NCBI GenBank assembly: GCA_001643675.2
Contig: LSRY02000014.1
Location: 124,001 to 188,000, forward strand
Direction: 5' to 3'
Length of the DNA stretch: 64,000 nt
Source of the DNA: Monocercomonoides exilis PA203
Taxonomy: Eukaryota > Protista > Preaxostyla
Shown: positions 1 through 64,000 of the stretch, piece by piece
Numbering within the stretch: the first letter of the stretch is position 1
Layout of the letters: each line of letters starts with the position of its first letter
Program-made: the position numbers and the translations under genes
The notes under the pieces: generated by a model
Database searches by the model: none
Seen by the model: only the letters and a program-made list of their open reading frames with translations
Told to the model about the DNA's origin: nothing

Positions 1-260
1 AAAGCTTCTCTTCTTCAATCATTTTGTCTATTTTTTCAAACAGCTTTGCCTTAAAAATGAATTTAAATTCATACCCATTCATTTCATCAACCATTTCATT
101 CATTTCTTCAATTTTCTTTCTTTGTTCATCTTCATTGCAGTGTTCAAATTCACAAAACAATTCTGAAATAAAAAATTAAGAAATACAATCAACAAGAATT
201 CTGTGAAACAATGATTGCAAACCTGTGAACTTTTTTGAGTTATCTGTCTCCTATATATAT
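1..260 (-). pseudogene. 5' part of lineage-specific helical-protein family member (copy 1), runs off window start
   Basis: Manual translation gives KKFT|ELFCEFEHCNEDEQRKKIEEMNEMVDEM...KLFEKIDKMIEEEKL, matching the copies at 3543, 8287 and 31078. It needs a 1-nt frameshift in a T-run near 50-57 (real lesion or homopolymer error). Confidence 0.7.
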
Positions 261-1552
261 GTATTTTTTTTTAAAAAATTGCACAAGAAAGAAACAATTT
301 TTATATTTTCATTGAAAGTTTATACGATTGGACAGTAGAAACAGATGTAAATAAAAGCTCAAAAAAGCTTTTAAAAAATGTGCGTTCATACTGCATTTTT
401 AAGCATTTATGTTTTTTACAAAGGATTATGGAGAAAACAACGCTTTATTATTAATCTTTATTTGTAATGGATTCAATGATCTTCAGATTTGAAAGAACGG
501 AATTATCCATTCACAGAATGAGAAAACCGTGAGTGAACATTACCTGCCGAACAAGAAAAATTATTTCCTGTGATAACAACAAGAAATAGTGGAATACAAT
601 ATTTTTGGAATTCTGACCTTTGATTTTTGTCAATTGGATGGCCAAGGGGAATACAGCAATTTTATTAATAACACAAAAGACGTAATGTATGTATTTTTTA
701 TTGTTCTATTGATTGAGAAGATATTTCCGCTGCATCCTTTCCAACGTCCTGGAATATGAGTAATTATTGTTATGGAGAAAAATTGCTTTAATAATACAAA
801 TATCGGAATTAGAAGTGAAATTCTGTTTACAGCCATTCTTATGGAAAGACATTTTGTGACGTTTGCTTTGCTGATATGTTGATTTGACTCTCATGTTTTG
901 AGATAAATTGGATGAAGTCAAAAGAAAGAGAGAATTATGATCTCAACTTTTGCTAGAATTTTGAAAGCTTAACTAATTTTGTGAATGATGAATGAAGAAA
1001 AGTGAGTCAGGAAGAAGAGTCAACCTTTTCACTTGGGGTTATTTGCTCCATTCTTGGGCAATTCGTCTTTACAACTTCAAGATGAACTATTTTGAGAGGG
1101 ATTTTCTTTCTTTTCTGGTCCAGATTCAGGCAGACGATGAAGATTAACTGTCCCAACGAACGATTCTCCATTCTGCGTTGACTTTATTTTACCGGGAAAT
1201 TGCATAAATTCATTAGCCAAAGACTTTCTTATGCAAACAATACTTTCAGCAATCCTTTTTTTGTAGATTCGCTTCTTTTATCCTCGGCATCAGGGCATCC
1301 ATAGAATTTAATGAATATCCTAATGGCATTCTGCAATAGCTCCAATTGCAGCAGAAGAGTTGGACTTATCAATAGAGCCACCACTAAAAATTCCAAATGC
1401 TCCACTTACAATACAATTGATTCAGAACATGCTATCTTTTTATTTTTTTCTGGGATTTCCGTCACAAGCATAGCTTCCATCTTTTCACTTGATTCGCCTT
1501 ATTTGCAAGGCACATCAACACTGAGAATTCTTTTATTATTGTTCATTTTCCA

Positions 1553-1609
1553 CTTCTTCTTCTTCTGCTTCTTCTTCTTCTTCTTCTTCTTCTTCTTCTT
1601 CTTCTTCTT
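1553..1609. repeat. (CTT)n trinucleotide microsatellite
   Basis: Directly visible, with one interruption; explains the spurious poly-Phe ORF 1311..1700. Confidence 0.95.
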
Positions 1610-2695
1610 TATCCTTCTTATCTTCTATTCAAATGGACCTTCCTCATTAACTCATCAATTATATGTCTATCTTCTCTTTGCTTTTCCGCATCCGCATTAG
1701 CGTAGCTTTAATGACTCTTCTCCTATTTATCTCTCTTCAGCTTTTTTGGTGAAAATACATCTTTCTCACCTTCGCACTCTCCTTCTTTAAATATTCTTTA
1801 AAAGCCTCGTATTGCAGAAATTGGGCATCTTCTGTCTTTTCCTATCACCTGAAAACAATTTGCTTTCGGCTTGGACAATTAATCAATAAGAATGCGAATA
1901 TTGTGTTTTTTAAATGTCGATGAAGCTCAATTTGGAATGAATATCTACTCTCTTAAATGAGATTTTTGTTTGGCTAGCACAGTTGAATTCCCTTCGCCTT
2001 CTTCGTCTTTTTCATAGACACTTTATGCCGATCTGATTTGTTCTCTCAGTGTTGAAGAAGAGATAAGAACAGAGTTGCATTGATAGAGGTCGAGCAATCC
2101 TGGTTATAGATGCATTCAATCGACCTTTCAGATGTGCTGGAGGTTGAAGCTCCACTAAAGACAGCAGAGGCAACTGCTGATGATAGTTCCAGAAGCAGAT
2201 GGGTGCTTGTAAATCAAAAGAAGTCGTTGCTGAGAGCAATGAAAATGCCGTGGGGTTATGTTGTGATGCGAAGGGAGGTGCTGCTCGGTGATGTTGCGTG
2301 CGCTCACGATGTTGACCTTTCAGAGATGACTTCTGTTCTGTTGGTTGCACCGCTTCCATCGCATGCAGTGTTGGTTAATACTGTTTGTGAGAAAGAGGAT
2401 CTTTGCAGCAGAAGATGTGAATGCGTTTCAGAAGATCAACAATCTGTTTGACCCTTCACTGCTGATATGGTGATCGTCTCAGTTGAAATTTTGGGTTGTG
2501 AAGCTGGACGAGGAAGTAATGTGGAGAAGGGTTGCAGTGTGCGAAGTGGGGGAGATTGTGGAGAAGGAGCCGGAAGCGGTGGGGCTGAGGATGGGAGATG
2601 TGGTTCTGCTGCCTGCAGCGATTGCGCTTGTAACATTGGAGGAGCGAAAGGAGGTAGAGGAAGAAAAGAAGGAGGAGAAGAAGATGATGAAGAAA

Positions 2696-2726
<31 letters not shown>

Positions 2727-3542
2727 GGAAAATGCCAAAGAAGTTTCAAACAAAACAGTTGATTATGATCGTGATTAATATTTTTCAGGAAGTCAGCAAG
2801 CGCTTTGAAATAACAGAAAAAATGATTTTGATGAAGAAAAACTTCTATATTACTCTAAAAGTGAGTGCAAAAATAGAAATACTAATTTTTGAATTTGAAT
2901 TTGCAGTAACGTTTTAATGGAAATGTTTAATGTGAACACTGTTACTTTTTTATCTCTTTTTTGTAAAGTTCTTTGAAACGCTTAAATGCCTCTTCTTCAT
3001 GGGGTTCAGAACACTTAAAAGGAAAATTTTTTTCTTCAAATGGTTTAAGAATTCAATGTGAATTCGAAATCATGATGAAAAAATACTAACCTTTACACTT
3101 CCTCTTCGAATCGTTGGAAGCGAAAACCAGAGAATCAATCTCGAAACAAAGTCTGATTTTTCATATATTCAATATCAATAACAGAAAATCGCAACAAATT
3201 TTGAATCAAACAATTTTTCTTGCTTGCAATTCATTTATCCATTTTTTCTTTGTATTGGCGTATTTCTTAACAATTTGTTTTCTTTTGACTCCAATAAAAA
3301 AACGGTGAATATTGTTAACCAGTCGCATTTAAAAAACGACAACAAAAAATTTATCCAAAAAAAAAAAAAGTTTGTTTTCCATAGATAATGTTATGGACAT
3401 ATTATTTTCTGAGGGGAATTCACCAAAAAGCAAACTTATTTTTCTCAATCACAAAATTAAAATTACGATTTTTTCTTTTTTTAGCTCAAAAACAAATGAA
3501 GTGAAAATATCAAAAATGAAGTTTAATATAAAAACGCGCGAA

Positions 3543-4970
3543 TCAGCAAAAAGCAGCAAATTCATTAAAATTTTGATCCATAAAAATTGAATGATGCTTT
3601 CTTTTAAATTTGCTATGACAGAATTTGATGATAACATCTTCATGCCCTTCTTCCTCCATCTTTTCAAACACTTCCCTTTTCAGCTCCATTCTTTTCGCTT
3701 CTTCCGTTTTTTCTTCCTCCTTTCCTTTCAGTCGCCTTGAAATATTCATAAAAAATGTAAAGCATTCAAATGCCTTTTCATTATCTATAGTTGTTCGCTG
3801 AATCTCTTCCAAAATTGCATCAACAGCTCCACCTCTTAACAAATCCTCAACTTTCACGCATCCGCTCTCTGATGCTATTTTAAATAAATAAATGCATTTT
3901 CTGCTAATTTCTCCGCAATTCTCGTTTGTTGCTCGAAACACTAAAACAATGCTGTTGATAAGCCCTACAAATTCTTCATTCCACAATTTGCATTTGAATA
4001 AAACAAAATTCAATGCTTCGAGCCACCTCATCAAAACAAGCTCTTCCTTCGTTTCTCTTCTTCTTTTTTTATTCTCTTCTTCTTTTCTCTTCCAATCCAT
4101 ACTCTTTGAAAGATCTCCGATTTCTCTTCTTGCTTCTCTTGCGAAATGAAGCTCATTTGTAATAACGTCTTCCAATATTTTTTCTTTGAAGAATCTTTTA
4201 CCCAAAAATTGCCAAGCAGACTGATAGGCAAGTCGTGTCAGATTCTGATGCTCCTGATTATATTCAATGATTTCTGTTATTTCAGTCAAATACAGTTTTT
4301 GATCCAATTTCTTATAAAAAAAATCAAAAAATAATCAATTTATGAAGCAATGACAATTCAATTATCAATAAATAAATAAATCACACGTCCGACTGTTCAA
4401 TATTGCTCAAAGCCAACAACGCAACTTCCACTTCTTTCTTAGTTTCCTCGCTTTCCTCTTTCTTCAATCCAACTTTCAGAATACAAGGCACACAGATCAA
4501 TAAAAATTCTGAAGAAAATCTGTTGTTAAGCAAAAGATAGCATTCGCAAAGATCTATTAGCAGCTTTTTATTCTTTTCTTTCTTTTTCTTATTTTCTTCA
4601 ATAATCATCTTTTCAAATTTTTTGCTCAATGGATATTTTTCAAATCCATCAACACACACAAATCTCAACGCTTTCCAATATCCAATGTGTTTCACTATCA
4701 AAACTGAATCTTTCAAAGAAACTTTCTTATCTTCAATTATTTTGTATATTTCATCATATAGTTCTTTTGTGAAAACGGATTCAAATTCTTCTTCATTCAC
4801 AATGCCAATGAGTTCAATCATTTTTTCAATTTTATGTTTCTGTTCATCGTCATTGCAATCTTCTAGTTTAAAAAATAAATCTTCAAAATGCATTCAAAAT
4901 TCTAAAATTAATTCTTTATTATAAAATCCACATAAAAGAGAAAACTTGAAAACTTCTCGGTTTGAGTCAT
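3543..4970 (-). CDS. Lineage-specific helical (ARM-like) protein family, copy 2, 3 exons, apparently intact
   Basis: ATG 4970 (MTQTEKFS), GT-AG introns join ORFs 4381..4893 and 3543..4307 in frame. Family motifs LLIDLCECYL, KEVEVALLALSNI, NLTRLAYQSAWQFL, NELHFARE, KMEEEG. Confidence 0.85.
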
Positions 4971-6691
4971 AATCTCAAGTTCATCTTCAGGCTTATCATT
5001 ATCGTATAGGCTCATTCCGTTTGTTACGTTAAATGATAAATATATTCAAAACAATTCTTCAATCAACAAAAAAATCGATAAATATAAGTATCATTTAAAA
5101 TCTTACAAGATTCCAATGTAACAATTCGGCACAAACAGTTTTTGTAAATTTTTTTTCAATGGATAAGCAAAGCTCTGCTAAAATGAGCTTTGAATGGAGA
5201 ATCTATTAATTTTTTTTGATCGAACCATCAAAAAATAGTTAGAAAGAAATTGATTTTCCTTTTCTTGATTCACAACATTTGAAAAAGAAAATACCAACTG
5301 AAATTGGAATTAAATTAAATTGCAACGAAGAAGAGGAATTCATATCTTTGAGAAAAGGAAAACAGGCTAAAAAACAAATTCTAGAAAAGAAAAAATATAT
5401 TTCTCATTTTGATATTTCAATTCACACTGAAATTAGAGTAAATAATGTTTGCATTCCTTCAGTTTGTTAATTATTCTTAACTTGTACTCTTTTTCACTTT
5501 TATTCTGGATGGCTCGTGGAATTGTCGAAGAGGAAAGAATATGAAAATCAGGTGGGGTTGACAAACCAAAAGTCTCTGACAATTGCTTTAAAAAAAAAAG
5601 ACGAATATGAAACAAACTAACTGGAAGAAAGAACAAGGGGAAATGCATCGTTACATTAGCGGTAAAAAGAATTGGGAAATGAACAAAACATGAATATCTT
5701 GAGAGACAATCCCCAACTACAAAATTCCATTTCAAGTTATTTTTGTTTTGACGCAGACGAAGAAGAAGCGGATCCTCATTTTTTTATTGTTTATTATTGA
5801 GCACATTAGAAAAAAAAAGGCATTTTTGCTTAATAAAACTAGTTTGAAAAAAGTTACACCAAAATAACTTTTTGCTGAGAAAGATTTTGGAAGCGCACAA
5901 GTGTGTTTCAATTTCTTATTTGGATGAAAACAATCTGAAGGATTCAATTAAGGGAATTCATCCATAGCTTTGATTTCATTCAATCAAAATGAAGAGAGTA
6001 ACGAATTCATTGATTCTTGCTCTGATAACACTGTTCCAATGCAATTCCATTTGTAACCCAGATGATCTTTTTAATTCATGCATTAATATTTCAGAGGAAT
6101 AGAAGAAATGCATCTTGTTCACTCCTTTATCCACGGTTTTTTCTGTTTCCAACAACATTTTCCAAAGCAAAAGACTTCTTCTCTGTATCTTTTTTTAAAT
6201 CTCTTGACGTTGAAACTTCCTCATCGTCGCATTCTTCTACAAGCAACATTCCAATCACATCTTCTTCAGACACAACAGTTCAATTTGCTGATGAATCGTC
6301 TTTTAGTTCTTCTTTATTCGATTTCCCCTTTGTAGCTTTGAATTCTGTCAGGCAAATGCATCCTTTACATTTTTATTATAATAACAGGTAAATATTTTCA
6401 TCTAATTCTTCCTGTACTTCTGCTCCGTCTCACATTCTTTTTCAATTTCATTATCTCCATTCAAACCTAACATTTATAGAGTCTCAATACAGTTCTTTTC
6501 CTTTCCCTTCCCCTTCTTCTTTTGTTCTCGTTCGTTTCCTTCCTCTGCAGTTCTGCTTATGTAACAAATGTCTCCCCTATCCTGCATCTGATCGAAGCAT
6601 TCTTTTTCTCTTCTTGCTCAAATGCCATTGTCTCCTGCAGACAAACAATTGAATTCTCAGTCTCATTGCATATGCAACCACGAGCTTTGGA

Positions 6692-6693
<2 letters not shown>

Positions 6694-6735
<42 letters not shown>
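6694..6735. repeat. (CA)21 microsatellite
   Basis: Directly visible. Confidence 0.95.
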
Positions 6736-6739
<4 letters not shown>

Positions 6740-8286
6740 TCACTGTTCTAACAATTACTACAACGCTCCAAGAAAACAAACGAGTCCAAGGCACGTCAGC
6801 AGACTTGCTGATTCCGAACAGCAGTATGAATATGATCAACACCTTAGAATGTTGCTGATTGAAAGCAAGATAAAAGGAACTCTCTTTGCAAAATATTTCT
6901 TCAAAGAATCGTTACAAAATAAATGCTGTCCAATATCATATTAATCGGAAATTTTAGAGATATCTTCTCCAGACATCCCCTGCCTCCACCCCCATTTGAG
7001 AAATCATGTTCATCTTTACTAATTTTCATCAACGATTCAGAGTGGTTTAAGAAAACAATTCAATCCAAATAAATCAAATCTGAAACTAATATTATAGAAA
7101 TCCTGAGATTGTTGGACTTAAAGAGGGAGGTTACGAACATTCTGAATATTCAGAAATTGATTATTGTGCTGGGAGAAAAAGCAAATTTCGAACAATAGCC
7201 TCCTCGCTTCCTCAGTCAACAGGCATTTTGAAGAAGAAAATGCACATTCGACTGATCTTCATTTCATTTTGTTTCCAACAGCCATTTGATGTAAAATGAT
7301 TTGTTGTGGATGGTTCTCCTTGTTTTTGTTCAAAAAAGAAACCAAAAACTGTCAAGCCTCACTCAACAATAATCACGCGAAAAAAGAATCACTTTCTTCA
7401 AAATGCAAAAAAGACAGAAGATTGTTCAATCTGTAATTCCCAAAGTCGAGCACTTCATTGCTTTTTTTCGAGATAAATATCCCTTCCTCGATCTATTCAA
7501 TCTCTTTCATTGTCAAAAAAATATCTCAATCTGTTCTTATGTCTTATTTGAAAAAATGATGCTCAATTTAGTTCATTCTTTTTTTTTTTCATAACATTTC
7601 ATCTTTTCTGCTTTGCTATTCTCTTTATTCATTGGATTAATTTCCTTCATTTCTTTCAACAAATTTTGAAGATTATGCAAAAACTACTCACTTGTTTCTC
7701 TGCGTTCATTGTGCTATTATATTCAGCTCTCTTTCTTCAAATCAACAACATAAACCAAACAATCCATTTCAAATTGTCAATCATTTTTCTGAGCTTTGAA
7801 AGCCAAGGGTTGGAAAAATCTTCAAAAATGAAGAAGAACAATTAAAATGAGCGTATCAAGTTGCTCATTTTCGAAATTAAAAAAGACTGTTATTCCTTTG
7901 TTGAACAAATGATAATTATTGACTCTCAAATACTCCGAATTCAATGAACCACATTCAAGCCTAATTCACCCCAGGACAGTATCACTTTCCATTTAACTTT
8001 TTGTATTTGCAAATCTTCCTTTATTGTGTTGACTGATTATTTTCAATCACAAATGATCATTTGATCAGAACCTTTTTTGTAATCAAAAAGAAGATAAAGA
8101 ATTGTTTATTTTCAGAATACTTCGTGATAAATGCCTACACAAGAAAAATTAGTGTGAATGCAGATATTTTCATGGTTGTTTTAAGTTTAAATTTGCTCCA
8201 ATTTCTTCAATCTGATGATATGAACATTCAATGTGAATTACGAATTTTCATTGTTTTATGAACATATTGCTTTATTAAAATACAGG

Positions 8287-9687
8287 AGATATCTGTCAGA
8301 GATAAATTCATTCGCATGCAGTCATAATTTCATTTGAATTCTTGGTGATTGAATTTCTTTCTTTATTATTCAGAATTAATCTCTGAACTTGAACTTTGTG
8401 ATGAGGACGGGCAAAAACAGAAAATCATTGAAATGAATGGATTGATAGATGAAATGGATAAAGATAAATATAAATCCATTTTTTCAAAAGATTTGATGTA
8501 CAGAATAAACAAAATGATTGAAGAAGAGAAAATATCAATGGAAAATGCAATTTTGTATCTGAAACATGTTGGATATTACACTGTGTTGAGAAGAATTTGG
8601 ACTTGTGGTTTTATATATTCATCTTTTAACAAAAGATGTGAAAAGATGATGGTTGAAGAAGAAAAGAAGAAAGATGGAAAGAACGAAAAGCTTCTGGCTG
8701 ATCTTTGCGAATGCTATCTTACACTAAATCTCTTCACTTTATCAGAATTTCGTTCGATTTGTGTGCCTTGCCTATTGAAAGTTGCCCTGGATAAAGAGGA
8801 AAACGATGAAGCACAAAAAGAAGTGGAAATGGCTTTGTTGGTTTTAAGCAACACTCATGGTAATTATGTATGACACTTCTTTCTCATTTTTAACGCTCTT
8901 TATTTCTTTCTTGTTATATTTTTAAGTTTATGAACAAAGAACTGTAACTGAATGAAATCAAAGAAATCATCAAATATCATCAGGAGCATCACAACCTTTC
9001 ACATCTTGGTTATCAAACGGCTTGGGAGTTTTTGATAAACAGATTACACAAAGATAAAAGTTTGGAAGAAGTTATTGTGAATGAGCTTCATTTTGCAAGG
9101 GAATCAGCAAGAGAACTGAAAGAGCTGGTGAAATGTGTGGATTGGAAGAGAGAGAAAGAGAGGAAGGAGGCAAAGAAACGATGGAAGAATGTGTTTTGAT
9201 GAGATGGTGCAATACATTTTTTGCTTTCTTCGACTCATGCGCATTGTGGAACGAAGAATTTATTGGTCTTTTCAGCAGCATTGCGAATGTATTTCGAGCA
9301 GGGAAGGATAATTACCCAGGAATTAGTTTCCAATTCTTTACAGCATTAAAAAAATTGGTGTGCAACAAGACAGTAAAAGTTGATGATTTGTTGAAAAGCG
9401 GAGCTTTTGATGTTATTTTGGAGATATTAAACCAATTTGATGCAGATAATGAATTTAGTATAGGTTCTGCAATTTTTTTCAAGAATATTTGTGAAAAATC
9501 GAATAGTAAGAATGAAAAGGAAAACGATGAATCAAAAAGAAAAGAGATAAAAAGAAAGATATTTGTAAAAATGGAAGAAGAAGGATATGAAGATTGCATT
9601 ATTGGGCTTTCTTATTTCTTTTTAAGAGAAATGTTTGTTGGAGATATTTTCACTAAGAACTTAGAAGATTTATTTGTTTATTGCTAA
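8287..9687 (+). pseudogene. Lineage-specific helical protein family, copy 3, disrupted
   Basis: Same motifs and intron positions as copy 2. In-frame TAA at 8945-8947 (KEL*LNEIKEII where copy 2 has KLYLTEITEII) and a frameshift in the purine run at ~9145-9180. Confidence 0.85.
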
Positions 9688-10614
9688 AAAATGTTTACTT
9701 ATTTGTTTCCTTTCGTTTCACCGTTTTTTGAGCAAAGCATTTGCTCCATTTTTTCTGTGTTCGAGAATAATTTGCTTTTCTTTTTAAAATACACCTACGT
9801 TTAATAGGGTGTATATTATTTCTTGACCTCAAAAAATTTATCTCAACTCTTTTTCCTTGAAACTTATTTTTGCTTTTTAAAAGCAAACAAATACTAAAGT
9901 CAAAAAATAAATAAATAGCCTTTTTAACTGACATTTTTCACAGCGTTCTAAAATAGATTTTTCGAAATTTTTATTTTCAAAAAATCAATCATCTTTTTCG
10001 TTTTTTTAATCCAGATCAAAGACTTGATGGCTATGAATTATATATTTTCCATAGAATGTTCGAAGCCACAATGTCAAAATTCTTCATTCTTATATATGTT
10101 TATTTGAGAAGAGTGTATTCACCTTAAAATAGTTGCTTCAAAAAGAATAGCATATTTTGTTAAATTTTCTTGCTTTATTGAATTTTCATGTATTTCATTA
10201 AAAATATTAATTTACAAGAACTATGAGTTACTGAACGTGAACTCTTGAATCTTTTGTTCTTGGCTGTTATTCTATAGATACAAAAAACCTTTGAACTTAT
10301 ACAGAGTTAACATCAAAAAGAATGAATACAAAAAAAGGGTATTGAGATTTGCGAAATGCGAAATCAAAACAATAACGTATTATTACAGAAATAATTTTGG
10401 ATTTATAAATAATAGAAATATTAACGAGATATAACATTACACTCAAATAAGAAAGATATGTTACTTGATTGAAGCGAAGCTCTTGGTAAAACAAAATTAA
10501 AAATAAAGCTGGAAAGTTCAGAAAATTAACTGAAAATGAAGTAGTGTGTGTGTGTGTGTGTACAGTAAGAGCAAAACAGTTAGAGAGAAGTCAAAATAAA
10601 GCCAAGTCATAACG

Positions 10615-13600
10615 TTACATCGACAAAGGATCAAAGACGACAGAAGAATCGTCCTGTCCTTCTGTGAACAATGTCTTCGTAATAGACGACTGAGAAGGTG
10701 CTGCTGCCAATGCTGCTGGCTGCTTTGGCGGATACTTCTTTTTCGGAGCTGCAGAAGACGACGGTTCTGTTGGAGAGCTCGGAGAATCCGGCAGAACTTC
10801 GCCAAACAAACCCAGTTTCACTGCTTTCTTCTTAATCGAAGGAGAAAACAGACTGTCAACAGGCTCATCGCCATCTTCACTGCCCAGTCCAAATGAAATA
10901 CCTGACGATTTTGCACCAGAAGAAGAAGAGGAAGAAGATGAAACAGAAAACGGACCACTCAAAAGAGAAGATGAAGAAGAGTTCAGAACATCTGAAAAGC
11001 CAGAAGATGCTGTTGATTTTGACGAGGCGCTTTCTTTCTCTTCTGCTTTCATCATCAGCTCCAGCGGCGACGCAAGCACGATGGCCTTCGGCGCCTGAGT
11101 GAAGAGCTTTGACATGTCATTTATATCTGAGCCAGACTTCTTCGATGCTTTTGACAGCTTCTTTGACTGCTCATAGTCGCCTTTCCCTTTCGCACCTGCT
11201 CCACTTTGTGCTCCTTTTGCTCCATTTCCACTCGCTCCACTGTCATTTGCCTCGTTCTGAGTCGAACCATCATTCACATCATCTTCCTCCTCTTCATCAT
11301 CAATAACCATTTCTGCTCTGCTGATCCGCTTTCCTTTCTTGTCAAAGCGGACAAACGGAGAAATAGAAGGTGGGTGTGGAGCACTTCTGCGAGCACCATC
11401 TGCTCCTTTGCTGTCATCTGCACCGGACGAGGAAGAAGATGATGAATATGACGAACCAGAAGAATAATCAGACGAAAGTTCAGTCCCACTGGAAGAGCCA
11501 CTGCCACTTTCCGAGTCATCTTCTCCATTTTCACTGCCATCTTCAGAAGATTCCCCATCCATCTCTTCTTTCCCTTCTTCAGATCTCCTTCCTCCCTTCC
11601 TTTTAGCACCAGCGTGTTCGTTTTCATCCTCCTCATCGCTGCTACTGCTGCTGTCGCTGTCTTCTTCATTCACCTGAGTCCCACTGATGAATGCATTCAG
11701 TATCGACTTCATGACAGAAAGAGGGCCAGTCGCCTTTCGCTGTGTTTGCGTCATCATCTCGCTGATTTCAGCCGCTTCGTCGAGACTTCCGTCTGAATGT
11801 GTGAAGCGTGTGGCATTTGACATTGCTGTCATTGGAGAAGCACCTTCTTTCTGCTCATCCGCCATCGCTGGGAGCTGCCCTGTCCTCACCACAGACGAAG
11901 CAGAGAGTGAATACATCGAAGGCGAGCTCTTAGTAGAAGCAGCAGCGGAGGAGGCAGAAGGAGAGCTGCTCGGAGGCGGCGACAGCACAACACTCTTTCC
12001 CAGCGCTTTCTGTGCGCCTTTCTGGACGATCGAGATGATCTTCACTCTTTTGTGCTCTTTGGTGTACTCTGTCTCTTCAGTCAGGCACAACGCTTCATAT
12101 TGCTTCTTCTTCTTCAGCAGCTGCTCCATCACTTTCATCTTCCTCTCTCTTTCTTTCCGGTCTGCCAACGACAGCTTGCCGATTTCCTCTTTCTCTGCCG
12201 TCATCAGCTTCTCTTCTTCTTCTCTCTCTTTCTCTCTTTCCTTCTCTTCCTCTTCCTCCTCTTCCTTCAGCAGCAGTTGCTCATCATGCAATGCAGCAGT
12301 CAACGTGTTCTCTTCAACGCTTGCTTCGTCACTCATCTGCGGGCCATCAACCATCTCCTCTCCATTCACTCTCGTCCCCTTCCGCACTTTCTGTATTTGC
12401 ATCTCCTTCCTCTCTCTTCTCTTCTCCTCTCTCATCCTCCTCCTCTCCTCCCTCCTCTTCTCTCTCTCTGCCCTCCTCTTCTCCTTCTCCTTCTCCCGCG
12501 CCATCAGCCACTCCACCTCCTTCATCTGCTCTGAGTGAAGTGCATCAAACGAAGGCGGAGAAGGCAGGTGGTGGTGCGTCTGCCCCAGCAGAATACGTGC
12601 TATGTTGTGCAGCTGGTTCTGACACGAGTCCACCAGCTTCAGAAGAAGAGAAATATCTGTCTCCATCCACCGCATGTCGTGCTGCCGCTCTTTCTCTGCT
12701 TCTTTCTGCTCGGCTTTCTTTTGCTTCGATGGAGCTTTTTGAATGGGCTTCTGTGCTTTGGACTCTTTTTCAGCGTCTTCAGTTTTCTCTTCTTTGACTT
12801 CGTTGTTCGTTTGGTTTTGATCTTCAGATGCATTTTCTCCTTCTTTCTTTGATTCGTCCTTTTCGTCTTCCTTTTTCTCTTTCTTGTCTTCCTTTTCTTT
12901 TTCCTTCTCATCTTTTTCTTCTTTCCCCTCTTCTTTTCCTTTTTCCTCTTCCTCCTCCTCTTCTTCCTCATCCTCCTTCCCTTCCATCAGCCTCTTCGTC
13001 TTCTCCCTCAACCTCCTCACTTTCCTCTCCTTCTCTCTCTCCTGCACTTCTGCCAGTGTCTGGTTCATCAGCGCTCTCAGCACAGTTATCCTTGAAGCAC
13101 ACTCCAAATCTGCATCTGCCGTGTCCAAAACAGTCTTCTCCAGCGAAGCTAGCGCAGGCAGCTTCATATCCACACTGTGTTCCAGCGCCAGCCGCTGTGC
13201 TTCTTCAAACGACTGGCAATGAGTGATGTTCAGAACAGCACGCGATGCCAGTGGCTTCAGCTCAGGATGACGCAGCTTCTTTTTCCCGGTGCCTGTTTTA
13301 GCCCCCTTTCTGTTCTTCTTGTGGCGTCTGTTTGCTTCTCCTTTGGAATCGTTTGTTCGCTTTGACTCGTCTGCAATTGAAGCATGTTGGATGCCAAGCT
13401 GCGCAGATGAGACAGTTGTAGTTGGCAGAATGCTCTTCCTCTTGTTCAGAATGCCTCCTTTTGTGTTGTATGGACGAGGACCCGCTGACAGAAGTGTCGA
13501 TCCAATGAGCACATTGTCTGAAATGGTGGCAGAAGGCGGAGAAGACGAAGGAGACAGCGCAGGCAGAGAAGAAGGATAGCCTCCACTTCCACTTTCAGAG

Positions 13601-15459
13601 CGTGTGGGCGGTGTGGATGCACTCTCTTTGGCAGAGCGGCTGAGCGAAGACGACGGAGGCGAAGAAGACGATGAAATGGTTGAGAAGCTGGTGAGAGGAT
13701 CGCCAAATTCCTGTGAAGAAACACTTTTCGCTCTGCCTCCTTCTTCCACGCCTGCAGAATTGACGGAACCTTCTGCACTGCCTGACGCAGCAGATGGAGA
13801 GCGTAGATGGCTTCTGTTCCCATGTCCATGATGATTATGATGGCGATGACGATGACTGTGAGGACGTGTGCCATCACTCCTAACAGACTCACTTGCTCCT
13901 TCACTTCCATTGAGCTGCCCAGCTGTGCCTTCTTTCGACTCGTCAAACTGCCAATTTGCAGGGCGTATCGACACATACGACGGGAACGGCTTTGTTCTGT
14001 AGCACAACTTGTATGCATCATACACGAACAGATTGGGGTTCTCGTTTGGCGGGAAGTGCATGAGTGTTTTGAGGGCGGTGATTTGGTCGGCGCCGATGAC
14101 CTTGTCGCGGAGGGAGATGATCATCGAGACAGCCACATAGTCCATCAGCTGCAGCGACGCCGAGGGCGGGTCGAAGGCTGAGATGCACGCAAACACCGCA
14201 TCCCACACACGCATTGCATCGTCGATGTGGAACTCCCGCAGAAAGATCAGCCGCATCCACTTCATCAGGAAGTAGTGTGGCTCCACCCCCAGCTTCTCCA
14301 TCGCATGGAACATCTTCGGATCCTTCGACTTCAGAATCTGATACACCCTTCGTGCAGACTTCACCACAGTTGGTACATTTCCTGTTGGTTGTGCACCTGC
14401 TCCGCCTGCCCCGCCTCCGCTGTCGCCATGAGACGCAAGATCGCTGATGCCCAGAATCTCGTTCAGCTTCTGCTGTTTGATCAGATCGTGCCCATCGTTC
14501 TCCTTTCCGCTCTCATTCGGGTTCGGCTCTTCTCCGCTCAGCGGCTTCGTCTCAAAATACCACTTGCCCAGATGAGGAATAAGAAGCGAAAAGGCTGTGT
14601 ATAAATCATGCTCAAGATACTTCGGGTCAAGCAGATCAGCCAAAAGCTCTGCACGAGAGAATTCTTGCGTTTGAACTGGTTTTGGTTCTGGGGCAGGCAC
14701 AAATGGTGCGCTTAATGGATCGAGCTCTTCTGTCGCCTCTGATCCTTCCACAACTTGAGGTGGTGCACTTTTTTCTTTTGAACTTTTCTCATCCGATTCA
14801 CTATCTGGTTCTTTTGTTTTATCGTTTTCATCCAATTTTCTAAGGTCATTAATATCGAATGTATTTTGAGTGAATATATAGTACAATCCTGCGAGGATCT
14901 CATGCATTCCCTGACGATAATTTAGATCAGGATGCTCACGAACCCACACAAGAAGAACAATTCGAAGTGTATCCATAACCTTCTTTCTATGAAAATATGC
15001 ATACTCAGGGAAAAGTCGTTGCAAATCCTGAAGTAATAAAGTCTCAACTTTTTGATTTTCAAAATACTTTCCCCATGCCGAATTTTCAGCTGTCGAGAGC
15101 GGATTATCCATAAGCGGATCTGATTCAGGAGTTGCATGAGGATCAACTAATAATTCTTGCCGCTTTGTTTCAAATAGCTGACGAGATTCCTGAAATTTTC
15201 GACGCCAATTCTCTCCAGGTTCACCTTCGAATTCTCCCAAAAAAAAGCGCCAGCAAACAGGTCGTATAAAACAGTCGCTTAGACCTGTGTTAATTGCTAA
15301 GTCTCGCGCCTTTTCTCCACATTCATCTCCAGTTTCTCCAAAAAGAGTTTGAAACTCGAAACTTCAGATGGAAATAAATATTCATTGTTTACAAAAAAGT
15401 CTCAAAATAAAAATACATATTGCAATTTAAAAGGCAAACAGTGCAATTTTTGCAGCCAT
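10615..15459 (-). CDS. TBC1D5: TBC-domain Rab GTPase-activating protein, TBC1D5-like, with long low-complexity/coiled-coil C-terminus
   Basis: Short exon 1 (ATG 15459) spliced to a large exon. RPVCWRFFL, DNPLS...WGKYF, QDLQRLFP (Arg finger), YRQGMHEILA (Gln finger), LEHDLY, KWMRLIFLREF, VWDAVF. The NPLS..W.K.F segment is typical of TBC1D5. Confidence 0.9.
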
Positions 15460-15736
15460 TCTAAAAATTAGTTTTGCTCAAAAGTTTCTCTTAAAACCAG
15501 ATTAAAATAAAAAATTTCTTTGAAAATTTTAAACTAAGGTGCACATGATCTCATTTGTTGAAATTGAACATAAATCAACTTTTAATTTAATAACATTAAT
15601 TCTTGATATTACGTTTTTTAGAAGAAATTTACACAGAAAAAATAAAATTATGCATAAAAATTTTAATTTGATGTGATTTTCTTTTTTTACGGATGACGTG
15701 ATTGTTGTTTTTGCGTACGCTTCATAATTTATATTT

Positions 15737-16757
15737 ATGGACACACTCATCAGAAAAAACAAAGTTTGCTATATCTTGATTATAATCTTTCAAGATAATA
15801 TCGAAGCCATTTCTCATAGGTTGTGGAGTTTTTGCGTTTGGAATACAAAGTGAAAACATTTCTTGATCAAGAATTGAACGAACCTTTGAAAGGAAGCATT
15901 ACTGATGCTGTGAAGGATGGAACTCTTATTGAATTTTTGAACGAAAAGTGTTCTGGAAAGCCTGTGGGTTACAACAAAAATCCGAAAGAAACTTTTGCTC
16001 GAATTGATAACATTCGAATATTTAATAATATTTGTGAAAATCAGTTTGGTTTGGAAAAAAAATAAATTGAAATATCGTAAATTATTTTAATTTTTTCTTT
16101 TTCAATTTTCAAGGGATACCGAAACAAGATCTTGTTGATATTGTTCAAACAGATGACTCTTTAATGCTCGTTCAAATTTTAACGCTTATTGCAAGGATAT
16201 TCAAATTGATGAAAGAAAAAGGATTTATTAAATCCAAACTTCCTTCTGATGCTGATTGCCCTAAAACGTTTGAGGAAAACGATATGAAACGAGGAAAAAC
16301 CATTCTGGAGGAAGCAACAAAAGAAATGAAAAAGGAAGGAAAAACAGTTGAAGATATTTTGGATCTTGCAGGAGATGAAGAAGATACAGAAACGGGAACC
16401 GAAGAGGATGAAGATAAAGACGTACGAAAAAGAGACAGCGTATGATTTTTTTCGACTTTATTTATTCCTTTAAAACCATTCATTATATAGAAAGACGAAA
16501 GAAAAGAAAAAGACGACTCTTCTGAAGAAGATGAAGAAGAGAAGAGTGAAGCGAAAAGTAAAAAGGGAATAACAAAAAAGATTTTATTCTGTATTGCTAT
16601 TGGATTAGCGGCTGTGTGCTATTTTTTATTCTTATTACAATTGTGAAAAATGTTTTAATTGGTTATTTTCTTTTTTCAATGTTTTTAACTTATTTTTTAA
16701 AAATTGCAGATTGGAGGTTTTGCTTATTTCCGCATGAATCAAAATAAACAAAAATAA
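15737..16757 (+). CDS. Calponin-homology (CH) domain protein with acidic linker and C-terminal transmembrane tail anchor, 5 exons
   Basis: Exons ~15737-15763, 15820-16048, 16114-16439 (alternative donor at 16422), 16491-16613, 16710-16757, all GT-AG and in frame. CH motifs AVKDGTLIEFLN and IDNIRIFNNICENQFGIP..DL. Ends ILFCIAIGLAAIGGFAYF-RMNQNKQK*. Confidence 0.8.
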
Positions 16758-17338
16758 GTTCTTTCAACTAAATTCTTTTTTCATTAACGCTACATGATAA
16801 TCTTTTTGATGAAAATTAAAATTTTATTTTTATTTTTTTAAAAGCTTTAATTGCATAAGATTCAAAATTTTTGAAGTTTTCTTTTTTATTGGGGATGTAT
16901 TTTTGCGAACCTCACAACTTCTGGAACATTCTTGATATTTTTGTATTGTTTCCTGTCAACGCATAACTCAAATTTGTGCATCTTCATCAATCAATCTTTT
17001 GAACAATTAAAGCTTTGTTTTTCAAAATAATTTTTTTTTCAAAAAGTGATTCATAAAACCGTAACAATAATCAACAATAGAATATGATTCTCGCAGCATT
17101 CTCGAAAAGTGAATTATTATACCGTTAAAAAAGTCTTATTTCTTCAATTACATTTTCAATTCAATTGTTTAGCTCTTCAATCTTTGTTTTTCTACTCAAG
17201 TTTGTTCCTCTCATGAAATACTGATTTCTCTTAAATTCACGTTTTATTTTGCATTCGTTTGCACACATAACTAACATGAATATGACATCTCGATCGAATT
17301 TCTAAATTTTTCTTCATTTCAAATTTAATAATCTTATT

Positions 17339-20300
17339 ATGGGCATAAAAACCGTTAATGTCTTATTATCCATCTTTTTTGAAGGTTTTGCAGCAATGCC
17401 ATCTAAGAGGGTGTGAAACATCATTTTTGTATAAAATTGTCCTTATTTATTTGTTGAATTATTTGTAGCATTCGTGTCGGGGAGTTTTTCAAAGATTTTG
17501 ATCCTCTTCGTTCATGCAAATGTACCCCTTCACAATTTGCTCGTGTCCTTTCAGCAGAAAAGTTTACACTCTCTCCAGAAGATATTAATTTGCTTGTTGA
17601 AGCGTATAAAGAGCCTGATGGAAAGATGGTGAATTACAAACGCTTCACAGATGAAGTTGAAGCTTCTTTTGTTGGAAAAGAACTTGAAAAATCTCCAACA
17701 ACGAAAACAAGAGCACTTAATTTATCAACTGTTTTAGCAGTGACACTTCCTCCTGAGGAAGAAGAGCTTTATCAAAAAACACTTCGAGAACTTCAAGAAA
17801 TTGTTCATTACAGACGAATGAATGTTATGGAACATTTTCAAGATCATGACAGACTTAAGAATCATCACATCACCCAACCACAATTCATAAGATGCATGCC
17901 ATTTTCTTTGAGTGAAGAGCAGTTGAGAGTTCTTTGCAAAAAATACACTGATGGAAAACCTCAAGATGGTGTAAACTACCATAAATTCGTATTTGATATT
18001 TCTAATCCTCCTCCAGAGGAAGATTCAACAAGTCAGTGGGTTTCAACGGGATCACTTAGAGAATTGGAAAAACCGAAGCAAAAGCCACCTGAAGCTGTTG
18101 CAGTTATTACCAAAGTTCAAGCAATGGTTTTAAAAGGAAGCATTCGTTTGATGGAATTTTTCAGCGATTACGATAAACTAAGATCGGGCATTTGCCTTCC
18201 GGAGCATTTTCGAACTGCCCTTTCAGCAGCAAAGGTTTGTAATTAATTAATCCAGATCGAATTTTAAAATTCTCAATTTTTCAAATTTTTTAATAAAGAT
18301 CGAATTAACGGGACCAGAATTGGATGCGCTTGAAGCTCAGCTTCGTGTTTCAGAGACAGACAGGAGAATGCGATATCGTGATTTTGTGAATGAAGTTGAT
18401 GAAGGTTGGTAAATCAATTATCATTAGTTTTTTTATATGCCTATTTCAAATTGCAATTGAAATTTCTCATTTCCTTTTTTTTAATGTACAACAATCACAC
18501 AGTCTTTGGCGCACCTCGCAACATGGAGACACAGCCTTATCTGTGCACACAGCCAGTCTCCCTGCGCTCGCTCATCCCGTCTCGCTCTCCCGATCTCTCA
18601 GAAGAGACCATCGCCTTTGCACAGAAGACACTCGATCAGATCTGCACATTCGCACGGAAGCGGCGCCCGCTGACAAAGACCTTCTTCCAGGCATTCGACA
18701 TCACCAACTGCGGAAGAATGCCTGCACCACCGTTCCGCTCAACGGTGTTTGCACACTATGGAGGGTCTGCCCTCACCGATGAGATGCTTTTGGCGCTGTC
18801 AAAGTACTACACAGACCCCGCCACAGGCGATGTGCGCTACCTCGACTTCCTGAACGACGTGGAGGACGCAATCGCCCCGCTGGAGATGGATGCGGGTGCT
18901 GAGATCTTCCGCAGCGGAAGGCAGACTTCGACCAACCCGGCTGGATCAACTTCTACCTCGGGCTATGGCGAGCGGTCGATGAAGACGATGAACAGGCCAT
19001 TGGCGATGAAGCAGGCGTCGAAGTTCACAATGACAACAGAAAGGAAGATGCTGCCTGAATTCCGACCAGAAACAAAAGCACCAAGTATTGATGTGCTGTT
19101 GGAAAGGATGAAGCTGCAAGAATTGAGAGAGCGAATGAGACTAAGCGAATTCATGAAGTATGCATCAAATACATACAAATAGAATGAAAATTCTATAATT
19201 TTTTGAAAAAGAGAACGGATACTTATTTTTATTGAGAATAGTTTATATTTTTAAAAAAATTTTGATTATTTTGAGTTATTAATGTTTTTTTTTCTTTTTC
19301 TTTTTTCTTTTTTTTTCTTTTTTTTGCTATTTTCAAATATTTTTACAAATTTATTTTTCTGATGTGTATTTCTTTGTAACCTTTCAGAGACTACGATCCA
19401 CTCCGCAAAGGACTTATTCCCCGGACGCGTTTCCGCTCGGCGCTGAATCTGGCGAAAGTGGAATTGTCAGAGCGGGAGTTTGAGATGCTTGTGGAGGAGT
19501 TCTCAGACCCCACTCAGATGGCCGGGCTGAGCGAGACGCACCGCAAATCGCAGCTGGACACGTCGGACTCGCTGCCGACGATCCGCTGGATGGACTTCTG
19601 CGACACTGTGGATTCCATCTTCACTTCAAAGAAGCTCGAGAAGGCACCCACACGTCACCTGGAGCCTGCCGCACTCTCCACACTGCGCAACCTGTCGATC
19701 ATCGACCCCGTCTACTCCACAAAGTCCGAGGCGCTCCAGTCAGTCATTTCGGAGTACCACGAAATCATGGTCACGCGGAGGCTGTTTATGAAGCCTGCTT
19801 TCCAGGACTTCGACCGCCACAACAACGGGAGAGTAACGGTGGCGCAGTTCAGACAGGCTCTGGACATTCTGAAGCTACCCATCAACGAAAGCAGAGCGAA
19901 CCTGCTGTGTGCACACTATCGCGACATGATTGTACCGACTGACGTGAACTACTTGGCATTCTTGCGGGATGTGGAGAGGGAATCCGCTGAAGAGTTGCAG
20001 GAGAAGGAGGAGATGAAGCAGTTTGAGGAGATGGCTGCTACGAGAGAAAGAGACTTTGCAATGAAAAGAAAAATGCAGAGAGAAGCAGCAAGAGGTTTGT
20101 TGTTATTCTATTAAATCTAACTGAGTTTACATGACTATTTCCCAATGTTTTATGAATATTTTTTTTGCTTAATATTTGCAGCTTCTATTACTGACTCAGA
20201 GATGCTTCGCCATCTTCAATCACGCACAAAACAGAAGTCGATCCGCTGGAAAGAGTTTTTCGTTGATTTCGACCCACTCCGCACAGGCTATGTAGCCAAG

Positions 20301-20813
20301 CAGCGTTTCCGCTCATGCTGCGACTCGGCAGGAATGACACTCACAGACGAAGAATTCGACTTTTGCATAAACAGCTTCTGCGACGACCCAGAGAACCGCA
20401 GCGGAATGGTGCACTACACAGCGTTTGCAGACACGATGGACTCTGTTGTGACGATGAAGGGATACGAGGAAAATCCGAGCCTCGGAGCACCGGAATGGAT
20501 CCCACCGACAAAGAAAGGGCTCTCGACGCCTTTGTCGCCAGAGGAGGAGCAGATGGTTAGTGAGGCGATTCAGCGGTTCCATAAAATAGTGAAGAACAGA
20601 GGACTGTTTATGAAGCCCCACCTGAAGGACTTTGACAGGTTGCACAACGGACACATCACAGCAGCACAGTTCCAGGGATCATGTGGAACATTGGGACTTG
20701 GATGGAAGTCAGAAGACGAGATGAATGCAGTGATTGAGAAGTTTTCTGACTCATTGGGCTTTTTGTACATCCCGTTTGTTGACTCTTGTGAAGAAGGAAG
20801 GATTGTGCAGTAA
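17339..20813 (+). CDS. Multi-repeat paired EF-hand protein (FAP115/EFCAB6-like, probably axonemal), multi-exon
   Basis: About eight repeats of (I/L)R..EFF.D(F/Y)D.LR.G....QF...L followed by V.Y..F, spread over ORFs 17590, 18406, 19458 and 20145 and joined by GT-AG introns. The start codon is uncertain. Confidence 0.8.
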
Positions 20814-21511
20814 TTACATTTGATGTGAAAAAAAAGAAGTTATCATGATTTGTTATGTTAATTTAATAATTCTGTTTTGTTTTTTATTTTCATGTCATTT
20901 ATTTCTCAAAACATTAATACAATTTGAAACGAATGAATCAGTTATTTTTTTGCAGTTTTTGCTAATTTTTTTAACTGCCTAAAGTTATTCTTATGCATGA
21001 TTTTCTGTTCAATCCTTTCGTTATTCGCCCGAACGATCTTTCTTGAAAAGCAATATTTTCTTCAATAAATGCGTAGAAAATCTAATAAAATAGGAGTGAA
21101 AAACGTTCTTCATTTCGTAATTATTTTTCTCTCATTTTCATCAATGCAACAATAACGTATAGGATGAAAGAATTCATTTTGAAAAAAAAGGAATATTCAA
21201 AATGCTATCCATTTAAAATTGCTTTCCCTTTCAAAATGAAATAAAACCTCCTCCTTTTTTAGGTGCTTAAAATCTTTAGAAAGTTAAATGCTGTGATGAT
21301 TGAGGTTGAGCGTGTTAATATTTAAAAAAAAAATACATACATACAAACACACATTCAGATGCTTTCTGAAATATGTCATTACAGAAACATAAAGTTACAT
21401 GATAATAATGAAAACAAAAATAAATAAAAGAAAGAAAAACTATTTAAATTCTCACAAAACAAGTTAAATAAAACAAAATCACAATAAGACTGCTCTTTGT
21501 AACACTAAAAA

Positions 21512-24500
21512 TCAATAATTTGTATCCTCTTCATTGTCAAGAGGATCGTATAGCTTTCGTTTTTTTCTTTTCAAGATACAAACAATAATTATCACAACCA
21601 CACAAACACAGAATGCACCGGGAAGCACAATGACTAATATCAATTGTGTTGTTGATAATTCATTGAGCGATGTAGCCAAAACAACTTCATTCGAATACTT
21701 GCTTTGTAATTCTAGTCCACAAGAATACAAAATACGGCATAGGAACATAGTGTCTTTTTTGTTCTCCAGCATTGCGTGTGGAATCATTATTTTCATCTCT
21801 GTCTCATCCACAGATTCTGTTAATGGGTAATGATTCACCTGTAACTCTTTTCCATTTTTCACTTCTCTAATTTCAAGAAATAGATTGCAAGGAAATAGAT
21901 TTCTTCCTCGAATTACAGCAGAAATCTCTTCATCTGCTCCTTCATTGCTTTTTGCATTCCTTGCATTGCTTTTGCTTTTCTTAATGCATGTTATATTATT
22001 CAAAACAGGTGTGAAGAAGCACGAATCCATCTCTTCAGCTGCTTTCCCTTGGACTTTAAAATTCGAGAGCATGCCAAATGGTTTTCCGTCTAATCCATCG
22101 CTTCCAGGAGCCAAAGAGTGAATGAATTGCGAACTACGATTGGTGCTTTTGAATGATCGGATGTTGTGCCGAAAAGAAGGAAACTTCTCCCAATTCTTAA
22201 AAATTGGGTGGTTGTTTTCAAAAAAACAGTTATTCAGTTCAAAAGAAGACGATTTTGCTAAAATAGCACCATCTCCAATATTCACAAAAGAGCTGTTGTT
22301 AATATACGCATGTTCACACCCTTCAAGCAGTACCAGGCCAGAATCCCATATGCACAAATTATCATTCTCTTCGTAGCTTCTAAAGTAATCCTCAAATTTT
22401 GCGTCTTTTTTGCTAAAATCCAAAAAGTTCTTCTTATTTTCGACATTCCCGCAAGCCTTTTTATCAGAAATATTCTCGTTTCTCCCATAAACTACGAGTT
22501 GTGTGATATTTACTGCTTCTCCTTTGATTGAAATCAGTTTGTAAGGAAGTTGTTTTCCTTCTCCTCCAAGTACATTTTCTCCTTTTAAGCTAGTGTGCCA
22601 GGGCCTGAATATAACATCAACAATTACTAAATCATTACTCCCTCTTATTAAATCAAGTGCTTCTCCTTCAATAACATCTGGGTATTCAATGTCAATGTGC
22701 TCGAATGTTAGACATTCAAATATTTGTTCAAATACAGCACTTTCTTCCTCCACTTCAAAATTTGCTCCGATACGGAGAACTCCACGATCAAGCTCCATCA
22801 TTTGATATGAATGCTTTTGCGATGAAGATAAAGGTGAGGATCCTTTAAAGGCAGAAGTTAGAGTCACTTCTCGTTCAAAACTTATCGGCTTGTCCACAGA
22901 AACTCTATCAATGACCAGCATCATCACATGCGAAACATTTAAAAGATGTTTTTTGCCAGTGCTAATAAGTCCACATGGCTCGTCAATTCTTCCACACGTC
23001 TTCTCATTGCTGGCTTTATCGCTTCCAATGTAAATTTTCTTCGAAAAAAATGGCAATCTATTTGTTAAATCGCTCATAAGGTCAATAATATTTTCCGCTC
23101 CACTCTTCCTCTCTTCCACCAAAATCAGATTCTCTTCTCCATAATTCTCCTCCATCTCAAACGTAATTTCATTTTGTATCTGCTTTATTCCTATTGGCAA
23201 GGAAATATAACAGTATTTTCCTGCGTCGGCGTCGCAGTTCGAGAATAACAAGCCATCCAACTCGAGTTCAATACATTCAATCGCTTTTCCCATTGCTTCG
23301 ATGTAAATTGCTCCGCCTTTCGATTTTTCGTTTGATTTTATGTTACTATCTTTTGCATCTGCATATGAACTTATGCATGAACACTTGGTGAAGTTCATTT
23401 CGACAAACGTCATGGGATTTTGGCTATCTCCAATTTCTAAATATAAAGCCCCGCCCATTTTATGCTCAGCTGACCTACAATTCGAAATGTTGCCAAGGTA
23501 AAACGAGCACTTTTTGCATTCAGTCAAAACTGTAACAACAGATTGACTCTCACTTGATGTAACAATGTTGTCTAAAACAAAAAAATCAAAATCGACTTCT
23601 TCAGAAGCTTTTGCAAATATCAATGCGAGCGTTGATGAAAAGTCTTTAATTATAACTTTGGTAAAAAACAATGATCCCGATCTGCTTTCAATAAGAATAC
23701 AGTTTAGCATTTGCTTTGAATCTGCTGGTGCGATGCTAACGTTATAAATATTAATTGAAGAATCACTTTCATAGCCCACGAATAACCCATTGCGTCTTCC
23801 ACTTGATCTTGATGTATTCACTTGTACATTTGCTCCAGAAAGTTCAAAATATGCATTTTTCTTTACATTAAATAGTCCTTCACCTGGATGAACTTTCAAC
23901 TCATCCAACGCTGTGATAAGACTTATCATTTTGTTGGTACTGCCTGACAATTCAATATTTCGCTCTTCGATAAAAATGGGTTCAGTATCATGCTTATTGC
24001 AATCTTCTGAAGTGTATATATTATAATATCTTCCTGGGTAGCAATTTTCAACTGCCTTCTTTATCGTTTTGCACGGCGTCTTTTCCTCTCTGCCGCATTC
24101 TGCATCATCAACCCCCTTTGCGCCATCAACATTTACTCTTGATGTTTCAAAATAGAACCAGTCGTCGCGAATTTTTATCGAGCCATTTTTCAATATCACT
24201 CCAACTCGATTCTTTGAGGTGAAACTGTAAGAGGTATCATCAAAAGGCGAATGAGACATTTCAGCATCGCCATAATAAAGTAGTGCAACATCGTGTCCGC
24301 TATGATGTGCAAAGTTTCTCTTAAAAAAGCAATTTTGAAACAATCTTTTGTCGTATTTTATTTCTTTATCTCCAAAATTTATAAAAGCTCCGCCTCCATA
24401 ACGAGCTGTGCAATATATGAAACTTCCATTAACATCCTCAAACCCATTCATCAGCTGTAAGTCAAGTATTGTCAATCCTCCTCCATCTTCGGTGGCTTTG

Positions 24501-25570
24501 CATTCCTGAAATGTGACATTTTCCAATCTCACTTTTCCCTTCACTAACCCAATCATCATTCCTCCTCCTCGAATTGCAATTCCAAAACAAAACTTCGTGC
24601 CAATAATACTTAATTCGCTTTCTGCATGCAACATCTCAAAAAACAAAGACCCTCCCTTTTTTGATCCCTCTGATCTAACATTATCCATTTCGCATTTCAA
24701 AATTGTTATTTGAGCTTTTTTGCTTACTCCGTAAATCGCTTCCAGTATACTTGGCATCGCTGTTACTTGATTCACTTTAACAAATTTGCTTTCTTCTAAC
24801 GTGAATGAATCCGGAAGTTCCAAAGCGCATCCTTTTCTCAGCATTGTATTATTGATTTGGAGACCTTTCAACTTTTGCACATTAACTCCTTCGGAAATAT
24901 GAATCATCGCTGCCCCTGAACAGTAATAATTATCAAACAAGAGAAATTTTAGTCCGTCAACAACGACCTTTCCTTCTGTAATTATCATTATCGAAAAATG
25001 AAAGCATTCAAATGTACAATTTTCAAATTTTATGAAGCAGTCACTTATTGTCAAGTCTCCATCAATGCCATTGGATAAAATAATTGACGAAAGACTCTTC
25101 ACTTCATCTAACGCTTTCTCAGTTTTAGACAGCTGAAAAATGAAGGTTAAATGCTCCAACTTTAAGATTTTTTCGTTTGTCATGTGAAATTTTCCGTCTT
25201 CAGTAAGAGCTTTTAAATCAAAATATACTTTATTCTCTTCTATTTGACTTGATCCTGCTATTGTTAATTGGAAAACCTTTGAAAACATAAAGCCATAAGG
25301 TATCAAAATTGAGTCAATAATCTTTAAGATTTTATCTCCAGTTCCTTTTCCAAGCTGTTCAATCCCTTTTCCAATTGATCTGCATGGCTTTGCTTCTGCT
25401 CCGCAATTTGAATGCGAGTCATTGCCCTTTTCGGAAACAAAAGCAATATCACACCACTCTTCATTTAATCTATAAAATTTCTCTTTAAAATATATTTCTA
25501 TATTCCTCTGTTCAAAGGCGAAATTTCTTGATGAAAGTAATATTGTCAATGATATAATTCCAATAATCAT
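21512..25570 (-). CDS. Type I membrane surface protein with Pmp-like GG(A/G/S)xx / FxxN beta-helix repeats, 1352 aa, single exon
   Basis: Hydrophobic N-terminal signal, three CG....PC modules, KGGSLF/RGGGMM/DGGGLT/YGGGAF/KGGAIY motifs, C-terminal TM (LILVIVLPGAFCVCVVVIIIVCIL) followed by KRKKRK and a short tail. Confidence 0.85.
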   Translation of the reverse strand: MIIGIISLTILLSSRNFAFEQRNIEIYFKEKFYRLNEEWCDIAFVSEKGNDSHSNCGAEAKPCRSIGKGIEQLGKGTGDKILKIIDSILIPYGFMFSKVFQLTIAGSSQIEENKVYFDLKALTEDGKFHMTNEKILKLEHLTFIFQLSKTEKALDEVKSLSSIILSNGIDGDLTISDCFIKFENCTFECFHFSIMIITEGKVVVDGLKFLLFDNYYCSGAAMIHISEGVNVQKLKGLQINNTMLRKGCALELPDSFTLEESKFVKVNQVTAMPSILEAIYGVSKKAQITILKCEMDNVRSEGSKKGGSLFFEMLHAESELSIIGTKFCFGIAIRGGGMMIGLVKGKVRLENVTFQECKATEDGGGLTILDLQLMNGFEDVNGSFIYCTARYGGGAFINFGDKEIKYDKRLFQNCFFKRNFAHHSGHDVALLYYGDAEMSHSPFDDTSYSFTSKNRVGVILKNGSIKIRDDWFYFETSRVNVDGAKGVDDAECGREEKTPCKTIKKAVENCYPGRYYNIYTSEDCNKHDTEPIFIEERNIELSGSTNKMISLITALDELKVHPGEGLFNVKKNAYFELSGANVQVNTSRSSGRRNGLFVGYESDSSINIYNVSIAPADSKQMLNCILIESRSGSLFFTKVIIKDFSSTLALIFAKASEEVDFDFFVLDNIVTSSESQSVVTVLTECKKCSFYLGNISNCRSAEHKMGGALYLEIGDSQNPMTFVEMNFTKCSCISSYADAKDSNIKSNEKSKGGAIYIEAMGKAIECIELELDGLLFSNCDADAGKYCYISLPIGIKQIQNEITFEMEENYGEENLILVEERKSGAENIIDLMSDLTNRLPFFSKKIYIGSDKASNEKTCGRIDEPCGLISTGKKHLLNVSHVMMLVIDRVSVDKPISFEREVTLTSAFKGSSPLSSSQKHSYQMMELDRGVLRIGANFEVEEESAVFEQIFECLTFEHIDIEYPDVIEGEALDLIRGSNDLVIVDVIFRPWHTSLKGENVLGGEGKQLPYKLISIKGEAVNITQLVVYGRNENISDKKACGNVENKKNFLDFSKKDAKFEDYFRSYEENDNLCIWDSGLVLLEGCEHAYINNSSFVNIGDGAILAKSSSFELNNCFFENNHPIFKNWEKFPSFRHNIRSFKSTNRSSQFIHSLAPGSDGLDGKPFGMLSNFKVQGKAAEEMDSCFFTPVLNNITCIKKSKSNARNAKSNEGADEEISAVIRGRNLFPCNLFLEIREVKNGKELQVNHYPLTESVDETEMKIMIPHAMLENKKDTMFLCRILYSCGLELQSKYSNEVVLATSLNELSTTQLILVIVLPGAFCVCVVVIIIVCILKRKKRKLYDPLDNEEDTNY

Positions 25571-25879
25571 GTGGAGATTTGGAAAAATTGTTCAATTATT
25601 TCATAAAACTCTTATGGGTATATTAATTTCTGAAAGAACGTTGTGAATGTTTATAATAAGTAATTAATACTTCTTTTATTATATAAATATTGGATGAACT
25701 TTGGAGCAATTAATTTGTGATTAAGAATCCAAAAAAATACTTCTTTTGCAAGCAATGTTTCAATAAACATGACATTTCCAATCATTCAACAATCAAAAAG
25801 AATTGAAGATCATTGATATCAGCTCCAAAAAGCAATTTGGAAAAGTTTACTTCCCTATCAACAGTTCTCATTTCCGTAC

Positions 25880-26476
25880 CAATTCCATCTTCAATCTTCA
25901 ACAATAAATAAAAAAAATACTTTATGCGATAATTGTTATTTGAAGAATATCTCTGTTTGTCTTTAGCATCCATTTCATGATAAAGAAATGAAAATGAGTG
26001 ATGTATTCGTGTTTGACAAAATATACAAAAATATCAAAAAGAATCGCACTGAGCAGGATTTGAACCTACGCGGGATGAACCCAGCAGATTTCTAGTCTGC
26101 CGCCTTAACCACTCGGCCATCAGTGCTCGTTATGGGAACAAAACCTTTTCCAATTTTCTCCTTTTTGTTGTTTTTCGAGAAAATCTCATTTTCATTCCAT
26201 ATTTTTTTTTTTGCAATAAGCTTTTAATTTAAATTTTCTGATTCAATATGCGATTTTCTTATGAGGCTTGTTGGTCTTATTAGTTAATGTTAACTTTATG
26301 AAGAGACAATTTTTTTTCTGATCTCAATTGACGCTTCCATTTTCCAAATGATTTGAACAGACATTCCAGTTAATGTCAAACATTCAGAATTGTGAAGGTT
26401 TTGGATGATCAAACACCATTAACATATAAGTTTACACACAAGAATGAAGAAGGAGAAAAAGTGGAAGAAACAATTT
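25880..26476. repeat. Left arm of 597-bp inverted duplication (reverse complement of 35215..35811)
   Basis: Line-by-line comparison found no mismatch; paired coordinates sum to 61691 at both ends. Confidence 0.95.
26045..26126 (-). tRNA. tRNA-Ser(AGA), copy in left arm
   Basis: Exact reverse complement of 35565..35646. Confidence 0.95.
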
Positions 26477-26534
26477 CTTTTTATGAAGAAACTTTTATTA
26501 CATATTCAATATATATTTTTCTGGATTTTGTTCT

Positions 26535-28967
26535 TTAATTCCTAATATTTTTCCCATTCAGCCCTTCTGATTTAACGCTTGTTGTGCAAATTTTTTCACA
26601 GAAAAATGTTCTATCACAGTCAAATGAGGCGAATGAGATGCACACGCCGTTGGCGGCAGTCTGTTGGTGTTGTGGAGCTGAGTTGATGCTGGTCATGGTG
26701 CAGTTGGCAAGGGAGAGGGAGAGGGCAGGGGAGGTGGCAGAGGAGAGGACACAGCTGGTGGGGGTGGCTGTGGAGGTGATGTGGGTGATGTTGGAGGAGT
26801 TGAGGGTGAGGGGTGCTGTGAGGGAGGTGAGGTGGAAGATGCTTTAACTGTTGAAGGTGAGACTGGTGATTGCTGTGTGGTTGAGGGCAAGGGAGCCAGC
26901 AGTGAGGAAGAAGAGTGGAGTTTTTATAGTTATGGAGGTTGTTCCGGTGATGGTGGTTGTGTTGAGGTTGAGGGAAGGGGAGTTATCGGAGAGGTGGAAG
27001 AGGATGGGGGTGATGGGATTTGAGGAGTTGTGGGCGATGGCGAGGGCAGAGACTGTGAGGGAGCCCTGGGTCTGTTGGAAGAGGGCAGAAGAGGCAGATG
27101 GATCTGGTGAAGAAAATGTTGATATTGATGAAAATGAAGAAAATGATGATGATGACTGTGATGACTGTGAATGTGAGTTTGGTGGCTGGGGAATGCCACT
27201 GGAGGCGATAGTGGTGGCAGTTGTGCCATTTCCAGTGATTTTTGTATTTGGAGCACGAAATGTGAGAGTCTTTGTGGGAGTGAAAGTGGAAATGAGAAGA
27301 GAGAGGGAAGCATCGCTGAAGGGAGCAACGCATCCGAGAGCATACTCCATAGTGGCACATGGGCTTTGCTGTGTTTTGCCACAGGTATCGATATCACTTC
27401 CATCATTTGAGACTATTTTGTTCTGATTGATGATTAGAAGCCAACTGTTGTACTCAACATTATCAGCAGTTCCCGCGTTCCACACTCTTTTTATTGGAGT
27501 TGTTGATCCACAATTTTCAAACGGAGATTGGGTGATGCTGCTGCCATTGAAAAACACATCATTTCCTCTGCCATTTTTAGCTATATTTCCATCGAAGAAA
27601 CAGAAAGTGATGAATTTTACTCCATTCATCCAGGAATAAGTATTCCTAAAAAACATTGCAGCTCCGCCACGTGTTGATGAAGTTGATGTCAATTTATTGT
27701 TTAAGAACCGGCAATCATCAATCAAAAACTGACTTAGTTTATTTTGTGGAGGGTAGTGAAATGTTGAAGAACCAGCTGAATCACCACCAGTATTTGAAAT
27801 GCATTTGCATTTGGTGAACAGGAATTGGCCGTTTGATGGAAAAGCACCAATATAAAAATACCAACCAGTTCCGCACCAATTTGTGATCGAACAACTTTCC
27901 ACCCTGTTTTCTGAGAATATCCAAACAGAATTTGATTGTGGATAAGCTATACAATTTGCTCCTCCATGAGCAGCCGTACAACTCGAGAAATTGGATTTTA
28001 TAATGTCAATTTTCAACAAGTAATCACAACGTGTCGCTCCACCATGGTCATTTGTTGAACAATTGTTGAATGAGCATGAAGAGATTGTGAGATTTGCATT
28101 TTCGCAAACAACTTTAAGAGCACCTCCATGATCACTACCACCCTTTGAATTATTCCATTCGCACCATTCAAATTTATGGCTGTTAACATCAAAGGAATCC
28201 AGTCTTCCAGGTTTAGCTCTTTGAGATTCTGTTCCAATATGAACCACAGGAGCATTTGGTGAAGAGCGTGTTTTGTGAAAGAAAGAGGCGTTGAAGGCAG
28301 AGAGAGAAGTGGATGGGCTGTTGATGTTGGGGAGAATGGCTCCATCGATGGGGTTGTGAGTGTGGAGGAAAAGTGTTGAGTGGATAGAGAGGGATGAGTG
28401 AAGAGAGAATGAGGGAATTGTATTGGTGTTGGTGTTGGTGGAAGAGGAAGAAGAGGAAGAGGAAGAAGTGGTTGAGATGAATGAATTGAGTGAGTGGGAG
28501 GGAAGGGATGGAAGAGATGGATGGGATTGGGGAGATGAGATGTTGGAGAAAAGGGCGTTTGAGAGATGGAGATTGAGGTGGATTTGGAGGTGGGGATGGG
28601 ATTGGTGATGGATATGGAGAGGGGAAGGGGAAGAGAGGGAAGAAGGAGAAAAAAGGAAGGGCTGGACGAGGGAGATGAAGGAGGAGAAAGAGGAGTGGGA
28701 GATGGAGAAGAAGGCAGGGATTGGAGAGTGGGGATCTGGGAGGAGATTGTTTGGGGTGGAGAAGAGGGGGAAGGAGAAAATGGCTGGTTGGGGGGTGGTA
28801 AGGGAGAAGTTTGTGAGGGAGAGGGAGGCATGGGCAGAGCGGAAAAGTGGAGATTTTGTTGCTGGGTTGACTTGGCAAATGGAGGAGCAGATGGTGGCAT
28901 CTGAGTGGTGTTGGGCAGTGAGGAGTGAACAACCGGCGAGAGGGATGATGTTCGATGTGTCACGCAC
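26535..28967 (-). pseudogene. Truncated Pmp-like surface protein gene
   Basis: HGGAL/HGGAT/HGGAN/RGGAA, FDGN and CGKTQQSPC motifs. An in-frame TAA at 26844-26846 is followed by more family-like sequence (SIFHLTSLTAPLTLNSSNIT). Another stop lies just upstream of 28967. No signal peptide or TM remains. Confidence 0.75.
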
Positions 28968-31077
28968 AAGAAAGTGTTGATGACATTAAGAGTTGTCAAA
29001 GCACAACTGACACAATCGCCTGGCGAAATTTTGCCTTATGAAAGATAACAACTACAATTGTTGTTGTATTTGCTGCTGCTGTTTTCAACTCTGATTGTGC
29101 TTTTTGATATCTTCCGATTTATTTCTTGTTGATTTCTTTTTTTCTGAAATGCCTCTGCCATTGATGCAATTGACAAGAGCCATTTCCAAAGCAATAGAAT
29201 TGAATACAGCTTTTGCGTTGATGTGGAGCCTCACTGCAGAGAAAACAGAGAAAAAACAGAAAATCAAAAGTCTCTGCTCTCGAAATTAAGTTATTTTCTA
29301 TTCGAATTAATTTTTTGTTAAATGTTTCTGAGAATGATTTTAATTTTTTCATGAATATATCATTTCTGAATCTGTATTATGAAAATAATTTATTGATTTG
29401 ATTTCTTATGTTTTTTTGCTATTGAAGAGAAGAATGAATGGTTTTGGAGTAATATGAATAAAAATGTGATCAAATGGAATAAAGAGAGTTTTGTAATGTT
29501 ACAAAATTATAAATTCAACTTGATTCTTTTTTCTGTTCAAGTGTATTTCGGGAAATTGTCCTGTTTAAATAACGTTTGCCTCTTATGTTGGAATAACATC
29601 TTCAATAATTATTGAGCCCAACGCAATTGATGGAATTTTTTAAGAAAGATTTTGCTCTTTTTTTTTTTTTTTTATTTTTATTTTTTTTTTTTTAAATATC
29701 GATCAAAAACAATTCAGAAACGTTAAAGTAACTTGCAACGCGATTCGCTCTGTTGATTTCTCGAATAGATGAAGATAACATGGAAATGTTGATATAGATG
29801 GAATATTAAAAATGAAAATAAATATTCACTTCTAATCAAAAAACAATGCTTATAACCATTGTCAGCATTGTTGAAAAACTTAAACGAAATTCCATCATCA
29901 ACAAAGTTGTCATATTGAATGAAACAACTGTAATAATAAACCCTTTCATCATGTTCAACAGCGTTGACTGAGAAAGATGAAGTTAAAAGAGTTGTCGAAG
30001 ATATGGATGCAGCCAAAACTTTCGAATCATTTCAGCTCAGATGGCGAGAAGTGAAAGAAAAAGAATATTTTCTGGGCTGTTCAACTATGGCTATTCTTTT
30101 CAAATTATGTCAAAGAGAATGGATCAAAACGTTTACTGCTTTCTTCATAAACTTTAATACCCAACAGTCTCTTCATGTGTGTTTGTTCAGACAGTTCTTC
30201 CTTCACACTTCCAGATGCAAAAAATCAAGGAAGTGTTTCTTTCTCTCCATTTCAAAACAATTATTCACTTGTCTTTTTCCTTTGTCCTTTGAATACTTTT
30301 CTTTTCAAAGACAATGGATTTCACTGTTGGACGACTTCAACAAGTCTATTATAATTAACGAACCATCTCAAGTGTGTGGCTTTGCTCTTTGAAAAAAAAG
30401 CTGAACTTCACAAATCGTTTTTGTTCACAACAAAAAAGAAATCACCATATCTTGATGAAAGAAAATGAATATGTTATTGTCTCAATCAAAAACTATCATT
30501 TACCATTCATCTCATAAAAGGGTCCACTTCCTTTCCATTTATTTACAAATTTTTTTTCCAATCTCAATCTATGTTGATTGTCTGTTTTTCATTCTTTCCT
30601 TTCAATAATCTTTTCAACCTCCTTGAGCTGAAGTGAAAAAAATAAAAAAGAGTTTAAGAATCATATATCATTGAACTTTGTTGTATGTGCCTTTCAGAAA
30701 CAAGCAATTTTTAACTTTTTCAACAATGTTGTTTTCTTATTTTCCTATTCTCTTCAAACATATTCACTTCTTTAATCAGAGAGTGCACTCTTCAAAGAAA
30801 AACAAATTCTTCATTGATGAATTTTTAATACCCTCTTTATAAATTATATGATTTGATCCGAAATGGAAAAGTGTGTTTCTTTTTTGGTCTTTTCCAACTG
30901 AGTCTTGATTTCATTGTGCTCTCTTTTTCATTATTTTTCACAAACAAAATCATTTGGAATTGAAATTGATCCTTTTTCTCTCTTCAAGACAATCTTCAAT
31001 GTTTTGTGTTCTTTTAATTATTTTTTGACTGACAAACTGTTTTTGAAAAATATGAATCTCGTTGGATGATATCCAGA

Positions 31078-32478
31078 ATGAAAGAGTGTGAAGGCAATCA
31101 ATCTGAAGGCAGAACTGTGGAGAATATTACAAATGAAAGGTTTTCAAGTTTGCAATGTAATCTCTTTTGATCAAATTTGCAATTCCTATTGTTCTTTTGA
31201 TGTTTTTTGAAGAGCACCTCCATGAGTTGGAGCATTGTTCAGAAATGGAGCAGAAGCAGAAAATTGAAGAGATGAATGGAATGATGGACAAAATGGACGA
31301 AAACGAATTGCGTTGTGTTTTGACGAATGAGGTATTCAATGAAATCGACAAAATGATTGAAGAAAAGAAATTATCTTTAGATAATACGATTTTGTTATTG
31401 AAGAAAATGGGATATCTCAATGCGTTGAAATCAATATACAGCTCGTTCTTTGAAAAATCTTCACTTGTCGAAAGATTTGAAAGGTTGGTAATCGAAGAAG
31501 AAAAGAAGAATGAAGAAAAGAAGAATGAAGAAAAGAACGAAAAGCTTCTGATCGATCTTTGCGAATGCTATCTTTTTCTTATTGAGTTCTTTTCATCTGA
31601 ATCAATTTCAATCAGTGTGTCATGTCTTCTGGTGGTTGCTTTGAAGAAAGAGGAAAACGAGGAAACTCAAAAAGAAGTGGAAATGGCTCTACTGGCTTTA
31701 AGTCGTATTGAAATCTGGAAAGTTTAAATAAATTCAATATTTTTTTTTTTTGAAAGAATTACTAATTTTAATTTTTTCTTTTAAGGTCGTGAAAAAAGCG
31801 AATTTTATGAATGAGATAGGAGATTTAATAAAATATCATCAAGAACATTGCAACCTCACTCAGCTTGCATATCAATCAGTTTGGCAATTGCTGTTGCACC
31901 GATTGAGAGATGAAGGAAGTCTGAAAAAGGTGCTTGCGAATGAGCTGAATTTTGTGAGAGAAGCAACAAGAGATTTAGAGGATCTAAAAAGTTGTGTGAA
32001 TTGGAGAGGAAATAACAATGAAATCGAAGCAATGAAAAAATCATCTATTATAAAGAGATGGATGGCTTTAATACAAATATTTTGTTTCCACTTTGATGCT
32101 TCAAAAGCAGATGGATTGGAAGATTTAGTTGTATGCATTGTTGATCTGTGCCGAATATCAATTGAAAATTACAAAAGCTTGCACATCCACTGCAGTAGCA
32201 AGTTTTTCTCCTTGATTTGCCAAAAAGAATTGAGTGTGGACATTTTGATGGAGAAAGGAGTTGTTGATTACGTGTTAGAGGAAACTCTTCAGCCGACGAT
32301 AAATTTTGATTTAATTGAAAATTGTGTTCCTTTCCTTTCGTTGCTTCAAAGAAGGATAAACGAGGAATATGCCGAGAAGCATGACGAGCACAAACGAGAG
32401 TTGCTTCAAAGAAAGCTATCTGATAAATTAGAAGAAGAAGGTTTTTCCGATATTATGGCAATATACATTTATTACTAA
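31078..32478 (+). CDS. Lineage-specific helical protein family, copy 4, 3 exons, apparently intact
   Basis: ATG 31078 ...NERFS|KHLHELEHC; ORFs 31167 and 31750 joined in frame by a GT-AG intron; same motifs; local 15-nt tandem expansion (EEKKN-EEKKN-EEKN). Confidence 0.85.
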
Positions 32479-33049
32479 GCTTTCAACTTTTCCAATTTTT
32501 TTTGAACATTCATGACACGATAAAACAGAGCTCAATTATCTTATAGAAAAATGATAATATTCTTATGGTGTTGAAGTTGTTTGATGTTATTCAGCGACTT
32601 TTTTCTCTTCTAAAATTAACAGATAATTCTTTTTCATTTAATGAAAAATGATTTTTGCTTGTTATTGGAAGGAAACATTCAAGACGGTGAATGTTCCAAA
32701 GATTATTTCTAAATAAGTGATAAAACAATAAACCGTTGATGAAAACAATTATCCATCATTAAAAAAGTATGTTATATTTCCATTTTTCCAAAAGTTGGGA
32801 CAAAGTGGTGTGTTTCTGAATTTTTTTTCAAGCTTCACTTTCCAAAATATTTCTCAATTTTTTAATTTTCCTTAATTTTTTGCTTGAGAATTCAAGACTT
32901 ATTATGATATGATAACAGAAAAAGTTTGGAGCAAATTGTTATTTTTTTCATAAATGAAAATATTTCGTCCCAAATTAAAACGTCCTCTTCAAAAAAGCAT
33001 ATTACCCGCAACAAAACTCTGCTCTTTCTCGTTTCTTTTTGGAAGAAGC

Positions 33050-35330
33050 CTAATATTGATAAGGACGATGTGGATTTATAGAATCCCTGTTTTCCAAAAT
33101 TTCTTGCCCAAAAATAGAAAGCTTATGCGTTTCTTGAAGCGGAAGAGGAAGCGAAACAGCTCCAAAGAAATTGCAGTAATTGTAGCACAGACTGTTCGTA
33201 ATGCAAATCAGTTCCTCTGGTGCAAGGCCTGTCGCATCAACAACTACCACATAGCGTGTTGGCAGCGCTGTGGTGCGATAATCCACTTTCTGAGGGATTA
33301 GAAACCAGTCGCAGCAGAAGTCTGATGTAACCACATTATCAATCACTGTACCTGGTGAGGGATTCTGACCGCCAGTAGTGAAAAAGTGATGGTGGGTTCT
33401 CTTGTCTACCACAGCCACAGCATGGTGCGGACGATATTTAACCTCTCCTTCGTCAAATTCACAAAATGCACGCAGCATCTGTTCATATTCTATTCCCACC
33501 ACATCTCTCAACCATACATCACCAATACCATCTCGATACTCAATAATGTATGAAGGAAGATTTTTATTAATTGCTTTGTACTCTTCAAGCGCACTCTTCA
33601 AAAACATGAACCACAGATTTCCTCCAACAATCTCTTTCTTCTGCTTGCAAGAGGCTGTTCTCTTGTAAGTCCTAGTCATTTCCCTACTCATAGAAGCAAT
33701 CATTGCAATCGTTTCTTCACAGCGGACTTTTGAGCGAGACACATCAATAGACAGCACCATCACATTCCCATCGCCTGGGAGAATGCGCATCGAATTCATT
33801 GGCTGAGCAAGTGCTAACTTCTGCTTTCCTCTTTTTATCCATTTTGGAGCTGGTTGATGCTTGGCATTTGATGAAGCTGAAGCTGAAGCCGATGCAGATG
33901 CAGATGCAGATGCAGAAGCTGGTGAATAATAAAAAGAAGAAGAAGAAAAAGACAGAGAAGATGATGATGAAGAAGAAGAATAGAAGATAATAACAATAAT
34001 CATAATAATAATGGAGTAGCTGATGAAGAATAGCACGAATGTTCAGTTGGCACATCTGCTGTTGCGTTCAATGATTTTTCCCAATCTGGAAGCTCAATCG
34101 CCCAACAAGTGCCTCCAATCTTGTGTGTGATCTGCATCCAAAGGCCAGCAAAAAGTGATGCATAATGAGACGTCAAGTTCTTTGACAAGATGCACTGAGA
34201 TGGAATGGAGTTTTCGAGTCTCTGTCATTATCTTCATTTGTTTGTAGCGATTTGTGTCTTTATTTGGCAAAATGACAAGGGCAAGTTGATAGCTGCTAAC
34301 ATCTCTGGTGAATATTCTCTTGAAGTCAGTGTGAAACGGGGTTTGATAATTATCTTTGATTTCCAGAATATCTGGCTGAGCAATACGTACCCGATTTACC
34401 GCATATCTGAGTTGACTGAGAAAGTTGTCAATGTTTCTTGCATCTCGTTAAGAGCAGTCACAATCCATTTTTCGAGGTTGACGGGACTCGGCAAATTGTT
34501 CCTTCTTGCCATCTCGTATCACACTCCTAACAGTCATAGAAAAGCATATTCGAGGTGTTGCGCGAGAAATAGAAGAATGAAAGAAAGAAAATAATTATTG
34601 CATAAAAAATGAATCATTAAATTCAAATAAAATCTACCAAAAAAAGAAAAAGAAAGAAAAAATAATTTTAATTTGTTCTCATTATTAATGCAATAATATT
34701 TCATACCATTAGAAATTGGAAATGTTCTTCCACCACCCCATCTGAGATAGACGAGTGGGCATATCCATCCCTGAATTCTCTCCATCTCTTTTAATTTCGC
34801 TTCTATTCCTGCATCTTTTAACTCTTTTGACTCCAAAAATGGCTGCGCAATGCTGTCTATTAATCTCATTCGATCACGTGGAGAGTGTGTGTGCATTTCC
34901 TTGACTTTCTTCATCAAACGAAAATCGCTCAAATACTCTTCAAATCAAATTTTAATGCACATTTATGCAAAAAGTGCACAATAGAAGTTACATGTTACAT
35001 ATGAAAATGAATAAAATCAAATAAATAGGAAAAAAGTAATTACAATCAAAAGGGAAAGAATCAATGTTCGTAAAAGCAAACATTTCTGTAGAGATTGCAA
35101 GCTCCATCAGAATATCTGCAAAGTTTGATGAGCCCGTTCCACTGGTTGATCGGCAGAGTAAAAGTTGCTGACTTAGATGTAGATAGATTTTGTGGTGCGT
35201 GATAAAATAATCATAAATTGTTTCTTCCACTTTTTCTCCTTCTTCATTCTTGTGTGTAAACTTATATGTTAATGGTGTTTGATCATCCAAAACCTTCACA
35301 ATTCTGAATGTTTGACATTAACTGGAATGT
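33050..35330 (-). pseudogene. Piwi-clade Argonaute, 5'-truncated and disrupted in PAZ/L2/MID; PIWI domain open
   Basis: PAZ (TFRIVKVLDDQTPL..TIYDYF..LMELAIST), L2 (SDFRLMKKVKEMHTHSPRDR), MID (LALVILPNKDTNRYKQMK; IPSQCILSKNL; QITHKIGGTCW), PIWI (SIDV, KEIV, YRDGIG, VDKR, PGTVID, PTRY, LCYNYCN, THKL). Lesions: TGA at 34519-34521, frameshifts near 34450, 34212 and 33980, TGA at 34000. Confidence 0.9.
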
Positions 35331-35564
35331 CTGTTCAAATCATTTGGAAAATGGAAGCGTCAATTGAGATCAGAAAAAAAATTGTCTCTTCATAAAGTTA
35401 ACATTAACTAATAAGACCAACAAGCCTCATAAGAAAATCGCATATTGAATCAGAAAATTTAAATTAAAAGCTTATTGCAAAAAAAAAAATATGGAATGAA
35501 AATGAGATTTTCTCGAAAAACAACAAAAAGGAGAAAATTGGAAAAGGTTTTGTTCCCATAACGA

Positions 35565-35646
35565 GCACTGATGGCCGAGTGGTTAAGGCGGCAGACTAGA
35601 AATCTGCTGGGTTCATCCCGCGTAGGTTCAAATCCTGCTCAGTGCG
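35565..35646 (+). tRNA. tRNA-Ser(AGA)
   Basis: Acceptor stem GCACTGA/TCAGTGC, A-box TGGCCGAGTGG, anticodon arm GCAGA-CTAGAAA-TCTGC (anticodon AGA), long variable arm GGG-TTCAT-CCC, T-loop GGTTCAAATCC, discriminator G73, no intron, no encoded CCA. Confidence 0.97.
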
Positions 35647-35650
35647 ATTC

Positions 35651-35655
35651 TTTTT
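35651..35655 (+). terminator. Pol III oligo-T terminator after tRNA-Ser
   Basis: T5 run four nt downstream of the discriminator base; also present in the left arm. Confidence 0.7.
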
Positions 35656-36983
35656 GATATTTTTGTATATTTTGTCAAACACGAATACATCACTCATTTT
35701 CATTTCTTTATCATGAAATGGATGCTAAAGACAAACAGAGATATTCTTCAAATAACAATTATCGCATAAAGTATTTTTTTTATTTATTGTTGAAGATTGA
35801 AGATGGAATTGATGAGGTAATAAGCATTCTTGTTTGAATATTAATTTTTATTGAAAAAATTTCGTATAGATATTTTGTTTAGATGCAAAACATTCGCTGC
35901 AATTAATAATAAATTATAAAATTCTCTTGATATGTTATCTTTCTTTTCAATAACCTCAAAAGATTAAATTCACTTACAGCTTTAATAAAAGAATGCAGTT
36001 ATTTTTTATCTATATCGTTTTAAGCAAACATTTCCAATAATTTCACAAATATCAACAGTTATAGATAATGAACCAATTAGAGGAGTGGTGAGTTTTCTTA
36101 TTGAGATAATTTCAAACAATTCTCAAACTAACAATTTAATAGATTATATTACTTTCTTTTCACTTTGAAAAGATAAAAATATGAACGAATCACTTTCATG
36201 AATTTTTATATAATGGGTATAATCAAAAAAGGATGAAAAATTTAAAACAAAAATTTTTATGCACTTGATGTGTTGAATGCATTATAATACGTTTGGCAGA
36301 AAACTGAAAATTACTGAAAATTTTGAGTGCTGTATTTCAAATGTAGTTTTTTTTTCTTGGATATATAAATTGAACGCAAAATGAAGTTAGTCTAATGTTT
36401 CATTGATGATGGTTCTGAGAAAGATTTTTTATTATCAATAAATAATTTAGTTTTTAATTTGTGTTAAAAGAGTAGATTGCTTGAAAGATTTTTGAGTGCA
36501 ATTATTATTCAAACATTGTTGTATTGGTGTTTGCTTTTAATTTTACATATTGAACAAACACAAACAGAAAGTCCATAAATACATTGAATTGATAAAACAG
36601 AAAAATTTTATGTGAAAATTCAAAAGCACTCAAGTATTTAAAAAAACAAAATATTAATGATCAGTGAAAATGAAAGATTCTCAACTAAACTGAAAGGTTG
36701 TTTGTTCAAGTGGAAAGGAACATTTTCACATCAAATCATCGAGCAAAACAATTGCGTTGTGAAGATGAGTTATAAAATGTTCAAAAAGTGCGTATTAAAA
36801 TAAAAAATAAATATTTTTTTTTAATTTTTTTATGTAACATTTTGGCAAAGAATAAAAAGAATTTTGTTTTATAAATAAAACGAAAAAAATAATAACAAAA
36901 TATGAAAGTATTTGTAAAGGCAATCATTAGCTCCAATATTTGCAAATAAACAGCATTTTCCCCGTCTATTGAATATATTTCAC

Positions 36984-39900
36984 TTATGGCTCGTATGCAT
37001 CCCAAAAGCTGTTCATTCCCTCAAACACATCGCTAAACGCAGCACTGCTCCTCTCGTTGTCCTTCTTTGGTGTTCTCTTTCTGTGCTTCTGGTGCTGATG
37101 CTGGTGGGAGTGCTGCCGAGAAGACCTCCTCTGATGCTTCTCAGAATCTGCTGCTTTGTGCACAGGGAGAGGCATCTGAGACGATCGATGGGCAGAAGAA
37201 GAAGAAGATGATGATGATGAATGAGCAGAAGGAGATTTCACTGCATTCACAGAATGTGCTGCTGAAACAGAAGACGATGCAGACGCTGGTTTTGGCTGTC
37301 TCGCAACTGTCTTTGCTGAAGAAAGAGAGAGATTGCGTTGGATGTGCTTCATCTCTGCCCATCGCTGCCACCCTCTCCTCCTCATTGCCTCTCTGCTCTG
37401 CTTCTGCTGGATGCTCTGCCCATACAGCACTGCCTCAATGTCTGGATTCGCCGAAAAGAACGGCACATCGTTCTTCCCTGGCTGCGGTGGAGGAGGCGTC
37501 TTCTCAAAATGTACTGCAAATTCTGCCTGCTTTGCCGGGTCAGACACCTTCAGCCACTCATTAATGGTCTGCTTCCACTCTTCCTCTGCCACACCTGCCC
37601 TGTCTCTGTTCAGCAGCTCTGTCCCTCTCAGCCACTGCTTCTTTGCTGACGCACAATGATACCAGAGGCACTTGTCGTAGTCCTTCATGCGCTGATTGTA
37701 CTCTTCGTCCCACATCCGCTCCTCAAACGCCTGCAGCAGCATAATCGGCCGGCGGTGCATGTCAGCTGAAGGGCGGGTGAATGAGGTGGAGACAGGAACA
37801 AGCATCCCCAACGATGACACAGTTACAAACATTTCAGAGTCAGCAGAAGGAGAAGGAGAGACAGCATGAGCAACATCAGCTGGGAAAAGAGAGGTGGATG
37901 TTGTGATGGCAGTGACAGCAGATGAAGATGAGGAGGAGGAGGAAGATGAAGAGACAGGTGATGAAGGAGATGGAGTGGGAGAAGTCGAAGGCGAGTGAGA
38001 TGAGACAGAAGCAGATAAGGACATGTTTGAAGTGACAGACACGTTTGTTGGCTGAGTGAGGATGTTGTGATTATCTTTGGAAGCATCAGAAGAAGCAGCT
38101 TGTGAGAGAGGAAGAGAAAGAAGAGGAGGAACAGACAGATCGTTGGATGAAGAAGAGGGAAAGACAGAGGTTAAAGATGGTGCTGTTGTTGGAGGTGACA
38201 TGGAAAGAGGAGGGTTGAAAGCATTTGCAGACAAAGAAGAAGAAGGAAAAGAAGATGATGATGAATCAGTTGCCAATTGTGAATGATTCACAGCACTTGC
38301 ACCATCAACCTCAGTCGATGCAACAGCCGATGGCGAAATCGTTGTGCTGAATTCAGCTGCTTCTGAATGCAACTCTTGTGCATTCGGTGAAATGTGCTGA
38401 GCGACCGAAGGAGAAGACGATGAAGCAGCATGTATTCTGACAGCAGCTGCTTTTGAGGAGGAAGAAGCCATTGGGAAGAGAGGGTGGGAAACAGCAGATC
38501 CAGATGAAGTGTGATATGGCTGTGTAGGTGGCATCAGAGCACCATTTGGAGTGTCAGGCGAATCAACAGAGTTCTGAAGGAGATCGGTTGAGACGACGAA
38601 TGTGGTGGTGGTGGAGGAAGAGGAGAGGGAAGAGGAGGAGGCAAAGGCAGCAGAGGACGGATAGGCAAATGTGGAGGAATATGCCATGGATGAGATTGGG
38701 GTGGAAGGGTTAGACAGAACAGTGGCAGATGTCGAGTATTTCTGGATGTGTGGGCTGTGTCCAAAAGAATACTGGAGCACTTCCTCCTCTTCTTCGTGTT
38801 CAGCTCTCTCGTCTTTCTTTTCGCTGGTCAAGCTTTCACTCACGACTTCATTTCCATCTTCACCCGAATCGCTAATTAGCATCTCATCGATCGATCCTGA
38901 CTTTGTAGTTGTCGTCACTGTGGTTGTCGCTTTCCCACTTTCTTGTTCGTGTTTCTCTTCTTCTCCTTCTTCTTCGTCTTCCTCCTCCACCTCTTCTTCT
39001 TCTCCTCCTGCTCTTCCTCTCATTTCCCTTGCTTCCATGAAGCACTCTCGCTCCTTCTGCTCCTTCAGCTCTTCTTCCTCCTGGCAAAGTCTGAACATCT
39101 TGTAGAACAAACCAAGCGTCCTTTTCACAGAAGCCACTGCTGCCAACCGCATTGTTGCTCCTTCGATGTCTGTGTTGCTCTCATTCGTCGTGATGTGCAG
39201 ATGAACCCAGCGTGCCCTCAAGCAGTTGCGCAGCGACAGCGCTTTCCTCTCCCCCTCTCTGTTCTTCCACTTCCTCGCCTGGAACACCCTCACTGCCTTC
39301 TGCAAAATGAGTGTGGCCTTCTTCAGCTGGACCATCTGCTTCGCCACTTTTCGCCTTCGGAAGTGCGACTGCATCGACAGCACTGCGCCAAACAATGCAC
39401 GCGAATAGAGACGGGCGCACGTGGAGAACGAAGAAAGAGCAAAGCGGACGAGTTCTGGGCGCTGCCTCGCAATGAACTCGTCTTGCACTTTGTGCACAAA
39501 CTCCACAATTTCCATCTTCGCCTTCCTCTCTTTGATCCGATGCCAGCGGAAGTACCAGCGCTGGATGGAGCGTGCAGCAGACGAGCGGCGGAGGTTGGCA
39601 AGTGTCTGCAGAACATGGCTCAGTTCATTTGCAGAGCCGTAGTAGAAGACGAGAATGGATGGGACAAGGATGTCACGCACAGACACCACAATTGGCGAAG
39701 AGATGGACGAATTCGACTCTGACGAGGCTGTGTTTTGTGAATGCCTGGCAGAAATGGAAGAAGAAGTGGATGGCTGCGATGCAGACGCCAATGACGATGA
39801 AGATGCCATGTGTGCTGCAGATGAAGCTAATTGGGCTGACAGATAGCTGTGGTCAGTGCGGAGGATGGATGACAGGATCGGGTGGCGGTGCAGCGGGATG

Positions 39901-42900
39901 AGCAGCTGCTGGGGCGTGTTCACAGACACTGTGTTGAGTATCTGCCGTCTGAGATTCGAGGAAATGTCTTCCGTCACCAAGAAGTACTCAGCTGTTGTCA
40001 GATAAATCCTCACAAAGGCGAGTGCCCTCACTTGCTCTGAGGACAAGCGAAGTGTTCTGTAGATGAGTGACACTTGCACTGGATCATTCAAGTTTGCCTT
40101 CAGTGACTGTGCTGACGGAGACTGGCGGAGCATGTCAGGAGCGCAAGAGGAGTCAGACGAGGCTGTGCTGGTTGTGGCGAATGAAGCAGACGAGTGTGAC
40201 TGATGCAGACTCGAAGTGCTCGAAGATGCTGGGAGAGGCTCAGCTGGCGATGCACAGGGCGAAAACGGAGGATGGATCAGTGCATCAAAAGCAGCCTCGT
40301 CGATGGGCTTCTTCGTGTACTTGTGCGTGGGGTGGTAGTTTGGATGCTTCTGTGTGATGATTTCGTCCAAGTGCTCTTTCCTCGTCCGCACGCTGCTGTC
40401 GAACAGCACTTTGAAGGCCATCATGAACAGCATGTACTTTCTGCGCATCTGTGACATCTTCATAGTCATCCCCAGCGAAGATAGGATGCTTGGCGAGTGG
40501 ATACCAAAGGAGCCATGTGTGCAGATGACAAGCAAGGCATATGTGATGTTCATCAGCACTGCACCAATGATGCTCTGCTGCTCAGGTGAACACATCGAGG
40601 CAATGAAGCGCTCTTTGTGCTGCACATAATGCTGTAAGGTGTCCTGAGCACGTGGATAAGCAGGGGGAGAAGGAATATGATGAGGCAGCTGATGCATCGA
40701 GTGTTGCTGTGTGATAGCAACTGGCCAGTTGTGTCTGGGAGGTGCTGGAAGAGAATACCTCTTTTTCTGTCTGCTTCGCTTAGGAAGCAATTCAGATGGA
40801 TTTTGTGAATTCAAAGAGGAGAATGATGGAAGGGGAGAAGCATCTGCCTCTTTTGAAGGTAAAATAGTTGAAGACAAGTAAATGGACGAAGACGAAGAAG
40901 GTGCGATTGTACTGGGTAAAGCAGAATCAGCTGTACCACTTTTGTGCTTCGCACCTTCAGCTGCTGGCAGATGTGTAGTTGGAGCATATGCCAAAGGAGA
41001 GGATGCTTCAGTCAGCACAGTCGTCGACAGAAACGGGTGTGGGTAATTGTCTGGTGATGAAAGCGTGTCAAATTGTGAGAATGAGTTATGTTGCGATATC
41101 ACCTGGCGCGTGTTCTTTGGAGAGCTGCTGGAAGATGAAGAGTTCTTCAAATGCCGCGCCGAACGCGATGGGCGGCATGCGATTTGCTGTTGAGAAGACT
41201 TCAGTGGTGTCTGTCTGAACGACTGCTGATTGAGATTCTGTGTGCTTGAGGAAGAGCGGAAGATAGAGTGAATGTGAGGAAGGAATGTGGACTTGGAGCG
41301 AGACAGCATTCGTGGATTGTCGGCATCAAGAATGTCTGTACGACTCGAAAGATAAGACGGATGAAGAGAAGAAGTGGAAGGATAGCGAAGGAGCGAGAGA
41401 GTGGAGAGTGAGGAGGTGTTGCCTGGAGAGAGGGGCATTCCAGTGAATGAGGACAGCTGCTGAGAGTCGATTGGAGAGAGGCTTTTTGAATGCTGTTGGA
41501 GTTGAGACTGAATCTGTGGAGTGGAATGTTGTTTGGGTGATGAATTATTTGGAGAAGAAGAAGATTGCTGCTGAGGTTGTTGTTGCTGTTGTGGAAGCTG
41601 AGGAATCTGCAGAGGAGAAGAGGCAGCACTGTTGCTGTTTGAATTCAGCGGTGTGCCAGTTAATGTCTTTTGCTGCTGTTTTGTTTGAGGAGTTGCCACA
41701 TGATCAGTTCCTGCAGCATTTGCATTCGCCTCAGGAGTTCTTTGAAGATTGCCATGCGATTGCACATGATGTTGTTGATGCTGCTTTATGTTCTGCTTCT
41801 GCATATGATCTTGCTGCTTTTCAATGCTTTTATCAGATCCGCCAGCAGACTTCAGAGACAATTCCTGTTTCATCCTCTCGTTCCGCTCCACTCGCCCAAC
41901 AAGCTCTTCCTCCAGCGAATAGTCACACAGCAGAAAGTGCGTGGAGGCAGCAGCCGATGCAAAGAACGAACCAAACTGCAGAGCAAAAGAAAGCGCTCCA
42001 CGGGCATATCGCCGCATTGCAGGAGACGGTGAGTCGAAGATGGATCTGCTCATAAAGCGCTTCATGTCTTCGTCTGTCAGCACAGTTGCTGGTTGCTCGT
42101 CTCCAATTGCATTGTCTGACAAGCTGTAGTTGGAAAGATGGGATCCGTCTGAGCCAGTCGAGGCAGAATAAGAGAGAGAAGACGAGGAGCTTTGATGAGT
42201 GCGCCGAAGAGAGGCCGACTTCAGGCGGTGCGGTGGCAGCGGCACAGGCTGGAAGTTCTGAGGTTCCAGTTCGAGTTGCGAGGAGTCGAGCTTCATGTAC
42301 AGCGGAGGAGGCTCTTCAGCATCGCCGGCGCTGGCAAACGGGATTGAATAGGCAGAAGTGGAGAGCGAGGTGTGGAAAGAAGAGGAAACTAGGCTTTCTC
42401 CGCTGCGCATCAGAATGTTTGTGGAGAGGGACGGGCGGAAGGGATGCTGATTGGCTGTGCTGCTCAGCTGTTCTGACAGAGACATCTGCAGTTTCTGCTC
42501 ATGAGAGTACTTTCCTGTTCCCTCAGATCCATCTTGTTGCAGCCACAGTTTGTTTGCGTTGTCGTCGCTGTAGTCAGCACCGTCGATGGTTTCAGCAGCA
42601 GACGCCGAGGTGGATGTGGTTGAGGCGGTGGTGATTGTTGGCTGGCTGTCTCGCTCGCTCGGCTGACGGTCCAGCTGCTCAAAACTCTCCAGAATAATCT
42701 TTTCGGTGGTGTTTTCTTCTTCTTCAGTGCCTTGATCGCCATTCTCATTCACATTCTCATTCACATTCACATTCACATTCACATTCACATTCACATTCAC
42801 ATTTCCTGTCTGCTGCTTGCTGAGTGGCATTTCGATGTCTGCTTCTTGTGTCTCGCAGCTTTCTGTGCTTAGCTCTTCGTCCAGCAGAATAACCGCATTG

Positions 42901-45900
42901 TTTTTGTTGGAGGCATCAGCACCAATTGGAGCAGGGGCATTCAATGAATGAGTGCTTTCTGGTGATTCGTCTCTCATTTCTGGCTGCTGATAGCCAGCTG
43001 GCGTGGCTGACAGGCGCTCGTCGATATCAGCAGCAGTCGTGTCTTCTGTTGTCACAGAGTCCAAATAAGGCGAAGATGCATGTTTTGACAGAAGAGGTGT
43101 TGCCTCAGCAGACAAATTGCTCCCTTCGTCTGCTTCTTCTGCTTCTGATGCATCCAATGGACGTGGCTCAACTTCTTCACTTCTGCCGTATTCTGCTTGC
43201 TCCGTTGCCTCTTCTGCTCTTCTTTCTCTGTTATTGTTATCTTCATTTGCATATGTGTAATCGAATCCTTCTTCTTCATTGTCCGTCCACTGCCTTTCTT
43301 CCTCAGCACCTGAAAAGACATCTTCTCTTCCTTCCTCAAAATTGTGCCCATTCTCTTCATCTTCTTCATTCTTTTCGTCTCTCTCATTTTCTCCCTCGTC
43401 TTCAGTCTTTGTCTGTTCAATCTGATCACATTGCTCCTCATTCTCGTTTCTATCGCTTGTTTGCAAAGAAGCTGTTGATTTATCGTCTTCGTCCTCTTCA
43501 CTTCTTTGATTTGTCTCATCTCCTGTTTGATCTGCTTTAGCTCCTTCTTGTTCGTTCTGTTCCTTCAACTGCTTGCTGAACTCGAAGCTCTTCTCCTCTG
43601 ATACAAAGCCAATGATGTGTGCCAGCTCAAAATCTTCTGCTCTTTTTCGTGACGAAAGCGATGTCGTCGATGCTGTTGAGACAGAAGATGCAGCCAGCAG
43701 CTGTGTTGGTGTGGGTGGGGTGTCTCCAAAGTGCTGTGTGTTCCTCTGAGTAGATGCTGTCTCAGTCGTGTTAAGTGACTTGTCTCCACTTCCCATCTGC
43801 TCCTGCACCATCTGCTCACTCACAAGCACATCTGTCGCTGCACCCGCCGAGTTCGACCTCTTCCTCGTCTTCGCATTGCTTTTGTAGAAAGCAGACGAGC
43901 GAGGTAGGTTGGGAGTCGATACATGCGAAGGATCGCTCTTCGTCTGCGCTGAAAGAGTGACTGAAATGAACGGCTCAGAACGCGTCGACGGGTTCTCCTT
44001 GCTGAGCGACAGGTTTGGTGTTGAAGGGAGCTGCGAGAACTGGTCAGACAAGTTGTGTGTGTGCCTCAGATGGTCAGGAGGTATATGCCCTTCGGTGGAT
44101 GTGGAGGGGTCGCTCTCAACAGGAGCAGGGGGAAGGCCACTGTCAAGGAATGATCTGTGTGGAATGCTGCGATGCAGATGGATGCCTGAGTTGACGCTCT
44201 CACGCTTGCTGGTTGACTTTCCAGTTGCCTCTTGCCTCTGATCTTGTTGTTCATTTGGAATAGAAGTGGATTCCTCTTCGTGTTCTTTACTTTTATCAGC
44301 ACTTTCATCATGTGCTTCTTCTTCTCCTTTCACTTTGCTTTCTTTCATCTCTTCACTTTCCAACACATTCTTTTCCTCTTCTCCATCTGTCTGAATCAAC
44401 TTGCTCGGAATATCCGATTCATTCCATTCGTCCACTTTCTGTTTGGCACCCTCTTCTGCCCCACCAACCTCGTATTCCTTGTCATCATCCTGCAGATCGC
44501 AGTAAGCGCCGGGTGAAAACACATGCGAGCCATCGAGTGGCCCCACCGACTGCCCAGACGAGGCATCCTTCTTAATCAGCGGAGAAGGCGAATTCGAAAG
44601 AGAAGCTGAGTTGAAGGCAGATGGTGACTGATTGTCTGAAAGAGCGCCGCTTGGACTGGGGAATGTTCTTCGAGTGTGTGTTTCTTCGCTTTCGAGCTGA
44701 GAAGACGGGGAGAGATGGATGGAAGGAGAAGTGGTGAAACGGGGAGGGAACGTGGGAGATGAAACAACAGGCGAGGAGAAGTATTCGGGTGTGTGTGTCG
44801 CCAGGAGAAGGTGTGTTGCTGGCAGCAGCAGCAGCGCCGATGTTGAGAGGAGAGAAAGAAGAAGTGGTGGCTGTGGCAGGTGTGACTGGGGAAGAGGCAG
44901 ATGTGGAGATTCCTGACTTGGTGTTCAACGCAGACGAGGAGGAAGAGGCAGAAGAAGAGGTAGAAGAATAAGCAGAAGTGGAAAAAGGAGATGAGTCAGA
45001 CGAGGAAGCAGCCTTGTTGAGTGGTTTGGGAATAGAAGATACATATTTCTCAGCAGGAGACAGTTGGCTGTGTGATTGATTCAGATGAGTGGAGAATGCA
45101 TAGCAAGAAGAAGAAGATGAGGAAGAGGAAGAGGAGGAGGAGGAGGAGGAGGAGGAGGAGGAGGAGGAAGAAGAAGAAGAAGAAGAAGAAGAAGAATTGT
45201 TTGAAGTGACAACAGCAGGAAGCAACGGAGAAGAAGAAGTGTTTGATGCAGAGACAGCAATGTGAGAGATGGAAGGGAGGCTGGAGGAAGAGAGGAGGAG
45301 GGGTGTGGCTGTGGGAGAGAGGCACAAAGCAGAAGAGAAAGAGGAAGAGAGAGGAATCGAAGGAGGAGTGAGGGGAGGGTGGGAGGCTATGGACAGCGCA
45401 CGGGGCGGACGGAACTCGGTGAAAGGAGTAAGAGAAGGAAGAGAAGAGAAGGAGGAAGAGGAAGAGGAAGAAGAAGTGTTGGCAGCTGAAGAAGATGAAG
45501 AGGAGGAGGATGATGAATATAAAGCAGAAGAAGGAGAAGTATTTGAGCCCAGCTGTGTTCCATTGTCTGCTCTGAAGTAAGATGGATCTGAAGAAGATGA
45601 GCCAAAGCCCATTGCATCGTCATTGGCTGTGAATGTCTCATTCGCATCATCAGGTGCAGAAAGAGAGGAGGAAGAGGATGAGGAAGAAGAAGAAGTGGAG
45701 ATAGGCGATTCAGAAGGCGCAGAGGAAGAGGAAGGAGGAGAGAGGAGTCGGCAGTTAGGTGCAGAGATTGAATGAGAAAGAGATTGCGACTGAGCAGAAG
45801 GAGAATGAGTAAGAGAAGACATCTGCTGATGAGAGGAGGAGGAAGAGGAGGAAGTAGAAGAAGAGGAAGAAGATGGCTGGATGCGTGAGGAAGGATGCTG

Positions 45901-48900
45901 CCTCTGCTGTGTCTGAGAGGAAGAGGAGGTGGAGAGGGTGTTGAAGGAGGAGTGGAGCAGATGGTCTTTTGAAAGCTGAGGAAGAACAGAAAGAGAAGAC
46001 GACTGCTGGGGAGAGTTGGAGGAAGGAGTCAACGCAGGCAGAGAGGGAGAGGTGGATGTGTTGGCAGTGGTTGAGGGTGTTGTTGCTGAAGCAGCAGAAG
46101 CAGAGGAAGAGGAAGAAGCAGAAGCAGAAGAGGAAGAGGAAGAGGAAGAAGAAGAAGGTGATGATGACACATTCGAGACAGATAGAATAGAAGAAGCAGG
46201 AAACGAAAGAGCTTGAAGAGATTGAGAGGGAGAAAGATGAGGCGACTGGAAAGACTGCTGAGGAGCAGATGGATTGACGATAAGAGCAGAAAGAAGGGTG
46301 TATGTGGAGCCCTTCTGCTGGGCACCTGGAAAGGCAGCTGTTGACATCAATGCAACACGATTGGGATCAGATTCATGAGATGAGGAAGTAAATGAAGAAG
46401 GAGGAGAAGCGGAGGAGGCAGAGGAGGAAGAAGGCGAAGAAGCAGGGAAAGCAGAGTTCTGATAGTTCTGCTCATTTGGAGAAGCACCTTCGACAGTCCC
46501 AATCAGTTCTGAGAAAGAGTCTTCACCCAGCTGGTCAGAAGGGATCTCCAGTGAAATCGACTGCGAGCGCGAGGCATAAGCAGACTGGCTTGTCGGAGGC
46601 AGCATCTGCGATTTTGATCCTGTCTGTGCCTTTTGTGGATTGGAGAAGACGTTTGAGGTTGCAGGGAGGGAAATGGAGGTTGGGTTGCACTGCAGATAGC
46701 TCGCAGTGGAAGACGTGCCCAGCCCATACGACGCAGACTGCCGCGAAAGACGGTCGTAGTTCGACAGCTCTTCTGTCTCTGTCGTGTTCTCCACGCCTTT
46801 TTGATGCCCTTCGTTCTCTTCCTCCTCTTCAATCTCAGAGAAGGAAGATGTCGATGCAAACGGAGCCTGCTCTCCAAACGGAATGCGCAGCTTCGCAGTC
46901 ATCGCGCCGGTGGCAGAGTAAGGGAGAACCATCTCCTTCCCATCTTCGCTGTACACAATGCCTGCGTCGCCTTCACCTGGTATCACAAGCTCCCTCAAAT
47001 CTCGCAGGTTCTTCCTTTCCTTCCGTCCTGCTTGGTCTTCTCCTGTCCCAGCTGCCTCACCACTCTTCCGTTCTTCTCTCTGTTGCATCCGCTGTTGGTG
47101 TTGTTGGTGTTGCTGATGTTGATGTTGATTCTGATTCTGATGCTGTTGATGCTGCTGGTATCTCGCCTGCACTTCTGCTTCGACATCCAAGTCATCTGCA
47201 GTCACAGAAATCGACAGCGACGAAGGGACATACGGAACAGACCGATAATTTGTGCAGAAACAATAGTTGTCCAAGGGAAAGCGCTTGGGCGTGCGCTGAA
47301 AGACGCCAAAACCTTTTTTGGAGGGAGTGCGAGGCTCAAAATAATCAGAGCTGAGCGTATCATCAGCAGCTGCGCCATATGAATACGAGGAAGGGCACTG
47401 GGAAGCATAAGAGCATGTGAACAAAGAGGAGACAGAAGACGTGGCAGCTGATGTACCCGATGCAGATGTGCGCAGCTCGCCTGGTGTTTCGTCCTCGCTT
47501 GTGCCGTTGCTCTCTGAGTCGACAGAAAAGAGTGTGGAGGACTCGCTGGGGGTGAGTGTGGGGAGGGTGTGGGAGAAGTGGAGAGCAGAGCGGCTGGACG
47601 GCTGTGTCGACATCGACTGAAGAGTGGCACCTGACTTCATCAGCGAGTACTCCTTCATCCACTCATTCCCTTCTTCCTTGTGGTGAGAGCCCATCCCATT
47701 CGTCGATGCTGAGTTCATGCTGTTTCTGGCTGAGAGATTCCCATTGTTATTGTTACTGTTGTTGTTGTTGTTGTTGCCTATTCCACTGAACCGTCCGTCT
47801 GCACTCAACTCGCTCAAAATCAACAGCATCTTGTCTTTCCCTCTTTCCTCTTCCATATGCTTGCCTCTCTCATTCAGCTTTTCTGGTCGTCTCGAATTCA
47901 GCTTCGATGCAATGCACCTTCTCCCCACGGGCTGTGAATGAAGTGTGAGGTGGCTGATTGTCTGTGCAATGTCCTGCAGCAGCGGGTGGTTCATGAAGCG
48001 CTGGTGGGTGCAGTTGTGGATGATCTGCCTGGTGACAGACACAGGAAACAGCACAAGATGCGCCTCGTGTGGCTTCAGCAGCTTCCGCGAGTGGGAACGA
48101 GAACGCGAGTGGAAGCGCCGGGTGCGGCTGAGCGAGTGCGAAGAGAGGTTTGCGGAGACTGTTGACTGAGGAGAGGTGTCCTGCCTGCGCGGCGTGTGGT
48201 TATCTGATGTGCTGTTCAGTGCTGTCTTCGCCTTGGCATTCGACTTGTCTCTGTGATGATGCTCTGTCTGATGTTGTGAGTGTCTCCGGTGGTGCTGGTG
48301 ATGGAAGACGTAGGCGCTGCCTCGCTTGCTGCTGGACGGTCCAGGCGTCGCTGCTGGATTGTGGATGTTTATGCGCTCTTCATCCAAACTCGAGCTGTTC
48401 CGCCTCTTTTGATAGAGAAGAGAATCCTGAGGACTTTGAATGAAGGAGTCAGCGGTGAATGTCTTGGGAGAGGCATCTGATGGCTGAAGAGTCATAAATG
48501 TGGAAGATGGCGGAGACCCAGATGAAGACGAAGAGGAAGACGAAGAAGAAGCAGACGCAGAAGATGCTGTCACTCTGACTGCATATCTTGGAGATGTAGA
48601 CGATGCTGATGGAGCAGTTCCTGATTGTGTTGACAAGCTTTCTTCATCTGCCTCACTCTCCTTCTTCGCATCCTTCGACTGCAGATGCCTCTTCTGATGA
48701 TAAGCATCCTCTGCCCTTTCGCCTTCATCTCTTCCTCTTCCTCTTCCTTTCCTCTTCTTCTTCTTATCTATCCCCTTCGTCCTGTTCGCAAAGCTGTCTC
48801 CGTCTTTCCCCATTCCCCCGTCATCTGCATGTGCTGTGTGTTTGTAGCCAGATGAGTGGCCAGCATCGGCATTGGAAGAAGTCGAGCGGGAGGTCGAATG

Positions 48901-51492
48901 TGAACCAGAGGAAGACAACGACGCCTGGGCAGAGGCGATGAGGAGGACAGCGCGGTTCAGCTGGGAGAGAGAGAGGCGGTTGGGGATGCTGAAGTAGTTG
49001 AAGGAAGGAAACAAGGGCAGCACGAAGTACGAGGTGATGTAGCACACAAACTGGAAGAGCGCCAGAAGCGAAGAGTTGATCTGAGAGAAAGGAGAAGAAG
49101 GGAACTGGCTCGAAGATGGAGAATTCGGATTCGACGCGTTCAGTGCTGCTTCTCTCGCTTCTGCTGCAGCCGCCACCAGAAACGGGGCAGCTGGCAAAAG
49201 ACTCGGCAGGATAACACCAGCAGAAGGTTTCAATTCAGTCATGATGAGTGCCCTCTCTTCTGTGCTGAAGGAGCTGAACTTGCTCTCAGACTGGGCAAAC
49301 GGGTGGCGTGTGTGAGGACCCTCTGGCTGCTTTGTGTGGAAGAGCGAGTAAGTCAGCGGAGGGGCAAAGGAAGACGGCTGGTTGCTGCTGCTCAGAGGAA
49401 GTGGGGGTGAAGGAACAGATGATGAGGTTAATTCAGCTGCTGGGAAAAAGGCAGGGTCGGGGTGCAACAGCCCTGTGTGGCTCTGTTCTCCTGCATGTGG
49501 CAGATGAATGAGCTGTGGCCGAAGCAACGAAGACTCAAAAGACGGAAATGGACCGTTCCTTCTGTTTTGGTGCAGATGACTGATGAATCCTTCAGCACCT
49601 TCTTCAGAATGGGAGAAGTCTGCGCTTCTGTCAGACAGCTCGCCTGCCGCTGCGCCTGAGTTATTCGCATCTCCCTTTTTATTCTGCTCTCTTTCGATGA
49701 TTCTCGATCCATCTGTCTCTTCGGAATTTCCTTGTCTTCTGTTTGAGTGTGCGTGTGACTGAGGAAGCGAGTGCGACCGGCTGTGCGACGGCGCCTCCGC
49801 CAGCTGCATTTCAGACAAGATCATCTTCTGATAGGAGAGATTCTGTGTGGACACATGCTGCCTGTTGATGTGTGCATGCTGCCCAGGAAACGGGTAGAAG
49901 TGCAGCCTGTGCGGAGAGCGTGAGGAGCTCTCTTCGTCTGACAGATCACGCGACCTCTCTCTTCTGTGCTCTGAGCCTGTCGCAGACTCTCCTGTGCTTT
50001 CACAGTCAGATGACCCTCCTCTGCCCACTTTCTTTTCGAGGCTGCTTTCGTCGCTGCGGTTCCTCCCTCTTCCGCTTGCTGGCTGTGATGTGCTGCGGGT
50101 GCTGTGCTGGCTGGTGTGGCTAGTCAGGCTGAGGACTGAGTTGCGGGAGCCCCATGCAGCAGGATGGGGCGTCAGAGAATTCGTATGAGCACTTCTGTGG
50201 GCGAGGGGTGCGAAGCGGCGGATGTACTCGATCGTCTTCAGCACGTTGAGCGAGCGGCCTTTGAAGAGTGTGAGCCACTCCTTCCGCATGAAGTTCATGC
50301 TGGTTGCGAAGTTCTTGCGGCGCAGTGCGCAGTCGAGGTAGTAGTTGACAGCGATTGGGTCTTGTTCTTTGGCTGTCTGGCGGGTGAGGAAGGTGAAGTG
50401 AGGATTAGAGAAGAGCTCAATGGAAGAGTAGTAAGGGAGCTTCGAAGGGATGATCATTTTGGAGGAGGAGAGGGGATGTAGAGTGAAGGAAAACGGAGGA
50501 GGTGAAGTGTTCAATGAAGGCGAAGAAATAGGAGAAGAGGAGGAAGAAGAAGAAGCAGAATTGGTAGAGGAAGCAGGGGGAATTGAAGCAATCTTTGGTT
50601 TGTGTTCGCTGGGTGTTCTTTCAGAGTCTGAAGGAGGTGCAAGATGGTTCAAATGGGGCTGTGAGGGAATGACCGAGTAGAGTCTCCCCACTTTTGTGAG
50701 GATGAACTGGAAAGGGAACAAAGCACATGTGTAATTGATCAGGTTTGACAGAGAGCGTTCCTGCGACGCCAGACAAGAGTGAAATGCGATGAGGTTGGAG
50801 AAGCGCGAGCAGATGAAGTGAAGATTGATGAAAGGTGCAGAAGGGCTAGTTGCATTGATGTAAGCACTGATGCGTGATGAAGGAAGATTTGGTGGAAGAA
50901 AATGTGAAGAAGAATTCTGGTGAATCATGTGAAGTGTGCCTTGCTTGGTAGAAGAACTTTGGTGCATGTGAAGCGGCTGCTGATAAAGATGAGCTTCGGA
51001 ACTAAGCCTTTTTGCTTGTTTCCGTGCATTATCTCTGTTGAGCATATTACTTGGTGATATAATGGAATGTTTATCATCGTATAGTTCATGTTCGTTTCCA
51101 ATAACTTCCATTTCTTGTGAAAAATATCTTTCTCTGATTTTATGCGTTTTACTTTCCTTAAGCAATTGCTCTTCTTCGTCACTTGTATTATTCATGATAT
51201 CTCCATTTTCAAGAAGAACTCTGTTTTCAAAATCTTCAATAACAGCAGAATTGTCGTAATCAACTGTTTCATCTTCTTCACTATCAGATCTAAACGTATC
51301 ATGATGAAAATATTTTTCTTGCGTAACTTCATTTGGTTTAGAATTCGTCGTTCCTTCATTTTTATGAGCTTGTACAATTTTTCGAATCTGGAAATCTATA
51401 TCTCTGAGGCTAACCTCAATTGCAATTGGAAATGGAAATTGTATTGGGGTTGGAACCTCAGAATTGTTTGAAGAAATCTGGATCTGATCCAA
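36984..51492 (-). CDS. Giant (~4800 aa if joined) Ser/Glu-rich low-complexity protein with IQ motifs; two ORFs overlapping by a frameshift
   Basis: ORFs 44572..51492 and 36984..44546 have the same composition, and their frames overlap stop-free around 44570-44880. IQ-like motifs AARSIQRWYFRWHRIK, AVLSMQSHFRRRKVAK, ATLILQKAVRVFQARK. The true start is probably in an upstream exon (candidate ATG 51683). Confidence 0.75.
42740..42802. repeat. Coding hexamer repeat (CATTCA)n encoding (NV)n/NE
   Basis: Directly visible; translates as NVNVNVNVNVNVNENVNEN. Confidence 0.9.
45106..45195. repeat. Compound (GAG)n(GAA)n tract encoding ~30 consecutive Ser on the minus strand
   Basis: Directly visible. 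Confidence 0.9.
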
Positions 51493-53065
51493 AAAGCACT
51501 ACAATTTATTTTAAAAATGTTTGAAAAATTGAGAGAAAAATATGTTGGAAAAAATGTGTTTTAAAATAAATGGAAAATGTGTAAGCATGCATGGTAAAGG
51601 TTATGTTTTATATGGTTTGAATCTGCTTTTGTCAGTTTTTTTGAAATATTTGTTGAAGAACGATTATTTCTTTGAGCTGACATGTTTGATATTTTGAAAT
51701 TGGTATTTGAAAATTTTTATTAAATGTTGCTGTTACAACAAATAAATATCAACGCAAATATTTCTTCTGAAAAAAAGAAAAAAATAAACAATATTGATCT
51801 TCTCACATAATTACAAGCTTCGATTTTTGCTTTTGCGTATTTCTTCAATATACACAATTTGTTGCGAGTTGGTTTTTCTTAATTTTTTATGAAAAAAATG
51901 AAATATTGAATATATCATTCTATTACGAGCTGTTAAAGGTTAATAAGATTTTTTTAACCGTTTTTGAGTGAATGTAAATTTTCTTTTTTAAACAGCTGCT
52001 TAAAAATAAAAATTGCAGGAAAGACTTTGACATTCATGATTTTTTGTAATAAATTTAATTAAATGTGAAAATGTTTTGCAAGGAACAATTTTCAGCTTTT
52101 CATTCATTTTAAATTTTTCGGTTTATTTTCGTCATACATGACATTACGATAGAATAGAATGAACTGTCAATGTTTTCTTTTTCTATTCTGATTGTGTTGT
52201 TTCATTGATTGTTTTTGTTTTATTTTGCCAGAAGCCAGAGTAGTTTTCAATTACCTCAAGTCATCTTTTGTTTCAATCTGTTGAACTTATTCCTTCTTTG
52301 CTTGCTTTAATTTCTTCACATTTTTTAATTTTCTTGATATCTTTGGTTATTTTTTATTTTTGTTTTATTTTTAAGATGAAGCAGCTTTGTATATCTTTGC
52401 GAATTACCGATAATTGAAAATCATTTTTCTTGCTTTTTAACTTGAAAGATAAAGTTTTATCTTCAAATATCAAAAGTTGTTAGATTTTTGGATCAAGTGT
52501 TTTGGCTATCCAGAAGCATGAAATAACTTTTCAGCAAATTGAAAAGGAAATTTTTAAGAATTTCATTTTGTAACATGAAAATTATAGATAAATTAAAATT
52601 TGCGTGAATAATTTTGATATTTCATTCTTATCTTCAAAGATTTTTCTTCAAGTGAAAGAGTCCTCTGCAGATATCACGTATTATTCAATTTATTAAGGCA
52701 TTTCATCAGTAAAAATAAAAATGGTGAGACTGAATCTTGTATATAATAGAACATAACAAATTTCATAACAGATTAGAAGAAGAAATAAATATCTTTTAAA
52801 ATAACTCCAAATTTAAAAAGAAAAAAAAAATTACAAAACAAATGAAATCTTTTCAATTCATAAAAAGAATGCAGCATTGCTTTCAGCATACTATTTTCAG
52901 TCATAAACAACAATAATAATTCGAATAGATGCTTAACTGAAAGAGAATTGCTCTTATGCAAAAGGCACATATTCTTCATGAAATAATACAAAAATAAGTC
53001 AAAGAAGTCATAAAAAAATTTTTTTTTTATTTAGAAAAGATAGATGATTAGTTTTTTGTAGAATA

Positions 53066-56000
53066 TCAACAACATACTAATTTCTGAATTAAACTTGCCG
53101 TGCTTTGAGCATTAGAGCAATGGAACAATAGCCATAATTGGGCAAGTTGTATCAGAACCATTTGAATAAAGTCCTCGGTGCTTTGATTTGGCTGAGATGA
53201 CTGAGATGCTGATGGCTGTGACAAAGTTGATGACAATTGTTGAGAGTTTGTTTGAGATCGGAAGGCTATTTTTTCAATTTCAGCATTGAAATAAGGTTGA
53301 TCAAAAGTAAATGGTTTGACGAGAAAATTGAATACAGGAGCTATCGATTGCAATGCATGATCCTCTGCCTAAAAATAAAACGGATAGAATTTTCAAAAAA
53401 AGTCGATAAAAGATTAAAAATTTTGCGAATTAAAAGTAATTCCATTAAAATTGATAAAAAGCGAAAATGAAACGTAAAATTCTCCAGAAAAATAAACAAA
53501 TTTCAAAAGCAAATACAACCTCGTGTCTGACCAATTCGCATGCTAATGTTGCAATTGTATTTGGATCAATCAACAAGTAATTCCAACTCAGTATACGTGA
53601 ATCTATCCACTTCTTGATCATAAATGAGGATGAGAAAGAATGAAAAGGAGAATGTACCGAAACATGTAGTTGCTCGCTTTTATTTACATTGAAGCTGATA
53701 CTTGTTTCAATGAGTGGCGGAAATACTTGATCATTCGGGCAGAAAAAGCCATCTTCTTCTATTGCTTCCTGGAATGAAGTTGTTTTTTGTTCGTTTTTTT
53801 CTTTCGAATCCCTTTGAGCAGAAAATGTCGCATCATGTATTCTATCAAGATGAGGTAAATGTGATAATAAAGAAACAGATGCTGTTTCTATAATCTCCTC
53901 TTTTGTAATTGACTCATTTGAATGGTATTTATTTTTCGTTTCTTTGCTTCTTAGGAATGTGCTCAATACCTTTTCTTCAGTCAATTTTTGAGGTTTCATC
54001 AAAAAATGTGGGAAAAACAATATGCGATCAAATAGCACATGAGTAGAAAAGCGAGCCGTGATAACTTCATTCAGATTGAAGAAAGGGGAGACAGACTGAA
54101 GAATAGCAGGGCTAATCAACGGTGTATTCAGAGAAAGTGCATTGATTGTACTGTGAATGCGCTTAACAAGTGAATTTGAATATGAAGATAAACTACTCTT
54201 TGCATTGGTTTGAATTTCTGGAGAAAATTGTTTGTTGCATGAAGTTGAATCCAAACAGTTTCTTTTCGGTGAGGAATCAATAGTTGGGGGAGTACATGAA
54301 CTTGCCGGTGACAGTAGTTGCGGTGTTTTTGCTTGTAACGTATTAGAAACAAAAGAACTTTCAATGGAAGAAGCATTGCTCAATCTTGTCTTTGAAGGTT
54401 TTGGTGTCAGAAGTTTTGGAATGTTCGAAGTAGCAGAACGTATTTGAAACTGTTTTTGTTGTCTTTGCCGTTGCTTCCTATCGCTTTGCAGCATACTCAG
54501 AAGTGTCTCGCTCCTTTCTCGCTTGTGCGTGGACAGATAATGAAGAAATAGGCCTAACCCAATTCTTGTTGCATTGTGATTCCTTTCATCTTCGGTCTTC
54601 CTTTTGGAAGAAAATGAAGAGTCAGATGGACCAGTTGAACGAGCAGAAAAGGAAGATGGTTGAGCAAAGCTTGGCGATGATGAAGGTGACAGCAAATAGT
54701 GATGCCATAATGCAATAATCAGCACAACAAATGGAGGATGCAACACGCAGACACCAATCAAAGTTTGAAGATGAATGAGAAGAACGAGAAAGGGCAGATT
54801 GTGCAGCAGCATTATTTTCACTGGATCAAACGTCAATATCTGTTTATTCTCCAAATATGAGCACTCAGATTTGTCGAGTTGAGAATCAATTCCTTGTTTG
54901 TACTTTTTGATCCCATGTTCGTCTTCAGAAAACTGTTTGTCTTCATCGGACATTCTTCCGGATTGAGTTAAAACGTAATCGATTTCCTTGTTGCTGTGCG
55001 AAAACTGATGAAGTAATGATAGACTTTCATCTTTCGTATCATCGTGTTGGCTTGCAGCTGTGTTTGAAAGCTTTCTTTTCGGTCGCGTTCTTTCATCCTT
55101 TTTTGATGCGTCGCAAGAAGTGTTTACACCGCCAACGATTTCAGAGTCAAATGACTCAAACACTTCGTCCAGAAGCGAGAGAACAGACAGACAGTGGCGA
55201 TAGTTCACAAATGTGTAGCCAGATATGATGCCGATGATGTGGTGTATTTCGTGCTTCACAAGTGTGGTGAACAAAGAAGATGAAGAAACCGCAGCAGTAG
55301 TGAGTGGAATATCTTCTGGTATAAATGCACTTGAATTGCTGTTCTCATTCTCAAAGATGTTGCTGCAACGAACCTGTTGATCAGCAAGCTGCTCCTGGAA
55401 ATAAAGGCAGACAAGAGCAAAGGCACGTACTTGTGGTGGGAATCCAAGTTGTGCAATGTAATCTGGCTGAGAGAGCACAAGTGTCGATGGAGTATAACAC
55501 GATTGGAATTGCTTCGATGAATCTTCATTGGTTCCTTTGTTCAGAGCAGCAAAACGAGAAGATGATTTTAACGAGGAACGGGAATTGGAAGAAGGCTCGA
55601 ATGACTCTTCCATCATTGAGGAGGCCTTTTTCAAAATTGTGTGAGAAACACCAAACACATATAATGTTTTCAGCGAGTTGAAGCACATGCAACCGGAAGG
55701 CTGAACAAACGATCCAAAAGTTGTGCTTTCACCAGTTGCATCTTCATATCTTTTCTTCCTTTTATTTGCATAATCCTTCCAATCTTCTTTTTCATTTTCA
55801 TTTTCTCTTTCAATCAACGGAAATGGAGTTGTGTCTTTGCTCTCTCCACCGCTCCATTTTTGTCCGCATCCCAGTGCTTTCTCGTGACTTCGATAAAAAG
55901 GATCAACACATTCACCAAAACAGCATGGTGAATGATCAAGCTCAAGAGCTGTTTTGATTGTGGCTCCTGTTTTGACAGCCTTAGGAAATTCAAGAACATA

Positions 56001-57571
56001 CTTAATCAGAGAAAACAGATCAGAAGTATCTGACAAGTCGCTTTTATTGCGAGAGCACGAAGATGCAGAAGGATATCTCGAAGATGATTCGTCAGATGTT
56101 GAAAATTGCGTCGAGTGTGGAAAAGCTTCAAAAAAAGAAGTGTTATCAGTTCCTGTTTGAGTTACTCCTCTCTTTGAAGCATCACTTTGATCAATTCCCG
56201 TATTATTCCGTGTTTGTACTTCAAGATTATTTAAAGTAATTTCCCTGAAAAATAATAGCAGAAAGCAAACAAAAGGGTCACCTGAAGCAACTGAAGATAT
56301 GCACCACCACCGTTTCAGCTGGTTTACAAGAACGAAGTGATCACACACGAAAGACAAATCCGTCAAGCTAACTGGCATCTGCGAATTGATGCAGTCTGCT
56401 GAAGAATATGTAAAATCAGCAGTGGAAACAGAAGCTGAAGCTGATGAAGGAGAAGGAGATAAATGTGGCTGCGATATAAAGTTTGATGATGAAAGGCAAT
56501 TAATCTGTGAACTCGTGCCTTTGTTCTCTGAAATAAATCGTTTCCGGATGGTTCGTTGTCTTTTTGACAGCTCATGAAGCGAGGAGAGCGAAATTCCCAG
56601 TGTATTTAGTTCAAATAAGTGGCATTCAACGAATGGTAATATCATCTCTGAGCTAAAAGGAACAAAGCGGCCCATCACATTTTGAACGCGGTGGAGGTGT
56701 AAAGCACGCCAAAATAATTTAAAAAATGATTCCAATTTTAACCAAGAAAATGATAAAAATGGCATCTTTCGCTGAGTTTCTTGATTTGTTTGAACTGCTC
56801 GATGATTATTCCCAAAATTGGATGTTTGTCTCGATTCGATGGAAGTGGATTGCTTGCGTGATAAATTATTGAGTAATTTTAGTTTATCTCGTTCAACAAA
56901 TTTTTCGTCTCTCTTTTTAACAACATTACTTGAGGTCATCGAATTTTGACTTTTTTGATTCTGAATGCTTCTTAGGTATTTAGCAAATTGGTTAATAATG
57001 GAAAACAAGCTTTCATGAATAAAACCATCTTGATATTCTTTTCGGATGAATTTACTAAGCAATTTCATAACTAAATTTGAAAGCCATTCTGTTGAAGAGT
57101 TCCATAAAGAAAGCATCTGTTGTCCTGATTGCGTTGAATCGTTAGAGTGTGTTTCAAGTTCAGTTTGAACAAAAGTTGCAGTCCGACCACAGCATGTCAA
57201 TCTCACTGCAAAGTGAAGGAGTATCTCCCATGTTGGATCAGTTTCAGAACTCTATAAATTAAGTTTCGTAAAGAAAATTATATATGAATTTTCTGTAATA
57301 ATATGATCCAAACAAAACGAATTAATAAAGAAGAGATATCAGAAGGTAAAGAAGGATATGCAGGTAAAATTGTTTTTAATAAGGTAAATGGGTTGTTAAG
57401 TTCCTTTAAATTTTATTGTTGAAATTAATAAAAAATGAAAAATAAAGAATAATAACAATAATAAAGGCGTACAATACATATTAAATCAAATGATTCGTTC
57501 AACAAATCTACGTCATTTTTTGTAATCTTCTCTTTTTTCGAAATTGAAGAGAGAAGTCTGCATTCTATCAT
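53066..57571 (-). CDS. Large hypothetical protein, multi-exon
   Basis: 1253-aa ORF joined by a phase-0 GT-AG intron (53519-53369) to ORF 53066..53353. Short upstream exons probable (candidate ATG 57571). No domain recognised. Confidence 0.7.
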
Positions 57572-57631
57572 TCATATATTTTCATTATGCGAAACTTTGA
57601 TCAGTGAAGTTTTATTTTTCGTTTTTTCTTC

Positions 57632-58354
57632 ATGACACTTTTACCGAAGGATGGAATTCTTACACTAAAACTTCTTGATGATTGTGGCGTTGCAAAGTGC
57701 GAACCTAAAGTTATTCCTCAACTTTTAGAATTGAATTATCGTATATGCTTATTCTTTTTCTTTTTAAAAACTAAATATTGATTTCAATCTTTCATAATTT
57801 CCATCTTGCAATTTAAAAATTACGATTAAAAAGGAATGTTGAGGTCCATATTGAAGGAAAGTTGCCTTCATGCTGCAAGATTACAAAAAACTCAAGTGAC
57901 TTCTGCAGAAGTTCTTTTAACTTTACAACTGCAAAATATCACGAAAAATCTTAAACATTCTGATGAGCAACGAATTTCTGCAATTGCAAATTGCGCAAAT
58001 GCTATTCCGTTGGATGAAGCTATGCAACAATCTGAGGAGAAAATGAAACCATTGTTATCTTCACAGCTTCAAATAATACCTGTTGAAGCAACTGTCGAGC
58101 AAATTCCAACATCTTCGTCAAGTGAAGCACCTCCATTTACCCAATTTGCACCTCGAACTCTTCAGGAGAACGCTCCTCAGGATGATTCTTCATTTAAAAT
58201 TCCTCCTCCAAGTGTTGAACCTTCTGTTCCATCTCTCGAAGAATTTATGAAAGAGGGTCAAATAGATGATAATCAACAAGCATCAACTGATATGAAAACT
58301 GAACCAGAAACAGGGAAAAGCATTTCTTATCCAGAAGATGACGAATATGATTAA
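57632..58354 (+). CDS. TAF9: TFIID/SAGA subunit TAF9 (TAFII31) histone-fold protein, 2 exons
   Basis: Exon 1 57632-57740, intron 57741-57833. LPKDGILTLKLLDDCGVAKCEPKVIPQLLELNYRMLRSILKES...VTSAEVLL...IANCANAIPL parallels the TAF9 pattern PKDA....IL.DMG...YEPRV..Q.LE...RY...IL.DA...V...DV.LA...IA...N..PL. Confidence 0.85.
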
Positions 58355-58839
58355 ACCAGAAGTGCTAATTTACTCAAAATAAAACACTTCACCCCACTTC
58401 AATTTGGTGATTTTTATGTTGTACGTTTTTTTTTAATTGATATTTTTCAATTTTTTTAATTTGTTTTTTGTAAATTAATAATTGTGATTATTGGTGAAGT
58501 GTGTATTTTGTTTTAATCAAAAGATAGATAAATATCTGAATTTGTTTTAATTATTAAGAAAAAAAGTTTGTGTGGAGTTGTATGAGGAAATTTTGAAAGA
58601 AATTGTAAAATAGAGCTGGAAATGAATGAAGAAAAAGCAGACAACATATCAATTATCATTGTTTACACATGTGAATGTGCTTAATAATGTTCAAATAAAA
58701 ACACTTCAACAAATAAAGATAAATGAAAAGAGAAAACAAAAATAGTATTTGCATATTATTTTAAATCATTTATATCAGAGAAGAATCAAAAGAAATAAAA
58801 AAAAAGTTGATCAGAATGCAGAGTTTAAATACTCACAGA

Positions 58840-60860
58840 TTAAGAGTAAGAATGAGAAAAATCATAAGGCTTCACATCACTGGGATTGTTAAGCTTAACT
58901 GGTGTTCCTGTCGCCAAAGCTTTGGACTTTCTCATCACGCGTCCGTCCATCGTAACGACATAGTTCGAGAAATGAGAAGGAGGATAGAAATGTTTGCAGT
59001 CTCTGCATTCGATTTCAATTTCCTCCTCCTTTTTCGGTGGCGGTGGGGCATACATTCGATCCCTTTCTGCCTCTTCCTCTTTCTGTCTCTTCCGCTCCTC
59101 CACCTGCTGTTGGATGGCCTGTTGGATCTCATCAAGCTGCTTCTTCTTCCTCTCATATTCTTTCTCTCTCTCTTCTGCTTCCTCCTTCGCAGCCTTTGCG
59201 CGGATTGCTTCTGCAAGTGCTGCTTCTTCTGCTTTCTTCTGCTCCCTTTCTTTTCGCCGAGCTTCAACTTGTTCGTTATATCCATCCAAAAGATCCTGTT
59301 TTTGCTTCGCATTTGCTTCTTCAATCAATATTGCTTCTGCTCTTTGCTCCGCTTCGTCCTTTTCGGCCTAAGGAATCAGAGAATAATTTTTGAAATAAAC
59401 AGATTTGTGAAAGAAAATCACATAAATACATAAGTATAATTATCATATTCAGAAATAAATACAATTTAAATCAAAAAGTCATGGGAATTCAAAAGTTTTC
59501 AAAAAAAAAAAAAAGGCAAACTTTCTCTCTTGCCATTCGCTCGTCTTCTGCTTTCTCTTGCTGTGCCTTTGCTTTCTTTTCTTTTATCTGTTGAGATAAT
59601 TCCTTGAGAATCTCTTCTTTATCTGCATCTCTCTTTTTCTTTCTTTCCTCCTCAGCGTCCACAAAAGACAGTGAAAAGCGCTTGTCGTTCATTTCTTCTT
59701 CTTTTCTCCGGGCATTTTCTGCTTGCTTGCTGTCGATTTGATCCTGAAGCTCTTTTAAATACTCTCTGTTCCGAGCCTAAAAAGATAATGAATTTTTTTT
59801 TATTTTTTTGAGTGTAAAGCGAATGAAGGAGGTGGTTGAATGTGTGTAATTCAAAAATAAATTTTTCATTATTTAAAAAATAATAAATAAATAAAAGAAA
59901 GAAAAAAGAAAAAAAAGGTAATTAAGTTAAAAGATAAAAGAAACTGTTTGCAAACTCTCGCTTTTTCTTCGAAATCATCTTTCACTGCATCTGCCTTTGC
60001 ATATGCTTCGGCAAGCGCTCGTTCTTCGTCTCTTTCTTTTTCTTTCTCTTTTTGGACTGCTTCCTTGTGTGCTTCCATTGCTTTTTTCTCTTCTTCAATT
60101 TGTTCTTTCTTTCTTAAAAGTTCCGCCATTTTTTCTTTATGCTCTTCTTCCTTCAATCGCTCTGCCTCTTCTTTTGCTTCCCGCTCTTCTTGTTCTTTAG
60201 CCAACTTTTTTGCAAGCGCTTTTGCACGTCTGCGTGCTGCTTCTTCGCATCCATCACATTGTGGTCCTTCTTTTTCTGTTAAGCTTGTAGATGTAGAACT
60301 TTTTGAGCAGACGGAATTTGTTTCATCGCATGTGTCTCTTTTTGGTCTTCGATTTGATTGTGGTGTAGACATGGGAGTATATGTCATCTGATATGTTGAT
60401 TTTGGAAAAGCTTTATTCAATTTAAAATTAATAAATATGTTATTCAAAAATATTCATTTGCAAACAAGAAGGATTCCTTGGTGTCTTTAAATTTTGAAAG
60501 CACGTGTTCATAACAAATTGATAAAAAATAATATGAATGTTTGTAAATGAAACAAAAAATGTTGCAATAAAAAATAAATCATACAGGATGTTTGCTGGAA
60601 TCAAGTTCGTGTGCCTTTATGGTTGGCTAAATAAATATGAGATATTATGCATTCATTTTAAATAATAAAATATAATGCAACTAAATTATCTTCACGAGCA
60701 TACAGTGAGAATACGCGCTGTTTGCCTTGTTTGAGGGGTTATTGGAGTAAGCGGTTCATTAGGAATGCTCACCTTTAAAAAACTTAAAAAGAATTCATAT
60801 CATTCAAATTGTATCAATATCATTTGATTTAAAATACCTCAACAAATCAAATTCAGCCAT
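58840..60860 (-). CDS. K/E-rich coiled-coil protein with L..Q(I/V) repeats and two CxxC motifs, multi-exon
   Basis: ATG 60860, several short GT-AG exons, then ORFs 59869, 59489, 58840. Repeats ELQDQID, ELSQQIK, GYNEQVE, AIQQQVE; CDGC and CRDC. Confidence 0.7.
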
Positions 60861-61936
60861 TAAAAATTATTTTATTATTAAAGAAAATAGAATTTATAAA
60901 GTATGGACATTCTGATCAATATTTTTTATTTTGACTTTCAAGATTGAATAAAAAAGGTTTGCAATTAAACTATTCATAAAAGAGATTTTTCTGAAGTTAT
61001 TATTTAAATATATTTCAACCAATTTTTTTTTAAAAAAAAAGAATCCTTTTTTTTATATGAATGAAAAAAAAAAAACTCCATTCATTCTTCAACAATGACC
61101 GACTGAACATAAAATCATTCAAGGTCATAAATAATAATGACAAAATGGATAACTTTTAACAACATCTTTTTAGAAAATTTTTAAATAGAAAATGAAACTT
61201 ATAAATCCGGCATAGGTGTAACTGTCTACCTTTTGTAATTCTGGATTTTAACTATTAATTTTGTGATGTTTCAAAAGCAAAAATTATTTAAAAACTTTTG
61301 TATGGACCGATTTTTCGCAAAAATTTTTGTTTCTTGTGAAAAAACTATTTTTAAAAATGACCCATAAATATGAGTATTTTTTCAAAAAATATATAAAATA
61401 AGATAATAATGAAATAAAAAGTGGATAAAAGGTCATTAATTATTACATTGTCCTATTTTAATAATAATAATTTGAGAAATAAAACATAAAAAAAAAATAA
61501 ATTAAAAAATTAAAATATTTTGATCAATCCCACAATTATATTTTTAATATCCAAAAATTTAGAATTTGCTTTCTTTCGCCAAGAATTGAACCCTCGTTTG
61601 AGATCATATAACAAATCATATATATAAATGAAGTTTAAAAGTGTGCGATGAATTGTTATCAATATATCGTTCAAATTTTTATGAATTTTGTTAATGAATT
61701 TTTAGCTGATCAATTTTGTGCAGTTGTAGGATATTAATGTTATGCCATGTTGATAATGAATATAGAAGAACAAACAAATCGCGTGAAACATTCTTTTTAA
61801 TTATTAACATTGTTTTATTAAAATTTTTCGCAAAACATATTAAATATCATTTATTTTATTCTGAAAAAGATAGATATTAAATGATATAGCCGATTTGAGT
61901 GAAAATTGAACAAAAATAGCGCAAGGTTAAAAAGAA

Positions 61937-63745
61937 ATGAAGTTCGTTGGGAATATTATTCCACCAAGTTTTAGCAGAACAATCACATCAGTGATCGAAT
62001 CAAACACTCAAAATGGGGAATTGCATATGAAGAACTGTGCAATAAGCGCGATTGGAGGGAAGCAGAACACGATTGGATTTTCTCTTATCAAATCAATTGG
62101 GAAAATAGTTGAATTGGAGTTTGTCACGATTTCAGATGTGAAATCAACCGTTTCGTTATTTTCAATTTCACTTTCCTCATCAAATATTAATGGACTGGAA
62201 TACAAAGTGAAGCTGTCGAATTGCACACTGGAAGGATTGGAGATTGATGGAAGTGAAGAGGCAGCAGTGTTTGGAGGGAACGTGGGAGTTGGGATGGCGA
62301 TGAATGGAAGCAAGATAGAAAGGGCATTGTCGGAGAAGAGCAAAGAAGGAGGAGCACTGAAGATAGTACTGAATGAAGGAGGATTTATTGCAATTGAAGA
62401 GAGTTCATTAACTGGATGTATTTGCGAGAATGTGAGTGAGGGAGGAAAAGGAGGAGGGATATATTTGGATTGCAGTTTGATCGAAGAAGCATTTCAGCTC
62501 TCATCGATATCATTTTCTGGATGCTCAGCAACAGTGGGGAAGAACATGTTTGTGAAGAGTGGGAATCTGGTGAACAGTGTGAATATTGTGCGGTTTGCAT
62601 TTGATTGCTCAGATTACAGAGAAGATGGGAATGCATTTATTCGAGAAGATGAGAAATATGGAGAAATGGATCTTCGAGTGTTTCTTGTTTCTTTGAAGTG
62701 GGTGGAGGTGTCTGTATCGACTGGTGGGCATGACACATTAGGGTGTGGAAGTGGAAAATTACCATGCAAATCACTGAAAAGTGGAATTGACCACATTGAC
62801 AGAAGTGGGACAGAAGGAGAAAGGAAGGTGAATGTGAAGGATGAAGGGACAATTGAGAATATTTATTCCTTTACAGATGCACTTGTGATAGAAGGATGTG
62901 TGAATAAGGGAGATGAAGAACAATATAAGACTGTTCAATTTTATGAAAAAACCAATGGGGATTCTGCGACAACTGTGATTTCATCAACTGCTTCACTAGG
63001 CTTATTATCTTTGAAGCTGCAGATTCCAAATCAATTCACACCAAGTTTGAATTCTTTGATCTCATCGAGTGGAGATCTTCAACTCGAAAACTGTTTATTT
63101 GAGATCCGATCAACAGATATTATTCAATTCTCATTGATAACAACAACAAGTGGAAGTTGCACATTGAAGGGATGCAGTTTGTCGGATTGTTCGTTTGTCG
63201 AATCACCATTGGTGATGGCTTCTTCTGTTTTATTTGAGAGCAACAACTTTTCAAATATTGTGAACAAGGGCAGCGGTGAAGAAGGAGGCGTTGAAAAAGT
63301 GACATTGCAAGGGAATGAAAAACTGGAAATAAAATCAACAAATGCATCATTTTGTTCACTTTCTTCAAACAATGGAAAAGGAGGATTTTTATATTAGGAT
63401 TGTCAAAATTGTTTGATTGAATACCCATTTGTTTTTGATGCTGACGTAACTTTTAAGAATAACAATGCGGCCATTGGAAAGAACTTGTTCATTTTAGGAA
63501 AGGATTTTAATTCTTCTGTTACGACTGTGGCATTCAGATATGATTACTCATCAATGATTAATGATGGAAATTTATTTGTGGGAAGTGATAACTTTCATTC
63601 AAACAAAGATTTGTTCATGTTCCTCGTTCCATTCAGCTCATTCGAGATATTTATTTCATCGAGCGGATTTGATGTGAGAAGATGTGGAAATAAAGGAGAG
63701 GCAAGGCTTGCGGTTTATAAGCTTGCTGTTCTGCTGACAGCATAG
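61937..63745 (+). pseudogene. Internal fragment of a Pmp-like surface protein gene
   Basis: EGGALKI, GKGGGIYLDC, GCGSGKLPCKS, FKNNNA motifs. In-frame TAG at 63395-63397 (GKGGFLY*DC versus GKGGGIYLDC in the previous repeat). No signal peptide; homology breaks off at ~63700. Confidence 0.8.
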
Positions 63746-64000
63746 CAAGAGAAAAAGTAGTTGCTGGAAAGAGCGTTGGGGTTTTCATTATTGTTAACAA
63801 AAAGTTTTGTTGGGAGGAAATCGAGGAAGGAAGTAAATTTTTGGTGGCTAATGATTGCGTATGGATAGCGAACGGATGAGAGATGGAGAAGGAGAGTGTT
63901 TTTGTGAGAGAGATTGAGTTTGGCGAAGTCGGAATTATAAAGGTGGTATGAAGGAAGAGTGGAGCAGGGATTTCTCGTAGTGGAGTATGTGAAGACAGAC

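What the first reader, a model, noticed from the sequence alone, without database searches (positions are those of the whole stretch)
25880..35811. Perfect 597-bp inverted duplication of a tRNA-Ser + Piwi PAZ-exon cassette bracketing an 8.7-kb island
Seen: the two arms are reverse complements with no mismatch found. Each holds tRNA-Ser(AGA) with its terminator plus 116 nt of the Piwi PAZ exon. The right arm is continuous with the rest of the Piwi gene; the left arm cuts the exon mid-frame and sits at the broken 3' end of a surface-protein gene. Between the arms lie a truncated Pmp-like gene, decayed ORFs, a family gene and the Piwi remnant. Inference: the right arm is the donor and the left a very recent templated copy. 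Identical inverted arms would allow the island to invert by homologous recombination, or could mark a tRNA-bounded mobile or insulated module.
Basis: partly seen in the sequence, partly recalled or inferred. Interest (0 to 1): 0.8.

Follow-up and report, generated by a model that had tools for sequence, protein, structure and literature searches.

The report
Young inverted duplication around a pseudogene block
A 597-base stretch holding a serine tRNA gene and the start of a broken Piwi gene is present twice, perfectly identical and in opposite orientation, around 8.7 kb of dead gene copies in a protist genome; it looks like a recent scar of DNA breakage and repair, not a mobile or regulated module.

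Summary
Window 25880-26476 and 35215-35811 are exact reverse complements (597/597), with sharp edges and no similarity beyond them. Each arm carries a tRNA-Ser(AGA) gene and the last ~50 nt of an intron plus the first 116-124 nt of a Piwi PAZ exon. The arm occurs only at these two places in the 82.3-Mb genome, which by its assembly statistics is Monocercomonoides exilis.

New here: the "island" between the arms (26624-35380) is an older, decayed segmental copy (69-87% identity, colinear) of a locus on contig 47. That locus holds an intact Piwi gene, two small family ORFs and a full-length receptor-like surface gene. The two ends of this old copy explain both truncations, the Piwi 5' end and the surface-gene 3' end. 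The parent locus has no tRNA and no inverted repeat.

The arms are therefore a later, one-off event. My first choice is a small inversion with a staggered break, whose known by-product is exactly this kind of duplication. A template-switch copy of the right arm is nearly as likely. Without reads or an outgroup I cannot separate the two.

A mobile, insulated or switch-like module is not supported. Other tRNA genes in this genome also sit in inverted duplications, which is a lead worth following.

The parts
25880..26476 (.). Left arm of the perfect inverted repeat
   Evidence: 597/597 identical to the reverse complement of 35215-35811; only two full copies in the genome
35215..35811 (.). Right arm of the perfect inverted repeat; its inner edge is continuous with the Piwi remnant
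26045..26126 (-). tRNA-Ser(AGA), left copy; 3' end points outward, 165 nt from the outer arm edge
   Evidence: ARAGORN, Rfam RF00005 60.1 bits
35565..35646 (+). tRNA-Ser(AGA), right copy
26311..26476 (+). Orphan copy of the end of a Piwi intron plus the first 116-124 nt of the PAZ exon, cut mid-exon at 26476
   Evidence: 87% identical to C47:1990011-1990177; tblastn to the paralogue's PAZ exon
32974..35380 (-). Piwi remnant. PAZ exon 35338-35075, next exon 34962-34606, PIWI-domain exon 34500-33053 with a decayed middle. The ArgoN/L1 exons are absent and homology stops inside an intron at 35380
   Evidence: blastn and tblastn against the intact paralogue in L011; Pfam Piwi 1.5e-36 and weak PAZ
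26477..26595 (.). About 120 nt of unique sequence between the left arm and the end of the old segmental copy
   Evidence: no other match in the genome
26596..29277 (-). 5' part (about 870 codons) of a giant receptor-like surface-protein gene. It is cut at its 3' side near 26596-26624 and has an in-frame TAA at 26844-26846 where paralogues read Gln
   Evidence: family of more than 1700 candidates, full-length frames of 2500-3100 aa; end of homology; paralogues read on; C47 parent has a TM segment and a kinase-like tail
26624..35380 (.). Older segmental duplicate, colinear and in the same orientation as G000:C47:1980617-1990177 (69-87% identity)
   Evidence: blastn, genome search
31167..32478 (+). 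Two adjoining ORFs (186 and 242 aa) of a dispersed family, also present in the C47 parent locus and at 4078-4750 and 8362-9159 of the window
   Evidence: no Pfam family
26711..26731 (+). Canonical G-quadruplex motif, 235 nt from the left arm's inner edge; one of only two in the 64-kb window
   Evidence: regex scan
21512..25570 (-). Left flanking gene (1352 aa, C-terminal hydrophobic segment). Its ATG lies 309 nt from the arm
   Evidence: weak paralogues elsewhere
36984..44546 (-). Right flanking gene (2520 aa, no Pfam family, not of the surface family). Its stop lies 1.17 kb from the arm
   Evidence: 35812-37000 is unique in the genome

Best explanation
The repeat is a real, very recent, one-off by-product of DNA breakage and repair at an already rearranged, gene-dead locus. 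Shown: an older ~8.8-kb copy of a contig-47 locus (5' third of a receptor-like gene, two small family ORFs, 3' two-thirds of a Piwi gene) lies next to a tRNA-Ser gene and has decayed. Inferred: later this block was inverted. One breakpoint was staggered by 597 nt across the tRNA-Ser gene and the Piwi end of the block. The other was a plain break about 120 nt beyond the surface-gene end. Filling in the overhangs and end-joining left the staggered stretch at both ends of the inverted segment, in opposite orientation. On this model the junctions Lf|arm (25879/25880) and island|right arm (35214/35215) are ancestral, and 26476/26477 and 35811/35812 are new. The result is an extra, probably working, tRNA-Ser gene and an orphan 116-nt Piwi exon piece. 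No function of the arrangement is implied. The identical arms could now support further flips by homologous recombination.
For: Perfect identity with sharp edges and no diverged homology outside the arms points to a young duplication, not an old repeat with a converted core. The arm is single-copy apart from this pair. The right inner junction is ancestral, since Piwi continues there. The island is a diverged colinear copy of C47:1980617-1990177, so the arm, which contains 166 nt of that copy, must be younger than it. The size and layout match inversion-coupled duplications in Drosophila: 17 of 29 inversions have them, the median is 321 bp, the range is 46 bp to 1.9 kb, and in 12 inversions against six only one breakpoint region is duplicated (PMC1885836). 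Inverted duplications that have diverged (90% and 97%) exist around other tRNA genes of this genome, so inverted duplication is a genuine process here and not only an assembly effect. Both breakpoints lie beside sequence types known from the literature as replication-fork barriers: a tRNA gene, and a G4 motif that is one of two in 64 kb (PMC8998199 abstract).
Against: No outgroup, second assembly or reads could be consulted, so the ancestral order is unknown. The same structure arises from a copy-and-paste template switch. No second duplication marks the other breakpoint. Both repeat edges lie within 166 nt of the two ends of the older segmental copy; a random later inversion does not predict this, and I cannot explain it. 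Perfect identity may be slightly flattered by short-read polishing of repeats, because the assembly had ten rounds of Pilon.
Confidence: 0.4

Rival explanations
1. Templated inverted insertion. A stalled fork or broken end at the left site (25879|26477) switched to the opposite strand about 9 kb away. It copied 597 nt from the right arm (tRNA-Ser plus the Piwi exon start) and returned. The island was never inverted.
For: The right arm's inner junction is ancestral and the left arm cuts the exon mid-frame. A tRNA gene in the donor and a G4 motif 235 nt from the acceptor site are both fork-barrier types. Template switching that makes inverted copies is well documented (papers listed, e.g. PMC10766186, PMC4215184; only their listed abstracts were read here).
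Against: Nothing distinguishes it from the inversion model with the data at hand. No microhomology or filler can be recognised without the ancestral sequence.
Confidence: 0.3
2. Assembly or polishing artefact. Only one copy of the 597-nt stretch exists, or the two copies are similar but not identical and were made identical by short-read polishing.
For: The genome is an ONT/Canu assembly with read N50 8.9 kb, polished by Nanopolish and ten rounds of Pilon. Its authors say that multi-copy parts are polished unevenly (PMC8767320). No reads could be checked here.
Against: The known ONT fold-back artefact gives spacer-less palindromes, often at contig ends. It does not give 597-nt arms around 8.7 kb of unique, colinear sequence in the middle of a large contig (the window starts at position 124001 of contig 8). 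Coverage was high: 12.9 Gb of reads for about 82-110 Mb. Diverged inverted duplications elsewhere show the process is biological. Polishing cannot create the sharp-edged second copy.
Confidence: 0.12
3. An old inverted repeat, perhaps made together with the segmental copy in one multi-switch repair event, kept identical by gene conversion between the arms.
For: Both repeat edges sit within 166 nt of the ends of the old segmental copy, which hints at a common origin. In this genome the tRNA-Gln arms on contig 23 are 99.8% identical, while the paralogous contig-7 locus has 90% arms and 85-94% flanks. Arms can therefore be far more alike than their age suggests.
Against: Conversion tracts rarely reach the exact ends of homology, so old arms should have frayed, diverged edges. 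Here identity is perfect up to abrupt edges. The island itself is 13-31% diverged from its parent.
Confidence: 0.12
4. A functional arrangement of one of three kinds. It could be a recombination-driven invertible segment, a tRNA-insulated or mobile module, or a hairpin locus. In the hairpin case, read-through from the truncated surface gene would give antisense Piwi RNA and small RNAs.
For: 597 nt of perfect inverted homology is ample for recombination. Transcription of the truncated surface-gene fragment (minus strand) would run into the left arm antisense to the PAZ exon piece; this is read from the sequence. Inverted tRNA pairs recur in the genome.
Against: The arm is unique to this locus. 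There is no target-site duplication. No Pfam recombinase or transposase was found in the island ORFs that were scanned. The content is pseudogenes, so a flip changes no product. The parent locus lacks any such frame. An 8.7-kb loop is a poor hairpin.
Confidence: 0.05

Closest known systems
Inversion-coupled inverted duplications (staggered-break model; Ranz et al. 2007, PLoS Biol 5:e152, PMC1885836)
   Same: Non-repetitive, otherwise single-copy sequence is present once at each end of a segment in opposite orientation. The size is within the reported 46 bp-1.9 kb range. Only one breakpoint is duplicated, as in most of their cases. A gene fragment is left behind.
   Different: The inversion itself is not demonstrated here because there is no outgroup. 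The segment is only 8.7 kb. The arms are still 100% identical, against about 88% on average in Drosophila. The duplicated piece carries a tRNA gene.
Replication-based template switching (FoSTeS/MMBIR) that makes nearby inverted copies
   Same: A short inverted copy placed a few kb from its source, with abrupt junctions, next to fork-barrier-type sequences (a tRNA gene and a G4 motif).
   Different: Junction microhomology cannot be assessed. No triplication or larger copy-number change is present.
Fold-back palindromes of this same genome (e.g. tRNA-Arg palindrome at C37:~338 kb; earlier scan notes on MITE-centred palindromes)
   Same: Same genome, inverted orientation, a tRNA gene close to a rearrangement boundary.
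   Different: Those have arms that meet at a spacer of about 12 nt. Here 8.7 kb of non-palindromic sequence separates short arms, so hairpin-primed fold-back does not fit.
Terminal inverted repeats of composite or foldback transposons
   Same: Two inverted identical ends around a block of genes.
   Different: No target-site duplication, no transposase, no further copies. The inside is colinear with an ordinary chromosomal locus.

Membership tests
Inversion-coupled inverted duplication (staggered breaks) | Two copies in opposite orientation at the two ends of one segment | tested here: met
Inversion-coupled inverted duplication (staggered breaks) | Duplicated sequence is not a dispersed repeat | tested here: met
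   Only two full-length copies in 82.3 Mb. The other hits are the tRNA alone or Piwi paralogues
Inversion-coupled inverted duplication (staggered breaks) | Segment is inverted relative to the ancestral order (outgroup comparison) | not testable with these tools
   Flanks are unique in the genome.
Inversion-coupled inverted duplication (staggered breaks) | Duplication size in the known range (46 bp-1.9 kb) | tested here: met
   597 nt against PMC1885836
TIR, composite or foldback transposon | Target-site duplication directly outside the inverted ends | tested here: not met
   No direct repeat between 25879-leftward and 35812-rightward above shuffles
TIR, composite or foldback transposon | Several copies with the same ends in the genome | tested here: not met
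TIR, composite or foldback transposon | Transposase or other mobility gene inside | tested here: not met
   Pfam finds only Piwi/PAZ in the island ORFs scanned. The island is colinear with the C47 chromosomal locus
Site-specific invertible switch | Recombinase gene nearby and an alternative product or promoter orientation | tested here: not met
   No recombinase domain in the ORFs scanned. The contents are pseudogenes. Not every small ORF was scanned
Fold-back (hairpin-primed) palindrome | Arms meet at a short spacer | tested here: not met
   8738 nt of non-palindromic spacer
tRNA (Rfam RF00005) | Cloverleaf scoring above the gathering threshold, with a Pol III T-run terminator downstream | tested here: met
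   60.1 bits against 29 for both copies. ARAGORN calls Ser(AGA). A T5 run lies 7 nt after the 3' end. Expression was not tested
Argonaute/Piwi gene | Complete N-PAZ-MID-PIWI open reading frame | tested here: not met
   N-terminal exons are absent from the window, the MID part is decayed and frames are broken. The parent L011 copy has ArgoN (weak), PAZ and Piwi

The most novel reading that the evidence does not exclude
tRNA genes, as Pol III-bound replication barriers, are recurrent breakpoints that seed inverted duplications and small inversions in Monocercomonoides exilis, and this locus is the youngest, still perfect example. Among 63 scored tRNA hits, 12 sit in six same-type inverted pairs within 20 kb, against one direct pair. 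In the three pairs I could read, as here, a rearrangement boundary lies 31-325 nt downstream of the tRNA 3' end. If this is true, the identical arms would also make the 8.7-kb block flip at a measurable rate in the culture.
Probability: 0.2. Interest if true: 0.55.

Novelty: new member of a known kind. Interest (0 to 1): 0.27.

Why it matters
By itself this is a small structural scar in a pseudogene-rich stretch. It adds one tRNA-Ser gene and an orphan Piwi exon fragment, and no new biology is needed to explain it. Its value is as a clean, dated snapshot. The arms are still identical and their edges are sharp, so with the public long reads or a sister strain one could read the mechanism (inversion or template switch) directly from the junctions. 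Together with the other inverted tRNA pairs and the many palindromes noted in this genome, it could help show whether Pol III genes are preferred fragile sites in an oxymonad.

Tried and rejected
(1) I looked for older, diverged homology beyond the arms, which would indicate a gene-conversion core. There is none above shuffles.

(2) I looked for a second breakpoint duplication (island left end against the reverse complement of the right flank) and for target-site duplications. There are none.

(3) I tried to recover the ancestral order from paralogous flanks. The left flank matches only distant paralogues of the 1352-aa gene's coding part, and the right flank is unique.

(4) I tested whether the missing 3' part of the surface gene lies beyond either arm, which would tie its truncation to the repeat. 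It does not. The truncation is the end of the older C47-derived copy.

(5) I tried to reach an independent assembly or read-derived contigs with the look-up of encoding contigs.

(6) I tried to fetch the remaining inverted tRNA pairs (C24, C56, C63) and the direct pair on C45.

(7) I used 5S rRNA as a control family for inverted pairing. It is uninformative because 5S is in two large arrays.

(8) The bacterial promoter/terminator scan is irrelevant for a eukaryote.

(9) The comparisons of the flanking genes with the surface family found them unrelated.

Full report
ORGANISM AND ASSEMBLY

The window is G000:C8:124001-188000 of an 82,301,135-base genome in 101 contigs. These figures match the Oxford Nanopore assembly of Monocercomonoides exilis PA203. 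That assembly is 82.3 Mbp in 101 contigs, built with Canu 1.8 from reads with N50 8.9 kb and polished with Nanopolish and ten rounds of Pilon (PMC8767320). Earlier scan notes name the same organism. I did not confirm the identity by sequence. The genes here have spliceosomal introns of roughly 80-150 nt.

THE OBSERVATION

The repeat finder reports arms at 25842-26484 and 35207-35849 at 97%. Base-by-base comparison shows that all 19 mismatches lie in the outer 38 and inner 8 positions. The core 25880-26476 / 35215-35811 is 597/597 identical.

Local alignments of 60-600 nt (arm-adjacent flanks) and 100-1000 nt (other flank combinations), in every sensible pairing, do not exceed shuffled controls. 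The edges are therefore abrupt. There is no frayed older homology, no second duplicated stretch and no target-site duplication.

Each arm holds a tRNA-Ser(AGA) gene, at 26045-26126(-) and 35565-35646(+). Both are called by ARAGORN and by Rfam at 60.1 bits against a cut-off of 29. A T5 run follows each gene.

In the whole genome the arm has only these two full copies. Other hits cover just the tRNA (other tRNA-Ser genes) or just the last 166 nt (Piwi paralogues on contig 47).

WHAT LIES BETWEEN THE ARMS

All four are parts of one thing.

Window 26624-35380 is colinear, in the same orientation, with G000:C47:1980617-1990177 in five blocks of 69-87% identity. The contig-47 locus contains:
- a full-length receptor-like surface gene, as two frames of 960 and 1696 aa with a hydrophobic segment and a kinase-like tail (PF07714, 34 bits);
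- the same two small family ORFs;
- an intact Piwi gene with exons for ArgoN (weak), PAZ and Piwi.

The window copy is cut at both ends.

On the Piwi side, homology stops inside the intron before the PAZ exon at 35380. The N-terminal exons are nowhere in the window.

On the surface-gene side, homology to the family stops at about 26596-26624, while every paralogue reads on in frame. The copy has also decayed. It has an in-frame TAA at 26844 where paralogues have Gln, and broken frames and a low-complexity insertion in the Piwi MID part.

The contig-47 parent has no tRNA gene and no inverted or direct repeat in 30 kb. The 'island' is therefore an old segmental duplicate that landed beside a tRNA-Ser gene, not a module defined by tRNAs.

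ORDER OF EVENTS

The arm contains 166 nt of the old duplicate's Piwi end plus 431 nt of the local tRNA-Ser flank. The arm's Piwi piece is 100% identical to its partner but only 87% identical to contig 47. The arm duplication is therefore later than the segmental copy, and young. The right arm's inner junction is ancestral, since Piwi continues there. The left arm's inner junction (26476/26477) is new.

MECHANISM

Two known routes give exactly this picture.

(a) Inversion of the block with a break staggered by 597 nt at the tRNA/Piwi end and a plain break at the other end, followed by fill-in and end-joining. In Drosophila, 17 of 29 fixed inversions carry such inverted duplications. The median size is 321 bp and the maximum about 1.9 kb, and in 12 inversions against six only one breakpoint region is duplicated (PMC1885836).

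(b) A replication or repair template switch that copied the right arm into the left site.

The two routes differ only in which outer junction is ancestral. I could not test that. I put (a) at 0.40 and (b) at 0.30.

Both breakpoints lie beside fork-barrier-type sequence, which is an inference from the literature. One is the tRNA gene itself. The other is a canonical G-quadruplex motif at 26711-26731, one of only two in 64 kb.

An assembly artefact is unlikely (0.12). The structure is internal to a large contig and has a long unique spacer. Diverged inverted duplications exist elsewhere in this genome. Even so, perfect identity could be slightly flattered by polishing.

An old repeat kept identical by conversion is disfavoured by the sharp edges. 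It is kept at 0.12 because of an unexplained coincidence: both repeat edges lie within 166 nt of the two ends of the older segmental copy.

FUNCTION

I find no support for a mobile, insulated or switch-like module:
- the ends are unique to this locus;
- there is no target-site duplication;
- no mobility or recombinase domain appears in the ORFs scanned;
- only pseudogenes lie inside the segment.

The arms could recombine and flip the block, but nothing coding would change. Read-through from the truncated surface-gene fragment would be antisense to the orphan PAZ piece. A small-RNA role is conceivable but has no evidence.

CONTEXT FOUND ON THE WAY

A tRNA family search of the genome scored 63 hits. 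Twelve of them form six same-score pairs on opposite strands within 0.7-20 kb, against one direct pair. This orientation bias is not significant on its own: 6 against 1, and two of the pairs share ancestry.

The three pairs I could read are all true inverted duplications:
- tRNA-Gln on contig 7: arms of 296 bp at 90%, tRNA genes 4.6 kb apart;
- tRNA-Gln on contig 23: arms of at least 1.7 kb at 99.8%;
- tRNA-Arg on contig 37: a palindrome with a 12-nt spacer at 97%.

In each of these, as here, a boundary lies 31-325 nt downstream of the tRNA 3' end. The 5S rRNA genes form a plus-strand array followed by a minus-strand array on contig 15. Earlier scan notes list many other inverted duplications in this genome. 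This suggests a genome-wide tendency, possibly tied to Pol III genes, but I could not test enrichment properly.

VERDICT

This is a new instance of a known kind of rearrangement scar, of modest interest in itself. It is useful as a clean test case if reads or a sister genome are consulted.

Noticed in passing
G000 (own genome): C7:130290/134875, C23:301591/321436, C37:337618/338344, C24:771220/773622, C56:141309/150254, C63:15538/25264: Six close pairs of identical-scoring tRNA genes on opposite strands among 63 scored tRNA hits, against one direct pair (C45:89520/97693). The three pairs read (tRNA-Gln twice, tRNA-Arg) are real inverted duplications of 90-99.8% identity. The C7 and C23 loci share outer flanks, so they descend from one ancestral pair.
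   Followed up: partly
G000:C15:1360580-1391038 (+) and 1409441-1435538 (-): 5S rRNA genes lie in a tandem array of about 1.3-kb units on the plus strand. About 18 kb further on is a second array of about 1.4-kb units on the minus strand, so the two arrays form a large inverted arrangement.
   Followed up: no
window 26596-29277 and genome-wide (e.g. C25, C17, C47): The 'Pmp-like' fragment belongs to a very large family: more than 1700 first-look candidates, many with open frames of 2500-3100 aa at 71-82% amino-acid identity. The contig-47 member has a transmembrane-like segment and a partial protein-kinase domain. Pfam finds no Pmp repeat.
   Followed up: partly
window 26711-26731 (+): A canonical G-quadruplex motif, one of only two in the 64-kb window, lies 235 nt from the left arm's inner edge.
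   Followed up: partly
window 26477-26624 and 35215-35380: Both edges of the young inverted repeat fall within 166 nt of the two ends of the older contig-47-derived segmental copy. A later independent event does not predict this coincidence, and I could not explain it.
   Followed up: partly
L060 (C21:1277897-1280970) and L061 (C26:6611-9684); L055 (C74) and L056 (C77): Stretches carrying tRNA-Lys and tRNA-Cys are 98.5% (1757 nt) and 99.3% (3 kb) identical between different contigs. One lies 8 kb from a contig start, and two are on small contigs. They may be redundant contig ends or recent duplications.
   Followed up: no
window 4078-4750, 8362-9159, 31512-31741: Copies of the small 'family gene' recur in the window at 71-77% identity, in both orientations.
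   Followed up: no
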